From a virus, in IMG/VR virus record IMGVR_UViG_3300020469_000020, positions 1-64,000 of that record: a stretch of DNA of 64,000 bases. One strand, written 5' to 3'. The translations under genes and the position numbers were made by a program. The notes beneath the pieces are model-generated. The model was not told the DNA's origin, made no database searches, and saw only the letters and a list, made by a program, of their open reading frames with translations. Shown piece after piece: positions 1-64,000 of this stretch (its first letter is position 1; each line of letters begins with the position of its first letter).

Positions 1-1686
1 GTCACCACCAAGTTGTGGATCTGTATCTTCTACAACATTTGATATTCCTCCGCCACTACCTGCATTATCTGCTTGTGGTTGCCATTCACTTGCGCTAGAA
101 TTCCACTTTAGTACCTGTCCATTACTAGGTGCTGTAGCAGATACATCTGTATGCGAACTTAATGCTCCTACACTTGTCAAATAACTACTTAGATCTGGTG
201 GAGTATAAGTAAAGACTCCTGATGTATTATTATAAACTAAGTTGGCAGTTCCTACTGAATTTTTTGTTACACTTAAATCAGTTAATGATATTCCACTTCC
301 GCCACTACTTGTTAAATCTGAAGCAGGAGTCCATGAACCAGAAACCCATTTTAGTACTTGCCCCTCACTTGGAGTTGATGTACTAACATCTGTATGTGAA
401 CTTAATGCACCTACACTTGTTAAGTAATTAGTTAGATCTGGTGGTGTATATGTAAAGACTCCTGTAGTATTGCTATAAAGTAAGTTGGCAGTTCCAACAG
501 AATTTTGTGTTACACTCAAACTTGTTAGAGCAATTCCACTTCCTCCACTTCCAGTGTTGTCAGCAGCTGGCGTCCATCCAGTAGAAGCATCCCACTTTAA
601 AACTTGTCCTGCTGATGGAGTTGCTGTACTAACATCTGTTAAACTTGATATTGTTCCGCTATAAGCTACATTAGCTAGAGGGTCTGTATATCCAGCACCT
701 ACTGGATTACCATAAGATGTGTCTGTAAGTAATTTTCTCCACTCACCAGCATGTGCATAGTATGCTGCACCAGTTGCGTGAACATGCATAACCATGCCAT
801 GATAAGTGCTTGGTGAATAACTATTTAAGTCTGATTCTACAGCAACAAAGTTAGAATATAAAATTTTATTTGAGCCAAAATCATATTCACTATTAGTAGA
901 GTTATATGATGGAGAGTTAGTTGGTGTCCAATTACTACTTGTGGAATTCCAAGTTAATACTTGGCCATTGCTTGGTGTTGCTGTACTAACATTAGATAAT
1001 GTGCTGATAGCACCTAAAGTTAATGAATTGTTAGCAACATTTATTGTTTTGTTAGTGAGTGTTTGTGTTCCTGTTAAAGTAACATAATCAGCATTTGAAG
1101 TATTAGCACCGCTTATCGTAATCGGCATCCAATGATTCATTGTTGAATTCCATCCTAATACTTGACCATCGGTAGGATTATGGTTTACACCAGACATAGT
1201 TCCAGATGTCATGACATCTGTTACATCATTTAAACTTGAAACAGTAGAACCACCTGCAGAGTTAGCAGGTATCCAGTTTCCTAAATCAGAACTCCAAGTT
1301 AATACTTGATTATTTGCAGGTACATAACCTACACCAGAAGTTTTTATATCATTTAAATTAGCCAAAGTATTTTCTACTGATACCCATTGACTAGATTCTG
1401 GCCAATATTCAAATCTTTGTCTAAAACTATATGCTGTATTTGCGCTTACGTCAGATAGATCATTTAGATTAATTATTAAATTATTGTTTGCCGCTCCAAT
1501 AGTTTTATTTGTAAAAACACTAGATGAGGATAGATATGAAGAAGCATCAAATGTAATGGTAGTCCCATCACCTAAACTAGTATAAACCTCGTTAAAGTTT
1601 GCATTTATTTTTGATGCACCATCACGAAGAGTATCTCCAGTATTATCATTTGGTACTGACCCTTTGTTAATTGTTTGTTTTGCCAT
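1..1686 (-). CDS. Tail fibre / baseplate-attached fibre protein, partial (runs off left end)
   Basis: Not in the ORF track. ATG at 1686 gives MAKQTINKGSVPNDNTGDTLRDGASKINANFNEVY, the gp9/gp10-type N-terminal anchor motif. The same frame reads ...VEDTDPQLGGD at base 1. Contains L-x-x-x-x-D-V...P-x-x-GQVLxW repeats and a YHGMVMHVHATGAAYYAHAGEW module. Confidence 0.85.
   Translation of the reverse strand, partial: MAKQTINKGSVPNDNTGDTLRDGASKINANFNEVYTSLGDGTTITFDASSYLSSSSVFTNKTIGAANNNLIINLNDLSDVSANTAYSFRQRFEYWPESSQWVSVENTLANLNDIKTSGVGYVPANNQVLTWSSDLGNWIPANSAGGSTVSSLNDVTDVMTSGTMSGVNHNPTDGQVLGWNSTMNHWMPITISGANTSNADYVTLTGTQTLTNKTINVANNSLTLGAISTLSNVSTATPSNGQVLTWNSTSSNWTPTNSPSYNSTNSEYDFGSNKILYSNFVAVESDLNSYSPSTYHGMVMHVHATGAAYYAHAGEWRKLLTDTSYGNPVGAGYTDPLANVAYSGTISSLTDVSTATPSAGQVLKWDASTGWTPAADNTGSGGSGIALTSLSVTQNSVGTANLLYSNTTGVFTYTPPDLTNYLTSVGALSSHTDVSTSTPSEGQVLKWVSGSWTPASDLTSSGGSGISLTDLSVTKNSVGTANLVYNNTSGVFTYTPPDLSSYLTSVGALSSHTDVSATAPSNGQVLKWNSSASEWQPQADNAGSGGGISNVVEDTDPQLGGD
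130..620 (-). repeat. About 243-nt (81-aa) tandem duplication inside the fibre gene
   Basis: Two copies encoding SVGTANLxYxNTxGVFTYTPPDLxxYLTSVGALSSHTDVS...GQVLKW, at about 156-253 and 398-495. Confidence 0.85.
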
Positions 1687-1715
1687 TTCGTTATTTGTTT
1701 AACTTTTTAAAAAAA

Positions 1716-2000
1716 TTAACCGAGTGCTATTGCTAATGCAGTTACATCTCCTAGTGATGCGCCGCCTCCTCCACCGCCTCCACTTAATGAACTTAAATCA
1801 ACAGTTACTGCATTTGCTCCACTAACTCTTCCCAAAGACAATACACTTGTTGAAGTTGAAAATGAAGCACTATCTAAACTCAAGTTTAAAACATCTGTGA
1901 TACCTTCTAATGTAGTACCAGAAGGAACCATAATGTTATTACTTACAGTATTAGCTTCAAATACAGTTACGTTTGCTAATCTTAGAGTTCCTGCAGCCAA
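1716..2000 (-). CDS. Small virion/fibre-associated protein
   Basis: TTG start with GGAGA SD; poly-Gly linker; C-terminal ALAIALG motif typical of phage fibre-associated proteins. Confidence 0.7.
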   Translation of the reverse strand: MAAGTLRLANVTVFEANTVSNNIMVPSGTTLEGITDVLNLSLDSASFSTSTSVLSLGRVSGANAVTVDLSSLSGGGGGGGASLGDVTALAIALG

Positions 2001-2014
2001 CTATATTTCTCCAA

Positions 2015-2218
2015 TTAAGTATTATATATTATTTTTTCTGCGTTTATAGTATTACCGGTTGGTGAACTAATTGTGCTAATGTTTCTAAGTAAGACGGACA
2101 TATCTGAATAATTAATCTCAATGTACGGTAATGTTTGATCTACACTCTTCATAACGTCTACACGTAGTTGAGGTATTTTTTGAATAGGCATTCCACCTAA
2201 TGCATATATTTGAGGCAT
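2015..2218 (-). CDS. Hypothetical protein, paralog of 2220..2423
   Basis: 67 aa; G-x-PIQ-x-IP-x-LRVD and G-x-x-I-x-x-x-KI shared with the neighbouring gene. Confidence 0.75.
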   Translation of the reverse strand: MPQIYALGGMPIQKIPQLRVDVMKSVDQTLPYIEINYSDMSVLLRNISTISSPTGNTINAEKIIYNT

Positions 2219-2219
2219 A

Positions 2220-2423
2220 TTACGGATTAACTTGAATTTTATCTGTTAGAATTTCAGTACCTGCTCGAGTATAAATAGCTTTCACATTAAATAAATTTAC
2301 AGCATTATTTGCGTTATCAACTTCTAATATTTTTACATTAGCAGATTGATCCATAATTAAGTCAACTCTTAATTCTGGAATAACTTGTATTGGTGTACCT
2401 CTTAAATCAAAAAACTGAGCCAT
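2220..2423 (-). CDS. Hypothetical protein, paralog of 2015..2218
   Basis: 67 aa; start overlaps the upstream stop (TAATG), with a GAGGA SD. Confidence 0.75.
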   Translation of the reverse strand: MAQFFDLRGTPIQVIPELRVDLIMDQSANVKILEVDNANNAVNLFNVKAIYTRAGTEILTDKIQVNP

Positions 2424-2752
2424 TATTCCTCTAGTATTATTTTTTGTAGTTCTTCAAAATTCAGATTATCAAATTCTTTATAAGACCTATCATTAAAACT
2501 AAATTCAAAAATATTATTATTTACCTCTTTAATTTCACTAATGTGATTTATGCTAACAGCAATGTTGTCTTTTAAAAATAATAATTTTAAATTTTCTTTT
2601 ACAAATTTATTGAAATCTTCAAATTCATCTTTTTGCTGTTGAATATCAAATGTTACTTCACCACTAAAAGTTAAAGTCAATATATTATTAATATATTCAA
2701 AGTATAATAGGTTATTTGTATTAAATAACCTTTTTTCAATTTTCAAAAACAT
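2423..2752 (-). CDS. Hypothetical protein (two internal ~50-aa repeats)
   Basis: 109 aa ORF tightly packed in the operon; MFLKIEKRLFNTNNL and LFLKDNIAVSINHI halves. Confidence 0.65.
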   Translation of the reverse strand: MFLKIEKRLFNTNNLLYFEYINNILTLTFSGEVTFDIQQQKDEFEDFNKFVKENLKLLFLKDNIAVSINHISEIKEVNNNIFEFSFNDRSYKEFDNLNFEELQKIILEE

Positions 2753-2757
2753 AATTA

Positions 2758-4212
2758 TTATGGAGCAGAATTAGGATATGTTATAGTGTTAGCATTTACA
2801 TTCCAAATACCTACACCGTATTTAATATACCATGTGCGATAGAAACTTTCCCATTCTAGGTGAATCACACTTGGTACGTTTGGTTGACGATTGTATGCAA
2901 CTCCTTCTCCAGAGTTTCCATCAAAAACACCTTCATAATTCATAAAGTTTGCAGCATGTGCATTGATAAAGACATTTGCTGTTTGTGTTCCTTTTGCTAC
3001 TTTAACTTCTAAATGATTATCAGGAGAATATTCACTTCCCATTTCTGGTAAATTAATATATAAATTATCTGTTACAGTATTTGCATATACATTTAATCCA
3101 CCTCTGTTAGCAATTAGATCATGATTAATATTAAATGTACTATTTGAATTGGCTAATGTTGCATATGTATAAACAGTAGCATTTGTAGTATTTGGGACTA
3201 GTGTATCATTTTCTAAAACAACTGTTGTTCCGCTATGAGAATGGAATCCTCTGCCTCTAACATTTAAAACACGTACAGTTGCTCCTAAGTCTAAACCTTC
3301 AGCAAATTTTAATATTTTATATTCATTACCATAGAATACTTCTGTATTATTACCATATGAATCTGTAACAGTTCTTTTGCCTGCTGGTGTTGTTAGGATA
3401 TCATAGTTCAAAGTAGATTGTACAACACCATCAATTGTTACCATCAATCCAAATTTATCATATACTTCATTGGCTAATGAAAATGAACTTTGCTTATCTG
3501 TTGCTATGAAAATTTCTTCTAGTGCTGTACTGGATGATACGTTAGTAGAAGTTGTTGTTCTAATAGATACTTTGGTTTCTAAAGGCGGAGCTTCAAAAAA
3601 TTTAAGTCTAGTTAATCCCTTATAAAATTCAAATTCATATGAATCAAATGGCTCTTGTATAACACCTCCAACACTAACAATTGCATTGTAAGTTGATATG
3701 GGAACACTAACCTCAAATACAGTATTAGCACCATCTCCGTCAAATCTTTCAATGTGATTCCAGTTTGCTAATTTTAAACTATCTACATATTGTTTTGTTG
3801 CCACATCATGTGCATGTGTTGGCAATGCACTATGTCTAATTCTACCATAATTCAAATCAATTCCTGGTTGATTTGTCATAATAACATTAGGAGTGACTTT
3901 TCCAAATGTAACTACGGAATTTTCATTTATTGAAAGCGCAGAATTATAAATTGTGAATGTTGTTCCAGATGGAACATTAAAAGCAGGAGATACACTTACT
4001 ACAGTGTCGCTAGTTCTTGCAGTAATATATTTTGATTTACCATTACTGAAAACTATTACTTTATCTACGAACTCAGTATTTGCAAAATATGATGAACCTA
4101 CAGTAACTGTATTTGTTGAATCTGCACTTAATGTTCCGGTAGTTCCAAAATATACTTCACCGACTCTGATAAAGATATCATCTTTAGTTACAGTATTATT
4201 GATAAAAGCCAT
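2758..4212 (-). CDS. Virion structural / baseplate-fibre protein
   Basis: 484 aa; DVATKQYVD fibre motif; two beta-sandwich repeats (IVSVGGVIQEP..Y..LKFFEAP and MVTIDGVVQS..Y..LKFAEGL); AAGGA SD. Confidence 0.75.
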   Translation of the reverse strand: MAFINNTVTKDDIFIRVGEVYFGTTGTLSADSTNTVTVGSSYFANTEFVDKVIVFSNGKSKYITARTSDTVVSVSPAFNVPSGTTFTIYNSALSINENSVVTFGKVTPNVIMTNQPGIDLNYGRIRHSALPTHAHDVATKQYVDSLKLANWNHIERFDGDGANTVFEVSVPISTYNAIVSVGGVIQEPFDSYEFEFYKGLTRLKFFEAPPLETKVSIRTTTSTNVSSSTALEEIFIATDKQSSFSLANEVYDKFGLMVTIDGVVQSTLNYDILTTPAGKRTVTDSYGNNTEVFYGNEYKILKFAEGLDLGATVRVLNVRGRGFHSHSGTTVVLENDTLVPNTTNATVYTYATLANSNSTFNINHDLIANRGGLNVYANTVTDNLYINLPEMGSEYSPDNHLEVKVAKGTQTANVFINAHAANFMNYEGVFDGNSGEGVAYNRQPNVPSVIHLEWESFYRTWYIKYGVGIWNVNANTITYPNSAP

Positions 4213-4252
4213 TTTTTTCCTTTAGTACAATTTTAAATGCCTTATAGCTATA

Positions 4253-5833
4253 TTATTTATTAATTTTATTTTCAAGTTCTGTTATTTTTTGCTGCTGTTC
4301 TTGTAGTGCAGAAACTAAAACAGGTATAATTTGACCATACTGAATACCTTTAATACCGTTACCACTTTTTACTATATTAGGTAGAACATTTTCTATGTCT
4401 TCAGCAATAAATCCTATTTCATTTTTGTTTTGAGTATTTTTTCTATCGTAAGTTACTGGCTTCATATTCATTACATATGCAAGACCATTGTCAAAATTAT
4501 TAACATTTTCTTTATAGGAAATAGAAGATGATACTACATCTGGTTGTGCAGAGAAAACTGTATTAGCAACATGTACATCATTACCTGCATAGACATCTTT
4601 TACAATTCCAATTCCACCCGCAAGAGTTAAAGAACCTGTAGTTGTAGAAGTAGATTCGGTACTATCTGAATATATAACAGGTCTTGTAAATGTAGATAAC
4701 ATATCAAAATTTACCATTTGTGCAGAACTTACACCGTTAAAAGATGCTAATCTAAAATTAGAACCATCTATATCTGCTTTTAAATGTACACCTGTTGTTG
4801 CTCCAACTGTTAAACTATTTGATGCTTGAGAATCATTAAACGTGACTACACTAGCAGAAGTTGAACTTAAATCTTGATCAATAGTTGTATCTGCGGTAAC
4901 TGTGACGTTATTTCCAATAGTAACTACTGCATCTGTATTAAGAGTCATCGTTGAATTTGCATTAACATCAATGAAACAGTTATTTGCTAATGTTAATCCT
5001 GTTCCAAGTTGCACTTCATCAGATTTTACTATGACACTTTGTGTTCCATCAAAAGTTAAACTTAATTGATCGGTTAATCGTGTAAATTTATATCCTGATG
5101 TGATGGCTTCTAAAGATCCATTTGCTGCATTTTTAAAATATAATTTATTAAATATGTCTCCAAGAGTAACATTACCTTCTATAGTAAGTCCATTATCATC
5201 TAATAAAGATGTTCTTAAAAATGAACCATTATCTACCTTGAAAGTAACATCACTTGTTTGAGCTACTACTTGAGTGTTAGAAGTCAAACTTCCAATTACA
5301 GAAGTAGTTGATCCTTGAAGCTGAATGGCAGATATTAATGTTGCAATAGACATTTGATATAATGCTGTTCCCGATCCTGTTTTATCTACAGAAATAAGCA
5401 TTCTATCTGATGTTTTTACATCCGCTGATAAAACTGGATTTTTACCATCAATGACATAGTTCTCTGAATTTCTATCTACAGTTAGATTGTTATTATAATA
5501 ATGAACTAAATCTCCATCCGCCGGAGCATTTATTTGTACTCCACTTACATTACTAATATCTACGCCAGCATTATTAAAATTTTTAAATTCTAAATCACCG
5601 GAAGAATTAATGGCTAGATAGTTATTCAAAGGAGAGGCAGGTTTTGTTGTTGGAAAACTATATCCACTGCTTCCAGAACCGCCAACTTTCAAACTAGTAG
5701 TGACTACATCTGTAGCTTTTACGTTCACTATGTCTGCATCATTTGTTACATCTATGTTTGTAAACCCTGCTGTAGAGGTACCAGAATTATATGGTGAAAC
5801 AACAGTATCTATATACCCTAAGATTTTAGCCAT
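4253..5833 (-). CDS. Tail fibre protein with C-terminal S74 intramolecular chaperone
   Basis: STSTTTGSLTLAGGIGI fibre motif; SSISYKENV...MKPVTY...IGFIAEDI...LP...YGQIIPVLVSALQEQ plus terminal coiled coil. Confidence 0.85.
   Translation of the reverse strand: MAKILGYIDTVVSPYNSGTSTAGFTNIDVTNDADIVNVKATDVVTTSLKVGGSGSSGYSFPTTKPASPLNNYLAINSSGDLEFKNFNNAGVDISNVSGVQINAPADGDLVHYYNNNLTVDRNSENYVIDGKNPVLSADVKTSDRMLISVDKTGSGTALYQMSIATLISAIQLQGSTTSVIGSLTSNTQVVAQTSDVTFKVDNGSFLRTSLLDDNGLTIEGNVTLGDIFNKLYFKNAANGSLEAITSGYKFTRLTDQLSLTFDGTQSVIVKSDEVQLGTGLTLANNCFIDVNANSTMTLNTDAVVTIGNNVTVTADTTIDQDLSSTSASVVTFNDSQASNSLTVGATTGVHLKADIDGSNFRLASFNGVSSAQMVNFDMLSTFTRPVIYSDSTESTSTTTGSLTLAGGIGIVKDVYAGNDVHVANTVFSAQPDVVSSSISYKENVNNFDNGLAYVMNMKPVTYDRKNTQNKNEIGFIAEDIENVLPNIVKSGNGIKGIQYGQIIPVLVSALQEQQQKITELENKINK
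4254..4261 (-). promoter_or_regulatory. Putative T4-type late promoter (AATAAATA)
   Basis: Overlaps the stop of 4253..5833; lies about 40 nt upstream of the 484-aa gene. Confidence 0.45.
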
Positions 5834-5845
5834 ATCCTTTAACCC

Positions 5846-8800
5846 TTATACTGATTTAGATTTTCGTATTCTTTTTTTAGGTAACTGAGATCTCAATTCG
5901 TTAATCTCTCGTTGTTGCTGTTTCATTCCTTCAATAAGTAATGCCACAACTTTACTATATTTAACTCCAGATGGATTAGAATCTGTATCAAAAGATGCTA
6001 AATTTGGAACTATATCAGCTACATTTTCTGCTAATAGTCCATATTCTTTTTTACTTTCTCTATCGTGTTTCCATGTAAATTCTACACCATTCAACGCCAT
6101 TACTTTATCTATTGCAGAATCAATTGATGAAATATTTTCTTTTAGTTCTCCAGCCGAAAGTTCAGTTACAGATGAACCCACAAATAAATCTCCTGATACA
6201 CCAACACCTCCTTGAACTACTAACGCACCGGTTGTGATTGATGTTGATGGTTGACTTGTTCCAATAATTGTATTACCAGTAAATCTGACATCATCAGTAT
6301 AACCACTAGAAAGTTCTGAACGATTTACAGTATTGATTGTAGTAACACCTATCTTTCTTCCAGGCTGATGAACTACTGTAATAATCTGACTCACAGGTCT
6401 TACAGTAGTAAATGTTAATGTACTAGTAAATAAAGAACCAACAGGAACACTAGCTAAAGTATACTCACCTTTTTGAATACGTATACCATCTATATAAACA
6501 TCTATTTCATTTTTCTGAAATGCTATTGACAAGTTTGCGAATGGAATTGCGTATGTAGCTGTAGCAGTTACTGTAAATGTATATTCATTTACTACACTAT
6601 TTAATGCTTCCCAATTTTCACCATTGTACATTTCTAATGAATTGAAATATTCTGAAGTACTAGTTGTAGCATCGTGTATTTCAATACCATCAGAAACAAA
6701 ACGGAGCATTCCATTTGCTGAATGTTCTGGTCTTTGTGATGTAGTACCTACAGGTAATTTGAAATAACCTGTTCCTCTAACATCTACACCTTGTGGTTCC
6801 ACTAAAAGACTTGTTGTACCACTATATGTATTTCCACTGATGGCTGTTTCATCAATCGTTCCTGTGTTGAAGATTTCATATACAGTTGTGTTTGCATTTC
6901 CTTCAACTCTAATTGTTCCTGTTCTTATTACACCATTACCATCAGTTGCTGTTCTTGTAGAAGTTAAGAAATTATTTGTATCTGTAACTTGTGCAACTAT
7001 AGTACCATTAGCGGTATGGTATAAAATATCATCAGTATCACCAGCTTCTATTTTCGTATCTTGATTTAAGTCTACTACTCCTCCAAGACCTCTCCATTGA
7101 CCAGAAGTGTATCCTTCAAATAAATTTTGTGCTGGATTATATCTTATGATTCCATCTTGAGTAGGAGTATAATCTAAAGATTCACTAGGTAAAACAACGC
7201 CACTTTTTGTTCCTCTAAAGTTTGCAAAATCACCATCCATTGTTAAAACAGAATTGTGATTTTTAGTAACTGTAAATTCAAGAGGATTTTCAATAATTGC
7301 TTTATTAGTATCTGACTTTAATTCAAATGTGCTTAGACTACTTGCTCTAGGAGAAGCAACAACAATTGTACCTCCATGAGCAACATTATTATTTGCCCAA
7401 TAATAGAAGTCTCCGGCAGATACAGGAGTGAATGTTACATTAGCGTATGTTGCTGCAGCAAAAGCTGCTTTATATGCAGTATATTGATCGTATATTACAC
7501 CGTCAAGTTCATAGGTAACACCATCAATGTAATTATCTGCAGCAGCCTCATAACCGGCAGTATTTGAATTTCCTATTCCAAATACTGCATTTGGATGACT
7601 AGCAACAGTCATATTAAATGTTATTGTATCACCGGAATCTAAATTTACTTGTGCATTTGGAGAACCGTTTATTAAGTATCCAGAACCTCCATAAGTAACT
7701 CCTCTTGTGAAAAAGAGTCCCATTGGATAGCCAACTTCAATTTCTCCACCCATAGAAATATTATTTGCAGTTACTGCAATCTGACCATTTGCGGTAAATG
7801 TATTACTATCTGATGTATTCCAATAAAAGTATGTTCCTGTAGTAACACTTGGTGCAAATGTTACGTTTGCAAAACCAGCAGTTGTCGCTTGCCATGCTGC
7901 TTTATATGCATTAAAATCTTTTCCACCTGTTCCATCATATACAGTTCCATTTATTTCATATGTTACATCTGTATACTGTCCAAATATAACATTTGTTTCT
8001 ACATTAGGATCACCATAAGAAGCAGTTCCAATTGCGAATGGATATGTATTGTGTCCTGGTTTATCAAAGTGTGTTCGGAAAACAAAAGTGTCTCCTAAAT
8101 CAAGTTCTATAGTTGGATTTGTTTCTACTGTTCCACCAAGAGGTATATCTAGTGAAAATCCTGAACCAGGTGTATTTGCTGAAAATAAAACTTCACCAGA
8201 TACTGTTGTGTTAATTATGTTTCCAGAAAGATAGTAATATTTACCAGATGATGCTGGATCAAAAGTTATTTCTACGGTCGCATTTGTTTCTGCTAAAAAT
8301 GCAGCTTTATACGCAGCATATGTATTATAAAAAGTAGTACCAATTTTATAACTAATTTCTGAGCGACTAGTAGTGCTAGATGTACTTGAATCTGGATCAA
8401 GTATGTAAGATTCTCTAGAATTTCCAGAAACCGTTCCAATTGCTAAAGGAACAGTATTACTCATTGGTTTAGTTGATGTATTAATCTGATATGTTAATTT
8501 CAACATATCTTTTTCATTCATAACAATTTTTTCTCTAGAAACACCTGCTATTTGAAACTTCTTTGAAAATACATCTAACGTAATAGTTTTAGCGACTTCT
8601 GTAGCTCCAAATTTAGGAAATCTATTTCCACTATCAACAAGTCTAAAGGAAGCATTGGTTGCCTCTACATCAAATCCTGCCAATTCTGCAGAGGTTACTG
8701 TACCACCCTTATTTAAAACTATATTGTTGTCTTCAACATTCAATGTAGCTGTATTAAATTCTGTTTTAGTACCTTTGACCAAAAGATTTTTTTCTATAAC

Positions 8801-9226
8801 AACATCTTCTTCAAAAGTAGTTGCTGTATTAGCAACAGTTACCTTTAATGCACCATCTACAAATGTTTTAACATCCGCTAAACTAGCTATCACATATGTG
8901 TTTGCTGCTTGGCCACCTGGGGTATCTTTGATTGTTGTTTTATCTTCGGCACGAATAGCTTGATATGTTGCATTAGCAGTTAAAACTGTATTATCATCTT
9001 CAAAGGTATTATAGTCAGTATGAATTCTGTCTATTCTTGTTCCATTTAGCAACGCAATTGAATTTGCAGTCACATCATGTATCGTTAAACTACCCGTACT
9101 ATCATATCTGACAAGCTTAGTTGCAGTTTTTATAGCATTAGCTTCATTTAGATCATTGATCATCTGGTTTGTGGTATCTAACCAATTACCAAAAGTTTGA
9201 CCTGTTACTATTCTGTTAATTGCCAT
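5846..9226 (-). CDS. Long tail fibre protein with S74 chaperone
   Basis: N-terminal TFGNWLDTTN motif; GIIRYN..FEGY..W modules; three cupredoxin-like repeats; C-terminal SAGELKENI...LNGVEFTW...YGLLAE...YSKVVALLIEGMK. Confidence 0.85.
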   Translation of the reverse strand: MAINRIVTGQTFGNWLDTTNQMINDLNEANAIKTATKLVRYDSTGSLTIHDVTANSIALLNGTRIDRIHTDYNTFEDDNTVLTANATYQAIRAEDKTTIKDTPGGQAANTYVIASLADVKTFVDGALKVTVANTATTFEEDVVIEKNLLVKGTKTEFNTATLNVEDNNIVLNKGGTVTSAELAGFDVEATNASFRLVDSGNRFPKFGATEVAKTITLDVFSKKFQIAGVSREKIVMNEKDMLKLTYQINTSTKPMSNTVPLAIGTVSGNSRESYILDPDSSTSSTTSRSEISYKIGTTFYNTYAAYKAAFLAETNATVEITFDPASSGKYYYLSGNIINTTVSGEVLFSANTPGSGFSLDIPLGGTVETNPTIELDLGDTFVFRTHFDKPGHNTYPFAIGTASYGDPNVETNVIFGQYTDVTYEINGTVYDGTGGKDFNAYKAAWQATTAGFANVTFAPSVTTGTYFYWNTSDSNTFTANGQIAVTANNISMGGEIEVGYPMGLFFTRGVTYGGSGYLINGSPNAQVNLDSGDTITFNMTVASHPNAVFGIGNSNTAGYEAAADNYIDGVTYELDGVIYDQYTAYKAAFAAATYANVTFTPVSAGDFYYWANNNVAHGGTIVVASPRASSLSTFELKSDTNKAIIENPLEFTVTKNHNSVLTMDGDFANFRGTKSGVVLPSESLDYTPTQDGIIRYNPAQNLFEGYTSGQWRGLGGVVDLNQDTKIEAGDTDDILYHTANGTIVAQVTDTNNFLTSTRTATDGNGVIRTGTIRVEGNANTTVYEIFNTGTIDETAISGNTYSGTTSLLVEPQGVDVRGTGYFKLPVGTTSQRPEHSANGMLRFVSDGIEIHDATTSTSEYFNSLEMYNGENWEALNSVVNEYTFTVTATATYAIPFANLSIAFQKNEIDVYIDGIRIQKGEYTLASVPVGSLFTSTLTFTTVRPVSQIITVVHQPGRKIGVTTINTVNRSELSSGYTDDVRFTGNTIIGTSQPSTSITTGALVVQGGVGVSGDLFVGSSVTELSAGELKENISSIDSAIDKVMALNGVEFTWKHDRESKKEYGLLAENVADIVPNLASFDTDSNPSGVKYSKVVALLIEGMKQQQREINELRSQLPKKRIRKSKSV

Positions 9227-9238
9227 CGTTTTCCTAAA

Positions 9239-9445
9239 TTATTTGGATTGTAATAAGTTAGATATAATCTTTTTCATTTGTTGAATTTCGCTTTTAAGTA
9301 AACGAATTTCACTATCTTGTTGTTTTATATGTTTTTCAACTAAATTTTTTTGGCGAAGGTATGCTCTATGACTATTTATGTTATCTTTGTTTACAGCAAC
9401 TATTGCCAAATTATTCTTGTCTCTTTTATAATCTTCAATTGACAT
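9239..9445 (-). CDS. Small coiled-coil virion protein
   Basis: KRD..AI..N...EIRLLKSEIQQMKKII pattern, like the small gene that follows VrlC/DUF4815 genes in marine T4-like phages. Confidence 0.7.
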   Translation of the reverse strand: MSIEDYKRDKNNLAIVAVNKDNINSHRAYLRQKNLVEKHIKQQDSEIRLLKSEIQQMKKIISNLLQSK

Positions 9446-12400
9446 TAGATAAATCTACGCTAACATTATAAACTAAAGACGACACATTTACAGCATCTAT
9501 TAGTTTAAGTTTATATGTGATAGTTGAATTATTACTTGCGTTATATTCAAATAGTTTTACAATTCTTTTATTTTGTATAATATTTATATCTTCAAAATTA
9601 TCAGCAACACTATCTTCACTGAAACATATTTTATTTACACCTACACCATCATCAAAAACATTTGCTTCTACCCAAACTCTTTTCTTACCTTCATCGTAAC
9701 TAGTCTTCAAAATAGATAAAAATGCATAAGGTTTAACTGCTGTTTGTTCACTTATAAAGGTAGCAGATTTTGTTAATTTTTCTCCTTCAATACTCATCAA
9801 AGAAACATAAACAGTATGTTTTCCATTACTAATAGTAGACACATCTAAATTAAAATCAAAATAATATTCTCCTATATTATTCTGATTTATTGTGGAAGGT
9901 GTAATCCAATTAGTTGGTTCATTAGAATCATCAACTTTATATCCATATTTAAATGCTGTAGGATTAGAATCAGTATCATATAATACTCTAACATTTCCAT
10001 TTCCTACCATGTGTGAATCTGGAATAACTTCAAACTTATCAAATTCAAAATCAAGAACTCTTGTAGAAATACGATAAGTTAATGATTCATTTCCGCTCAC
10101 ATCTCTTAATTTCAGATATACAAGTTTTGAACCATCAATTTGCTCTTCTGGTACTTTAAATTGTTGCGTAATTGTATTTGCACTTGTCAATGCTAATGAT
10201 TTATAATTTGATGGATTATCAGTAAATCCAATTGCATACGCTTCTATTTGTGTATCAGGATCTATGATTTCAAAAATCAACTCTCCATTGTAATAACTAC
10301 CCTGTCTAGTTAATGTTATAGGGGAATTGACGCTTTTAATTACAGGAATATTACTTGTATAAATTATATCAACTCCTGTGTTTGCCATATTACCACTATT
10401 ATCTTTTACATGTAAATATACACTATTTGAAGACAATGTGCTTATAGCAAAATTTTGCGTGTTTACAGTTTCACTTAAAGTTACTGTTGTATTTGGTGTG
10501 CTAAAGTCTTTCCAGAAAGCACTATCATGATCAATACTAGATTGTATAGTTAATGCATATTCATCTACATTAACGTCACTACTCGCACTTGCTTCAAACA
10601 ATTCAGAAGTTGGTGTGACTCTAGAAATAGAAGTAGCAGAAGATACTGTAAAGTTATTGATATTTAGATATGTACCATCATGAATATCTTTAACAATATT
10701 TGCAGTTCCTATATTATGTGCATAATCATAAACTTTTAAATCAAAATTAAACTTTTGTTTGTTTACTCTTATGTTAGAAGCTTTATCAGTTAACCAAAGA
10801 TTCCTAAATTGAGTAATACCAGGATTTGCCGAAGAGTCAGTCACTGTGTAAATATAATTATTTTTAATATATGTAGCTGAAGTTGTTGGTAAAATTACAC
10901 CTGGTGTATTATTTGTTGCTGAGTAAAATTGTATGATTGTATAACTTGAAGGAAACGATGCATATGTTAAACCTTGAATATCTAAACTTAAAGAACCTGC
11001 ACCTCCTGCTTGTTGAATTACTTCAGGATTTGTTCCTAAGTTAGAAAACATGTTTATTTCATTTGCAGGAATACCAATTATATTTCTTAAATAATTTTGT
11101 ACCTGAGTATTTTGATAAGCTAGTCCAGTATAATTACCTACTAATGCATAAGCGTTTGAAATCGTCACTCCTTGATCATCTTCAATTAACATTAAAGAGA
11201 TTTCTAAATTATTAGGTATACCGGCAGCATCTACTTGATCTAAATTAACAGAAATTGTTGGTGTTTTTAAGAAGCTTGGTGTATTAATAGGAACTGTATC
11301 TACCAAGGTTTGATTTTTATACAGTTCATAATGGGAAATACCAACTGCATCTGTTGCGTTAACATTAAATTCTACACTATAATTATTTAAACCAGTTATT
11401 GGACGAATTTCTTTAATACTGAAGTTTGAAACTGTAGGTGCTGTATTATCATAATAGAATTCATGCGGAACTCTTACTTTATTTTCAAAACTATCAGAAA
11501 CAGTTAGATAGATTGTATGTTCTCCATCTGTAAGTGTAGAAAGAGTTGCTGAGAAAGTATTAGTATCATTTGTGATATTATTAGCGGGATCGTATGTCTT
11601 AATTGTAGTTAAAGAAGAATTGTCTATTTCGTATTCTAACTTCTTTAATGCGTAATCATCTGATACGATATATTGGAATTCATTATTAGAGTTATTCAAA
11701 TAATACTTTGAAATAGTACTTGTTGGTTTAAAGTATGCAGCAACTGGAGCAATCGCATCAATATAAATGCTTGTGTTTGCTTTTAGAGAAACATTTCCTG
11801 CAGCATCTGTTGCTTGGAAGTAAAAATATTTTGTACCATTATCTTGAACTGATATTTGTTCAGTTTCTGTAAATAATACAGGAGTGTTACCAACTACAGG
11901 TGCACTAGGTACAGCAGTATAAACTTTTTCTGAATTATTTTGTGAAATATAATAAGTATCTAATCCAGAAGTAACATCGTAAGAATGTGCATTTAATACA
12001 ATATCATATGTGTTTATACCTCTTGTAATAGAGTTAACTGCAAAATCAGTAACTACTGGAGCAGTTTTATCATATATAATAGTTTGTGCGCTATTTGCTA
12101 CATTTTGACATGCATCTTTTATAAAAGCATATACATTACAAGTACCCTCTGTAAATCCTAAAGCTTCTAAGTCTAAACTAAATGTTGATATAATAGATGA
12201 CGCTGGTGAGAAAGGTATTGTTGTCCAACCACTGCTATTCCAAGTTTTATTTGCTGTAGCTGAAAATAAACTTTCTGTCACGCCAGTATCGTCAGTTAAA
12301 CTCATTCTCACAAAAACATCTTTACTTGTAGTGTATTGAGCACCATTATTAATTAATGTATATACAATTGTTGGTGCGTTATTTTCTAATACAACATTGA

Positions 12401-15400
12401 AATTGGAATTAGCAGAGACATTTTGAAGTCTATCAGTGACTGTAGTAACAACTTTTGTGCTACCATAATTACCCACAGGAACATATAAAATATCTGTATA
12501 ATTATTTGCCGTATCGTAAGTAGGATAAGTTTTTCTTACTGTATTATATGAAGTTCCTCCAGCTTCATATACAACATCTTTATAATTTACACCTGAATAA
12601 TTATCTGTAAAAGTAACATTATGATGTATAGCAAAATTTTCAACTCCACTTAGTGTTACTCTTTCTATATTATTTAAAAATGATGTTGATAATGTAGGCG
12701 CAGTTTTATCATATTCTATATTTGTTCCTGATATACCGATATTTCCAAATCTATCTTTTACGTGAATATAAAATATAGAATTGCCTTCTACAAATCCTAA
12801 AGTATCTAAATTTACAACGTCATTTGCAGAAAGTGTTTGCGCCGGAGTTGATAGTACACTCCAACTATTACTAGTTGCTGAGTTATAAACTTCATTATAA
12901 TTTGAAGAATATTTGTAATGAGTTATGTTTGAAAAATCATTACTATCAAAAAGAACATTTACAGAAGGTGTATTTGTTCCATAATCACTAGAATTAAATG
13001 TCTGATTTCCATTGAAAACTACATTTGCAATTGTTGGAGCATTTCTATCTAAAGCTATATTAGAGAAAGTATTTGCAGTTGAAACATTACCTAATAGATC
13101 TATTAATTCAAATTTTACATCTAGTAAGTTTGCTGTATGTGTTCCATCTACTCTTAAATTAATTGTTTCATCTAAGTTATTTGTAACAGGAACTGTATAT
13201 GAAACAACAGTTTGTGCTGGATGAGTTGTTAGAGTTGCTTTTATTGTTCTTATTCCACTTGCAGCATCCGTACCTAAAATTTTAAATTGTAATATGTAAT
13301 CAGTATTATCAGCAAAACTTCCTAAAAATTGTGTGTTTGATATAACAGGACCTGCACTTTCAAACGCTTGTGTTGTCACAGTTTGAGCACTTGTATATCC
13401 ATAATCAGAAACAGCTTTTACTTTAAACGATGCATTAGATTCTGTTAAAGGAAAGTTATAATAAAAAGTACCAACAGCATTTGGAATATTAGGTTGTATA
13501 TCAATTATATAATTGTCTAAGTTTGCCGAACCTACTTCATTAACAATAACTTCTAATTTATCAACAGCAGAACCTGAAGCCGCAGCTACATCATAAGAAA
13601 CTTCAACATTACTTCCACCCAAACTATAAACAACATTTGCTATGTTTACACTATTGATTGTTGGTGGAACTGTAGTGATTGTTTTATATTCTGTATTTTG
13701 TATTTCATTATCAAAGAAATCTTTTATTTTCCATTTAAATCCAGGATATGAATCTGTTCTAGGAACAGTAAAACTTGTATTAGCTGTATAAGAAGTTTGT
13801 CCTCTAGGTATGTCACTCCAAGTATATGGTTCTGAACTTCCAAGATACCAAAATTTATATTGATATAATTCTTGATTATCTGTCATATTCAAATCAAAAT
13901 TCATATAATAATTTGTAAAATCAGAGGAAATACTTGAAAGATATATGTTTGCAGTTGGGTCTTGATTGTCTAAATTAAAATTTAAATAGTAAGTATTTGA
14001 AACATTATCAAAAGTATCTTTATATTGAACATTAAATGATTTTGGTCCAGCGGATAATCCTATTGGTAAAATTAAATTTTTATTAAAAGATTGTACAGGT
14101 GGAACAATTGCAACTTCTGTTCCTCCATCTATTTTATAGGATTTTACTTTTCTGTTATCAAAAGCATAAAGGGCAACATTTGCATTATAAGTAGAATTTG
14201 CTTTTTCTACACCAGCAAGATCTATACCTCCAACAGTATTAATTGAATCTAAATCATATTGCAGATTATATATAGGACTAACATTTTTATAGATATCCGC
14301 AAGTCTTAGATAAAAATCATGTCTTCCTGTGCTTGTTCTGGGTAATAAGACTTGTTGAACTTCTGAAATAGAAGTATTTGGCGTTGTTATTTTTTTCCAA
14401 TTTATTATTGTAGAATCATCTGTTTCTAATGAATACCAATAAACATTATCATTTGGATCGGTGCCTGTAAGTTGGAAATCAAGAGTAAAGCTATTTGCTG
14501 TTAAACCTCCTCCAGCAAATTGAATACTACCAGTTGGTGCTTGTTGATCTACTTGAATTGGAATTGTTCCAATATTACTATAATTTCCAAATAAATCTTT
14601 AACTTGTACTAAGAAATTTTTAGATACTCCAACTTCTGAAATAGGTATATCAAGATATACATTTTTATCTAATGAAATAGTTTTAGTTACATTAACCCAA
14701 CTTTGTGTTGTAATATCATCAAATCCTATTCTATAAGCAACAATACCTTTTGCATCCGTTGCATTAAAGTCCGTAAATATTCTGTAATTATTAGAAGTTT
14801 TGATAGCGTCACTGTATGTAAACGTATTCAGTACAGGAGCGGTTTTATCAAACAATATATTTGTTGTTCTAATCGGACTTTCATTACCAAATAAATCTTT
14901 AACTTGAAAATAAAATGTTAATCCATGTTCTGTTTCAGAAGCAGGCACAACAATTGGTTTTATTTCAGAATAATTAGTATTACTTGAAGTTAATCTTACC
15001 CAAGAATTAGATTGACCAGATATTATATTACCAGAATTATCATTTATACCATATAACTTTATATAATTTACACTTGTGTCGTCACTAGCAATAAGATTAA
15101 AATATGCATTATAATCATTGTCTGATCTTAATTCACCACGATCAAACGAAAAATTACAATCAGGATTAATATTGTCAATATTAATAGTAAGGTTATATAC
15201 TGGTGATAAATTACCTGAAAAGTCACGATACTGTACATACATTATTTTTTGACCATTTGGTCCTAAATTAAGAGTCTCATACTTATCAAATATTTGCGTA
15301 GGAGAACTCAAAACATTCCAATTAGGAGCCGATGCGCTTACAAAATTATGAGAGTATGCTGCTATTTGTCCAGCGTCAGAAGCTGTAAAATGAATATTTG

Positions 15401-16382
15401 CATAATAATTACTTCCCGTTTTTTCTGCATAATCTAGATTAACATTACCAACTGGATTTAGTTTGTCTAAATCAAAGGTTACACTTTGAGTAACCGATTC
15501 GTTTAGATAGTTATCTCTGACTGTTCCATATATAGTTTTGATTCCAGCAGTTTCTGTTTTAGGAACAGTTAATACATGAGTAATAACTCCTGGAGAATTT
15601 AAAATATTAATCGCATTATAATTGGGTGTTGGATTTTCGTAATTAATTGAATATGAAGTGATATCTTGAAACGCATTAAATAATGTAGTCAATTCAACAG
15701 TAATTTGATAATCAGTTGAAGTTTGTACTATTTGCGTAACTTTTAAATTAGATATGGTTGGAGGAGTATTAGTCAGAAAAACATTTATAGGTACGCTTGT
15801 TCTAACTGAATTGCCAGAATAATCTGCATATATCAAATCAAATTGATGAGTTACATTATTAAAAGAAGATGGTACAACTATACTTTGTTGTGCTCTATAA
15901 TCCTGAGTGCTTGCAGGTATAACTATTTGAGATTGTGTACTGTTTGATAGATTTTCAATAGTTGTTGTAGAAATTCCACTATCATCAGATAGGTCTATAT
16001 CAAATATTATTAGATAATCATTTGATGAATTTCTATCAATTCTATTTAAAGCAAAATTATTTAATACAGGATTTGTTAAATCTAAGAAATTATTAGAACC
16101 AACACGAATACTCTCTCCACCAGCATTGAATACTTCAGTTTCAAATAAATGAAACCCAAGTCCATACGCATAAAATGGATATGTTATAGCAGAATATGTT
16201 GTGCTTTGATCTGCAGGAGCAATATTTTGATCAACACCATGAACTACACCGTCAACATATTGCTTGTATTTAATTATATTTGTAGAACTGGTTACGTTTA
16301 AATTAAAATATAATTGAAATTGTGAAGGTGTTGTCGTTACTATCTGTACATTATTTAAAGTTAAAGTTGCTGAAATTGCCAT
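9435..16382 (-). CDS. Giant Ig-like repeat virion protein (about 20 repeats)
   Basis: 2315 aa; ~105-aa repeats with D-x-x-x-P...D-x-x-G-I/V-x-x-Y...D-x-x-G-N-x-S signature. Confidence 0.85.
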   Translation of the reverse strand: MAISATLTLNNVQIVTTTPSQFQLYFNLNVTSSTNIIKYKQYVDGVVHGVDQNIAPADQSTTYSAITYPFYAYGLGFHLFETEVFNAGGESIRVGSNNFLDLTNPVLNNFALNRIDRNSSNDYLIIFDIDLSDDSGISTTTIENLSNSTQSQIVIPASTQDYRAQQSIVVPSSFNNVTHQFDLIYADYSGNSVRTSVPINVFLTNTPPTISNLKVTQIVQTSTDYQITVELTTLFNAFQDITSYSINYENPTPNYNAINILNSPGVITHVLTVPKTETAGIKTIYGTVRDNYLNESVTQSVTFDLDKLNPVGNVNLDYAEKTGSNYYANIHFTASDAGQIAAYSHNFVSASAPNWNVLSSPTQIFDKYETLNLGPNGQKIMYVQYRDFSGNLSPVYNLTINIDNINPDCNFSFDRGELRSDNDYNAYFNLIASDDTSVNYIKLYGINDNSGNIISGQSNSWVRLTSSNTNYSEIKPIVVPASETEHGLTFYFQVKDLFGNESPIRTTNILFDKTAPVLNTFTYSDAIKTSNNYRIFTDFNATDAKGIVAYRIGFDDITTQSWVNVTKTISLDKNVYLDIPISEVGVSKNFLVQVKDLFGNYSNIGTIPIQVDQQAPTGSIQFAGGGLTANSFTLDFQLTGTDPNDNVYWYSLETDDSTIINWKKITTPNTSISEVQQVLLPRTSTGRHDFYLRLADIYKNVSPIYNLQYDLDSINTVGGIDLAGVEKANSTYNANVALYAFDNRKVKSYKIDGGTEVAIVPPVQSFNKNLILPIGLSAGPKSFNVQYKDTFDNVSNTYYLNFNLDNQDPTANIYLSSISSDFTNYYMNFDLNMTDNQELYQYKFWYLGSSEPYTWSDIPRGQTSYTANTSFTVPRTDSYPGFKWKIKDFFDNEIQNTEYKTITTVPPTINSVNIANVVYSLGGSNVEVSYDVAAASGSAVDKLEVIVNEVGSANLDNYIIDIQPNIPNAVGTFYYNFPLTESNASFKVKAVSDYGYTSAQTVTTQAFESAGPVISNTQFLGSFADNTDYILQFKILGTDAASGIRTIKATLTTHPAQTVVSYTVPVTNNLDETINLRVDGTHTANLLDVKFELIDLLGNVSTANTFSNIALDRNAPTIANVVFNGNQTFNSSDYGTNTPSVNVLFDSNDFSNITHYKYSSNYNEVYNSATSNSWSVLSTPAQTLSANDVVNLDTLGFVEGNSIFYIHVKDRFGNIGISGTNIEYDKTAPTLSTSFLNNIERVTLSGVENFAIHHNVTFTDNYSGVNYKDVVYEAGGTSYNTVRKTYPTYDTANNYTDILYVPVGNYGSTKVVTTVTDRLQNVSANSNFNVVLENNAPTIVYTLINNGAQYTTSKDVFVRMSLTDDTGVTESLFSATANKTWNSSGWTTIPFSPASSIISTFSLDLEALGFTEGTCNVYAFIKDACQNVANSAQTIIYDKTAPVVTDFAVNSITRGINTYDIVLNAHSYDVTSGLDTYYISQNNSEKVYTAVPSAPVVGNTPVLFTETEQISVQDNGTKYFYFQATDAAGNVSLKANTSIYIDAIAPVAAYFKPTSTISKYYLNNSNNEFQYIVSDDYALKKLEYEIDNSSLTTIKTYDPANNITNDTNTFSATLSTLTDGEHTIYLTVSDSFENKVRVPHEFYYDNTAPTVSNFSIKEIRPITGLNNYSVEFNVNATDAVGISHYELYKNQTLVDTVPINTPSFLKTPTISVNLDQVDAAGIPNNLEISLMLIEDDQGVTISNAYALVGNYTGLAYQNTQVQNYLRNIIGIPANEINMFSNLGTNPEVIQQAGGAGSLSLDIQGLTYASFPSSYTIIQFYSATNNTPGVILPTTSATYIKNNYIYTVTDSSANPGITQFRNLWLTDKASNIRVNKQKFNFDLKVYDYAHNIGTANIVKDIHDGTYLNINNFTVSSATSISRVTPTSELFEASASSDVNVDEYALTIQSSIDHDSAFWKDFSTPNTTVTLSETVNTQNFAISTLSSNSVYLHVKDNSGNMANTGVDIIYTSNIPVIKSVNSPITLTRQGSYYNGELIFEIIDPDTQIEAYAIGFTDNPSNYKSLALTSANTITQQFKVPEEQIDGSKLVYLKLRDVSGNESLTYRISTRVLDFEFDKFEVIPDSHMVGNGNVRVLYDTDSNPTAFKYGYKVDDSNEPTNWITPSTINQNNIGEYYFDFNLDVSTISNGKHTVYVSLMSIEGEKLTKSATFISEQTAVKPYAFLSILKTSYDEGKKRVWVEANVFDDGVGVNKICFSEDSVADNFEDINIIQNKRIVKLFEYNASNNSTITYKLKLIDAVNVSSLVYNVSVDLSNVN

Positions 16383-16434
16383 ATCTATTTAATCAATTTT
16401 TTATAAGTTTTTTTATTGCAGAGAATGTTTAATT

Positions 16435-16442
16435 TATTTATG
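16435..16442 (-). promoter_or_regulatory. Putative late promoter (CATAAATA)
   Basis: Intergenic, about 50 nt upstream of the ATG at 16382. Confidence 0.55.
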
Positions 16443-16459
16443 TTATAAATCATGGTATA

Positions 16460-19400
16460 CTATGGAGTTAGCGTAAGTATTATTTCTTTATATGCTATCA
16501 CTATTCCAGATGAATTTCTTATTTTTACAAAAGTAGAAATTGTATTTGTTCCCAAGTTGTAAACTTCGTCATTATCTAGTAAAACATCAAACACCGCTTT
16601 TTTACGATTTCCTACAGATATTAAATCATTATATAACATTGGTACACTTGTTCCAGCAGGATGTACTGAGTTAGCAGATTTTGAGTAGAATATTGCTGGA
16701 GTAGAATCTTCAGGTTCTATGTCAAATGTTAGTGTACTTTTGTATTTAGTGAAAACAGAGGTGATGGCATTTACAATATCTGAAGAAGATGCGCCTAATC
16801 CTAATGTTTCTATTGCGCTACCAAAATTAGCAGTATCTGCCACCGCTTTTCTTAAATTATCTTTATCTATAGTAGGTCCTCCACCATAATCTTTACCAGC
16901 ATCAAAAACTAAAAATGCTATTTCATTGTCTATCAATAGCTTTATGAAATAATTAGCACTAGAAGAATTTGTATATGTAGAAGCAGAACTTCCAGTTGAT
17001 CTATTTGTAGGAGGTCCATCTGGTTCATCAGAATATAGAAGTATCATTCGTAAAGCACCTGCTCTCCATGAACCAACAATATCTGAGTTTGCTATTTTTG
17101 CAACCGCTTCTATTTTAGGTTCCCAACCACCTGCTCCACTGTCTTTATATTTTGCAACTGCGGTATCAATTAGAGATTTATCTGATGTCCAATCTTGTGC
17201 AGTTTCTATACCTGCACTACCTGGATTCCAGAACCACACAACAGAATATCTTGCATCAGTAGTATTTGTAGCAGTGTTTTTAGAAAACTCTGCAATAGCA
17301 TCCAGAGATTGTGAAAGAGTACTATACATTGCGTTTGAAAATCCAGGAACATAACTTCCTGAACGGTCTATACAAAGAGCAGCATCAACAGCTAACGATA
17401 CTTGGTCAACAAAAAAATCTATGGTGAATAGTGTTGTTCCACCAGGGTCACCAATTGGCACAGGTACTGTGATTGGTGGTCCTTGCACAGGTGGTAATAT
17501 TGTACCTTGTTTGAATATTCTGTATGTTGCACTAATTGAAAAGCCAAATGATGAAAATCCTAAGACAATATAAACACCAGCATTAGCAAAGTTAAAACTG
17601 GTTATAATTCCTCTAGATGGATCATAAGTAAATGTCTTATTTTGAATTGGTCCGCCCCCTTCTGGTATAAAATCTATATACCATGTAACTTTATCATCTA
17701 TAATATTATCATTCTGTGCAACATGACTTGTTGGCACATTGCCTGTATCAATATCAAGTGTTAGTACAATATCTCTAATATCACCTTCATATTGAGGTAT
17801 ATTCATATTAACTGGAGCACTAAGTGGTGCAGAAACAGGTTGTATTCTTAAATCACTTATTCTAGGAACTTTACCAAGAAAATCAGAAAATTTCAAAGGA
17901 TTATTTGCTGCTGGCAAATTTTCATTAGCATCATTATTACTGCGGTTTATTACTCTTAATCCTCTATATTCACTTAATTTATGTACTCTATTTTTTATAA
18001 CTTCGGCTGTCTTTGAAGAAATAAATCCAGTATGGAAAACTCCATCTCCAAACATAGAAGCTATTGTTTCTCTTAATGGATGCTCATTAGTTTTACCTTC
18101 AAATTTGTAGACAAATCCACTAGCGGTTCCTAATGTTGGTACAGTATATGCTGGATTGTTTAAAGTTACCTTAACTTTATTTTTAGATAGATTTCCTACA
18201 CTATCAACAGCCCATATATAAATTGTTTTTGGAGAGTTTGGTCTATTTAATTTGACTGTTTGACTAAAATTATAAGATGTACTAGGATTAGACCTTACAT
18301 TCCATATACCAGGATTTGTCGGAGTATAAGCAGGTTCTCTTCCGAAATTAGTAATAACCCATCTTTCCACATTAGTCATATTATCTGTTAATGTTCCAGT
18401 AATAGTAATATCATCGGCTGTTACTTCAGACGGTCTTGTAAATGTTTGATTTGGTGCTGTACCTGTTACTGTACATGTTTCATTTACATTACTACTATCT
18501 TTTACTTTTACATTACTTGCTGTCGGTCCTTCAAAGTCATTTATATAACTTATCTGCATATTAGCTGAAAAAGTTTGTGCGGCTCCTACGCTTGAATAAG
18601 TTCCATTATATGCCATTGTAGCAACCCAAAGATATACAGTCTTTGATCCAAATGATGTAGGAGAAAAACTGTAGGGATCTGTGCTATCTATAGCCATTAC
18701 ACCTTTTGGAAATACGTTCCAACCTACCGAAGCTGTATCTTCATAATTATTAGTTGTTGCATTAAATTGAGGAGGTGCGCCAGGAGAGGATGAAGATTCT
18801 GTTATTTTATAACCAATAATTAAATCACCGTTAGTTGTTGTAGCACCGCTAATCGTTATGTCTCCAGCTAAAGCAGTTACCTTGTAATAATTTTCTACAG
18901 TGTTAGTATAACTTCTTGAGTCTTGTTCTATTATAGTTAAATTTGTAGGATTAGTAGCACTCATAGTGCTGTAATCTAAAGCAGAAAAAGTAAATTGTTT
19001 CGCAGCAAAAGAAGGTGGATTTCCATCAGTAATGAGATACATGGTTGCCATGTCCACATTAGTATCTGGAACAATCATTGAAAAATTTTGATCAGAAATG
19101 GCCTGTGAACCAACAGTTGTATCAAAATCTGTTGTTAATGGAGCGTAGTATAAATTTGCTGTTGGATAGAATCCCGATATCAAGTCTGGTGATGTTGGTG
19201 TGATTTCTGCTTTGTAATATCCATCAACTTTAAAAGGTGACTGTAGTGAGCGACTTCCAGAAAGAGATATCCAATTTATTGTTTGACTAGACCTTGTTAT
19301 ATTAAAAGAATTATCTACAAAGTTTTCAGCTTGATCGTATGACTTAACGCTAACTGTTATTGCACCTGCTGTGCTTCCTATATCAACGCTTTGATTTATA

Positions 19401-19849
19401 GTATATGTATTTGGATTTACATAATTTGTAGATAATGTTACTTTTGAGTTTGAGCTTCCATGAGTGTAATAAACAACTCCGGAAGTTGCATCAGTTACTT
19501 CTTCAATGACATATAGATAATTTTGAGCATATTTGGTGAACCCACCTGCATTTAATTTTTTTACGATAGTTGGATCATCATTATCTATTTTAAAATCAAC
19601 ACGAAAAAATGCTGAACTATTTAATGCTTTATCTTGTACTCCATAATGAAGATAATAATCTGAATTGTTTGCTAACGTAGATATATTGGGTAAGGCATCT
19701 GGCTTTGTACTTAAATCAAAAATTACACATTGTGTTTCCGCAATGTCAGTATACACAGCACTTGGAGTAGAACTTGAAGAATATTGAATATATTCTTTTA
19801 TAATACCTGAACCTCTAGGATTAGATCCGGTTCCTCCTCCTACTGCCAT
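16460..19849 (-). CDS. Ig-like repeat protein with C-terminal VWA adhesin domain
   Basis: Ig repeats (QDKALNS, YDQAENF, AVDSVGNLS); MIDAS motif LCIDRSGS followed by WRAGALRMILLYSDEP. Confidence 0.8.
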   Translation of the reverse strand: MAVGGGTGSNPRGSGIIKEYIQYSSSSTPSAVYTDIAETQCVIFDLSTKPDALPNISTLANNSDYYLHYGVQDKALNSSAFFRVDFKIDNDDPTIVKKLNAGGFTKYAQNYLYVIEEVTDATSGVVYYTHGSSNSKVTLSTNYVNPNTYTINQSVDIGSTAGAITVSVKSYDQAENFVDNSFNITRSSQTINWISLSGSRSLQSPFKVDGYYKAEITPTSPDLISGFYPTANLYYAPLTTDFDTTVGSQAISDQNFSMIVPDTNVDMATMYLITDGNPPSFAAKQFTFSALDYSTMSATNPTNLTIIEQDSRSYTNTVENYYKVTALAGDITISGATTTNGDLIIGYKITESSSSPGAPPQFNATTNNYEDTASVGWNVFPKGVMAIDSTDPYSFSPTSFGSKTVYLWVATMAYNGTYSSVGAAQTFSANMQISYINDFEGPTASNVKVKDSSNVNETCTVTGTAPNQTFTRPSEVTADDITITGTLTDNMTNVERWVITNFGREPAYTPTNPGIWNVRSNPSTSYNFSQTVKLNRPNSPKTIYIWAVDSVGNLSKNKVKVTLNNPAYTVPTLGTASGFVYKFEGKTNEHPLRETIASMFGDGVFHTGFISSKTAEVIKNRVHKLSEYRGLRVINRSNNDANENLPAANNPLKFSDFLGKVPRISDLRIQPVSAPLSAPVNMNIPQYEGDIRDIVLTLDIDTGNVPTSHVAQNDNIIDDKVTWYIDFIPEGGGPIQNKTFTYDPSRGIITSFNFANAGVYIVLGFSSFGFSISATYRIFKQGTILPPVQGPPITVPVPIGDPGGTTLFTIDFFVDQVSLAVDAALCIDRSGSYVPGFSNAMYSTLSQSLDAIAEFSKNTATNTTDARYSVVWFWNPGSAGIETAQDWTSDKSLIDTAVAKYKDSGAGGWEPKIEAVAKIANSDIVGSWRAGALRMILLYSDEPDGPPTNRSTGSSASTYTNSSSANYFIKLLIDNEIAFLVFDAGKDYGGGPTIDKDNLRKAVADTANFGSAIETLGLGASSSDIVNAITSVFTKYKSTLTFDIEPEDSTPAIFYSKSANSVHPAGTSVPMLYNDLISVGNRKKAVFDVLLDNDEVYNLGTNTISTFVKIRNSSGIVIAYKEIILTLTP

Positions 19850-19895
19850 TTTTTCTCTTTTAAATAATTTTTTAAATTGATGCTAAACATAAGAT

Positions 19896-19903
19896 TATTT
19901 ATA
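19896..19903 (-). promoter_or_regulatory. T4-type late promoter TATAAATA
   Basis: Exact consensus in the 60-nt gap upstream of 19849. Confidence 0.7.
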
Positions 19904-19909
19904 CTGATT

Positions 19910-22390
19910 TTATAATCTCCAAACCGCTAGACCAGGTGTTTGATAGAAAGAATAATTAAGAATAGCGCCGCCGGAAACAATTATATTTCCTGATGCATTC
20001 ATTGCTATGGGAGAATCACCGATTCCTAATTTATAACCATCATAGTTCCAATTAGGACTAGCACTAGATAATTGGTCATTTAAATTTATATTACCCGGAT
20101 TTGGTGTAGCAGTTCCATCACTTGTCCAACGTGTTGGATTAAACATCATCAAATATTTTGACACACTCCATGCATTTCCATTTCTTTCCAAAACAAATAT
20201 TTTTTCTCTACCTTGTAATGTTGCGCCATCATAATTTGATGATATTGTAGCTAATGTTCCATCATCGTTTAAATTAAATCCATTATAACCGTCTGAGTTC
20301 CTAGTTGACAATCTACCATAACTTGCAATATCGGTGGTGTAGTTAATTGTTTGTATTAAGGAATAACTAGAACCTCCCCACTTATAAAAATAAACTACTC
20401 CTCCGTAATAGAAGTCTCCAGCAGATAACATAAGCCAAATACCATCACCTGATATATCAAATCCTTTTCCTCCAGTATTGACTTGGCCACTATAACTGGC
20501 TTGAAAAGGTGGTGTAAATGTTTGTGCTTGTGTCCAAGTTGAACCACTTCTAGTCCAAACATATACTACTCCATTATAAGAATTTGCACTAGGAGAACAA
20601 GTAACAATTCGTGTTCCATCGTTATTTATTTTAATACCACTAAAACAAGCTCCAAATGGCATAGACAATGTTTGTTGAATAGACCAATTATCTCCAGAGC
20701 CTTTAACATAAACATTTATTGTACTGTTTGTTGTTCCTACTAAATCAGTATGTATAAAATAATTTCCATCTGTAGACATATCAACAGGCAAACTCCAATT
20801 TGATGGATATATGCTTGAAGATTGCCAAACTTCTGTCCATGTTCCAGAAACTTTTTTATAAATTTCAGATGTAGTTTTAGAAGAATCATGACAAAGTATG
20901 TATGTTCCAGAACCTTTAGAAAATTGGACATTATATGGAGTACCTGTAGAACTAACAGTTGTCTTTACCCACCCTGTACCTGAGATTCCCACATAATCAT
21001 AAATGAGAAGTCCTTGGTCATTTACAGCAGAAATTCCTATAACAGTTGTTCCTGCATCATTTATAACTACACCTCTAGCTAAACCAGCATTATGTGTAAT
21101 TATACCATCTGAAGATTCAGACACAGGCGTTCCTGTTGATGGTGCTCCTGGATCACCACTACCTCCAGAAGAACCACTACCTCCAGAAGAACCACTACCT
21201 CCAGAAGAACCACTCACGGGAGCAGATGTACTTGCTGAATTTGTTGTAGTTCCTCCAGTTGAAATTGGTGATGTTCCTGGTAAATCACATATACTTATAG
21301 AACCACTTGATGCGGCTAATTTATTTTTTCCTAACCACTCTGCTGTATAAGGAGAACTTATTGTGGGAGCAGTTAGAGTGCCTGTTGGAGCATCTTTATC
21401 TTGATAAAAAGAAACATTACCAATGGAAACTATATTTTGAGCAGCATCCATTAAATAATAATATAAAGTATTCAAGGAATTATTAGTTAGTGAAACTCCA
21501 GAAATAAAATCACTACTAAAACTAAAAGGATCTGTAGATGTTGAAGTTGTGGGTGATACTGCTCCTCCACTTGAAAAAAAATCTGAAGCAGATGGTGTAG
21601 TTGGTATTGTTCCAGGATCAGTATCTGAATTCAATATTAAAATAGATCCGCCACTTAAAGCAGTTTGTGAAGGAGTTGATGGTGTAGATATTGCTGATAC
21701 TGTAACACCACTTGGTGTAGGTGGCACTACTGGTACTGTTGAGCCAATATCACTACTACCCGTAGAGAGTGTTTGTGTTCCGTGATTTGGATGAGTGTAA
21801 TCTATATCAAATACACCCATTTCCCATTCTACATCTACAGTTGCCCCTCCTTCAACTGCTGTTTTAAGTGCGTTTGGGTCAGCATATGTATGCTTCATAG
21901 ACACTGCACTTACTGGTGTATGAAATACTAACTGTGCAGTAGACCAACTAGCAAGCATTGGTCCAAATGGGTCAAGGTCAAATAGAGTGTTTACGTCACC
22001 TTTATAATAAGTTTGATCATTTAATCTAGTATATCCAGAAGTAGATGTTTCAGATACTGTAGTTCCTGTTACCTTTCTCCAAGTCATATAACTAAATGGA
22101 CCTAAAGGCACTGGGTGTGTTACTTTACTACCCCATTTACCCCATAACTCTGCATTGAGTATATCATAATATCCAATATTAGTAGATGGAAGGCCGTAAT
22201 GTGATGCATCTGGAGCTACCATTAATCTCATAAACATTGTTCCAGAAGGAGCGGTGCCATCCAGTAATCCTCCTATTGTATCATAGGTTTTAATCTGTAC
22301 ATCAGAAATAGTACCTTTGAATTTGATAAGAGCTATTGACTTTGAAGTATCAATATAAAATCCAGTATAAGACGTATTTACTGTGGGCAT
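19910..22390 (-). CDS. Virion appendage protein: unknown N-domain, permuted Ig unit, C-terminal FG-GAP-like beta-propeller
   Basis: 826 aa; propeller blades (DMSTDGNY, KINNDGTRIV, GVVYVWTRSGSTWTQ, DISGDGIWL); PT-rich and GS-rich linkers; AGGA SD; TAATG coupling to the upstream gene. Confidence 0.8.
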   Translation of the reverse strand: MPTVNTSYTGFYIDTSKSIALIKFKGTISDVQIKTYDTIGGLLDGTAPSGTMFMRLMVAPDASHYGLPSTNIGYYDILNAELWGKWGSKVTHPVPLGPFSYMTWRKVTGTTVSETSTSGYTRLNDQTYYKGDVNTLFDLDPFGPMLASWSTAQLVFHTPVSAVSMKHTYADPNALKTAVEGGATVDVEWEMGVFDIDYTHPNHGTQTLSTGSSDIGSTVPVVPPTPSGVTVSAISTPSTPSQTALSGGSILILNSDTDPGTIPTTPSASDFFSSGGAVSPTTSTSTDPFSFSSDFISGVSLTNNSLNTLYYYLMDAAQNIVSIGNVSFYQDKDAPTGTLTAPTISSPYTAEWLGKNKLAASSGSISICDLPGTSPISTGGTTTNSASTSAPVSGSSGGSGSSGGSGSSGGSGDPGAPSTGTPVSESSDGIITHNAGLARGVVINDAGTTVIGISAVNDQGLLIYDYVGISGTGWVKTTVSSTGTPYNVQFSKGSGTYILCHDSSKTTSEIYKKVSGTWTEVWQSSSIYPSNWSLPVDMSTDGNYFIHTDLVGTTNSTINVYVKGSGDNWSIQQTLSMPFGACFSGIKINNDGTRIVTCSPSANSYNGVVYVWTRSGSTWTQAQTFTPPFQASYSGQVNTGGKGFDISGDGIWLMLSAGDFYYGGVVYFYKWGGSSYSLIQTINYTTDIASYGRLSTRNSDGYNGFNLNDDGTLATISSNYDGATLQGREKIFVLERNGNAWSVSKYLMMFNPTRWTSDGTATPNPGNINLNDQLSSASPNWNYDGYKLGIGDSPIAMNASGNIIVSGGAILNYSFYQTPGLAVWRL
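21155..21214 (-). repeat. 18-nt tandem repeat x3.3 encoding a (GSSGGS)n linker
   Basis: accactacctccagaaga repeated exactly three times, plus a partial copy. Confidence 0.9.
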
Positions 22391-23781
22391 TAGAATAGTC
22401 CTGAATCTGCGTCTGAGTGTTCTAGTTTAACTTTGAGGTCTACGGTGTTTGCATAAGATATACTACTTACATCATTTTTATCTTGAGATGTTGATATTGC
22501 AATAGTTCCACTAGGAAGAACATTATCTACAGTTATTGAAACTGTATCTACAGTAGATATATTTTCTACAGCATCCATAACAAAAAATGATAAATCGTTT
22601 GATTGTCCAGTTGTGAGATTTGTAACATTATGATCGTTTTTTGGTGAAGTTTCACTTGATAAGTCTATTCCACTTGCAAAATCAGCAACAACGGGTGTTG
22701 CACTGTCATTTATTTTTACAAGACCTTTTGATACTCCACTTGGATCTGTTCCACTATCTCCAAAATGTAAATTTACATTCACATTACTATCTTTAGTATA
22801 TAATGTACTACTACTTTCTCTAACACTATCTTGTGTTGCGATAACAATAAATCCGGTCGGTGCTGTTGTATCTACAAAGAAATCAACTTCAGCACTTGCT
22901 TCATTTCCAACAATATCTTTAGAAGTGTATTTTACAGTATTTTTACCTTCAACAATACCTTCACTAGAAGTGAGCGTAGTAGTATAACTAGTTGTTGTAG
23001 GAATTGTAGCAAATGCCGTATCTGTTCCATTTACAGTTAAAGTTCCATCATCAAGACCTGAGCCAGAATCCGAAGTATCTATTTTTATGACTATAGTATC
23101 TGTATCATAATATTCATCAGAACCAACGGTAACCGCAGTGCCAGTAGAGGAATCTACACTTACGGCTACTGTAGGTGCTGTAGTGTCAATTAAAAATGAA
23201 TATGTAGAATCGGTTGATGTATTATCAAGATAATCTTTACTACTCGCTGTTACTGTATGTAATTGATCGCCTGTATAAGTAACTGTTTTACTTGCTGTAG
23301 TATATTCAGTTCCATCAATTGTTACAGACTTTACTCCTACTCCACCAGAATTATCAACAGCAGAAACTGTAATTGATGCAGGATCATCTTTAGTACAGTT
23401 TTGATTTGATGCATTTGTAACAATTGTAGCATCAGGAGAAATGGTGACTGTTGGGGCAATATCATCTGAAGGATGTCCAAATTTTATTCTAGATGATTTA
23501 ACTGAATTATTGTGTGTAGATTGTCCATATGCTTCAACATACCAAGGTCCTCCTGTTGCTGGAAACGTATGCGATACACTACTTCCTGATTTAAATCCAA
23601 CTCCCTGAATATATAATTTTTCTGTTCCTGATCTAAATCCTGCATCTCCTCCACTACCTCTTCGAGTTCCACCACCTGTTAAGGTAAATGAAACAGGTTG
23701 CGTCTTATCATCTATTACATTATATCCTTCTCTACTAGAATATGTAGCTCCAGTAAAAGTAACGCTTATGGAAATTGCCAT
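22390..23781 (-). CDS. Ig-like repeat protein ending mid-repeat
   Basis: 463 aa; DDIAP, DTTAP and DNVLP repeats with D-x-x-(G/E/D)N motifs; stops at HSDADSGLF. Confidence 0.8.
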   Translation of the reverse strand: MAISISVTFTGATYSSREGYNVIDDKTQPVSFTLTGGGTRRGSGGDAGFRSGTEKLYIQGVGFKSGSSVSHTFPATGGPWYVEAYGQSTHNNSVKSSRIKFGHPSDDIAPTVTISPDATIVTNASNQNCTKDDPASITVSAVDNSGGVGVKSVTIDGTEYTTASKTVTYTGDQLHTVTASSKDYLDNTSTDSTYSFLIDTTAPTVAVSVDSSTGTAVTVGSDEYYDTDTIVIKIDTSDSGSGLDDGTLTVNGTDTAFATIPTTTSYTTTLTSSEGIVEGKNTVKYTSKDIVGNEASAEVDFFVDTTAPTGFIVIATQDSVRESSSTLYTKDSNVNVNLHFGDSGTDPSGVSKGLVKINDSATPVVADFASGIDLSSETSPKNDHNVTNLTTGQSNDLSFFVMDAVENISTVDTVSITVDNVLPSGTIAISTSQDKNDVSSISYANTVDLKVKLEHSDADSGLF

Positions 23782-24740
23782 TAATATCCAACTCTATTTT
23801 TAAATTTTTTGATAAAACCTATAGGAGAACAATATTCTTCCCAAACCCAACGATTATGTTTTTGAATTTCTAACATATTATTATTACTAATAAAATTATC
23901 AATTTTATCTTCTATTTCTTTTATTGTATTTTCTGATGATACAGGTACACAAACATCATTTATATTTACTTCATAATCTTCAAATATAAAACAACGGTCA
24001 CTTTCTATTAAAATAGGAATTCTCCCCATCATTAAAGTTTCGTAAAATCTCCAACAAAAATTAGCACCTCCACGAATACAGATAGAAAATATATTTTCTT
24101 CTAAGTTGTTATAGAATGTATTTCTTTCCTCTACTGAATTAGTTCCTGTTTTTCCACGTTCTCTTATAATAAAATTATTATTAAATTTTAATTCTTTGAA
24201 TTTATTTAATACACCTTCTCTTCCAAAATGTTTTGCTCCACACCAACCAATGCTAATACTATCATTTAAATAATTATCATTAAAAACATCTTTGAAAAAT
24301 GCAGGCAAAGGAAATTGTTTATTCGTTCTTTTAGATTTGTTTAAATGTGTTTGGTATGAATTTATATCGTTATAACCCAGGTCTTCATCATATGTATTAT
24401 AACTAAATCCATATATATTACGATGTTTGTATTTTTCATAAAATATTTTTTCAAAATCTTCAAAAATTTCATGAGATTGCATTCTTGATTGTATATCTTC
24501 ATTACGTTCTATAGCCTCTGTTGGACTAAAGAATGACATGGGATACACCATTATAGCTTCTTCAGAGTCACTTACATATTCAAAGTTTTCAATACAGTAT
24601 TGTGTTACTTCTGGATAGTTTGTTTCTCCTCTCTCTATAGCATGAGGATGTCCATATAAAGGAAGTGCTTGATGATGAATAGCACCATAATCAAATTCCT
24701 GAATATCAGGTACACAAAATATAGGAATATTATTTGACAT
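23781..24740 (-). CDS. Exostosin family (GT47-like) glycosyltransferase
   Basis: FSICIRGGANFCWRFYETLMMGRIPILI matches the exostosin core (F-x-L-x-x-R-G...R-x-Y-E-x-L-x-x-G-x-I-P). Confidence 0.8.
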   Translation of the reverse strand: MSNNIPIFCVPDIQEFDYGAIHHQALPLYGHPHAIERGETNYPEVTQYCIENFEYVSDSEEAIMVYPMSFFSPTEAIERNEDIQSRMQSHEIFEDFEKIFYEKYKHRNIYGFSYNTYDEDLGYNDINSYQTHLNKSKRTNKQFPLPAFFKDVFNDNYLNDSISIGWCGAKHFGREGVLNKFKELKFNNNFIIRERGKTGTNSVEERNTFYNNLEENIFSICIRGGANFCWRFYETLMMGRIPILIESDRCFIFEDYEVNINDVCVPVSSENTIKEIEDKIDNFISNNNMLEIQKHNRWVWEEYCSPIGFIKKFKNRVGY

Positions 24741-25946
24741 TTAATTATTTTCCTTTACTCTAGAAATAAAATCATTTATTATTCCAATTGGACTACAATA
24801 AGTTTCCCAAACCCAACGATTATGTTTTTGAATTTCTAACATGTTATTATTACTAATAAAATTATCAATCTTACTTTCTATGTCTTTAAGTTTATCTTTT
24901 TGAGAAATCAATACACAAACATCATTTATATTTACGCCATGGTCTTCAAAAAGAAAACACCTATCACTTTCAACTAAGATAGGAACTCTTCCCATCATTA
25001 AAGTTTCGTAAAATCTCCAACAAAAGTTTGCTCCACCACGCATACAAAATGTGAATAAATTGTCTTGTATATTCTTATAAAATCTATTACGTAAACTAAA
25101 ATCTTTAGTTCCTGTATTTCCATTGATAGTTGTAATAAAATTTGTTTTATATTTTGTTTTCTTTAATTTATTTAAAATTTTATCTCTATCAAAGTGTTTA
25201 GCACCACAAAACCCTATATTAAACTTCTCTTGAGTTATATAATTATTATCAAAAACATCTTCAAATATTGCAGGTAATGGATATTCGTTTATATTTCTTT
25301 TTGATTTATATAAATGTGTTTGATAAGAAAATATATTTTTTATATTTAAACCATGATCAAACGTATCTTGTTTAAAAGTATTATCATTCCAATGATAATC
25401 AGATGTACGAATAATATCTTTGTCAACTTCATTTATACGCCAAATTCCACCTATAGTATAAGTAAATGAATATATCTTACGATGTTTAAATGTTTCATAA
25501 AAAACAGTTTTAAAATCTTGTACATGATCTAATGCGTTTGGCGAATCCTTATAGTTACTAGGTAATTTTTTATTATTTGCTAAAAAATCTCTTCTTTCAA
25601 TATATATTTCTGCAGGACTTCTTAGTCCCATAGGATATACCATTATAGCTTCTTCAGAATCATTAACATATTCAAAATTTTTCTCACAATGTTCTATTAT
25701 TTTTTTAGAATATAAAAGTGAATTTTCAGAATTTCTTTTTATCTTATCAGCTACAGCACGAATGTGTGGATGTCCATATAAAGGCAATGCCTCTGTATTG
25801 ATTGCTACATAATTAAATTTTTTGAAATTTTTTTCTTTCTCAAAACTATGTTTATTTAAATGGTCAAACCCAAAACTTGTAGGTAAACTAGAATACTTAT
25901 GCTCACATTTATCTGAAGCATTAACACAAAATATAGGGATTTTCAT
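24741..25946 (-). CDS. Exostosin family (GT47-like) glycosyltransferase, paralog
   Basis: FTFCMRGGANFCWRFYETLMMGRVPILV; strong similarity to 23781..24740 along its length. Confidence 0.8.
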   Translation of the reverse strand: MKIPIFCVNASDKCEHKYSSLPTSFGFDHLNKHSFEKEKNFKKFNYVAINTEALPLYGHPHIRAVADKIKRNSENSLLYSKKIIEHCEKNFEYVNDSEEAIMVYPMGLRSPAEIYIERRDFLANNKKLPSNYKDSPNALDHVQDFKTVFYETFKHRKIYSFTYTIGGIWRINEVDKDIIRTSDYHWNDNTFKQDTFDHGLNIKNIFSYQTHLYKSKRNINEYPLPAIFEDVFDNNYITQEKFNIGFCGAKHFDRDKILNKLKKTKYKTNFITTINGNTGTKDFSLRNRFYKNIQDNLFTFCMRGGANFCWRFYETLMMGRVPILVESDRCFLFEDHGVNINDVCVLISQKDKLKDIESKIDNFISNNNMLEIQKHNRWVWETYCSPIGIINDFISRVKENN

Positions 25947-25950
25947 AATA

Positions 25951-28900
25951 TTATAATTTTTGTTTTAACTCTTTTATACACTCAATTAATAAAGGAATTA
26001 TCTTATCGTAATTAACTTGTTTTTGTCCATTTGCTCCTGTACGAATTGCCTCTGGAATAACTTCCTCTATTTCTTGAGCAATTACTCCAACATCATGACC
26101 ATGATAACCACTTGGATTTTCTTTCCAATCAAATTCAACACCACGTATTAAATCTATTTTATCAAGAGCATTGGACATGTCAGTGATGTTTTCTTTATAG
26201 TTTCTATCAGAAGTCACAAATCCAATAATATCATTATCAGCAACAAGGTCACCGGCTGATCTAATTGAGCCTGTATCTAAATCTACACTTGCTTTTCCAA
26301 CACCACCTCTAGTAAATACTATCTGATTATTTGCATTTTCAGTTGATGTATACTCTGTTAGATTACTTGAAAAACTATATGCTCCTGAACCTTTATTCCA
26401 ATATATACCATCATTGTTTGATTTGTCTTTTAATAACCATTTATTTGTGTTTTCATATTCAATTAATGTTCCTGCATGAGTCTGCATTATGGGAACATTA
26501 CCATAGATATATTGGTGGTCTAAAAATAAAAGTTCTTTTGTACTTGATTTAAATTCTATTCCTTCTGTACCATTATCACCAGTTTTTGTAACAACTCTTG
26601 AAGAAGATACTGTTTCACTTGTATCACCCCAACTAATAGTATTTGCATCACCACCAGAAGCAAAAAATATTTCAGCTTCATCAGTGTTACAAGTCCACTT
26701 GATATAGTTTGTTAATGGAGTATTTGAATTATTATTTGTTCCCTCTGAACTTGTTAAATTAAATTCAATTTTATTATTTGGATTATTTGAAGGAAAAGTA
26801 ACTCCATTGTTTGCTGTCAATGCACCTTCAACTAAAACATCTGTTTTAAAGTTAACCGGATTTACAAAATCAATATAGTTTTCATATGCGTTGAAAAGTG
26901 CTACTGAATCACGTTTAAATGTAAATCTATCTCCAGTAAACATCATAGAAGAGTTACCTACTGCTTCATTATGTAATTGAAGATTATTATTTCCATTTAG
27001 TAATTTTAATTTCAAATCATTACTATTAATAGTAACATCAAAATCAGAAGTCTCTCTTGTTAGTTTTAGATTATTCTCAGTTTGTCCTATTTCTAAATTA
27101 TAAAGTTTATTTGCAGCAAGCACAGACCTATGAATAATATCATTATTTGTTATTGTAGAAATATCTTGTATACTATGAACATTACTTTCATGTACTATGG
27201 TTTTAGTAGTTTCATTTAAAGAAGATGTTCTTTTTAGATTTGCGGTTGTATTCAGTTCTGTTATTGTCTTTGTAGTTTCATTTAAATCAAATCTTTTTTC
27301 CAACGATGCAGACTTACTTGTTAAGTAAATTGTTTTATTTGTTTCGTTTATTTCAGATATTCTCTGCATTGTAGGAGTCTGTTTATCCTCCTTAATAATC
27401 TGATTAGTATCTGCCAGATTCACATTATAAGTCATTCCTGGTCTAGTCACAGTCAAATCATTTTGACCTGAGACTGTTTTCATAATATAAGAAGAAGGTG
27501 TGGTTGTTTCACTAAGGTCTATTTTTATTTCTTGTGATACATTATTTGCTGTATGTTTTAGAGAATGTGTTCCAGAAACTAGATCAAGACTTGCTGGATT
27601 AGATGCCTTCAATTGAAAATGTGAACTTCCAGAAGTGTGCTCACCTTTTAAAATTGCCTCACTAGTAGAATCATTTGTAGATAACTTTATAAAAGTATCA
27701 TTATCTTCTGTTTCTAATAGTGCTTCAGAATAATTTTTAGTTATGTGAAGTTCAGCAGTTGGAGTAGTTTGAGAAATACCAATTTTATCATTTGCATAAA
27801 ACTGATTTGCACCAACCTTTGCATTAGGAACACCTTGATTTACTGTACCATCTGTTCTTGAAAATCTAAATGAACCAAATTCACTATCATCGTTTCCATT
27901 AGGAAAATATGACAATTCTCCCATTGTACTTGAACTACCATGCCACTGTACTACAGAACTTGGAGCATTTGCTCCATAAGCAAGTGTAGAACGTGGTGTA
28001 GTTAATAAACTATTTTGTTCACCAAGATATAAATGAATACCATTTGTCCTTGTATTGAGAGTGAGAGCAGCATTTGAAGTGTCTGATTGTAGATACATTT
28101 CAGCTTGGTCATCTTCCGAAAATCTCAATAAAGTTTCTCCATAATATTCATCTAAGCCATATTCTGGAGTATTTGCTGTTCTAGCAAATGATTTACCTAA
28201 GTCTAATTTATCACCATTTTTAGAAGTTCCTATTACCCAATTTGAATCATTGACAGAATCATTAAACTGTACTATTGATCCATGTCTGTAATTTAATTCT
28301 GTTGTGCTAAGTTGAATCAATGGACTATCTTCTTGTATTGCTATACCACTTCTTCCCATTGGTTCTAAACTTGTTACTGCACCTATCAAAACAAAAGGTT
28401 CTGTACCATTTAAAATTAAATCACTATCTCCTTGTATTGTACCAGAAATATCCAACTCATGAGCAGGTGTGGTTACATTAACACCTACTTTATGTTTTCT
28501 TACATACAATGTATCGTCAACAATTAAATTGTCTTGTACATATCCATCTCCATAAACAAATAAATCATCATTTAAATTAACTCTATCGTCTGTTATAGAG
28601 ATTTCTGGTGTTTTTTGATGTCCTCCAACAGATATTTTAAGTTCTGTATTATAACTTTCAGTTGTTAATTCTAAGATTCCACAACCTGTGTTAGCATCAA
28701 ATGACATGTACATGCCAGCATCGTCTACTCTTTCACTAAAATCAGTAAATGCTATTGTTGCATTTGAAGTATAATTATTTGTTGAGATTGTAAATGAAGG
28801 TTCATTGTCAAATAAATGTAAATCAGAAACAGGATATCTAGTACCAAATCCTACATTGCCATGATAATCCAAAAACATTTCTGGTTTACCTTTTGAAACT

Positions 28901-30048
28901 AAAGATATCTCATCACGAACAGTAAACGTACCTGTACCCATATACAAACCAGTTGTATTGGCATCAACTAAATTATCTGAAGCTTCTACTGCATTTGAAT
29001 ATACCCAAGGAGTAGATACCCAACCTTTTCCTGCAGCTATGGGATCATTTTGTTGTGTATAACTTGGAACATCATTATGTCTAGTTGAAGATACATCTAC
29101 TTTAACTTCTCTAAATGCTACATTTGATGTTGTAAGTAGTTCTTGGTCGGCAGCAAAATTTTCTAACAATTTAAAACTAATATCTTTGTTAGTAACATCA
29201 ATTGTTAGTATATTTCCGGTAGGTGCTTTTAATTGAAGAAGACTATCTAAAGTATGATGTACTTTATAATAACCAGCATCTTGTACTGTTCCCTTTTGTA
29301 TAAAAAGACCGGCATCTAAAGGAGTGTAAACATCATTCTTATTTACAACTATATTTTTATCTTCAACAACAAGCTCGGTAACTTCTAGAGTTGTTTTATC
29401 TCCAAGTACAGTTAGATCACCTCTTACTATTAAATCTTCTGTTACTTCTAAATTACCTGTAATTTTTGTGTTTCCTGTTTGAACAATATCACCAACAAGT
29501 GTTAGTGTTCCTGTCATGTCCATATCAGCAGCAACAGTTACATCATTGTTAAAATATGATAAACCGTCTACTTTTAAAACACTTGAAGGATGAAATGTTG
29601 TTAGTGCATAAAAGTTTGCTAAATCTTTAAAGTCCGCTTTTCCATTAAGTACTAATGAACCATCAACCGTAACAACTGTTCCTTGAGCAAAATTTACATT
29701 ATTTCCAAATTGAGCAGGACCTTGCACACTCATTGTTACTGCAGAAGATAAACTAAATTGTGTGCTATTGATTGTTATCGGAGAATTAGTTGGAGATGAA
29801 TATGGATTACTTGAACCAAAAACCATTTGTTCAGCAAATACACTGTTTGCACCAAAACTGCCGTGTTCATTTCTATAAACAATAGTTCTTGGTTGATTGT
29901 ATGCAGTGGAGTGATTTACTTCTAACCTTATCTCATTATAATTTGCAAGCCATGATCTATGATGGTCATTAAGAGTGACATCTCTTCTTTGTGGAGGACG
30001 ATGTGGTCCACCATCTACACTTTGTGGCTTAACATTTAATACGGACAA
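25951..30048 (-). CDS. Long tail fibre protein with S74 chaperone
   Basis: TTG start with AAGGAGGT SD; GNVGFGT..P...LH repeats; 22-aa LNETTKTI repeats; C-terminal SDRNYKENI...IRGVEFDW...VGVIAQEIEEVIPE...YDKIIPLLIECIKEL. Confidence 0.88.
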   Translation of the reverse strand: MSVLNVKPQSVDGGPHRPPQRRDVTLNDHHRSWLANYNEIRLEVNHSTAYNQPRTIVYRNEHGSFGANSVFAEQMVFGSSNPYSSPTNSPITINSTQFSLSSAVTMSVQGPAQFGNNVNFAQGTVVTVDGSLVLNGKADFKDLANFYALTTFHPSSVLKVDGLSYFNNDVTVAADMDMTGTLTLVGDIVQTGNTKITGNLEVTEDLIVRGDLTVLGDKTTLEVTELVVEDKNIVVNKNDVYTPLDAGLFIQKGTVQDAGYYKVHHTLDSLLQLKAPTGNILTIDVTNKDISFKLLENFAADQELLTTSNVAFREVKVDVSSTRHNDVPSYTQQNDPIAAGKGWVSTPWVYSNAVEASDNLVDANTTGLYMGTGTFTVRDEISLVSKGKPEMFLDYHGNVGFGTRYPVSDLHLFDNEPSFTISTNNYTSNATIAFTDFSERVDDAGMYMSFDANTGCGILELTTESYNTELKISVGGHQKTPEISITDDRVNLNDDLFVYGDGYVQDNLIVDDTLYVRKHKVGVNVTTPAHELDISGTIQGDSDLILNGTEPFVLIGAVTSLEPMGRSGIAIQEDSPLIQLSTTELNYRHGSIVQFNDSVNDSNWVIGTSKNGDKLDLGKSFARTANTPEYGLDEYYGETLLRFSEDDQAEMYLQSDTSNAALTLNTRTNGIHLYLGEQNSLLTTPRSTLAYGANAPSSVVQWHGSSSTMGELSYFPNGNDDSEFGSFRFSRTDGTVNQGVPNAKVGANQFYANDKIGISQTTPTAELHITKNYSEALLETEDNDTFIKLSTNDSTSEAILKGEHTSGSSHFQLKASNPASLDLVSGTHSLKHTANNVSQEIKIDLSETTTPSSYIMKTVSGQNDLTVTRPGMTYNVNLADTNQIIKEDKQTPTMQRISEINETNKTIYLTSKSASLEKRFDLNETTKTITELNTTANLKRTSSLNETTKTIVHESNVHSIQDISTITNNDIIHRSVLAANKLYNLEIGQTENNLKLTRETSDFDVTINSNDLKLKLLNGNNNLQLHNEAVGNSSMMFTGDRFTFKRDSVALFNAYENYIDFVNPVNFKTDVLVEGALTANNGVTFPSNNPNNKIEFNLTSSEGTNNNSNTPLTNYIKWTCNTDEAEIFFASGGDANTISWGDTSETVSSSRVVTKTGDNGTEGIEFKSSTKELLFLDHQYIYGNVPIMQTHAGTLIEYENTNKWLLKDKSNNDGIYWNKGSGAYSFSSNLTEYTSTENANNQIVFTRGGVGKASVDLDTGSIRSAGDLVADNDIIGFVTSDRNYKENITDMSNALDKIDLIRGVEFDWKENPSGYHGHDVGVIAQEIEEVIPEAIRTGANGQKQVNYDKIIPLLIECIKELKQKL

Positions 30049-30058
30049 ACTTACCTCC

Positions 30059-33000
30059 TTAGTTATCTAATGCTAAAATACGAATATTTTCTGTCACTGG
30101 AATTTGTACTGGATCGGAAGATGTGAAACACACTTTTACTTGAAAGTATTTAAATCTAGAATCTTGCACAGAATCTCTACTTGTTTCAAATTCTAAAGTT
30201 TTAGCAAGATTGTTATTTGAGTATTTATCAGCAATATTTGTTTTTAATTCCATGATTTTAAACTCTTGATCATTAAATGTACTAAAATCACTAGAACTAT
30301 CTAACACACGATAATAAACAAATACTTCATTTGTCCTCTTCAATATACTATCCATTTGAACATATAATTGCATAGCTTCAAAATTATCTGCTAATGTAAC
30401 TACTGGTGAAAAATATCTATTTGAAACATTACCTGTTTTACCTTTAACAACATCAAATTCTGTTACAACATCAACTTCTATTTTACCTGATCCAAAGAAA
30501 ATTTCATTTTTAGTAATTGATGTAGGTACATTTGCTCCACTATAATTTTCAAAGACGTTTGTAGTGGTGTTAAATGTTTTTATAGATAGTGTATAATCTT
30601 TTACATGTAGTAAAAAGTTTGGATCTGAAAAGAAATTTGTAATAGTACCATTAGTGTTTACTACAAGTACACAAGTTCTAGTATTGACATTTGTAGGATC
30701 ATTTTCAGTCAATGTGATTTGTACAATATCATTTTTGCTTGCACTAATATCACTTCTTGTGATTTGTATGTTTTCCTGTTTCATTTTACCATCATCAATC
30801 AAGTGTTCAATGCTTGTGATGGATAGACGATCTAAGTCAATCATTGGAGTGAACTTATCGTTACTTGATCCTAATTTAACATTCAATTCCAAATCAGATT
30901 GAGTAAATGCTTTTCTATGACTTAAAGATTCAGTTGTGTTTTGTACAAGAGATGTATAAAGAGTATCCCTTGCTGTTTCATCAAAATTTCTTGCTTTAAA
31001 CTCGTATTTAACTGAAGTGTTTGTCAAGTCCAATGAATCTGCATTAACTCTCATTTTATCAGCTATACTACTGTAATCACTATCTGTGCTTCTTAATAAC
31101 ATTTGTTTTTCAGTAGTATCAAATATTGCTCTAAATAGTTCAATTTGAAGTACATCAGTACCATGAGGAGTTAAACTTCCCTTTGCAACATAATTTTCAA
31201 CAAATATAGTTTTATCTGGATTAGCAGTTGTATAAACATTCAGAGATTTTTCGCTTCTAAATGTTACTGCATATTCTTTATTAGCTGAAATGAAAACTGG
31301 AACATCAAAATTTATATCTACATTTCCATCTGTTGGACTAGGTATATCTGTAATTATTTCACTGAATGGTAAAACTAAAGATGGTGAAATATTGCCATTA
31401 ACAATTGGTCTTATAGTTGTTATTAATTTACCTCCTCCGATTACACCAGATATCATTTGTATTTTTGCTGTTATTTTAGAAATAAAGCATGAAGAATCTA
31501 AAACAAAGGTTTGATGTAATGGAGAAACAACTCTTGATGTGCTATTAAGTATAAATGTTTTATCGTCAATATAAGGAACTGCAGTATTTGTGTTAGAATA
31601 AAGTTTTCTTTGTATTGGTCTGATAGATTGACAATAATTTGATTTTGTTTCTAATAATCCACTTAAATAATAATGATTAGAAGCAACTGGAACATTACCA
31701 GAGTTATCTATTATTTGTACATCTAAAGAAGTGTTTGTAGGAAAATCTCCTTCACCTATTGTAAAGTCTCCACACAACACTCCCTTACTATCTACACTTG
31801 TACTTGAAACAGATGTTGAACTTACCGTACCATTTAACTCATTTATTACGGCTGAGCTTACAAATTGATTTGAACCTATATTTGTTACATAAAGATTATA
31901 TGTAGTTCCGCTTACATATTCAATATGATTTATGGTTCCATTAGCTGTACCAACACCAGATATAGTTTGAGTAATATCATAATTTGTGTACAAAGAAATA
32001 AACTGTGAAATAGATGCAGTGCTTGTAGAATTGAATACTATTACCTGACCGTTACTTTTAGTAGCAGTTGCTCCATTTACAGTCACACTGTATGTTTTTG
32101 ATGTATCTGTATCAAGCAATTGTAATACAAAACCAACTCTTTCATTTTGAGACTTTAATGATAATGTATTGTTTAATCTTTTATCATTTATAATAGTTTC
32201 AACATTATTTTTATTGTTTATTAATTTACCTGTTTTTTGTGCTAACGTAGCATTTGCTAATGTTTGAGTTTTAGTATCTACATTTACACCAGACCAAAAC
32301 TGTTCCCAATCTCCCCATTGTGTTCCAAATGCGTTATTACCTAAAGTCTTCCAATTTTTAAATTGATTGTCTTCATTCAATAATACGTTAGGTGTGAACT
32401 GTTTGCTGTACCAATTTGTACTAAATGGATGAAGTGTCAACATTCCATTTCTAAAATTTTGTATTGCATCAACTTTTGTATTAGCTGTCGTTATCGCACT
32501 CGCTAGTGTATTAGTGTTAAGTATTGGTAAGAATGCTATATTTTTATTTAATGTTGGAAAGTTAGAATTAACAGTAGCATTTGGAGAGACTTCAAGCAAT
32601 GTATTATTTGATTTAAATGCAGGAAATAATTTCATTGCTTCTAGATCAATAGAACTTGAAAATCCTTCCATACCAACTTGTGCTATACTAAATCCAGAAA
32701 ACATATCAACAATTAATCCATTTGTAAATCTTGGATCTCCACTAGGTGTTGTTAATTTTGTTTGAATAGCCTGTAATTCCAAAGCATTTAATTGAGCAAT
32801 ATCTTCTAAGTTTTCAATGCGCTTTTGAAGCTTAGAAATATCTTTCATAGTATAATTTTTATTATCAATTAATTTATAATCAACATCTGCAAAATCAAAA
32901 GTATATGCTGGAATTTTTAAGTCATATAGCTTTACATTAAAATCTGATGGTGTGTATAAATTTTCATCTGATACTTGTAATGCTATTTCAGAAGAACCAT

Positions 33001-36000
33001 CTCCTTGCAAAGCTATAACTTTATCTTTGTTTATATAATAAGTAAAATCTAAATTTACGTTTGTGCTTACAACATCGGTTACATTCTGATATTCAGGAGT
33101 AGTACCTATTGGTCTTCTTACTGGTCTAAAATCAATTACATTTCTTAAAGGAAACTTGTTATTATCTGGATCTACATAAGTTGGTATTTTTCTATAGTGT
33201 ATATTACTATAACTATCAACTGTGAAATAATGACCATCTGTAGAATCAAAGTAATCATATTCTACCTTGAAATAATAAAAATTATTTCCACCAGCTGCAG
33301 TATTAATATTTTGTATTTCTGGTAAATCAAGATATGGTTTTAAAACAATTCTTCCATGATCGTAATAAGTTTCTCTTTGTCCTGTATCTAAATCAAAATA
33401 TGATGTTAAGTCTATTAGTGGAGAAGTTTTTCCTACTCCAACTTCAACTTTTCTTATGCGATATATATCACTATGTTTTAATTCAAAACCAGTTTGATTT
33501 TGAGAATATCTAATATCATCAAACTGAAGATTACCAGTTGCATCTACATTTACTTGGAAAGCATCGGCTGCTGTTCCACTGATAGTTTTTAAAGTCTTTG
33601 TTCTTTGTGATGGAACTATAATAGGTATAACTGCATGTACAATAAATTCATCACCAACCTGAAAATTATATCCGGCATTTAGTTGAATAGTAAATTTGTG
33701 ATTTGCATCTATACTTGCTGTACTTATAGGTATAGATTCACCTTTGTAGTATTTTAGATAATTAGTACTGCTATCATATATATTTTCAGCAGCATAAACC
33801 TTTGCATTTACAGTACCTACTGTAAACGGAGCACGAAAGTTTGTATCTATATTTGCATCGATACTAGTGCCTACAGTAGCTACAGTCCATTTATTTTGAT
33901 AAAATATACTATAATCATCAACAGCAACATTCTTTACTTCACCATCTTCACTTGAAATTATTTCTGTAAATTTTTTCTGGTCCGTTGGCGCAAATGTTAA
34001 AAGATTACCAAGTGTATCTTTTCTAACATCACCATAAAATTCAGTTCCATTTAAATAAGAACCTTTTACAATTGAATCTACGTTATAATTTTGAAAGGAA
34101 AGACTTACTATATCTCCTATAGAAAAATTAGGAGGATTACTGGCGGTAACATTACTTAGAGTAAATTCTTGATTCATTCCGTCATAATCACTAACATTCC
34201 ATTTACTTCCATTATATTCAATAAACAGTCCGTTATACACATCATCTACCATACTTAATTCCAAACTAACACCTCTAATAGTTACTGTATCATTAATAAT
34301 TGTACCTATATCAGTAACATTAAATTGTTTTGGTTGTGAAGCGAGTTGAAAATGTGAATATCTAAATTGAGAAGGATCTATTACACCTATTGATTTTGCA
34401 CGAAGTGTTCCTATTTTTGTAGAATTATATTGATAAGTATAATGATTACTATGAGAAGGTTTTGTAAATGTATAATTAGTTCCTGATATAAATTTAGTGA
34501 CATCAGTGTCTATAGTAACAGTATTTGCTGCTGTACCTGCAATTGCATTTACTTTACCATAAACTTTGAAATTACTATCAAGAGCATTTGTAATTTCAAT
34601 AAAGTCACCAACATTCAAATAAGTATTATATACACCTGATCCCAATCCGAATAGTTGTAATGAGCCAATCGGTGTGTTATTTGAAATAGTGTTTCGATCA
34701 AAAGATACCACAGTGTAACTTACAGAATTTGCTTCATATGGAGTAACTGATATTTTGTCTATTTTTCTTACTGTATAGCTTATTGTGCTTCCGCCAGTAG
34801 TTTTATTTAATACATTGTGAGTAGTATTAAGTATGGGTAATCCAGATGCTGTATTTTTTGAATGTTTTATTAATTTAAATCTTGAACTTAAATTACCGCT
34901 TGTATCTGGCGATTGAATATTTTCAAAAATAGTTCCATTTATTTCAATTCTATCATTTATACTTATTGAAAGATGAGAAGCAAAACCTGTGGAAAGTTCT
35001 AATTCAATATCATATAATTCTGAATATTGAGTACAATGTAAATCAATTGATGATAATTTATCAAATTCTAAAAAATTTTGTGTGTACCTATAATTGTAGG
35101 CATCTATATCATTATTAAATTTTAAAAAATGTAAGTTAGGGGAAACGTCAGTTTCTTCTGTAAGAGTGTTTCTTGCTTTTGTATCTTCTAATCTCGTTGT
35201 GAAACTTGTTTCATATCTGTACCCTTTAACATATGCAATACCTTTACTTAAACTATAATTAAGTTTTTCTTCATCTCTTAAATCAATAGAATTATTAAGA
35301 GTAAGTAATGCCACTCCAGATGCATCATTAAAATTATCGTAGTGAATATCACTTACTTTCATTCTATTATCTGTTTCAACACTAATAACTTTTAATAGTC
35401 TATTGTAATCAATATCAGTTCCAAACATAACATAATTATCTGCAGTCAAAGAGGTATAATTACTGTTAGTACCATCAATTGTATACACACTTTCAACACT
35501 TGAAACTAATTGTATATTACTTATTACATGAGTTCCTGCTAAAGCAGTGTCAGACTCTACATTTAATTTAAAATTATCTACAACAAAATTTCCATTAATT
35601 TCATAAGTCCTTCTGGCTAAAGTTTCTCCAAGAACACTATAGATAGGATATTTTGTTCTGAATATTAAATTTCCATTTTTAAATTTAAGTAAAGGAATAA
35701 ATTTCCAGTCTGTATCAATCTGTTTATAATCTAGATCATGTTCTTTCAGGTCTAATCTTAAAACTAATCTATCTGCACCAGGTGAATTAACATTAAAAGC
35801 GTTTTCTGCAGGATCATATAACTGTGTTCCATAAGTAGCATCATTTATGTCTACTATACTCCATATAAGTTCTACACCAACTTCTTTATTTAAATTATTA
35901 ACATTATCAACAGCATAAATATATCGTTGCTTGCTTATGTTTGTAAAATATCCAGAAACGTAAAAAATACTACTATCTATATCAGCATAACTTCCTGTTT

Positions 36001-36520
36001 TTGGAGTAACGCTTCTTAGTGTTCCAATTTCAGTTAAAGCTGTTCCGGTTTTAAAATAAACTTTTACAGTGTTTGTTGTTGCTATTGCTTGTTGACTTAG
36101 AGAATCTAAAAATTTAAGTCCGATATGCGGTGGGTAAACTACTCCATTTTCTACAAAAGCTTTTTTCATCGCAATGAAAGTACCTTCTAAAACGTCAGAG
36201 TCTGTAACTGTATCTCTAAAAATAACAGTTGTAGCTTCTGAAGTAGGTGTTAATTCTGTTTTTGCATCATCTGCCAACTCATAAAGTGTGCAGTTATCAT
36301 ATTCTAAACCACCACTAGAAGTTACAAGAGAACCATCTTTAAATATATGATCGCCAAACTTTTTAATTTGCTCATTTATTATATTCTGTAAAGAGATAAG
36401 TTCTGCAGATTGTAAGGGGTATCCTGGCTTAAAAAGTATTTGTGAAAAGTTTCTACCAGGATATTTTACAAAGTATGGACTATTAGCTATATCAGGAAGT
36501 AAAGTTTTAGATTCTGCCAT
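30059..36520 (-). CDS. DUF4815 / VrlC-like large virion structural protein
   Basis: N-terminal PYF...ILFKPGYPLQSAELISLQ..QIKKFGDHIFKDGS; SPGADRL; LARRTYE.NGNF; GIAYVKGY; DTGQRETYYDHG; YTMKDI..L.KRI.NLE. Confidence 0.85.
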   Translation of the reverse strand: MAESKTLLPDIANSPYFVKYPGRNFSQILFKPGYPLQSAELISLQNIINEQIKKFGDHIFKDGSLVTSSGGLEYDNCTLYELADDAKTELTPTSEATTVIFRDTVTDSDVLEGTFIAMKKAFVENGVVYPPHIGLKFLDSLSQQAIATTNTVKVYFKTGTALTEIGTLRSVTPKTGSYADIDSSIFYVSGYFTNISKQRYIYAVDNVNNLNKEVGVELIWSIVDINDATYGTQLYDPAENAFNVNSPGADRLVLRLDLKEHDLDYKQIDTDWKFIPLLKFKNGNLIFRTKYPIYSVLGETLARRTYEINGNFVVDNFKLNVESDTALAGTHVISNIQLVSSVESVYTIDGTNSNYTSLTADNYVMFGTDIDYNRLLKVISVETDNRMKVSDIHYDNFNDASGVALLTLNNSIDLRDEEKLNYSLSKGIAYVKGYRYETSFTTRLEDTKARNTLTEETDVSPNLHFLKFNNDIDAYNYRYTQNFLEFDKLSSIDLHCTQYSELYDIELELSTGFASHLSISINDRIEINGTIFENIQSPDTSGNLSSRFKLIKHSKNTASGLPILNTTHNVLNKTTGGSTISYTVRKIDKISVTPYEANSVSYTVVSFDRNTISNNTPIGSLQLFGLGSGVYNTYLNVGDFIEITNALDSNFKVYGKVNAIAGTAANTVTIDTDVTKFISGTNYTFTKPSHSNHYTYQYNSTKIGTLRAKSIGVIDPSQFRYSHFQLASQPKQFNVTDIGTIINDTVTIRGVSLELSMVDDVYNGLFIEYNGSKWNVSDYDGMNQEFTLSNVTASNPPNFSIGDIVSLSFQNYNVDSIVKGSYLNGTEFYGDVRKDTLGNLLTFAPTDQKKFTEIISSEDGEVKNVAVDDYSIFYQNKWTVATVGTSIDANIDTNFRAPFTVGTVNAKVYAAENIYDSSTNYLKYYKGESIPISTASIDANHKFTIQLNAGYNFQVGDEFIVHAVIPIIVPSQRTKTLKTISGTAADAFQVNVDATGNLQFDDIRYSQNQTGFELKHSDIYRIRKVEVGVGKTSPLIDLTSYFDLDTGQRETYYDHGRIVLKPYLDLPEIQNINTAAGGNNFYYFKVEYDYFDSTDGHYFTVDSYSNIHYRKIPTYVDPDNNKFPLRNVIDFRPVRRPIGTTPEYQNVTDVVSTNVNLDFTYYINKDKVIALQGDGSSEIALQVSDENLYTPSDFNVKLYDLKIPAYTFDFADVDYKLIDNKNYTMKDISKLQKRIENLEDIAQLNALELQAIQTKLTTPSGDPRFTNGLIVDMFSGFSIAQVGMEGFSSSIDLEAMKLFPAFKSNNTLLEVSPNATVNSNFPTLNKNIAFLPILNTNTLASAITTANTKVDAIQNFRNGMLTLHPFSTNWYSKQFTPNVLLNEDNQFKNWKTLGNNAFGTQWGDWEQFWSGVNVDTKTQTLANATLAQKTGKLINNKNNVETIINDKRLNNTLSLKSQNERVGFVLQLLDTDTSKTYSVTVNGATATKSNGQVIVFNSTSTASISQFISLYTNYDITQTISGVGTANGTINHIEYVSGTTYNLYVTNIGSNQFVSSAVINELNGTVSSTSVSSTSVDSKGVLCGDFTIGEGDFPTNTSLDVQIIDNSGNVPVASNHYYLSGLLETKSNYCQSIRPIQRKLYSNTNTAVPYIDDKTFILNSTSRVVSPLHQTFVLDSSCFISKITAKIQMISGVIGGGKLITTIRPIVNGNISPSLVLPFSEIITDIPSPTDGNVDINFDVPVFISANKEYAVTFRSEKSLNVYTTANPDKTIFVENYVAKGSLTPHGTDVLQIELFRAIFDTTEKQMLLRSTDSDYSSIADKMRVNADSLDLTNTSVKYEFKARNFDETARDTLYTSLVQNTTESLSHRKAFTQSDLELNVKLGSSNDKFTPMIDLDRLSITSIEHLIDDGKMKQENIQITRSDISASKNDIVQITLTENDPTNVNTRTCVLVVNTNGTITNFFSDPNFLLHVKDYTLSIKTFNTTTNVFENYSGANVPTSITKNEIFFGSGKIEVDVVTEFDVVKGKTGNVSNRYFSPVVTLADNFEAMQLYVQMDSILKRTNEVFVYYRVLDSSSDFSTFNDQEFKIMELKTNIADKYSNNNLAKTLEFETSRDSVQDSRFKYFQVKVCFTSSDPVQIPVTENIRILALDN

Positions 36521-36570
36521 TTAAAATTCCTTTATTTTTCAGAATAATAATTATACTAGAGGGTTCTTTT

Positions 36571-36595
36571 TATTTATGAAAGTATTTTATAAATA
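36571..36595. promoter_or_regulatory. Divergent late promoters: CATAAATA (-, 36571-36578) and TATAAATA (+, 36588-36595)
   Basis: Located between the divergent DUF4815 and gp13 genes. Confidence 0.7.
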
Positions 36596-36637
36596 ATAGT
36601 ACAACGATTTTTTATTAATTTTAAACTATTTATACCT

Positions 36638-37516
36638 ATGTTAAAAACAAGAGAATCTTTAATTAATTGGGCATTGAGGTCATTGGGACATCCTGTTATT
36701 CAGATAAATGTTACTGCCGAACAACTTGAAGACCGTTTAGATGACTCTCTAGAGTTATTTCAAGAATATAGTCTTGGTGGTACAAATCGGGATTATATTC
36801 GTTACCAAGTTCAAGAAGAAGATATTTATAGACAATATATTCCTATTGATGGTTCTTCTGTCATAGGTATAGTAAGATTGATTCCTCTTTCAAGAGGATT
36901 ATTTGGTAATATTGATATAGTCTTCGATCCTATTTATCATTTACTAAATGCAGCAACTGACAGACAATGGGCAAGTATTAATCTTACATCATATACAATG
37001 TTTAGACAATATGCAGAAGTTTTAGATTTGATTTTAAAGCCAAAGCATAACATAAGATTTAATCGTTATCAAGATAAAATATTTGTAGATTGGAATTGGG
37101 GAACAAGAAATTATACACCTTCTAATATGTTAACTGAAAATAATCATAATCTATTAACAGAAGCTGACGATCCTGGAGATAGCGTAGACTATCAATTAAT
37201 GTATGAAGAAGAATTTGATGGTGGAGGAACGGCAGATATAGAGCCAGGTGATTTTATTATATTAGAATGTTTTAAAGTATTAGACCCTGAAGAGTATCCG
37301 GGAGTATATGGAGATCGTTGGTTAAAAGAATATTACAAAGCAAAAGTTAAATATCAATGGGGTCAAAACCTTTCTAAATATTCTGGTATGACGTTACCAG
37401 GAGGCGTTCAACTTGATGGTAATGCAATGATGTCAGATGCTCAAGCTGAACTAGATAAATTGAAAGAACAATTATACACAGATTACTCAGAGCCGTTAAC
37501 TTTCTTCATTGGTTAA
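36638..37516 (+). CDS. gp13: Neck protein gp13
   Basis: LRSLGHPVIQINVTAEQLEDRLDDSL...DRWLKEY..A.VKYQWGQNLSKYSGMTLPGGVQLDG. Confidence 0.93.
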   Translation: MLKTRESLINWALRSLGHPVIQINVTAEQLEDRLDDSLELFQEYSLGGTNRDYIRYQVQEEDIYRQYIPIDGSSVIGIVRLIPLSRGLFGNIDIVFDPIYHLLNAATDRQWASINLTSYTMFRQYAEVLDLILKPKHNIRFNRYQDKIFVDWNWGTRNYTPSNMLTENNHNLLTEADDPGDSVDYQLMYEEEFDGGGTADIEPGDFIILECFKVLDPEEYPGVYGDRWLKEYYKAKVKYQWGQNLSKYSGMTLPGGVQLDGNAMMSDAQAELDKLKEQLYTDYSEPLTFFIG

Positions 37517-37518
37517 TT

Positions 37519-37809
37519 ATGGAATTAATTAAAAACATACAAGAATCTTTTATTTTAGATAAACTAAAAAATATGGATTATGCTAAAGATTTGTATCTTG
37601 CACTCTGTAATAATGAATGGAAAAAGAAAGATTTGACAAATACATTTTCTTTTCGTGAAGCCGCTGGAATTATAGCCGAATTAAGAAATCAAGAAGAAAT
37701 TTATTTAGACTTCTATCCTGCTTTACCTGATGAAAACTACAACAGAATAGAAGGTGATGTTACTGTAGAAATAAGAACAGATTTAAAAAAGATAGATTGG
37801 TTTTTATAA
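37519..37809 (+). CDS. Conserved phage hypothetical protein
   Basis: YAKDLYLALCNN...FSFREAAGIIAELR...EGDVTVEI..DL pattern. Confidence 0.7.
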   Translation: MELIKNIQESFILDKLKNMDYAKDLYLALCNNEWKKKDLTNTFSFREAAGIIAELRNQEEIYLDFYPALPDENYNRIEGDVTVEIRTDLKKIDWFL

Positions 37810-37810
37810 C

Positions 37811-38002
37811 TCAATCTTCTAAATCTTCTTCTATTGATTCTTTTAAAGCAATTATTTGTTTTCTATAAATATCTTTGTCACCCCAAAGCATATGTCCCAT
37901 AAAACTAACAACACTACCATCGTATTCATCTTCTAATTGTTCTTTAGACATTTGTTTTTTTAAAGACATCGCCAGACCCATTTTCGTGTTCATATAATCC
38001 AT
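37811..38002 (-). CDS. Hypothetical protein
   Basis: 63 aa; GAGG SD; TATAAATA promoter at 38049-38056 on the same strand. Confidence 0.6.
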   Translation of the reverse strand: MDYMNTKMGLAMSLKKQMSKEQLEDEYDGSVVSFMGHMLWGDKDIYRKQIIALKESIEEDLED

Positions 38003-38019
38003 AATACCTCTTTTTTGAC

Positions 38020-38048
38020 TTGACTCTTAACTAAATATCTGTTACAGT
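38020..38048 (+). promoter_or_regulatory. Sigma70-type (early) promoter for the RNA ligase
   Basis: TTGACT (38020-25), N17, TACAGT (38043-48), with an extended -10 TG at 38040-41. Confidence 0.55.
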
Positions 38049-38056
38049 TATTTATA
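38049..38056 (-). promoter_or_regulatory. T4-type late promoter TATAAATA
   Basis: Exact consensus upstream of 37811..38002. Confidence 0.6.
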
Positions 38057-38070
38057 AAGTTTCAAAAAAG

Positions 38071-39108
38071 GTGTTTATGTTAGACAATCTAAAAGAACAT
38101 ATTGATAACAAATACATTAATGTTGGAATACACGATTTAGATAATAATTATAGAATTTATAATTACTCTCAATCTACACAATTTGAAAAATTTTGGAATA
38201 AAACTACTTTATCTTGTAGAGGATTAATTACATACAAAGATAAAATTATATCAAGAGGTCCTTGTAAGTTTTTTAATTATGGTGAAATTGATCATCCACC
38301 AATAAAAGAAGTAATCGGAGTCTATGAAAAAGTAGATGGTTCATTGGGAATACCCTATGAATTTAATGGAAATGTTTATCTTTCTACTAGAGGATCTTTT
38401 AGTTCTAATCAAGCTAAAAAAGGGACTAAAATTTTAAATGAAGATTATGATGAATTTTTATCAACTACGATTAATGATCTTTTAGATGATGAAATAACTC
38501 CTATCTTTGAAATTATTTACCCAGAAAATCAAATTGTAGTAAATTATGGTAGCACAGAAGAGTTAGTTTTTATTGGAACTATAGATAATAAAACAGGTTT
38601 AATTGATTTTGAAACACATAGAAAAGAGTTTCAAAAATTATGCACCGTTGTTAAGAAATACACAATGGATGATAAAATACCAGAAAAAACAGAAGGGTTT
38701 GTAGTTCAATTTAAAAATGGAACTTGTGCAAAAATAAAATCAGATTGGTATATTAATTTACATAGATTAGTAGCAAACAGAGACTTTTATAGAACTGTTT
38801 TAATATCTTTAATTGAAAACAATGATATGCGATGGATAGAAGATATACCTGATGAATTTTACAGAGAGATAGCTCACAATCTTAAAAAAGTAGAAACTTA
38901 TATAAATTCAGAAACAAAAAGATTAAAAGAACTATTAGATACTATATTGAAGGAGTATAAAACAGACAAAGACATAGCTCTGAAAATAAAAGAAATTTCC
39001 AAAGATATGCCGTTGTTGTTTATTTTGTGGAGAAAAGGAAACAAAAAACTTAAAGAAACTTTGCTTAAAAATTTACTAGACAAATATAAAAAATCAAAAG
39101 ATAATTAA
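38071..39108 (+). CDS. rnlA: T4 Rnl1-like RNA ligase
   Basis: CRGLI, KFFNYGE, motif I EKVDGSLG, STRGSF.S, FEII.P.NQIVV.Y, motif IV EGFV, motif V KIKSDWY. The start may be the ATG at 38077. Confidence 0.88.
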   Translation: MFMLDNLKEHIDNKYINVGIHDLDNNYRIYNYSQSTQFEKFWNKTTLSCRGLITYKDKIISRGPCKFFNYGEIDHPPIKEVIGVYEKVDGSLGIPYEFNGNVYLSTRGSFSSNQAKKGTKILNEDYDEFLSTTINDLLDDEITPIFEIIYPENQIVVNYGSTEELVFIGTIDNKTGLIDFETHRKEFQKLCTVVKKYTMDDKIPEKTEGFVVQFKNGTCAKIKSDWYINLHRLVANRDFYRTVLISLIENNDMRWIEDIPDEFYREIAHNLKKVETYINSETKRLKELLDTILKEYKTDKDIALKIKEISKDMPLLFILWRKGNKKLKETLLKNLLDKYKKSKDN

Positions 39109-39677
39109 AAATCTCCACCAGAACTTGGTTGTGGATCACCCATACTAAATCCCATCATTTTTCTACCCAAACTAATTGGTTTCGGTTCAAATGGTGTAAT
39201 CTTTTTTGGCATATCCATACTTGGTGCTGGAGCAGGAGGCATAGCTTCCATTTCTTTTTCGTCATCGTGTTGCTCATCTTTAGCATCAAGATAAGAAGCA
39301 ACTTTTATCATATAGTCGCAAGCAACTGCTATTTTAGATTGCACCCATTCTGGTAAATTTTCATTATCTTCTATCTCTTTCATCATCTTAGTTGCCGCTT
39401 GGTGAATTTGGCAAAGTTGAGTTTTAGCCATTGAACCTTCATAATCGTATTCTTCATCTTCACCAGGCTTATGATCTTCTGTTTTCATTTTTGCAGCTAA
39501 TATATCTTGATCAAGCTTTTCCATTTGTGCTTTTAAAGCTTTCTTTTTATCCATCATTGCCTGCATAGCTGACTTGTTTGCATCTTTAGCAGTATCTTCT
39601 ACAGTTTCTTCATCATATTCATTCAAAGGTTCTCTATCATTTAAAATGTTATTAATGATATTTTTAATATCAGACAT
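39105..39677 (-). CDS. Putative head-internal protein (EGSMAKxQL...LPEWVQSKI domain)
   Basis: DYEGSMAKTQL...LPEWVQSKIAVACDYM motif recurrent in T4-like phage head-associated proteins; PLNE possible processing site. Confidence 0.65.
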   Translation of the reverse strand: MSDIKNIINNILNDREPLNEYDEETVEDTAKDANKSAMQAMMDKKKALKAQMEKLDQDILAAKMKTEDHKPGEDEEYDYEGSMAKTQLCQIHQAATKMMKEIEDNENLPEWVQSKIAVACDYMIKVASYLDAKDEQHDDEKEMEAMPPAPAPSMDMPKKITPFEPKPISLGRKMMGFSMGDPQPSSGGDF

Positions 39678-39694
39678 AGTTCCTTTTTGTTTAA

Positions 39695-39728
39695 AATAAA
39701 TAATATAGGTAATTTTTATATATTTATC
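39695..39728. promoter_or_regulatory. Face-to-face late promoters: AATAAATA (+, 39695-39702) and GATAAATA (-, 39721-39728)
   Basis: Located between divergent genes 39677 (-) and 39749 (+). Confidence 0.5.
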
Positions 39729-39748
39729 AATTTAAAATCGTAGGTAAA

Positions 39749-40192
39749 ATGAAAAAGTTAATACAAGATATCAATTCATTATTAAATGAAGAAGAAAAGG
39801 TTAGTGGTTATTATGCAGTAATTCTATCAGAAGATTCTTATAATCAAGTAAAAGAATACGCAAACTATAGAATAGTACGTTCTAATCATATCACTATCGC
39901 ATATGATCCTACAGTATCTGAATCTGAAAAGCTTAATACTATGTTAGGTAAAAGAATGGGAATCAAAACTAAAGAACTTTTTGAGAATGATAATATTCAA
40001 GCGTTTACTATAGAGATGAATAATTTAAATCGTTTAGATGGTGGGATTCCTCATATAACAGTTTCACACGATGAAAATACAAAACCATTTGCTGCAAATG
40101 AAATGTTAAAAAATCCAGACAGAACAAGAACAATAGAATTAGATTTGTTTGGTACTTTCAAGTTTATACCACATAAAAAAAGGGAGGTGTAA
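39749..40192 (+). CDS. 2H phosphoesterase (tRNA-ligase CPD / CNPase-like)
   Basis: Two H-x-T motifs (NHITIAY, PHITVSH) followed by KPFAANEML. Confidence 0.8.
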   Translation: MKKLIQDINSLLNEEEKVSGYYAVILSEDSYNQVKEYANYRIVRSNHITIAYDPTVSESEKLNTMLGKRMGIKTKELFENDNIQAFTIEMNNLNRLDGGIPHITVSHDENTKPFAANEMLKNPDRTRTIELDLFGTFKFIPHKKREV

Positions 40193-40204
40193 AAACCTCC
40201 CTTT
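40175..40204 (-). terminator. Intrinsic terminator after gp23 (probably bidirectional)
   Basis: Stem AAAGGGAGGT / ACCTCCCTTT with a 6-nt loop; the A-run at 40175-80 gives a U-tract on minus. Confidence 0.85.
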
Positions 40205-40231
40205 CCTTAACTCAATCTATTCTTAAATTAA

Positions 40232-41638
40232 TTAAGAAAGATTTGTTACCTTCATCTTTCGGTAATATACGTTTGAATTACCGTCAAGACCAGCACCGGT
40301 CACTCTCTTACTTGCATTTTTAGCATCATCTCTTTGTGAGAATGGATTTGCTACAATTGCATCTCGGCTCATGAAACCGATGATTGGAGTGAAGCTTGCA
40401 GGATCTTGAGCTTTCAACATCTGCAGTGGCTGATATGGACAATAGAAAATTCCACTATCGTAAGGTGAAGTACCCTTATAACCTACAGTTACTAGAGCGG
40501 TTGCACCAATTGACAAATATGGATCAATGTATACTCTAAACTGACCATTCAATACACCAGCAAATAAACTATCAGTCTCATCAGTCTTGATGTTGTTCTT
40601 TAGATTTGAAGAATAATCAAGAACACCAGCCATTTGAAGTGCGGAAGCAACGTCTGCTGAACAGATGATGATGTTTCCTTTTCCACGTCGAGTTTCTCTA
40701 GCGATTTGATTTGCTTCAAGTTCCAATTGGAACATCAATCCTTTAAACTTCTCAACTGACCATCTACCATTTGAATCAACAAGAAGATCAAATGTATTTG
40801 CATTAGTTGTATTTGTGGCACCTGGCTTAGCTACAGTGTAAATGGTACGAATAACTTGACGGTTGATCTCAGCTAAAATTTCATTAGAGAGAATGTTTGC
40901 CAATTCACTTTCAGCATTCAATCCATGAGTTGCTTTCAAGTCTTGTGCCATTTCAAGTGTGTATTGACCACGCAATTTTCTTGTCTCAGCAGCAACTGAC
41001 ATTTTCTCAATTGAGAATGACATCTCTGGAATAGCAGTTGAACCAAGTCCAAATTGCTCACCAGCTGATGTAGCAGCACCAACACCGGTTACAGTATCAG
41101 CATTATTTGTAGTAAAGAATTCGTTTACTGGATCAGCGGGAATTGCAGTACCGTCAACACCAGCATAAGCTGTATTTGCTTCACCATAGAACGCTTCTTT
41201 TGTACCATCTGTAGATGCTGTTCCATCATATGCTCCACCAGCACCAGCAAGTCTTGCAGGTGACTCATAATGTGAGCGCATTGCAAAAATCAATCCTGTA
41301 GGACCTGTAAGTGGCTGAACTCCACATACATCATATGCCAACAATTTTGGCATAGTTCTTCTTACAAGAGAAATAAGAACTGGATCTACAAATTCAATAT
41401 GACCACCAGCAGAAGGTGTACCACCAGCAGCATCCATATTAGAAACCATCGCTCCTGGATTCTCTGTCAAGAACAATCCTTGTCCTGTTTGAGTTTGTGC
41501 TTGTTGTCTTAGCATAGTCTCTTGATTTTCCAAAAGAATAGCTGTAACACTTTTTCTATAGGTATCGTCAATATTAGGCAGTTCATCATGCTCTAATATC
41601 GGCTTCCATTTTTCCTGAACTTTTTCGTTAAGAACCAT
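40232..41638 (-). CDS. gp23: Major capsid protein gp23
   Basis: DPVLISLVRR.MP.L.AYDVCGVQPLTGPTGLIFAMRS; EMSFSIEK; ELANILSNEILAEINR; GRWSVEKFKGL; FYCPY. Confidence 0.98.
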   Translation of the reverse strand: MVLNEKVQEKWKPILEHDELPNIDDTYRKSVTAILLENQETMLRQQAQTQTGQGLFLTENPGAMVSNMDAAGGTPSAGGHIEFVDPVLISLVRRTMPKLLAYDVCGVQPLTGPTGLIFAMRSHYESPARLAGAGGAYDGTASTDGTKEAFYGEANTAYAGVDGTAIPADPVNEFFTTNNADTVTGVGAATSAGEQFGLGSTAIPEMSFSIEKMSVAAETRKLRGQYTLEMAQDLKATHGLNAESELANILSNEILAEINRQVIRTIYTVAKPGATNTTNANTFDLLVDSNGRWSVEKFKGLMFQLELEANQIARETRRGKGNIIICSADVASALQMAGVLDYSSNLKNNIKTDETDSLFAGVLNGQFRVYIDPYLSIGATALVTVGYKGTSPYDSGIFYCPYQPLQMLKAQDPASFTPIIGFMSRDAIVANPFSQRDDAKNASKRVTGAGLDGNSNVYYRKMKVTNLS

Positions 41639-41693
41639 AACTTCTCCTTTTAATTTTTAAATATAATTGAAATTATAAAAATTTCTTTTATCT

Positions 41694-41701
41694 TATTTAT
41701 A
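41694..41701 (-). promoter_or_regulatory. T4-type late promoter TATAAATA for gp23
   Basis: Exact consensus, intergenic. Confidence 0.8.
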
Positions 41702-41721
41702 TATATTCTCTTTTTCAAAAA

Positions 41722-42963
41722 TTAAACGTATTTTGAAATAGCTTGTGTGTATACATCCATTGCTGAAGGCGCAGCTGGCTCAGCATGATAATCTTCTACA
41801 AGTGTAGATGATTCAAACTGCTCATTCTCAATAATATCATCATTTTTAGTTTCATTATTTACTTCTTCTTTTGAAGAGAAATAATGTTCTTTAATAATTT
41901 GAACCTTCTTTTCAAATTCTTGTTCGTCTTCAAAGTCAACTGATTCTGTTAGGTTCATCAATTGATCTTTTTCTGCCATAGTCAAATCTTCAGACTTCTC
42001 ACTAATGATATTTTTTCTCTTTTCTTCTTGAAGTTGCTTCTTCAATCGCATGTTTCTCTTTAGATGAGTATTGACTTGCTCTTGAAGTTCTTCTGTTTTT
42101 TCTTCCAATGAAACAACAAGGTCTTCTTTTTCTTCTGGTACATCAATGTAATTTTCTGTGAAAAGATTTTTCAAACCAAAAATAAAGTTTTCTGTGATTT
42201 CAGTGCGAACACCTTTTTCAACAGCTAACTCATTTTCTTTCAACCACTCTTCCGCAACATATGTAACATACTCATCAACTTTAGAAGTTAGATTATCAAG
42301 TTCTTCATGAAGTTGTTCAGCATGTGCCTCTACAGCTTCTTTCAGGTTTGCATTATATTGTTCTTCTAATTCTTCTTTTAATTCATTGACTTCTTCATTA
42401 ATTCTCTGAGTGAGAACTGTTTCAAATAGCAATGCAGCTTTTTCTTTAAATTCTTCACTTAGAGTTTCATCTTGAGAAAATAAAGATTCAATTTGCTCTT
42501 GCATTTCTTCTTTCTTTTTCTTTTTCTTCGCATGATACATTTCGTCTAGTTCCTCATCATCGTCATCATCTTTTTTATCATCATCGTCATCGTCATCATC
42601 TTTTTCCTCTTCATCATCATCATCATCTTTTTTCTTTTTCTTCTTTGCTGCTTCTTCTACAGTTTCATCTTCAGCAGCAACAACTTCTTCTTCAGCTACA
42701 TCTTCTTTCATCGTTTCTTCCTTGTCCATAGCTTTCATTTCATCCATCATTTGTGTAGCCATAGTATCAATTGTAGTACCTTTGTCAATGGTAACTTGAG
42801 TAGCAGATGCATTCATTTTCATCTCCTTCATTAGAGCATTGATGCATGAATCCACTTTATCTTCAGGCACAACTGTGCTAAGATCAGTAGAATTTTCAAT
42901 TTCGTCTCCGTATCTTTTCTTCATAAATTCGGAAATCCTATTCTTTAATTCTGTTTTAGTCAT
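41722..42963 (-). CDS. gp22: Prohead core scaffold protein gp22
   Basis: LSEEFKEKAALLFE, VDEYVTYVAEEWLKENELAVEKGVRTEITENFI.GLKNLF.E.YIDVPEE; located between gp21 and gp23. Confidence 0.93.
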   Translation of the reverse strand: MTKTELKNRISEFMKKRYGDEIENSTDLSTVVPEDKVDSCINALMKEMKMNASATQVTIDKGTTIDTMATQMMDEMKAMDKEETMKEDVAEEEVVAAEDETVEEAAKKKKKKDDDDDEEEKDDDDDDDDKKDDDDDEELDEMYHAKKKKKKEEMQEQIESLFSQDETLSEEFKEKAALLFETVLTQRINEEVNELKEELEEQYNANLKEAVEAHAEQLHEELDNLTSKVDEYVTYVAEEWLKENELAVEKGVRTEITENFIFGLKNLFTENYIDVPEEKEDLVVSLEEKTEELQEQVNTHLKRNMRLKKQLQEEKRKNIISEKSEDLTMAEKDQLMNLTESVDFEDEQEFEKKVQIIKEHYFSSKEEVNNETKNDDIIENEQFESSTLVEDYHAEPAAPSAMDVYTQAISKYV

Positions 42964-43010
42964 TAGATTCCTTTTTATTTAATGTTAAACCTTTTGGTCT
43001 GTTTATATAT

Positions 43011-43018
43011 TATTTATA
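43011..43018 (-). promoter_or_regulatory. T4-type late promoter TATAAATA for gp22
   Basis: Exact consensus, intergenic. Confidence 0.75.
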
Positions 43019-43023
43019 TTATT

Positions 43024-43893
43024 TCAATTCTTTGCAACTTCTTTAAGAAAGTTATCAAATATTTTAAGTGTTTCTTGCTCTCTTTTTTCTTGTAATTTTT
43101 CTTTAACACTTTTTTCAACAGCTTCTTTAGTGCTTTCAAGAAGTTGCTCTAAATGCTTTTCTTTCTTGCTAATTTGGAAATTAACTTTTGACTCAATCAA
43201 TTTTTTCATAGATGTATTTTCATTATTGAGAGCATATATTTTATCTTGCATATTTTTAATTTCAGATTTCATTTCTACTAAAGTATCAAACCAAAGCATA
43301 GGATTGTTAGAAGAATTTGTTTCTTCATTTACTTCAGCTTGCTTTCTAGTATATGATTTGGTATCAGCATTCCAAATCCAATCAACTGATTCCATTACCA
43401 TTTCAACGAAAGCTTTTGGAGCAGAGGGATCATAAACAATATCTATTGCAGATAATTGAAAATCTTCTCCAACCAATTGATAATCATCTTTTTGAGTTAA
43501 AGACCCAACTCCTCTTGAAGAAACTCCAAGTTTAACTCCTCCATCCACAAGACCACGAACAATGTTTCCGCATGGTGTATCCAGTACCTTTGCTTTTCCC
43601 ATGATATGATTGCCGTCAATATTAAGTTCAGTGACCATATGTGAAACTCTTTCAAGATTCACAGCAGGATCTGCAGGATGATTTAATTCACCTAAAGCAC
43701 GTTGAGTATTAACTTTTTCTGTGACGTATCTATCTGTTTCTTTTTGTAATGTGTCTATTGTGTAAACTCTACCATTCTTGTTCGTTTCTTCGGCTTGCAT
43801 AAAAATTCCAGAAAGATAATGAGTTTTAATCCCTTCTTCATTAGCTTCCGTAATGGCTTTTACATTATCTGAACTTTCTACAAGTAGTTTCAT
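43024..43893 (-). CDS. gp21: Prohead protease gp21
   Basis: GIFMQAE..NKNGRVY, ALGELNHP, VSH, GVSSRGVGSL, DIVYDPSAPKAFV; extra C-terminal coiled coil. Confidence 0.96.
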   Translation of the reverse strand: MKLLVESSDNVKAITEANEEGIKTHYLSGIFMQAEETNKNGRVYTIDTLQKETDRYVTEKVNTQRALGELNHPADPAVNLERVSHMVTELNIDGNHIMGKAKVLDTPCGNIVRGLVDGGVKLGVSSRGVGSLTQKDDYQLVGEDFQLSAIDIVYDPSAPKAFVEMVMESVDWIWNADTKSYTRKQAEVNEETNSSNNPMLWFDTLVEMKSEIKNMQDKIYALNNENTSMKKLIESKVNFQISKKEKHLEQLLESTKEAVEKSVKEKLQEKREQETLKIFDNFLKEVAKN

Positions 43894-43900
43894 TTTTCCT

Positions 43901-45316
43901 CTATCTTAATGTTTGTGACCTAGCTTTGGTTTGTTGTCTTTTAACAAACATCTTTTTCATTTTACCAGGATTTGCTTTAATTTTTCGCCATCTTTTCAAA
44001 GAGGCTTTACGATCTCTTTCTTTTTGTTTTGCTGGTTTTGTTGTTTTTGGTAAGCACATAACTTCTTTAACTTTTTTACCAGCAACAGTTATTTCTCTAT
44101 TTAGAGGTTTTTTATATTCATCACTCTTACATACCATTACAACTTTATTTAAACCTGTTCTTGGATTTCTTCTCCAGCGTACCTGAGCTACCGATTCTGT
44201 TGTTGTTTCTATTTGTTTGGGATTCACTACTTTTGGTGAATTGCTTTTCTGTTTACGAAATTGATTTATTATTTTATCAGAAAAAGTTTCTGCTCTTTTT
44301 TTAACTTCTTTTTCTGGTAGACCTTTTAAAGAGTCTACAAAACTTTTAAGTATTTTCATAAATTTTTCTTTTTCTTCTGGATCTAATCCTCTAGGATCAA
44401 TATTGGCTAAAACTGGTTTTCTTTTTTCTATTTCTGAACTTTTTTTATTTTCAATTCGTTTAGTATCTGATTTTTTTTCATCGGGTGATTCTTCATATTT
44501 TGCTGCTGTTTCATCGGTGTATTTCTTTATCATTTCTTCATGATGTTTTTTTGAATCAAAGTCATCATGGTCATTATCTTCTTGTCTGAGATAGCTTTCA
44601 AATCTTAATATTAATCTATCTCTTTCATTTATAGTCTCAGTAAAACTATATTTTAAATTTTTTTCTTCAGCATCTATATCAGTATTTTCTTCTAAAGTCA
44701 ATCTTGAAAGTCCAACATATACCATTGCCAATCTTTTTTCTATTCTAATTATAGTTTCTGCATCTATGATATCATCACTATTTAATTTTACAATATCTAA
44801 GTTTTTACCTATATTTAATAAATCATTGTCTTTCAGTTTTTTATTTTCAATACCATATGCTAATAATATTAAAATTTTTGAAAATAAATTCAAATTTTTA
44901 TGTAAATGTAAAAATGAAAAAGGTGCTAAGTTTTCATTACTTGGATTAACTTTAAATCTAGTATTGACTAAGTTCTTGTTTATTATACTTATGCTTTTAG
45001 CCAATTCTTTTATTTTTTGATAATCATTATATTGTTCTTTATTTTTCAGAAAAAGATTTTCTGTTTTTTTAATATATTCTATATTATCAGTTGCAGTTTT
45101 TTTAACTGTAGATTTTAGAGACTTATAAAATTCTTTAGTTTTATTTTTTGTACCTTTGTAAAATGATTTAAGTTTTTTTTCTTTAGCTACTGTTGATATT
45201 GAATTCCCTGTAGCAACCATGGCTTTCTTAAAAGTATTTAATTTATCTTTTACAGAAAACGGTATTTTAAATACTTCATTTATTACAATATCGTCTTCAG
45301 TTAAAAATCTTTTCAT
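43901..45316 (-). CDS. Putative prohead core protein with gp68-like basic C-terminus
   Basis: Sits immediately before gp21; R/K-rich C-terminal ~100 aa; N-terminus MKRFLTED...INE. Confidence 0.55.
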   Translation of the reverse strand: MKRFLTEDDIVINEVFKIPFSVKDKLNTFKKAMVATGNSISTVAKEKKLKSFYKGTKNKTKEFYKSLKSTVKKTATDNIEYIKKTENLFLKNKEQYNDYQKIKELAKSISIINKNLVNTRFKVNPSNENLAPFSFLHLHKNLNLFSKILILLAYGIENKKLKDNDLLNIGKNLDIVKLNSDDIIDAETIIRIEKRLAMVYVGLSRLTLEENTDIDAEEKNLKYSFTETINERDRLILRFESYLRQEDNDHDDFDSKKHHEEMIKKYTDETAAKYEESPDEKKSDTKRIENKKSSEIEKRKPVLANIDPRGLDPEEKEKFMKILKSFVDSLKGLPEKEVKKRAETFSDKIINQFRKQKSNSPKVVNPKQIETTTESVAQVRWRRNPRTGLNKVVMVCKSDEYKKPLNREITVAGKKVKEVMCLPKTTKPAKQKERDRKASLKRWRKIKANPGKMKKMFVKRQQTKARSQTLR

Positions 45317-45330
45317 TTATTTTCTCGTTG

Positions 45331-46002
45331 CTATTTCGTAGTGTATTCTTGAAATGCACCTTTATCAACTAATTTACTACCAAGAACGTCTCTTTTTTGT
45401 TTCATTATTTTCGCTTTTGGATTATCTTCACCATATCGTTGAACATATTGTCCATATGCTTGACTTAAAACTGTATATTTTTCTATACCACTTTCCTTTT
45501 TACCGGCATAGTTTAATACTTTTTTAACACTATCATTTGCAGTAAAAAATTTTATATCATCTAGTACAAACGGAGTTAATCTATCTTGTTCTTGACCAAT
45601 TTTATTTAATTTATCTTGTAAATTAGCTATCTTTTCGTTAATGTCAAAATCATCTTCACTGGGATTTTTATCTTCTAAATCAAATATTTGTTTACTAATT
45701 TTTCCCTGCTCTTTTACATTTTTCTCAAATTGTTTAGTTGCTGCTAATTGTCTTCTACCATCTTGGGTAAGACGTTTTGCTCCACTGCGGATTGTGTCTA
45801 ATGCTTTATTACCTACTCTAGCAGCACCTTCTTTTGCTTTTCCAGTAAGATTTTCAATTGCATCATCAATAAAAGATCTTTCTTCTAAGTAAGAAAGAGA
45901 AACCCCTGAGTTTATATAATAACTTTGATAATCTTCATTGATTAAGTTCGTTAGTAAATTACTCTGCTTCTGCAGGTTGTTCTGCTTTTGGTTGTTCTTC
46001 AT
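45331..46002 (-). CDS. Putative head-internal protein
   Basis: 223 aa in the prohead core cluster; LINE and YLEE motifs; the start overlaps the upstream gene by 44 nt and is uncertain. Confidence 0.55.
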   Translation of the reverse strand: MKNNQKQNNLQKQSNLLTNLINEDYQSYYINSGVSLSYLEERSFIDDAIENLTGKAKEGAARVGNKALDTIRSGAKRLTQDGRRQLAATKQFEKNVKEQGKISKQIFDLEDKNPSEDDFDINEKIANLQDKLNKIGQEQDRLTPFVLDDIKFFTANDSVKKVLNYAGKKESGIEKYTVLSQAYGQYVQRYGEDNPKAKIMKQKRDVLGSKLVDKGAFQEYTTK

Positions 46003-46162
46003 TTTCTACTTCTTTACTAAAAATTTTTTGAGAAAGTTCTTCTTTTTTATCTTGCAATTTATCATAGACTTTATTTGCAATTAAAGTTTCAAAGTTTTCT
46101 TTTGTGCCATTCATGTTTCCATCATTTACATTTTTAATTAATTCTTTTGCTACATTATCCAT
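45959..46162 (-). CDS. gp67: Prohead core protein gp67-like
   Basis: Small acidic helical protein coupled to the portal stop; LI..V..G....KENFE..I..KV...L...K.EL...IF. Confidence 0.7.
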   Translation of the reverse strand: MDNVAKELIKNVNDGNMNGTKENFETLIANKVYDKLQDKKEELSQKIFSKEVENEEQPKAEQPAEAE

Positions 46163-47859
46163 TATAAGTCTCCTGTATCTGTTGTTACTGGAGTAGGTGT
46201 TGGTGTACCTCCTCCTAAATCATCAATCATTCCACCGCCTGTAGGTTCTGAAGCATCTGGACCTAAACCTCCTCCTAGACCCAATCCTAAATTACCTCCA
46301 CCAAGTCCTCCGAGTCCTCCATCCATTCCAAATCCTGGTTCACCTTCTTTTGGAGCAAATCTTTGGTCATATTTTTCTTCTTCAATTTCTTCATCTATTC
46401 TTTCTATATCATCATCGCTCAAAGAAAGTATATTCTTGCGTATGTAATTTGCAGAGAAATATTTACCTCTGTATTCTTCAGCATCTCTCAATACATTCAT
46501 TTTTTCTGTAAGTAACTCTAAATTTTTGAGTGCATTAAAATTACTATCTTGATCGTAAATAAAATGAATGTCTTCTCGCATATCATCCCACTGTTTAATG
46601 GAAATGATATTTTTTAAAATTAACTGTTTCTTTAATAATTCTAAAAAGAAATTTGCAAAACGTGTTCTTAATCTTTCAATGAATCTTAAAAATTTATATT
46701 CTTCTCTTGAAATTTCACTTGCTCTACCAAGTGAAAATCCACTTTCTGGTTGCATTCTAGAAATAGGAACATTTAGTGAACGAAATAATTGTCTTTGAAA
46801 AAATTCTAGTTCATCTAATTGTGTAAAATTTGCTTCACTTCCCTGTAGTGTATCTATTTCTGTAGTTGCACTTCCATTTCTTCTTGGCATCCAGTAATCT
46901 TCAAGCATAGCTTGAAATTTTCTATCATCTCTTAGTTGTCCTGTTTTACTATCATAAACCATTTTATTTCTATACTGATTCATCAATGAATACATATACT
47001 GTTCAGCTTTTGCTTTAGGTAAATTACCTACATCAACATAGAAAACTCTGCGAGACGGTGCACGGCTCAGTCTATAAATGATAGCGGCATCTTCTAACAT
47101 TCTTATTTGATTTAAAGGACGAAATGCTTTGTGTAAATAAGATATTACGCTTTTTCTTCTTTCATCTAACAATCCGCTTGTTACGGCAGCAATTGAATCT
47201 GGAGCGATTTTAATTACGTTTTTGTTATCAGATTCTGTTTCGCTGTTGAATACACCGTTTTCTGAATATAAATAATATTCATTATATTTTTGATTTATGT
47301 TTACATCGTCCATTCCAACACGAATTTTATATTCTTCAGACTTGACTCTTTCTCTTATCTTTTTTATCTTAAAAGGATCTATAGGTCTGAGTTCTAGAAT
47401 ACCTTTTTGTGGGTTTTTAATATCAATTAATACTTGGTAATAAATTCTTCCATCTACAAACCACTTACGAAATATTTCATAACCAGAATATTTAAAGTTC
47501 AATTTATCTAATAACATATAAAATTCATCACTAATTTTATCTTTAATAAGAGATGAATAATCGCTCAAATAATCAAGTTCTATGTTTACTGGATAACTTT
47601 TTCTTCCCGAAATTATTGCTTCATTCACAATTTCATCAATAGCAAGTTCACATTCTGGTTGCATAGACATAGAACGATATCTAGCCATTAAATCAAATTC
47701 ATTACTAAAACTGCTATCTAAGTTTAAATAAGTTCCGTAAACTCCGGCCGAACCCACAATAGCAGAACCATCATCAAAATCAGGTGGTGTGAACGATTGT
47801 AAATTTGGTTCTTCTCTATCTTTCTGTTCTTCAAATTTCCATCCAAATAATGTAGCCAT
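46162..47859 (-). CDS. gp20: Portal protein gp20
   Basis: YRSM...PECE.AIDEIVNEAI; SYLHKA.RP.NQ.RMLEDA..IYRLSRAP.RRVFYVDVGNLPK.KAEQY; LEDYWMPRR; Gly-rich tail. Confidence 0.98.
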   Translation of the reverse strand: MATLFGWKFEEQKDREEPNLQSFTPPDFDDGSAIVGSAGVYGTYLNLDSSFSNEFDLMARYRSMSMQPECELAIDEIVNEAIISGRKSYPVNIELDYLSDYSSLIKDKISDEFYMLLDKLNFKYSGYEIFRKWFVDGRIYYQVLIDIKNPQKGILELRPIDPFKIKKIRERVKSEEYKIRVGMDDVNINQKYNEYYLYSENGVFNSETESDNKNVIKIAPDSIAAVTSGLLDERRKSVISYLHKAFRPLNQIRMLEDAAIIYRLSRAPSRRVFYVDVGNLPKAKAEQYMYSLMNQYRNKMVYDSKTGQLRDDRKFQAMLEDYWMPRRNGSATTEIDTLQGSEANFTQLDELEFFQRQLFRSLNVPISRMQPESGFSLGRASEISREEYKFLRFIERLRTRFANFFLELLKKQLILKNIISIKQWDDMREDIHFIYDQDSNFNALKNLELLTEKMNVLRDAEEYRGKYFSANYIRKNILSLSDDDIERIDEEIEEEKYDQRFAPKEGEPGFGMDGGLGGLGGGNLGLGLGGGLGPDASEPTGGGMIDDLGGGTPTPTPVTTDTGDL

Positions 47860-47903
47860 GAAACCAAACTCCTTTTTTATAAATTATAACATTACGTTTC
47901 ATT

Positions 47904-47911
47904 TATTTATC
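47904..47911 (-). promoter_or_regulatory. Putative late promoter (GATAAATA) for gp20
   Basis: Downstream of the gp19 terminator and upstream of the portal ATG. Confidence 0.6.
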
Positions 47912-47930
47912 AATCAGAATATTTAAAAAC

Positions 47931-47959
47931 AAAAAACCCGCATGTATTAAATGCGGGTT
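47931..47959 (-). terminator. Intrinsic terminator after gp19
   Basis: AACCCGCAT / ATGCGGGTT stem with a 7-nt loop; the A-run gives a U-tract on minus. Confidence 0.85.
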
Positions 47960-47990
47960 CTAAGTTTTCAATTTTAAAAAATATTATATT

Positions 47991-48680
47991 TTAAGCGACT
48001 TCAGATGTTGCTCCACTCCAACCTTCTGCTCTCAATCCAGATAAATTGGTTTCAGAGAATGGATTATTTCCTGCCGGATCGTTTGCGGCTGCAGGTAATT
48101 TTTCCCAATACTGATAAGAGAATGTTACACTAAATTCTTCAATTGTGTCTTTATTATCCCAACTTAAATCAATAGGTGATACGTTGACAGGAAATGCATC
48201 TTTAAAATAGTAAGATGCTATGTAAGGACCAGTTGCGCTTTGCCCCTCTGCAATACCACCACTCTTTTTTAATTGATGTACTTCAAAATTTCCAAATATT
48301 GTTGGCGTTGTGCCAAATCCACTCTTAGATTCAAAGATAGCTTTACCTGGAGCCATGAATTCAATCCAAGTTTCAAAAACATGTCTTATTTTATAATCTT
48401 CATCATTAATCACAGTAACTGTCCAATCTGCAAATGTTCTATCAATAGAAGGTACTTTAAATTCTCTACCTAAAAAATTAATAGGTATACTAGCAATTGT
48501 GCTTTCTGGTATCTGTGCTGATTTTATGAAAAAAGAAATGTCTGGTGTAGTTAAACCAGTTGCATCTCTAAGTGCTGGTAATTCACCATTATCTGGAAAA
48601 TCTATTTTAGCATAAAACAAAGAGGGTCTTGCCCCTCCTTGTGCTAATTTATTTCTTAATGCGGTTACGCTAATTCCCAT
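47991..48680 (-). CDS. gp19: Tail tube protein gp19
   Basis: GGARPSLF, FFIKSAQIP.S, RTFADWTVTVINDED, DAFP..VSPIDLSWD..DTIEEFSVTFSYQYW. Confidence 0.96.
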   Translation of the reverse strand: MGISVTALRNKLAQGGARPSLFYAKIDFPDNGELPALRDATGLTTPDISFFIKSAQIPESTIASIPINFLGREFKVPSIDRTFADWTVTVINDEDYKIRHVFETWIEFMAPGKAIFESKSGFGTTPTIFGNFEVHQLKKSGGIAEGQSATGPYIASYYFKDAFPVNVSPIDLSWDNKDTIEEFSVTFSYQYWEKLPAAANDPAGNNPFSETNLSGLRAEGWSGATSEVA

Positions 48681-48726
48681 TTTACTCCTTTAAAAGAAGG
48701 TGAAAAATACACCTTATTGTATTTCT

Positions 48727-48734
48727 TATTTATA
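48727..48734 (-). promoter_or_regulatory. T4-type late promoter TATAAATA for gp19
   Basis: Exact consensus overlapping the gp18 stop; a short hairpin (aaggtg/cacctt, 48697-48715) follows it before the SD. Confidence 0.7.
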
Positions 48735-51132
48735 CACCGAGATCTGAAAATTCTACAGATTGTCCAACTGCAGTAAAGTTTAACTGAATAAAATTGATAA
48801 CATATGTTGGCTTGATATAAATATCAGCTACAAATTTATTTTGCTCAATAAGTAAATCAGTGTTATTTACCTCACTACAAACTACACGGAAATCAGAAGC
48901 ACCTTGTTCTGTAACAACAGTTTCAAGATATGCTTCAGTTACTCTTGCGAATTCAGCTCGAGTAGATGGAGTGTTAAATTCAAACAATCTTCTTCTTGCT
49001 TGAGCAACCACAAACTCTTTCAAAGTAATAAATAACCTTCTCACATTAATTCTATCAAAAGCACTTGCAAAATTTTGCAATGTTTTATCACCATAAAGCA
49101 TTGTTCCTTCACCTCTAAAGGTAATAACTGGATTTACTTGACTAACATAAAGCTCATCCCTTTGTGCTTGTGATGGATTATAAGCAAGTTTTACTACGTT
49201 TTTAATTACACCTCTTACAGCTCCGGCAGGTGAGAACCAAGGTTTAAAGTTTTCATCAGTTCTTGCCATTAAACCACCGATGTCTCCAGACAATGGCAAC
49301 CATCTATAAGTGTCTGCATATTGATCGTATTGATACTTAAAGTTTCCGTCCATAATAGCGTAAGAACTACTATAAACAGATTCTCTCCATGTTATCAAAT
49401 TATCTGTTATTGTCTCAGGATTAGAAATACCTCTTGCTACAGTATTGTATTCTGGAGATACACATACCACACAATCTTTTCTATCTTCAGCAACTTGTAT
49501 CATTTTAGAAATTGCTAATTGATAATTAATTGGTGCTGCACTATTATAAGTCCATCCAGTTAAAAAGAAATCTAATTCATATGTCTCTTTTGCTCTAAAC
49601 AACTCTACGGCAGCTATTACATCTGCTGTACCCATAGCACTTCCGTTAACACCACCAGTGAAACTAGAAACACTAGCATCAGATGCTGCAGAACCCAAAG
49701 TATTGTTGTATGTTCCAAATACTGTTCCTAATGCAGTAGATCCCCAATTAGAAGTTGTTACTGGATGTATTGCCCAACGAACCCATGAAGAATTAGTATT
49801 GATTCTTGAGACATAATAGGTAGGTACACCAAAATCATCTGTACCATCTTTTGCTAGTGAAAGGAAAGCATATGATTCTATAACTTCATTCATTCTACCA
49901 GTTATCATTCCTTGCTCATCTAAAACTACCAAGTGCATTTGGTCATTGTAATCACCAGTTGGATTACCATTCAATGTTCTTATTGAAGTTGAAGTTGCAG
50001 GTTCTGCTGTGAAACTATCTGCATATCTCCATTTTCTACTCCAACTTACAGGTGTATCACTTGTATATGAACCAACTAGACTTCCGTTTAATTTTAATTG
50101 AGTATCACTTACTACTTGTGTAACTCTTGATGTTTGACCATCTACTGTAATGTGATCACCAACACTAACTTGTTTTGTAAACACAGTTCCTGAACCATAT
50201 AATACGTTTGTATTATTAGTAAAGTAAACCATACCCATTAGATTTTTTGGAGAATTTCTTCTAGCACCAGAAGCAAACTCTGCAAATTTAGATCTTTCTC
50301 TAACTGTTATTTGAGTTACAAAAGCCGAAGCTGAATATTCTACAGCAGGAGGTGCAGTATGTGTTCCAACATTAACCCATGCTACTGCAGTTTTTGCTCC
50401 AGTATCCATAGATTGAAACAACATGTTATATTCTTTAGAATTAAAATCAAATGTTATGACTTTTTGCTGAGTCATAATATCATCTTCAGTAAAGTATCCG
50501 TTTGCTCCATCCATAAAGTTGTAGTAGGTATTTGCAACTCCATTATTATTTGCAAATCTAACAGTGTACTTATTACCACTGATAGGAGTTAACTCAATTT
50601 GATTTAAATTATCATTAGCAGTATTAGCCAAACCTTGAGCGTGTGCTCTTTCAGTTGCAAAACACATGTCTACTTTTAAAGTATTTCCTAAAGTACCTGG
50701 AAACTTAGCTATCCATGGTCCATGTGTACTAGTGCTACCAAAAATACTTCCACCACCTGTACCATCACTCAAACCACCTTCTGAAATTAGAAGACTGTCA
50801 TTATAACTTTCATCATTTGTAACTAAAACAGCAGTTCCTGAAAATGTAGCGTTCTTAGTGTTTGCACTGTCTACCATTCTTACTACATTTAAAGAAGTAG
50901 CGTAATCTAAAAAGTTTTTACCATTAAACCATTCTATATAATTGTCACTTTCAGGCTTTCCAAACTCAAGAGCAAGTTCTGTTTCACTTGCTACCATCGT
51001 AGGAATCATTGCAGGTCCCCATGAATAGCGACCAACTACACCACCAACGCTTAATTGAGGAACTGTCACGGTGGTTAGTGAGTTGTCAAATTCTCTTGTA
51101 ACTATTCCAGGAGAAAGTGAGAAATCTGCCAT
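48730..51132 (-). CDS. gp18: Tail sheath protein gp18
   Basis: LSPGI..REFD, WGP, PWFSPAG..RG.IKNVVKLAYNP, LYGDKT, FDRINVRRLF, FEFN, INFIQLNF; 800 aa with inserted domains. Confidence 0.97.
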   Translation of the reverse strand: MADFSLSPGIVTREFDNSLTTVTVPQLSVGGVVGRYSWGPAMIPTMVASETELALEFGKPESDNYIEWFNGKNFLDYATSLNVVRMVDSANTKNATFSGTAVLVTNDESYNDSLLISEGGLSDGTGGGSIFGSTSTHGPWIAKFPGTLGNTLKVDMCFATERAHAQGLANTANDNLNQIELTPISGNKYTVRFANNNGVANTYYNFMDGANGYFTEDDIMTQQKVITFDFNSKEYNMLFQSMDTGAKTAVAWVNVGTHTAPPAVEYSASAFVTQITVRERSKFAEFASGARRNSPKNLMGMVYFTNNTNVLYGSGTVFTKQVSVGDHITVDGQTSRVTQVVSDTQLKLNGSLVGSYTSDTPVSWSRKWRYADSFTAEPATSTSIRTLNGNPTGDYNDQMHLVVLDEQGMITGRMNEVIESYAFLSLAKDGTDDFGVPTYYVSRINTNSSWVRWAIHPVTTSNWGSTALGTVFGTYNNTLGSAASDASVSSFTGGVNGSAMGTADVIAAVELFRAKETYELDFFLTGWTYNSAAPINYQLAISKMIQVAEDRKDCVVCVSPEYNTVARGISNPETITDNLITWRESVYSSSYAIMDGNFKYQYDQYADTYRWLPLSGDIGGLMARTDENFKPWFSPAGAVRGVIKNVVKLAYNPSQAQRDELYVSQVNPVITFRGEGTMLYGDKTLQNFASAFDRINVRRLFITLKEFVVAQARRRLFEFNTPSTRAEFARVTEAYLETVVTEQGASDFRVVCSEVNNTDLLIEQNKFVADIYIKPTYVINFIQLNFTAVGQSVEFSDLGV

Positions 51133-51215
51133 ATCGTATCCTTTTATGATGTTTGTTATTATTAATTATACATCAGAAAAATAAATTATATTTAATTAAT
51201 TTTTTTATTTAAAAA

Positions 51216-51223
51216 TATTTATC
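51216..51223 (-). promoter_or_regulatory. Putative late promoter (GATAAATA) for gp18
   Basis: Overlaps the gp17 stop codon. Confidence 0.55.
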
Positions 51224-52895
51224 AATTTTGGCTTTTTTGAAGACCATCAAATAGCCACATGTTTTGTCTTAGAATTTCAATGTCTTGAGTTTCATCTTCT
51301 TCACCCGCAAATGCTGGTGAGACATAATCATCTATACCATTATTAAGAAATCCAAAAGGTAAATAATTTTCTTCATTTTCTTTTTCTTCAACATACTTCA
51401 TTAGATTTTCACGTATATTACTATCATATAATTCTTTAAAATATTCTTCATCTACTATCCATGAAAATAAAACTAATGTCATAATACAATCATCATGTTT
51501 TCCATTTTCTGCTTTATAAGATCCTGATCTTGCATCAACCGAAAAAGTTAAAAATTCTCCTATTGTATCTGCATCTGTAACTATCAATTGATCTTTTTCA
51601 ATAAGCATTTTTAAATTTGAACAACCCATTCTTTTTATTCTTGCAGTTGTGGTAACTCCATATTTTGCATTTTTGTGAAATCCACTTGACAAAGTAGTTT
51701 TCATATCTTTTTTAACTGTAGTAAACATATTATCATATTCTAAATCTTGAATTAACACATCTGTTACTTGAGAACCTATATTATTTTCTTCAACTAAAAC
51801 ATATGCTTGATTATATTTTAACGCAACATTATGTATTGTTCTTGCATAGATTATCGGCTGTATTGTATTATCACGAAAAACTGCTACTACTTTAAATGGC
51901 CTCATAGAAACATCTATTACAGAAAATACTGAATAGTCTTTGTCCCTACCTTTTGAAACATCCGCTACAATTACATAATCATGTTCTTCTTCTACATCTT
52001 TGTATATTTTTAAATTCTCAGTCTCTTTCTTAGGTTTTTCAATTGCCATATCTTTCAATTTATGAGAAGCTATTAAAGTTGCGGTACTTCCCAAAAATTG
52101 ACAACAGTGTTCTACTAAAAATTTTTCTTCTCCAAATTGTGCAATGGTTTTCTTTTTCCATTCTTCACCTCTATCAGGTCTTTGATGCCACATAACTTTG
52201 TATGGAATGAAATCATTTATACCAGATTCAGCTTCTGTCCAAAACTTATAGAAATGATTTAATCCTTTTGGTGTGGAAGTCATTACAACCTTAGATGATG
52301 TACCAGATGATATTGTGGGATAAGTCGCAGACCAAAATAGATCAAAGTTATCAACAAAAGCACACTCATCTACATAAAGAAAATTAATTGTTTCACCACG
52401 TATACTATCTCCTGTAGATGCTGATACCATCACCATACATCCATTTTCTAACTCAATTGAATTGACATTCCAAGATAACACACCTTGTTGCATCCACAAT
52501 GGAATATGCTCATAAGCTTGCTTAATAAGTCTTAAACTTTTTCTTGCCGTTTTCATGTAATTTGCTAATATAGCAACATTTTTAGAACTATTAAATAAAA
52601 TATAATGAAGAATATATCCACAAATAGTAGTTGTCTTAGAAATCTGTCTAGCTGATAAAACTATAGTGTTTCTATTTTGGTGAACAAGATTTATTATATC
52701 TTCCTGATAATCCCATAATTTTATTATTTGCTTTCCTTTATCAATAGTAACAATTTGAAAATAATTGTTTAGAAAATAAGTTACATCATTTTTACATTTA
52801 ACATACTCTAATATTTGTTTTTTGGTAAAGGGAATGTCTTGTCCAACTCTTTTTAACTTTGGATTATTTTTATAATTTTGTAAATCTACTGTCAT
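51222..52895 (-). CDS. gp17: Terminase large subunit gp17
   Basis: Y..NP.LKR, Walker A RQISKTT, Walker B LYVDECAF, YPTISSG..SK....STPKGLNHFY, nuclease DVSKGR.KDYS and HDDCIM. Confidence 0.97.
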   Translation of the reverse strand: MTVDLQNYKNNPKLKRVGQDIPFTKKQILEYVKCKNDVTYFLNNYFQIVTIDKGKQIIKLWDYQEDIINLVHQNRNTIVLSARQISKTTTICGYILHYILFNSSKNVAILANYMKTARKSLRLIKQAYEHIPLWMQQGVLSWNVNSIELENGCMVMVSASTGDSIRGETINFLYVDECAFVDNFDLFWSATYPTISSGTSSKVVMTSTPKGLNHFYKFWTEAESGINDFIPYKVMWHQRPDRGEEWKKKTIAQFGEEKFLVEHCCQFLGSTATLIASHKLKDMAIEKPKKETENLKIYKDVEEEHDYVIVADVSKGRDKDYSVFSVIDVSMRPFKVVAVFRDNTIQPIIYARTIHNVALKYNQAYVLVEENNIGSQVTDVLIQDLEYDNMFTTVKKDMKTTLSSGFHKNAKYGVTTTARIKRMGCSNLKMLIEKDQLIVTDADTIGEFLTFSVDARSGSYKAENGKHDDCIMTLVLFSWIVDEEYFKELYDSNIRENLMKYVEEKENEENYLPFGFLNNGIDDYVSPAFAGEEDETQDIEILRQNMWLFDGLQKSQN

Positions 52896-52918
52896 TTAAA
52901 ACTACCTTTTTGTAATTG

Positions 52919-52951
52919 GATAAATAATATAAAACTGCATACTTATTTATT
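52919..52951. promoter_or_regulatory. Face-to-face late promoters: GATAAATA (+, 52919-52926) and AATAAATA (-, 52944-52951)
   Basis: Located between divergent gp17 (-) and 52970 (+). Confidence 0.5.
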
Positions 52952-52969
52952 TTTAAAGGAAATTGTCAA

Positions 52970-54991
52970 ATGAAAAGTTTTTTAAATTTTTTAAAAGAGA
53001 ACTCTACAATTGTTGATGAAGGTGTTTTTATAGGTGAAGATGTTCCTATGGGAAAGTTTGTTTCAACAAAAGAAAAAGACATATTAATTGGAAGTGATAC
53101 TAAGCAAGGATTTTATTTATATTTTGTTGAGTATGATTCTTTAAACAAACCTGGTCAGAGTAATATATATTTTGGTATTAAATATAGACCTGGATCAGAA
53201 GGTGATCCTGATCTGTTTTGGGGTTCATTGAGAACACAGAATGAAAAACTGAATAAACCTTTGAAAATGTCTATGTGGAAAGACTTTGTAGTAAAATGTA
53301 ATAGCAACGTATGCAAGCCAGAAAGTGAAAACATTGTAAAACCTGGAAACATATACATGTCTTCTGCTTCAGCACAAACACCTGAAAGTTTACCAAGAAC
53401 AATTTATCAAGGTTTGACAAATCCTAATAAGCAAAAATTTCATCCTTGGATTGTTAATACTACAACTCTAAAGTATGCAAAAAAGGCCGCTGGAGTAAAA
53501 GATGATTCTGATATCAAAATATATCCAATAGCTAAGAATAGAAATACAAGAATCCCTACAGGTAGTGAATATGCATATAGGATTTATGTTTTAGATGACA
53601 TGAACAAACTTCAAGAGGTTTTAACTAAGATAAGAAAAAGTTCTTCAAAATTACCAGCAGAAGTTAAAACTTTTTTCAAACAAGCCGAAGATAATAAAAA
53701 ATATATTAAAGAAGTTTTGATTACAGAAAATGCTCAGGAGTTTATAGCAAAATTTTATCCTATTATAGAAGAGTATTACAAAGATAAGAAAAAACCCTCA
53801 GAATTAAGCACTAAAGAAAGTTATTTTAATTTTCTAAAAAAGTCTATAGAAAAGAACGCTTGGGTTTTAGTTGGTACATTTGAATCACTAGCTACTATAA
53901 TGATGGACAATCTAATTAATGGGAAAAAAGAAGGTCCATATGATCATTTGAATAAACTGTATAATAAGAAAACTGATACAGGTGTAGCACTTCAAGTAAA
54001 ATCAACACAAAAAATAATAAATTTTAAACCAGAACTATTTGATGTTTACTTACCGGCATCTTTGAATAAAGAAGCTAAAGATGAACTTGGAGCATATTTA
54101 ACAGGTGATGATGCTAGTGCAATTAAAGAACGTGAAAAAAAGAAAAAAGAAGATGAGGAAAGAAAAATAGAAAATCAGAAAAAAAGAGAAGTTAGAAGTA
54201 AACTTATGTTTGTTCCTATTCGCTCTGATTTTATTGTAGATGATGTTGCAACAAACTTTTTAAAAGATATAGTTAATGCGGTTAACAACAAAAATGTAAG
54301 TGTGGTTGTTAAATTAAGAAAGTATTTTTTAACCAATGGCATAAAAGATATGATGTCTTTACATGCAGATAAACCACTGAATAAATTATTTATAAAAAGT
54401 TCAACTAGAAATGAAGTTTATATAAAATCTCCTACGCCTATGAGTGCTGGAGATGAAAAGAAATTTTCAAAGAAAATTACAAAATTAACTGCATACGATT
54501 ACATGAAACAAGTATTATCAATGACTACTTCTGATGCTGATATACTTAGAAGAATGTTTACTATGTATGATTTTGTTAATACATTTTTTGATATTGATTT
54601 ACCGGCAGAAGTTAAGTTTATGAAAGTTAGTGATTTCGTAAAAAGTGATTATATGAATGCATTAACTGGTAATAAAAAGAAAGAAGAAACTAAAGAAAAA
54701 GAACAAATAGCCGCATCATATATTGAGGATGTGAATGGTGAATTATTAAATGAAGCAGAAGTTTCTAAAGTTGATAAAGCAGCATTTACACATGTATTTG
54801 ATCTTTTGAAAACTGAAAAAAATCCTTATGGAAATATATTTTTTGAATTCAATGGTAAAGTTTCGCAATTAAATAAAGGTGGTTTAAAAGAAGATACAAA
54901 AGGTGATGATAAGTCTTTTGATAAATTAAAAAAATTAGTTATTCTTTCTAGTGATTTTGGAATTACGCACCATAATTTAAGTAAAAAATAA
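52970..54991 (+). CDS. Large hypothetical protein, putative capsid-targeted internal protein
   Basis: 673 aa; N-terminus MKSFLNFLKE; LLNEAE near the C-terminus; possible degenerate GIY-YIG-like motifs. Confidence 0.6.
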   Translation: MKSFLNFLKENSTIVDEGVFIGEDVPMGKFVSTKEKDILIGSDTKQGFYLYFVEYDSLNKPGQSNIYFGIKYRPGSEGDPDLFWGSLRTQNEKLNKPLKMSMWKDFVVKCNSNVCKPESENIVKPGNIYMSSASAQTPESLPRTIYQGLTNPNKQKFHPWIVNTTTLKYAKKAAGVKDDSDIKIYPIAKNRNTRIPTGSEYAYRIYVLDDMNKLQEVLTKIRKSSSKLPAEVKTFFKQAEDNKKYIKEVLITENAQEFIAKFYPIIEEYYKDKKKPSELSTKESYFNFLKKSIEKNAWVLVGTFESLATIMMDNLINGKKEGPYDHLNKLYNKKTDTGVALQVKSTQKIINFKPELFDVYLPASLNKEAKDELGAYLTGDDASAIKEREKKKKEDEERKIENQKKREVRSKLMFVPIRSDFIVDDVATNFLKDIVNAVNNKNVSVVVKLRKYFLTNGIKDMMSLHADKPLNKLFIKSSTRNEVYIKSPTPMSAGDEKKFSKKITKLTAYDYMKQVLSMTTSDADILRRMFTMYDFVNTFFDIDLPAEVKFMKVSDFVKSDYMNALTGNKKKEETKEKEQIAASYIEDVNGELLNEAEVSKVDKAAFTHVFDLLKTEKNPYGNIFFEFNGKVSQLNKGGLKEDTKGDDKSFDKLKKLVILSSDFGITHHNLSKK

Positions 54992-54994
54992 TAA

Positions 54995-55837
54995 ATGAAA
55001 GCAAACATACACTTTAATCATTATGCATATAAAGGTGAGCAAAATCTAGTACAAGATTTGCATGATGAAATAATACAAATTCTTGGTGTTAATGTATCCT
55101 ATTTACCTAAAGAAAGTTTTAATTATGATTTAATTTTTGGTTCAGATGATGATCAAAGATTTACAGAATCATACTTAATAGAAATGATGTTGGAACAACC
55201 TGATGATTATATGGGAGATGCGCTACTTGGTAAATTTGGTGTTCAAATAGAAGAGACAATTTCTTTAGTAGTATCTCAGAGAAGATTTGATGAACTAAAA
55301 ATAGAAAATTATAAAAGACCAAAAGAAGGAGACTTGATTTATTTTCCAATAGATGATAGACTTTATACAATTACTTTTGTTGATTATCAAGCTCCCGGAT
55401 TTCTACAAGCTGGTATATTTCCAGGTTATAGATTGTCATGTGAATTATATACTCCAAGTCATGAGCAAATACATACTGATGTTAAACATATTGATGAAGC
55501 TGATGAAGAAATACATACTCTAGAAATTCCAATTGTGGATATAGTAGGCAGATTTGCTGCTGGAGAACAAGTAATTGGACAAACAACAAAGTTTGAAGGT
55601 ACTGTTAAAAAGTTCTATCCAAGAAAGAAAGTGTTGGCAGTAAACCATCTAAATGGTTTGTTCTCTGTTAATGAAATTGTCATTGGTCAAAAAACTAATG
55701 CTCAGGCAAAAATCTCAGAATTGATAGACCATATTGATAATAAAAATAGTGAATCTGTCAGACTTGAAACTAATAGACAATTTAGAGATGAAGGTGATCA
55801 ATTACTTGACTGGGATCCAACAAATCCTTTAGCATAA
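54995..55837 (+). CDS. gp14: Neck protein gp14
   Basis: EQNLVQDL..E.IQ..G..V.YLP, IFG.D, KFG.QI, RPKEGDLIYFP, C-terminal D..NP. Confidence 0.93.
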   Translation: MKANIHFNHYAYKGEQNLVQDLHDEIIQILGVNVSYLPKESFNYDLIFGSDDDQRFTESYLIEMMLEQPDDYMGDALLGKFGVQIEETISLVVSQRRFDELKIENYKRPKEGDLIYFPIDDRLYTITFVDYQAPGFLQAGIFPGYRLSCELYTPSHEQIHTDVKHIDEADEEIHTLEIPIVDIVGRFAAGEQVIGQTTKFEGTVKKFYPRKKVLAVNHLNGLFSVNEIVIGQKTNAQAKISELIDHIDNKNSESVRLETNRQFRDEGDQLLDWDPTNPLA

Positions 55838-55844
55838 GAGAAAA

Positions 55845-56786
55845 ATGTTTTTTACTAATTCTGTAAGCGAACAAGACCAGTACCACCAAACTATAAGAAA
55901 TTTGGTGGTTGTAATTGGTTCTTTGTTTTCTAAAATGTTACTTGTAAGAAAAAATCATAAAACAGATATAATTGAAGAGAAAATTAGTGTACCAATAAAT
56001 TTTTCAAATCGTGATAAATTGTTAACACTAGTAAGAGAAGTACCTGATATAGATTCTAAAAATACTAATTATACAATTCCTCGTATTGGATTTTCTTTTG
56101 ATGGGTTAAGTTATGACGGTCAGCGCCAGCTGCCAAAAACTGGTGGTAGAGGAAGACCTACAAAAGATGAAAAAAATAAAAAAGATGCACTTATAATGTA
56201 CAACGGAGTTCCGTATAACTTTGATTTTACTGTTTCTATTGTAACTAAATATGCAGAGGACCTTACACAACTTGTTGAAAAGATTTTACCTTATTTTACA
56301 CCTAATTTAAATATTACATACAAAGCTATACCAGAACTAAGTTTAAATATTGATGTTCCATTATTACTCAATGGAGTGAATTGGCAAGATGATTACCAGG
56401 GATTGCAAGAAAGAAGATTATTAATAGCTGACCTTTCTCTAACTGCAAAATCTTATATTTTTCCACCAATAAAAAGCTATCCAAGAGTAAATACTGTTTT
56501 TGTAGAAACACACACTCTTGCAACCGCCGGAGATTTATATACCAAAAATAAAGTAGCTTTAACTGATAACACAGGAAATACCGTTCAAACAGAATATGGT
56601 GGTAATTTACAAGACGAAAGAGCAAGTAATGCTATGACTGATCCAAGGAATGAGCATAGTTTAATAAAAATATATGGTTATGAAGATAGTGATGACTTTG
56701 GTTTTAAAGAATTTATATATGAAGGAGTAACATACGATACACAAAGAGAAAGAGAAGAAGCATGGGCAAACAATGAAATCATTTAA
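55845..56786 (+). CDS. gp15: Tail sheath stabiliser / tail terminator gp15
   Basis: YHQTIR..V...GSLF, VPI, PRIGF...GL.YD..R.L, VPYNF.F, Q.VE.ILPYF.P, DVP..LN.V...DDY.G. Confidence 0.93.
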   Translation: MFFTNSVSEQDQYHQTIRNLVVVIGSLFSKMLLVRKNHKTDIIEEKISVPINFSNRDKLLTLVREVPDIDSKNTNYTIPRIGFSFDGLSYDGQRQLPKTGGRGRPTKDEKNKKDALIMYNGVPYNFDFTVSIVTKYAEDLTQLVEKILPYFTPNLNITYKAIPELSLNIDVPLLLNGVNWQDDYQGLQERRLLIADLSLTAKSYIFPPIKSYPRVNTVFVETHTLATAGDLYTKNKVALTDNTGNTVQTEYGGNLQDERASNAMTDPRNEHSLIKIYGYEDSDDFGFKEFIYEGVTYDTQREREEAWANNEII

Positions 56787-57369
56787 ACAATTTATAGTAG
56801 AAGAAGATTATAAAGGTGAACACAAAGCACCTTCAAAAAGTCAAGCGGCTCCTTTAAATGATTTAACGGATAATGGTATATATCCAAAAGATGTATATTC
56901 TTCTAATGGATTAAGATATTATGGAACCGGAAGCAACCTTGATAATAAAGCATATGCTATAGTTGACAGTGTCAAAAATAAACCAGAAAGTAAAGTTAAA
57001 ATGTATCGTGCGGTTCCGCATGTAAAATCAAAAGAAGAAAGATTAAGTATAATTAATACTGCTAAAAAAATGTGGATGAAAAGAGAAAAGGTTCATCCTG
57101 CTTTTGAAAGATTAAGTATTCCAAAGAAACAGTATTATGATTGGTTGCATAATGAAGCTGAAAAAATAGAAAAAGAAAAAGAGGAAAAAGATAAGGAAAT
57201 CACCGAAATTAATCCTGGTGACTGGGTAACAACAGTTTTAGGTTATGCAAAGGAACATGGCAAAGCGAATTTAAATGATGAATATAAAGTGTTAAGTAAA
57301 ACAGTAAAAGCTAAAGAACTCTATACCGATGGTAATAGTTGGTTAGAGTGGGCGTATTTGCCAAACTAA
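56773..57369 (+). CDS. ADP-ribosyltransferase-like protein with capsid-targeting-like N-terminus
   Basis: MKSFKQFIVEE; MYRAVP...INPGDWVT...YAKEHG...V.AKELYTDGNS..EW.Y resembles the ART-like domains of phage polyvalent proteins. Confidence 0.55.
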   Translation: MKSFKQFIVEEDYKGEHKAPSKSQAAPLNDLTDNGIYPKDVYSSNGLRYYGTGSNLDNKAYAIVDSVKNKPESKVKMYRAVPHVKSKEERLSIINTAKKMWMKREKVHPAFERLSIPKKQYYDWLHNEAEKIEKEKEEKDKEITEINPGDWVTTVLGYAKEHGKANLNDEYKVLSKTVKAKELYTDGNSWLEWAYLPN

Positions 57370-57382
57370 GTAAGGAGAATAG

Positions 57383-57865
57383 ATGAAATATATTAAAAGT
57401 ATATTTGTAATGCTTTGTATATCTACGATTTTAGCATTTTCCACTCAGGCAGAACTTCATTCGGATACCTATATAGGAAATGGTAGAACATTTGTAAACA
57501 TTGTTAAACATATTGAAAGAGGTGGAAAAAAATATCCACTCTTTTATACATCTAAAGAAGATGTGTATGCTTTTTCATTTGATTATGTTGTAGCAGAAAT
57601 GAAAAATATGGAAAAAGCAGAAGCAATAGCAAAAAAATATGGAGTTAAACTCACGGCATACAATGATTTACAAATTGCTCTTTTTATTGCTGACAGTCCA
57701 ATGGAAGTTATGGATTTGTATAAAAAATTAAAAACTGAACCAATGATTGAATATTTGGAGTTAGCTTTATTTGAAGCACATCCAGACATGAAAAAATATG
57801 TCGTAAAGCTTCCTGGTGTTGAAACACCGATAGGTAATGTAATGCTTTGGTTTGATAAATGGTAA
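57383..57865 (+). CDS. Secreted/periplasmic protein
   Basis: AAGGAG SD; signal peptide MKYIKSIFVMLCISTILAFSTQA; mature part resembles a subtilase prodomain-like ferredoxin fold. Confidence 0.6.
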   Translation: MKYIKSIFVMLCISTILAFSTQAELHSDTYIGNGRTFVNIVKHIERGGKKYPLFYTSKEDVYAFSFDYVVAEMKNMEKAEAIAKKYGVKLTAYNDLQIALFIADSPMEVMDLYKKLKTEPMIEYLELALFEAHPDMKKYVVKLPGVETPIGNVMLWFDKW

Positions 57866-57881
57866 TCTAAAGGAGAATCAA

Positions 57882-58343
57882 ATGAGTATTTTTTTGAAGT
57901 GGTGGTTGTTAATAACATTGACAGTTATGGGAATAGCAACTAGTATTTATTTTAATTTTCATATGTTTTTATTTAATAATGACCTTACAAAATTAAGTTT
58001 AGTAATTTTATCTTTATTTATAATTAGCACTATAGTTATTGGTTACAAGATATGGTATGGAAAAATAAAGAAAATTAAAGAATATAGCTTTGAAAAAGAA
58101 TGGTTTGTAAGTGAATTATTAATTAGTTTAGGAATGATTGGTACGGTTATTGGTTTTATATTCATGCTATATTCTGTGTTTGTGGATTTAAATATAGAGG
58201 ATGCACAAGCAGTTCAAGAAAGTTTAGGCGGAATGGCGCAGGGTATGGGTACTGCACTACTCACAACTTTAGTTGGTCTTATTGGTAGTGTGTTAATTAA
58301 AAGTCAATTAGTAATGGTAGAAGATGAGAAAATACAGCAGTAA
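57882..58343 (+). CDS. MotA/TolQ/ExbB proton channel family protein
   Basis: Start moved to the ATG at 57882 (AAGGAG SD); four hydrophobic segments; LGMIGTVIGFI and GMGTALLTTLVGL signatures. Confidence 0.85.
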   Translation: MSIFLKWWLLITLTVMGIATSIYFNFHMFLFNNDLTKLSLVILSLFIISTIVIGYKIWYGKIKKIKEYSFEKEWFVSELLISLGMIGTVIGFIFMLYSVFVDLNIEDAQAVQESLGGMAQGMGTALLTTLVGLIGSVLIKSQLVMVEDEKIQQ

Positions 58344-59022
58344 TCTTGCTTTCATAGACCTGCTATTTAATCTCATACTTGGTTTTGTTTTTCTTTTTGT
58401 TGTAAGTTTTTTATTAATTAATGATCCAACAAAAAAAGATAACGTAGAAGCTAAAGCTGAGTATATGATTATAATGAGTTGGGATGCAGATAAAGACGTT
58501 GATATTGATTTATGGGTACAAGGTCCAAGTGGTCTTGTAGGATTTAGACAACCTATGGCTGGATTTATGAACTTAGACCGTGATGATTTAGGTCATCGTA
58601 ATGATAGAATTGTTCGTGGTCCAAATGCGGGAGAAATTGTCTACTTAAATCGTGAAGTTGTAAATATAAGAGGATTTCAGCCTGGCGAATATGTTGTAAA
58701 TGCACATTATTATTTTGGAAGAGGTCCATATCAAAGCGATTTATCAGTAGAAATAACAGTTGAGGTTTTAAAGTTAAATCCATATTCACAAGTTTATGTT
58801 GGTACTAAAAAAATATTTAAAAAAGGTGAAGAAAGAACTTTTACAAGATTTACAATGAAACCAAATGGATATTATACTAATGTAAATGAGTTACCAAAGG
58901 CACTAGTAATGGTAGGACATGACTTACCACCTTCAACAAGTTTTGGACAAAGCCTTCAAGGTTCACATCCTGGTCAACCTAAAACTGATGATGATGATGA
59001 TAACAATGATGATGGAACATAG
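58324..59022 (+). CDS. ExbD/MotB-like single-TM protein with YfaP/DUF2135-like soluble domain
   Basis: TM segment AFIDLLFNLILGFVFLF with the conserved Asp; W..D.DIDLWV..P.G, LDRDD.G, N.E.V.I....PGEY.V..HYY. Confidence 0.7.
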   Translation: MRKYSSNLAFIDLLFNLILGFVFLFVVSFLLINDPTKKDNVEAKAEYMIIMSWDADKDVDIDLWVQGPSGLVGFRQPMAGFMNLDRDDLGHRNDRIVRGPNAGEIVYLNREVVNIRGFQPGEYVVNAHYYFGRGPYQSDLSVEITVEVLKLNPYSQVYVGTKKIFKKGEERTFTRFTMKPNGYYTNVNELPKALVMVGHDLPPSTSFGQSLQGSHPGQPKTDDDDDNNDDGT

Positions 59023-59031
59023 GAGAATATC

Positions 59032-59556
59032 ATGATATACTTAGTAACACTTTCTATATTTTTAGTTTCTGTATTTTTATATCTTTTGATAGAATTAAAA
59101 AGAAGTATACATTTAATATACGTTATACCTCTTAGTCTTATTTTTACAGCTGGAAGTTATTTTTATCTAGATTCTTTGTTTGGATATCCAGTTGCAAAAA
59201 CTAATGAAGAGAAATTTTATTTATTGTCATATTATATTGCACCAGAAGAAACAACTATTAATATGTGGGTTATTTTAGAAAAGGAGACCGTTCCAAAGGC
59301 TATAGTTCTTCCATACGATCAAGAAACGCATGAAGCACTTGAAGAAGTAAGAAAAAGAATGGGTGAGGGTGATGCTGTAATGGGTGAATTTAATATCACA
59401 ACTGACCCAGGAACAGAGTTGGAAGGAGCAACACAAGATGACAAACAATCATCAGGAGGAACTAGAAAATCAGCAGGCGGAGCTTTTAATATACTAAACC
59501 TAGACTTATCATCAAAACTACCACCAAAAGACCAATATGTCATCGGCGATGATTAA
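59032..59556 (+). CDS. Membrane protein (two N-terminal TMs), third gene of the cassette
   Basis: AGGAG SD; two hydrophobic helices, then G-Y-P and I.MWV....PKA..LPY....HE.L. Confidence 0.7.
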   Translation: MIYLVTLSIFLVSVFLYLLIELKRSIHLIYVIPLSLIFTAGSYFYLDSLFGYPVAKTNEEKFYLLSYYIAPEETTINMWVILEKETVPKAIVLPYDQETHEALEEVRKRMGEGDAVMGEFNITTDPGTELEGATQDDKQSSGGTRKSAGGAFNILNLDLSSKLPPKDQYVIGDD

Positions 59557-59968
59557 ACCAGAAGAAGTTTGCTATGTTCCTGATGAATTAATAGAAGAGG
59601 GACAAGAGAGAAAACTTCAAAAAGTTTCAAAATTTAATGATGTAGCAATACCTGAAGAAGAAAATTCCGTCGATGATGACTTTGATTTTGCCCAAGAAAC
59701 TATACGTGAAACAATTATGAAATCAAATGAAGTTTTACAAGAACTTGGGCAAGCAGCAATTTTAAATGAAAATGGTAAATTATATGAATCATATTCTCAA
59801 CTAATGAAAAATATAATTGATGGCTCATCGCAACTTATTGATATACATTCCAAAAAGAAAAAAATTAAAGAAGTTAAAGGATCAAAACAAAAAAATACTC
59901 AAGTAAATAATTTGATTGTTGGTTCTACTAAAGAACTATTAGAAATGATAGAAAATCAGAAGTCTTAA
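59537..59968 (+). CDS. gp16: Terminase small subunit gp16
   Basis: DDDFDFAQETI...YE...QLMK......QL.D.H.K.K...NNL.VGST.EL..M. Confidence 0.85.
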   Translation: MSSAMIKPEEVCYVPDELIEEGQERKLQKVSKFNDVAIPEEENSVDDDFDFAQETIRETIMKSNEVLQELGQAAILNENGKLYESYSQLMKNIIDGSSQLIDIHSKKKKIKEVKGSKQKNTQVNNLIVGSTKELLEMIENQKS

Positions 59969-59993
59969 ATTTCCCTCCTTCTTTTTGGAATAA

Positions 59994-60001
59994 GATAAAT
60001 A
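59994..60001 (+). promoter_or_regulatory. Putative late promoter (GATAAATA)
   Basis: Intergenic, upstream of the ATG at 60069. Confidence 0.55.
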
Positions 60002-60068
60002 AAAAAGAATAATTATATTCCCACAACTATATTCTTTTTTTAAAAAAAATAAAATAGCAGCACGTATC

Positions 60069-63000
60069 ATGCCTGAAACCGTTTCACGAATACTAATTAA
60101 AAGCTCAACCTCCAAACCAACTCCTAATACCGGTACTTTACAAAGAGCAGAATTAGCTTATTCATATTCTTCTGATAAATTATTCATAGGTGATGAATTA
60201 GGTCAAGAACCTCTTTTAATTGGTGGAAAGACATTTTTAAGTTTATTTGATAATGTATTAGATGATAATGGAACGGCAAAAGCTGGTCAAGTATTTGCTG
60301 GTAATGTTATTATAGCAGGCGCAAATAATACAATTGATGATTTAAATATTGAAAACTTAAAAGTAAATGGTGTACCATTAGCTACTGCTAATATTACAGA
60401 AGTTATCACAAGCAACACTCTTCCAAATGTAGCCGATACAAAATTAGTTTCAGCTAAAGCAGTAAAAGACTATATTGGAAATGAGTGGTTAGATTATCTA
60501 GAAACAATTTCAGCAAACACAGTATCTTCTGGACAATTATTAATTGTAGGTGCAAATAATAAATTTGAAAATAAAAGCACCACCGGAGCCATAAAATTTT
60601 TTGCAAATGGTCATTCCGAGATTAATAATAGTTATATAGAAAATTCTATGCTAAAGAATTTTTCTATTCGTTTAGGATCTCAAGATATAAAACTTGGTGA
60701 TGCGACTCTAGTAAATTTAAATTTGGATACATCCGGAGTATTAAATGTTAATCGTGGAGGTACAGATAGATATGACATAGAAAAAGATTATGTGATGTTA
60801 GGAAATGGTACTAATTCAGTATCTACAACAAGTGATTTCGTTTTTAATATTGATACCGCTAATAACAATCTACTTTATGCAAACGCAAATGCACATATAA
60901 CTAAAAGTGCAACAGTTGGTGAAACTCTTCAAGTGGCAAATGGATTATTTACATCCAATACTAATTTAAGATTCAAAGAATTTTTTCAAATAATTAACAT
61001 AGAAAATATAAGTTCATTTGATTCATCAATTGTATCTTACGATCTTATCAGTGAGTATTTCAGCTTTTCTACAGGAACAGTATTAAATGTATCTGACGCT
61101 GGTCTTGTTAATATAAAATCACCTACATTATTTTTTGGTTCAGAATTAACAACATCCAACAATACAGTTACTACTTTAACAGGAAAATTATTTGCAAATA
61201 ATGATTCTTCTTTTAATGGTAATACATTAACTGTTTCTACAGACACAATTACTACCTTTGATGGACTTGTTACTTTAAACAATAATACATTTATTAATGG
61301 TAACAATCTTAATGTATCTACTAGTACAGTAACAACTGTTGACGGTCTTGTAACTCTAAACAATAACACATTTATTAATGGCAATACTTTAAATGTTTCA
61401 GTTGATACTACATCAACTTTTGAAGGTGTTGTTAATTTAGAAAATAATACTTTTGTCAATGGTAATACTTTAAATGTTTCTGCGAATACTTTATCTACGT
61501 TTGATGGACCAATTGTTCTTAATGGACAAGTTGATATAAATGGTGACGTAGTTTTTAGAGGCAATACTACCTATCTAGGAGAAAACTTCACTGTATCAAA
61601 TAATACTACAGTAGATATAAGTGGTAATGCTTTCTTCAAAGGTGATCAATTAAATGTATCTTCTAATACAATAACAACAGTTGATGGTGAATCTGCATTT
61701 AACAAAAAAGTAGATATCAATGCTCCACTTACTGTATACGATAATGCAGAAGTAAAAGGAAATTTAGTTGTTGAACAAGACCTTTTTGTATATGGTAACT
61801 CAACTCAAATATTAACAGAAACATTAACTGTTGAAGATAATATTATTGTTCTTGCTGCGAATAATACTACAGACGTTGTTGATTTGGGATTTGCCGGTAG
61901 ATACAATGAAAGCGGAACTCCTGCTTTTGCGGGGTTGTTTAGGGATGCAACAAATAATAAATTTTTCTTATTTGAAGATTATCCTACAGAACCGCCTATA
62001 GTATCAATGACAGGTTTTGATAGTGCAACAATGTTAGCTACCTTATTTGCTGACATAGAAGCAAATACTATCATAGCACATAAAGGAACTCTAGATGATG
62101 TAGTTATTACGAATTCTCATTTAAATGATAGTTTTGCAAATAACTTAACAAGTAACAATGCTACTTTAAATACTGGAACAATAGATAGTTTCACGATAAC
62201 TAATTCTCATTTGAATGATAGTTTTGCTAATAATTTAACAAGTAATAATGCAACTTTAAATAGTGCCGTTCTTAATAATGCCTCAATACATGACTCATTT
62301 GCAAATAACATAACTGCAAATAATGTAGACATAAACTTTGGAACTATAAGAAGCGTAAGCATATATAATTCTACCATATATGATTCAAGTATAGTAGATG
62401 ATTCCACTGCAAATAATTTAACAAGCAATAATGCAACACTAAATTCTGTTGTTATTGAAACTGCAACCGCTAACAATATTACAAGTAATAATGCTGTCTT
62501 AAATACAGCAACCATTTATAATGCAGTTGCAAATAATTTATTGAGTAATAATGCTACTTTATATTTTGCAAAAATATATGATTCTAATTTATTTAATGCA
62601 CATGCCACAACTTTAAGTGTTGATGTCCTTGATGCAGGTTCTATTAGTTTTAGAACTGCTATTGAAAATATAGATGCAAATAATTATATCGGTAATACAG
62701 CAACTATAGATAATATAGATGCAAATAATTACACCGGTAATACAGCAACTATTATAAATGTAGATGCAAATAATTATACTGGTAACACAGCAACTATAAA
62801 TGATATAGTTGCAAACAATATTACAACAAATACGTTTACTTCATTAGTTAAAACAGAAGCTACTGAGGAAATAAAGGTATTAGGTGTTTCTGGTACAAGC
62901 GGTAAATTAGTATTAAATTGCTCTAATAATTCTCATGGCCAAACTGTTATTGCACAGCCACATTCAGCTAGTGTAACAAATATATTAACATTACCGGCCG

Positions 63001-64000
63001 GTGCTGATCAAGAACTTGTTGGTACTGTTGCACAACAAACATTAACAAGTAAAACACTTGATGCTCCGAGTGTTAACAATCTATTAACACTTAGAGGAGA
63101 TGGTTCTTCTGTTACAGGTCAACTTAAATTAAATTGTCATGATAATTCTCATGGACAGACTATTATTGCACAGCCGCATTCAGCTAGTGTAACAAATATA
63201 TTAACATTACCTCCTGGTGGTAATCAAGAGATAGTAGGAACTACTGCTACACAAACACTTGTTAGTAAAACACTTGATGCACCAAGTATAGAAAATTTAT
63301 TAACTCTAAGAGGTGATGGTTCTTCTGTTACTGGTCAACTTAAATTAAATTGTCATGATAATTCTCATGGTCAAACCATAATAGCTCAACCACATTCAGC
63401 TAGTGTAACAAATATATTAACACTACCAGCTGGCGCCGATCAAGAATTTGTCGGAACTCTTGCACAACAGACATTAACAAGTAAAACATTAACATCTCCT
63501 CAAATTAATAATGCAACAATTGCTAATGCAGCAATAACTTCTGGTACAATGACTAGTACTGCATTAGATTCTGTTACTATTATAGATTCCAGTGCAAATA
63601 ATTTAACAAGTAACAATACTACACTTGGTGGAACAACTACCTTTAATGGTAACACAACTATTACTGAAAATCTAACAGTTAATAAAGATTTAACGGTAGA
63701 TGGTAATTTATTCTTAACGGGCAATACTGTTACACTAGATGCACAGACATTGACTGTGGAAGATAATATAATTCTACTTAGTTCAAATAATGCTGCTGAT
63801 GTTACAGATACAGGATTTGCAGGTAAATATAATAATGGAAGTTCCGATTTATATGCTGGTATCTTTAGAGATGCTACTGATGGGGTCTTTTATATATTCA
63901 AAGACTACACCTCAGAGCCAGGAACAACAATGACAGGATTTAATACTGCTACAATGAGAGCCACTCTTGCTGGCGATTTTGAAGCTAACAATATTGTAGT
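60069..64000 (+). CDS. Very long tail fibre protein, partial (runs off right end)
   Basis: Not in the ORF track. MPETVSRILIKSS...LQRAELAYSYSSDKLFIG is a common fibre N-terminal domain. The same frame reads ...DFEANNIV at the window end (more than 1300 aa). Many Asn/Thr-rich repeats. Confidence 0.85.
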   Translation, partial: MPETVSRILIKSSTSKPTPNTGTLQRAELAYSYSSDKLFIGDELGQEPLLIGGKTFLSLFDNVLDDNGTAKAGQVFAGNVIIAGANNTIDDLNIENLKVNGVPLATANITEVITSNTLPNVADTKLVSAKAVKDYIGNEWLDYLETISANTVSSGQLLIVGANNKFENKSTTGAIKFFANGHSEINNSYIENSMLKNFSIRLGSQDIKLGDATLVNLNLDTSGVLNVNRGGTDRYDIEKDYVMLGNGTNSVSTTSDFVFNIDTANNNLLYANANAHITKSATVGETLQVANGLFTSNTNLRFKEFFQIINIENISSFDSSIVSYDLISEYFSFSTGTVLNVSDAGLVNIKSPTLFFGSELTTSNNTVTTLTGKLFANNDSSFNGNTLTVSTDTITTFDGLVTLNNNTFINGNNLNVSTSTVTTVDGLVTLNNNTFINGNTLNVSVDTTSTFEGVVNLENNTFVNGNTLNVSANTLSTFDGPIVLNGQVDINGDVVFRGNTTYLGENFTVSNNTTVDISGNAFFKGDQLNVSSNTITTVDGESAFNKKVDINAPLTVYDNAEVKGNLVVEQDLFVYGNSTQILTETLTVEDNIIVLAANNTTDVVDLGFAGRYNESGTPAFAGLFRDATNNKFFLFEDYPTEPPIVSMTGFDSATMLATLFADIEANTIIAHKGTLDDVVITNSHLNDSFANNLTSNNATLNTGTIDSFTITNSHLNDSFANNLTSNNATLNSAVLNNASIHDSFANNITANNVDINFGTIRSVSIYNSTIYDSSIVDDSTANNLTSNNATLNSVVIETATANNITSNNAVLNTATIYNAVANNLLSNNATLYFAKIYDSNLFNAHATTLSVDVLDAGSISFRTAIENIDANNYIGNTATIDNIDANNYTGNTATIINVDANNYTGNTATINDIVANNITTNTFTSLVKTEATEEIKVLGVSGTSGKLVLNCSNNSHGQTVIAQPHSASVTNILTLPAGADQELVGTVAQQTLTSKTLDAPSVNNLLTLRGDGSSVTGQLKLNCHDNSHGQTIIAQPHSASVTNILTLPPGGNQEIVGTTATQTLVSKTLDAPSIENLLTLRGDGSSVTGQLKLNCHDNSHGQTIIAQPHSASVTNILTLPAGADQEFVGTLAQQTLTSKTLTSPQINNATIANAAITSGTMTSTALDSVTIIDSSANNLTSNNTTLGGTTTFNGNTTITENLTVNKDLTVDGNLFLTGNTVTLDAQTLTVEDNIILLSSNNAADVTDTGFAGKYNNGSSDLYAGIFRDATDGVFYIFKDYTSEPGTTMTGFNTATMRATLAGDFEANNIV
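61135..61700 (+). repeat. 81-nt (27-aa) tandem repeats
   Basis: GNTLNVSxxTxTTFDGLVTLNNNTFIN units; copies start at 61215, 61296, 61377 and 61458, with degenerate flanking copies. Confidence 0.85.
61760..62075 (+). repeat. About 105-aa domain duplicated at about 63680-64000
   Basis: LTVEDNIIxLxxNNxxDVxDxGFAGxYN...AGxFRDAT...FxxFxDY..EP...MTGF..ATMxATL..DxEAN occurs twice. Confidence 0.85.
62100..62825 (+). repeat. Period-5 (15/30-aa) Asn-rich repeats
   Basis: ANNLTSNNATLN units (90-nt duplication at about 62112 and 62202) and 45-nt IDANNYxGNTATI units at 62670-62820. Confidence 0.8.
62880..63495 (+). repeat. 216-nt (72-aa) tandem repeat x3 with a Cys/His motif
   Basis: LNCxxNSHGQTxIAQPHSASVTNILTLPxGxxQExVGTxAxQTLxSKTL; Cys codons at 62919, 63135 and 63351. 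Confidence 0.92.

Follow-up and report, generated by a model that had tools for sequence, protein, structure and literature searches.

Chaperone-usher pili (Fim, Pap and Caf1) are made of incomplete Ig-like subunits that are synthesized separately and joined non-covalently, the neighbouring subunit supplying the missing part of each sandwich. The pilins lack one C-terminal strand, G, which is supplied by the N-terminal extension of the next subunit; they assemble into a homopolymer, for which a periplasmic chaperone and an usher are required. A phage that assembles in the cytoplasm is not expected to use PapD-like or usher-like proteins. Branched tail fibres with T4 gp10-like adaptor domains (phages G7C, CBA120 and similar ones) hold several receptor-binding modules via conserved docking modules, and their distal domains are exchanged. 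In the crystal structure from Lactococcus phage Tuc2009, the C-terminal β-hairpin of BppU completes the β-sheet of an incomplete sandwich in BppA, and the composite domain so formed resembles a titin Ig domain; BppA, the accessory protein encoded next, has a carbohydrate-binding module on a flexible connection (PMC4742702). The sequence-only reading of the locus analyzed here knew of no fold completion of this kind in phage appendages, and the Tuc2009 joint is a solved precedent for it (PMC4742702); the chaining of split Ig domains in phage fibres was not found described in our literature search.

The window (the whole stretch of DNA analyzed, 64,000 nucleotides of IMG/VR record IMGVR_UViG_3300020469_000020) comes from an uncultured marine T4-like phage, and three of its late genes, A, B and C, are adjacent on the minus strand (table 1). 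PHROG matches in the same block include the major head protein (1e-142), portal (6e-180) and scaffold (8e-65) as well as fibre proteins, and the neighbouring genes scanned with PHROGs belong to fibre, capsid, scaffold or portal families or have no match. The block has the make-up of a T4-like myovirus late structural module, with gp23-type capsid, gp20-type portal, gp22-type scaffold and fibre genes together, and its capsid protein is 52–55% identical to those of Methylophilales phage Melnitz, Pelagibacter phage Mosig and Synechococcus myoviruses. The motif TATAAATA, 47 nt 5' of the C gene ATG, also precedes the capsid, scaffold and other late genes, at a distance of 47–56 nt. From this promoter motif, which occurs in the whole window no more often than chance predicts (16 found, 15.3 expected), and from the position of A, B and C among fibre genes, we infer that their fibre is located on the virion. 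Our reading of these genes, to which we give a probability of about 0.7, is that each encodes a part of a single bead-like Ig fibre, translated on its own, and that two half-domain joints connect the parts.

Table 1. Genes and sequence features of the A-B-C region (positions in the window)
Feature	Residues	Position	Strand	Remarks and evidence
Gene A	1-463	22390..23781	-	463 aa; variable N-terminal part, 3 Ig-like repeats and a front half-repeat, then stop (ORF list, repeat profile, relatives)
Last intact Ig-like repeat of A	304-418	22528..22872	-	fold reference; 47.5 bits
A front half-domain	419-463	22393..22527	-	DNVLPSGTI...KVKLEHSDADSGLF; predicted donor for the B back half (profile, relatives, model)
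Gene B	1-826	19910..22390	-	826 aa
B N-terminal display domain	1-215	21746..22390	-	fold not recognised; common only to P0001 (49%) and P0002 (52%)
Pro/Thr/Ser-rich linker of B	216-240	21671..21745	-	read from sequence
B back half of composite domain 4	241-330	21401..21670	-	SGGSILILNSD...LYYYLMDAAQNI...VSFYQ (profile, relatives, model)
B front half of composite domain 5	331-372	21275..21400	-	DKDAPTGT...PYTAEWLGKNK...GSISICDLPG; contiguous with a C-type back half in relatives; model
Ser/Gly-rich linker of B	373-424	21119..21274	-	read from sequence
FG-GAP-like β-propeller display domain of B	425-826	19913..21118	-	Atlas, AF2 strand pattern, P0001
B-C spacer		19850..19909	-	60 nt; T4-type late promoter motif TATAAATA at 19896-19903
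Gene C	1-1129	16460..19849	-	1129 aa
Gly-rich tail and back half of composite domain 5	1-88	19586..19849	-	MAVGGGTGSNPRGSGIIKEY...FKID (alignment to unsplit L002 domain, relatives, model)
Rest of gene C	89-1129	16460..19585	-	intact Ig-like repeat (89-180) and large conserved body (profile, relatives)

The genes, sequences and motifs are placed as the sequence-only reading had described them (B residue 245, at LSGGS..., corresponds to position 21658 and residue 372 to 21275). The neighbouring 2315-amino-acid protein D served to build a repeat profile, which after iteration matches A at residues 199–296 and 304–416. With this in-house profile the intact repeats of A and C score 44–53 bits, among them A 304–416 with 47.5 bits (profile positions 1–101) and C 89–180 with 52.6 bits (positions 1–96). 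The A protein stops inside its last repeat, as had been noticed from the sequence, with the front ~45 residues present before its end at ...LKVKLEHSDADSGLF*; this front half has a marginal score of 6.5 bits (positions 5–36). B does carry the back half of one repeat, with 14.5 bits over positions 57–101 (shuffled controls have a mean of 1.2 and a maximum of 8.6), and directly after it the front half of the next. What had been called a circularly permuted Ig unit in B is thus the back half of one bead and the front half of the adjacent bead, two domains rather than one. The B front half and C back half score 2.5 and 2.7 bits, which is inseparable from shuffled sequence; they are assigned to one domain because they are contiguous in relatives, the profile alone not separating them. 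In Pfam A has no Big match, and its sole match is to PKD_2 (17 bits against a cut-off of 39.2); the repeats of its homologue P0022 match Big_13 (28.1 bits, cut-off 27), and homologue P0021 matches Big_12 below the cut-off (23.8 against 27). Residues 780–1129 of C have no match among PDB sequences. Protein D, with a front-half-only repeat at 1645–1693 in the first profile pass, was considered as a further case of an insert at the same loop and was dropped when the iterated match reached profile position 77. Since profile support is marginal or absent for three of the four halves, A, B and C might be independent proteins whose partial repeats are remnants of gene fission, or docking peptides for another virion component, that do not complete one another; we consider this unlikely in view of the relatives and the models described below.

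In A and B nothing is as well conserved across relatives as the half-domains, while the domains that flank them are unrelated, a pattern not expected of useless leftovers in independent proteins. All five A relatives (P0018–P0022) end in ...SGLF and are 67–99% identical over the last 164 amino acids, with N-termini that differ, and the upstream gene ends in ...SGLF* or ...SLLF* in 9 of the 9 related loci that have upstream context. In three loci (L002–L004) a single 1720-amino-acid gene reads ...GSVNVCDNPTPANGVGGGTGASPAGSGIIIEHFEYS... and aligns with the B front half and then with C from residue 1 onward, and in L011–L014 the domain formed of the B front and C back halves is likewise uninterrupted, with a canonical ...YSDGDSGIW... 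loop. C residues 1–88, conserved in P0012–P0017, align column for column with what follows the B-type front half in the unsplit L002 domain, so C begins with a back half as proposed. Unsplit relatives are therefore present for joint 2 (B|C), whereas the relatives examined include none that is unsplit at joint 1 (A|B). That the B front and C back halves are one continuous domain in these loci argues against independent proteins, and under that view the body of C (39–98% identical in P0012–P0017 and the fused L002 gene) would moreover be unlinked from the fibre in every split lineage.

The relatives also differ in where the chain is cut. Display domains are on the upstream chain in the window, P0001 and L007, on the downstream chain in L008 and L009 (with a P0017-like gene), and on both chains in L005 and L006, where the back half is at residue 1833, after a poly-Pro linker. 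The cut position thus shifts around the insert (before it, after it or on both sides) yet stays within the loop. The only part of B common to all eight relatives compared is its central unit (36–64% identity); the N-terminal domain is common to two of them and the propeller to one, and among the eight the N-terminal region is of at least six different types and the C-terminal ending of three. The suggestion that B can be swapped as a cassette agrees well with this pattern.

The window is part of a metagenome-derived contig that is about 47% complete, and public unitigs are interrupted in the linker repeat of B, so one might ask if the cuts are an assembly artefact or the remains of a pseudogenised fibre gene. 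This is extremely improbable. Public contigs from runs of at least two marine studies span 19700–21184 and 21185–22600 with no differences, so that both junctions are bridged and the mis-assembly that had been named as a possible refutation is excluded; the same ends recur in independent near-identical proteins (P0018, 463 amino acids, and P0012, 1129 amino acids) and in distant relatives, and all three reading frames are long and intact. The bridging contigs and the conserved ends in relatives show that the cuts are real and old. When positions 16000–24000 were compared by megablast with a phage collection, and B by tblastn with 50,697 phage records, there was no match, and single-protein locus scans of viral contigs with A and with B gave no relative.

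Real cuts in the DNA could still be bridged in the product if a frameshift at A|B and bypass or read-through at B|C, or protein splicing, gave a single polypeptide. The A stop and B start codons share one base (TAATG) and the B frame is open for 12 codons upstream, and B and C share a reading frame at a distance of 63 nt. Across loci, however, the A|B spacers are -1, 8, 10, 13, 26 and 45 nt long and include all three relative frames. They have neither a slippery nor a bypass signal in common, and in each an AGG or AAGGA motif, Shine-Dalgarno-like, precedes the ATG; the B-C spacer holds three in-frame stops along with the late promoter motif. B-family proteins share the same start methionine across independent assemblies, the cut is on a different side of the insert in L008 and L005, and there is no intein-like sequence. 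A continuous product is thus very unlikely, and to judge by the variable A|B spacing and frames, the AGG/AAGGA motifs, and C's own TATAAATA motif and in-frame stops, A, B and C are translated independently.

The sequence-only reading had display domains attached by linkers where the loops are cut, and as far as computation goes this arrangement of putative display domains is supported. B residues 1–215 have no match in Pfam, PHROG or Atlas and an AF2 pLDDT below 45. The Pro/Thr/Ser-rich linker that follows has no conserved match among the relatives compared, and the Ser/Gly-rich linker includes a perfect tandem repeat (18 bp × 3.3, at 21155–21214). The C-terminal propeller has no Pfam match; in Atlas it has a feature score of 0.93 with 174 shared features and a TM of 0.78 to FG-GAP_2 clusters, its AF2 model is a strand-only pattern with pLDDT 50–84, and it is 36% identical to the C-terminal domain of P0001. 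One oligo-dT RNA library yielded two small contigs, both within the propeller-coding part; this is not enough to speak of transcription, and a lack of RNA cover elsewhere carries no meaning. These side domains probably bind ligands on the host surface.

A three-chain model (A 300–463, B 225–385 and C 1–190, with shallow alignments made for this analysis) gave an ipSAE of 0.76 (0.76, 0.77 and 0.76 in the individual runs). The runs share at least 85% of their contacts and partner pLDDT is at least 78; among the controls, unrelated partners gave 0.00 and the best, in which C was replaced and A kept, gave 0.50, a value that may reflect the A-B joint persisting alone. In calibration of the complex tool 58 of 80 solved complexes and 2 of 110 mismatched pairs came up to its mark; the three-chain job does not resemble this calibration set, and the complex score is the model's confidence in itself, which halves of a split fold tend to pass through their likeness to many solved Ig domains. 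A 417–463 is modelled in contact with the B back half (B 247–337), B 363–368 runs antiparallel to C 41–46 and B 351–353 adjoins C 86–89, and residues 4–16, 40–51 and 65–90 of C are within the predicted interface. The pairings of the A end with B and of B with the C start that had been foreseen for such a model are thus seen in it, and these modelled contacts, being those of a single sandwich, speak against independent proteins. AF2 of full-length B (mean pLDDT 39, central unit below 35) and of the unsplit joint in the fused L002 protein (below 50 over that region) were too poor to judge the joint, so the fold of the composite beads rests on one predictor; such uninformative monomer models, and binding among A, B and C that is a prediction, can likewise be cited for independent proteins. 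Non-covalent Ig completion across A|B and B|C, the central idea of the sequence-only reading, is nonetheless supported as far as computation reaches, by the conserved cuts, the unsplit joint 2 and the predicted complex.

The sequence-only reading had also raised the possibility that B polymerises with itself, the front half of one B completing the back half of another, so that a pilus-like homopolymer of variable length would stand between A and C. All four halves do belong to one repeat family, and with the repeat profile a chimera of B front and B back halves scores nearly as well as one of A front and B back (10.9 and 12.4 bits). In unsplit relatives, however, the B front half is contiguous with a C-type back half, so its cognate partner is C; its hallmark PYTAEWLGKNK is strongly unlike the A front half; and self-polymerisation is impossible in the lineages where B and C are fused, yet these retain the A|B joint. 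Such a homopolymer is improbable, and on the sequences compared the suggestion is unsupported.

In the hetero-oligomeric fibre that we favour, composite bead 4 would arise by insertion of the last ~45 residues of A (strands A/A' and B) into the back half in B, which lacks those strands and has C to G; without a break (FYQ-DKDAPTG) the B chain would pass into the next front half, that of bead 5, and the back half at the N-terminus of C would complete this bead. The halves probably refold together in this way. Both cuts would fall behind strand B, in the D-x-x-S-G loop, which would also bear the display domains on flexible linkers, so that the 215-amino-acid N-terminal domain would branch off bead 4 and the FG-GAP-like propeller off bead 5. 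B would be a connector cassette whose ~135-amino-acid central unit is kept and whose flanking domains are exchanged between phages.

A broader idea, for which we consider the odds to be even, is that marine T4-like phages possess a natural "plug and socket" family of split-Ig connectors with two orthogonal specificities (A-front/B-back and B-front/C-back), that repeated gene fission on either side of an insert in the display loop turned a nested-domain fibre into separately encoded branch modules exchangeable by recombination, and that the connectors, folding only on assembly, are a new class of self-assembling joints. If the halves do refold together, this would be a route to long, branched and modular host-recognition fibres in phages, with the conserved half-domains as universal joints around which adhesin-like domains are swapped. 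The relatives form a natural series (uncut, and cut before, after or on both sides of the insert), a rare record of the passage from a nested-domain protein to a multi-subunit assembly. In annotation, gene ends in the middle of an Ig repeat should not be counted as truncations. The joints bear on the prediction of host range in abundant marine phages, and they are candidate orthogonal, non-covalent split-domain connectors for protein engineering.

Like the subunits of chaperone-usher pili, the incomplete Ig-like units here are predicted to be completed by a neighbouring chain. What they lack, however, comprises about 45 residues at the N-terminus (strands A and B, profile positions 1 to ~40), and it would be donated by the C-terminus of the protein encoded just before, an arrangement different from that of the pilin donor strand; no chaperone or usher is evident among the neighbouring genes scanned with PHROGs, and three different chains would form a defined hetero-trimer. 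FG-GAP propellers, the type that the B C-terminal domain resembles, are likewise inserted as unrelated binding domains in a scaffold loop of flagellins and of giant-virus capsid proteins (Atlas clusters); there the host domain is in one chain, whereas here the chain is also cut beside the insert, and two polypeptides would have to come together to rebuild the scaffold domain. The gp10-like adaptors of branched tail fibres are trimeric domains that are each complete in themselves, none of them known to be a split Ig, and the likeness to them lies in exchangeable modules on conserved joints. The Tuc2009 BppU-BppA joint is similar in that a C-terminal part of one protein is predicted here too to complete the Ig-like sandwich of the next, and comparison of A, B and C with PHROG and Pfam gave no BppU/BppA-type match and no sequence relation to that joint. 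Tuc2009 has one joint, made by a 25-residue hairpin in a baseplate tripod, whereas here there would be two serial joints of ~45-residue half-domains in a bead-like fibre; unlike in Tuc2009, in the connector B an acceptor half is followed directly by a donor half, the display domains are at the cut loop, and relatives show the uncut and differently cut states. Taken with the Tuc2009 structure, the present locus suggests that completion of a fold between the products of neighbouring fibre genes is an under-recognised general principle of assembly.

Genes A, B and C probably encode a fibre whose three chains are joined by inter-chain completion of Ig-like halves (we put the chance of this at about two in three). 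We call the parts of an Ig-like repeat cut by a gene end its front and back halves, and the A|B and B|C cuts joints 1 and 2. In terms of successive Ig-like domains ("beads"), A would supply beads 1–3 and the A/A'-B strand pair of bead 4; B would supply the remainder of bead 4 and continue (FYQ-DKDAPTG) into the A/A'-B pair of bead 5, where its contribution to the rod would end; and C would supply the remainder of bead 5, bead 6 and a large conserved body. B's two cargo domains, on linkers of 25 and 50 residues, would branch off from beads 4 and 5, in each case at the loop that follows strand B. The central unit of B had been taken for a circularly permuted one in the sequence-only reading, but the bead-4 back half is directly followed by the bead-5 front half. 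An Ig-like domain has the end of its strand G at one pole and the start of its strand A at the other; since B has no linker between them, closure of its central unit on itself is unlikely.

The window takes in the first 64 kb of an IMG/VR virus contig that measures 105 kb (completeness about 47%, ~30% G+C), and by its gene content the source phage is a T4-like myovirus. PHROG matches in the window include the major head protein (1e-142), portal (6e-180), scaffold (8e-65) and several fibre proteins, one of which has a C-terminal region that resembles other tail fibres. The best matches of the capsid protein are just 52–55% identical (Methylophilales phage Melnitz, Pelagibacter phage Mosig and Synechococcus myoviruses), and the stretch analysed is present in marine, seawater and estuary metagenomes from a dozen studies. 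All three genes are encoded on the minus strand, with a 1365-aa fibre gene and two further genes upstream and the giant gene D downstream; a D homologue follows the B/C gene in four related loci (L002, L003, L011 and L012), so the A-B-C-D gene order is conserved. The paralogous genes beside A may encode GT47-like glycosyltransferases (a PHROGs search with the 319-aa protein gave no match), and B's Ser/Thr/Pro-rich linkers would be plausible glycosylation targets of these putative enzymes.

Features of the A-B-C region, profile scores of repeat segments, and states of joint 2 in related loci
Feature	Position or locus	Strand	Observation
Gene A	22390-23781	minus	463 aa
Gene B	19910-22390	minus	826 aa: N-domain 1-215, linker 216-240, back half 241-330, front half 331-372, linker 373-424, propeller 425-826
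Gene C	16460-19849	minus	1129 aa
Gene D	9435-16382		2315 aa; about twenty copies of the Ig-like repeat of A and C
Two tandem paralogous genes	23781-25946		319 and 401 aa; adjoin gene A
TATAAATA motif	19896-19903, 41694-41701, 43011-43018, 48727-48734	minus	47-56 nt upstream of gene C, capsid, scaffold and another late gene
Perfect tandem repeat, 18 bp x 3.3	21155-21214		encodes (SSGGSG)n in B's second (Ser/Gly) linker
DRSGS, MIDAS-like motif	within 16463-17512 (C residues 780-1129)
Intact repeat	A 304-416		47.5 bits, profile positions 1-101; clear
Intact repeat	C 89-180		52.6 bits, profile positions 1-96; clear
Back half	B		14.5 bits, profile positions 57-101; shuffles: mean 1.2, maximum 8.6
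Front half	A terminal 45 residues		6.5 bits, profile positions 5-36; marginal
Front half	B		2.5 bits; indistinguishable from shuffles by profile
Back half	C first 88 residues		2.7 bits; indistinguishable from shuffles by profile
Joint 2 uncut, canonical loop	L011-L014		...SGSINYSDGDSGIWQTF...
Joint 2 uncut, long Gly-rich loop	L002-L004		single 1720-aa gene, ...GSVNVCDNPTPANGVGGGTGASPAGSGIIIEHFEYS...
Joint 2 cut, display domains on upstream chain	window, P0001; L007		propeller; three ~110-residue repeats
Joint 2 cut right behind front half, display domains on downstream chain	L008/L009		downstream gene P0017-like
Joint 2 cut, domains on both chains	L005/L006		C-type back half at downstream residue 1833, after poly-Pro linker

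A ends in ...LKVKLEHSDADSGLF, and its stop codon overlaps the ATG of B by one base (TAATG). The B–C spacer of 60 nt has stops at three in-frame positions and, 47 nt upstream of the ATG of C, a TATAAATA motif; the placement of this motif before C, capsid and scaffold would fit T4-type late promoters, with a count in the window (16, against 15.3 expected) that is not above chance. The A|B spacers measure -1, 8, 10, 13, 26 and 45 nt, so that each of the three relative frames occurs, with an AGG/AAGGA motif before each ATG, which argues for separate initiation and against frameshifting. Two contigs from one oligo-dT marine RNA library match the propeller-coding part of B exactly (20220–20370 and 20496–20815), a weak hint of transcription or possibly DNA carry-over.

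Neither junction is a mis-assembly. Runs belonging to at least two studies yield contigs that cover 19700–21184 and 21185–22600 without differences, so both junctions are bridged, and near-identical proteins of other assemblies have the same ends (P0018, 463 aa; P0012, 1129 aa; P0008, with the B start). The sole break in contig cover is at the tandem repeat, where public unitigs break exactly and depth rises, so the length of this B linker may vary between strains.

The repeat family appears, from its sequence, to be a bacterial Ig-like domain; the A homologue P0022 matches Pfam Big_13 with 28.1 bits (cut-off 27). Against a profile built from D and then iterated, just one and a half of the four halves are carried by sequence statistics alone, and the scores indicate that the noted order of motifs is real. 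The gene coordinates, sequences and half-repeat order of the sequence-only reading are confirmed.

The decisive comparative evidence that the B front half and the C back half belong together comes from related loci. A pattern scan with the central unit gave one viral and twelve metagenome loci (L004 is a metagenome copy of the viral L002 contig). Forms unsplit at joint 2 are among them: B and C are fused in L002–L004, joint 2 is uncut in L011–L014, and the L002 gene aligns to the B front half and then to C from its first residues. These and the variously cut relatives imply that the two halves are parts of one domain, that the loop between them is an insertion hot spot for a display domain, and that the chain can break on either side of the insert. 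Self-polymerisation of B, also suggested earlier, finds no support, as its front half appears to form one domain with the C back half in the relatives. An uncut joint 1 was seen in none of the relatives, and in all nine loci with upstream sequence the gene before the B-type gene ends in ...SGLF (...SLLF in L008). The C-type gene of L007 (7188–10064) opens with MPPAPSPPPPPPPPTPPTPPSGGSG..., a poly-Pro linker without an attached domain; the equivalent linker of L005 follows about 1800 residues of display domains, and the bare start may be a vestige of lost N-terminal cargo or a mis-called start.

Five relatives of A share their last 164 residues (67–99% identity), all ending in ...KVKL(E/T)H.D..SGLF, while their N-termini and lengths differ. 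Relatives of C start in a tail rich in Gly or Pro, which varies in length, and then read GSGI(I/Y)(K/Q)E...; in P0017 (1826 aa) about 490 residues of other domains, and a linker, precede this point. C residues 780–1129, which hold the MIDAS-like motif, may be a VWA domain; searches gave no match to PDB sequences with E of 1 or below, and none in Pfam. An exhaustive HMMER search with B residues 1–380 gave 11 proteins. The whole B architecture recurs in P0001. The N-terminal regions of P0006 and P0007, about 450–470 residues long, are unrelated, and in P0007 three ~110-residue repeats replace the propeller; P0002 has the B N-domain and an extra domain, and its back half runs into intact repeats. 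In region-by-region BLAST, B 241–375 is the only region common to all eight relatives compared (36–64% identity), the N-domain being present in two and the propeller in one, so B is defined by its central unit and the flanking domains are cargo. The ~110-residue repeat (DVPDGT.LYW ... EGPE.F.L; no match in a Pfam search) is found in P0007, P0017 and the host and downstream genes of L005, as a display domain on either side of joint 2 depending on the phage, in 2–3 copies and always with Pro-rich linkers. In an unrooted tree of few central units, that of the window groups with L002 (unsplit type) and P0004, and that of P0001 lies apart from them in another clade, supported at 99/100, even though P0001 has both display domains in common with B; this fits cassette exchange and suggests recombination between cargo and connector. 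The common central unit and the mosaic cargo support the earlier idea of B as a swappable cassette.

We made one three-chain prediction (A 300–463, B 225–385 and C 1–190, with a small alignment for each chain and B as scored partner). Three runs gave ipSAE 0.76, 0.77 and 0.76, with at least 85% contact agreement and partner pLDDT of at least 78; the best control (C replaced, A kept) reached 0.50, and two unrelated partners gave 0.00. Of the 80 solved complexes in the tool's calibration 58 reached the ipSAE mark, as did 2 of its 110 mismatched pairs; these counts are only roughly valid here. In the model A 417–463 packs against B 247–337, B 363–368 (GSISIC) runs antiparallel to C 41–46 (CVIFDL) like Ig-sheet strands B and E, and B 351–353 (EWL) lies beside C 86–89 (FKID, the strand G end). 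These confident predicted contacts are those that fold completion requires, and the prediction supports A–B and B–C binding as anticipated, with the proviso that halves of a split fold can pass through likeness to solved Ig domains. AlphaFold2 models of B alone and of the uncut L002 region were too poor over the joint to be informative. The C-terminal 400 residues of B resemble a propeller of the FG-GAP type (Atlas feature score 0.93, TM 0.78), and the Atlas clusters matched include flagellins and giant-virus capsid proteins with the propeller as an exposed insert; the N-domain had no match in Pfam, PHROG or Atlas.

Of the original interpretation, inter-chain fold completion and cassette exchange are supported, and self-polymerisation and the supposed absence of precedent in phage appendages are not. 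In phage Tuc2009 the BppU–BppA joint has been solved: BppU has at its C-terminus a 25-residue hairpin, which completes a sheet in the C-terminal sandwich of BppA, the composite resembles a titin domain, and BppA bears a carbohydrate-binding module (PMC4742702). The principle is alike, as a solved structure there and a prediction here. The working principle also resembles donor-strand complementation in pili; unlike these, A-B-C appears to have a different missing part and polarity, no evident chaperone or usher, and no homopolymer, and so would lie outside that family. In the literature searched, phage fibres with serial split-Ig joints are not described. What would be new in A-B-C are two serial half-domain joints, one connector (B) that is both acceptor and donor, display domains sited at the cut loop, and relatives that form a natural series, some uncut and others cut in different ways.
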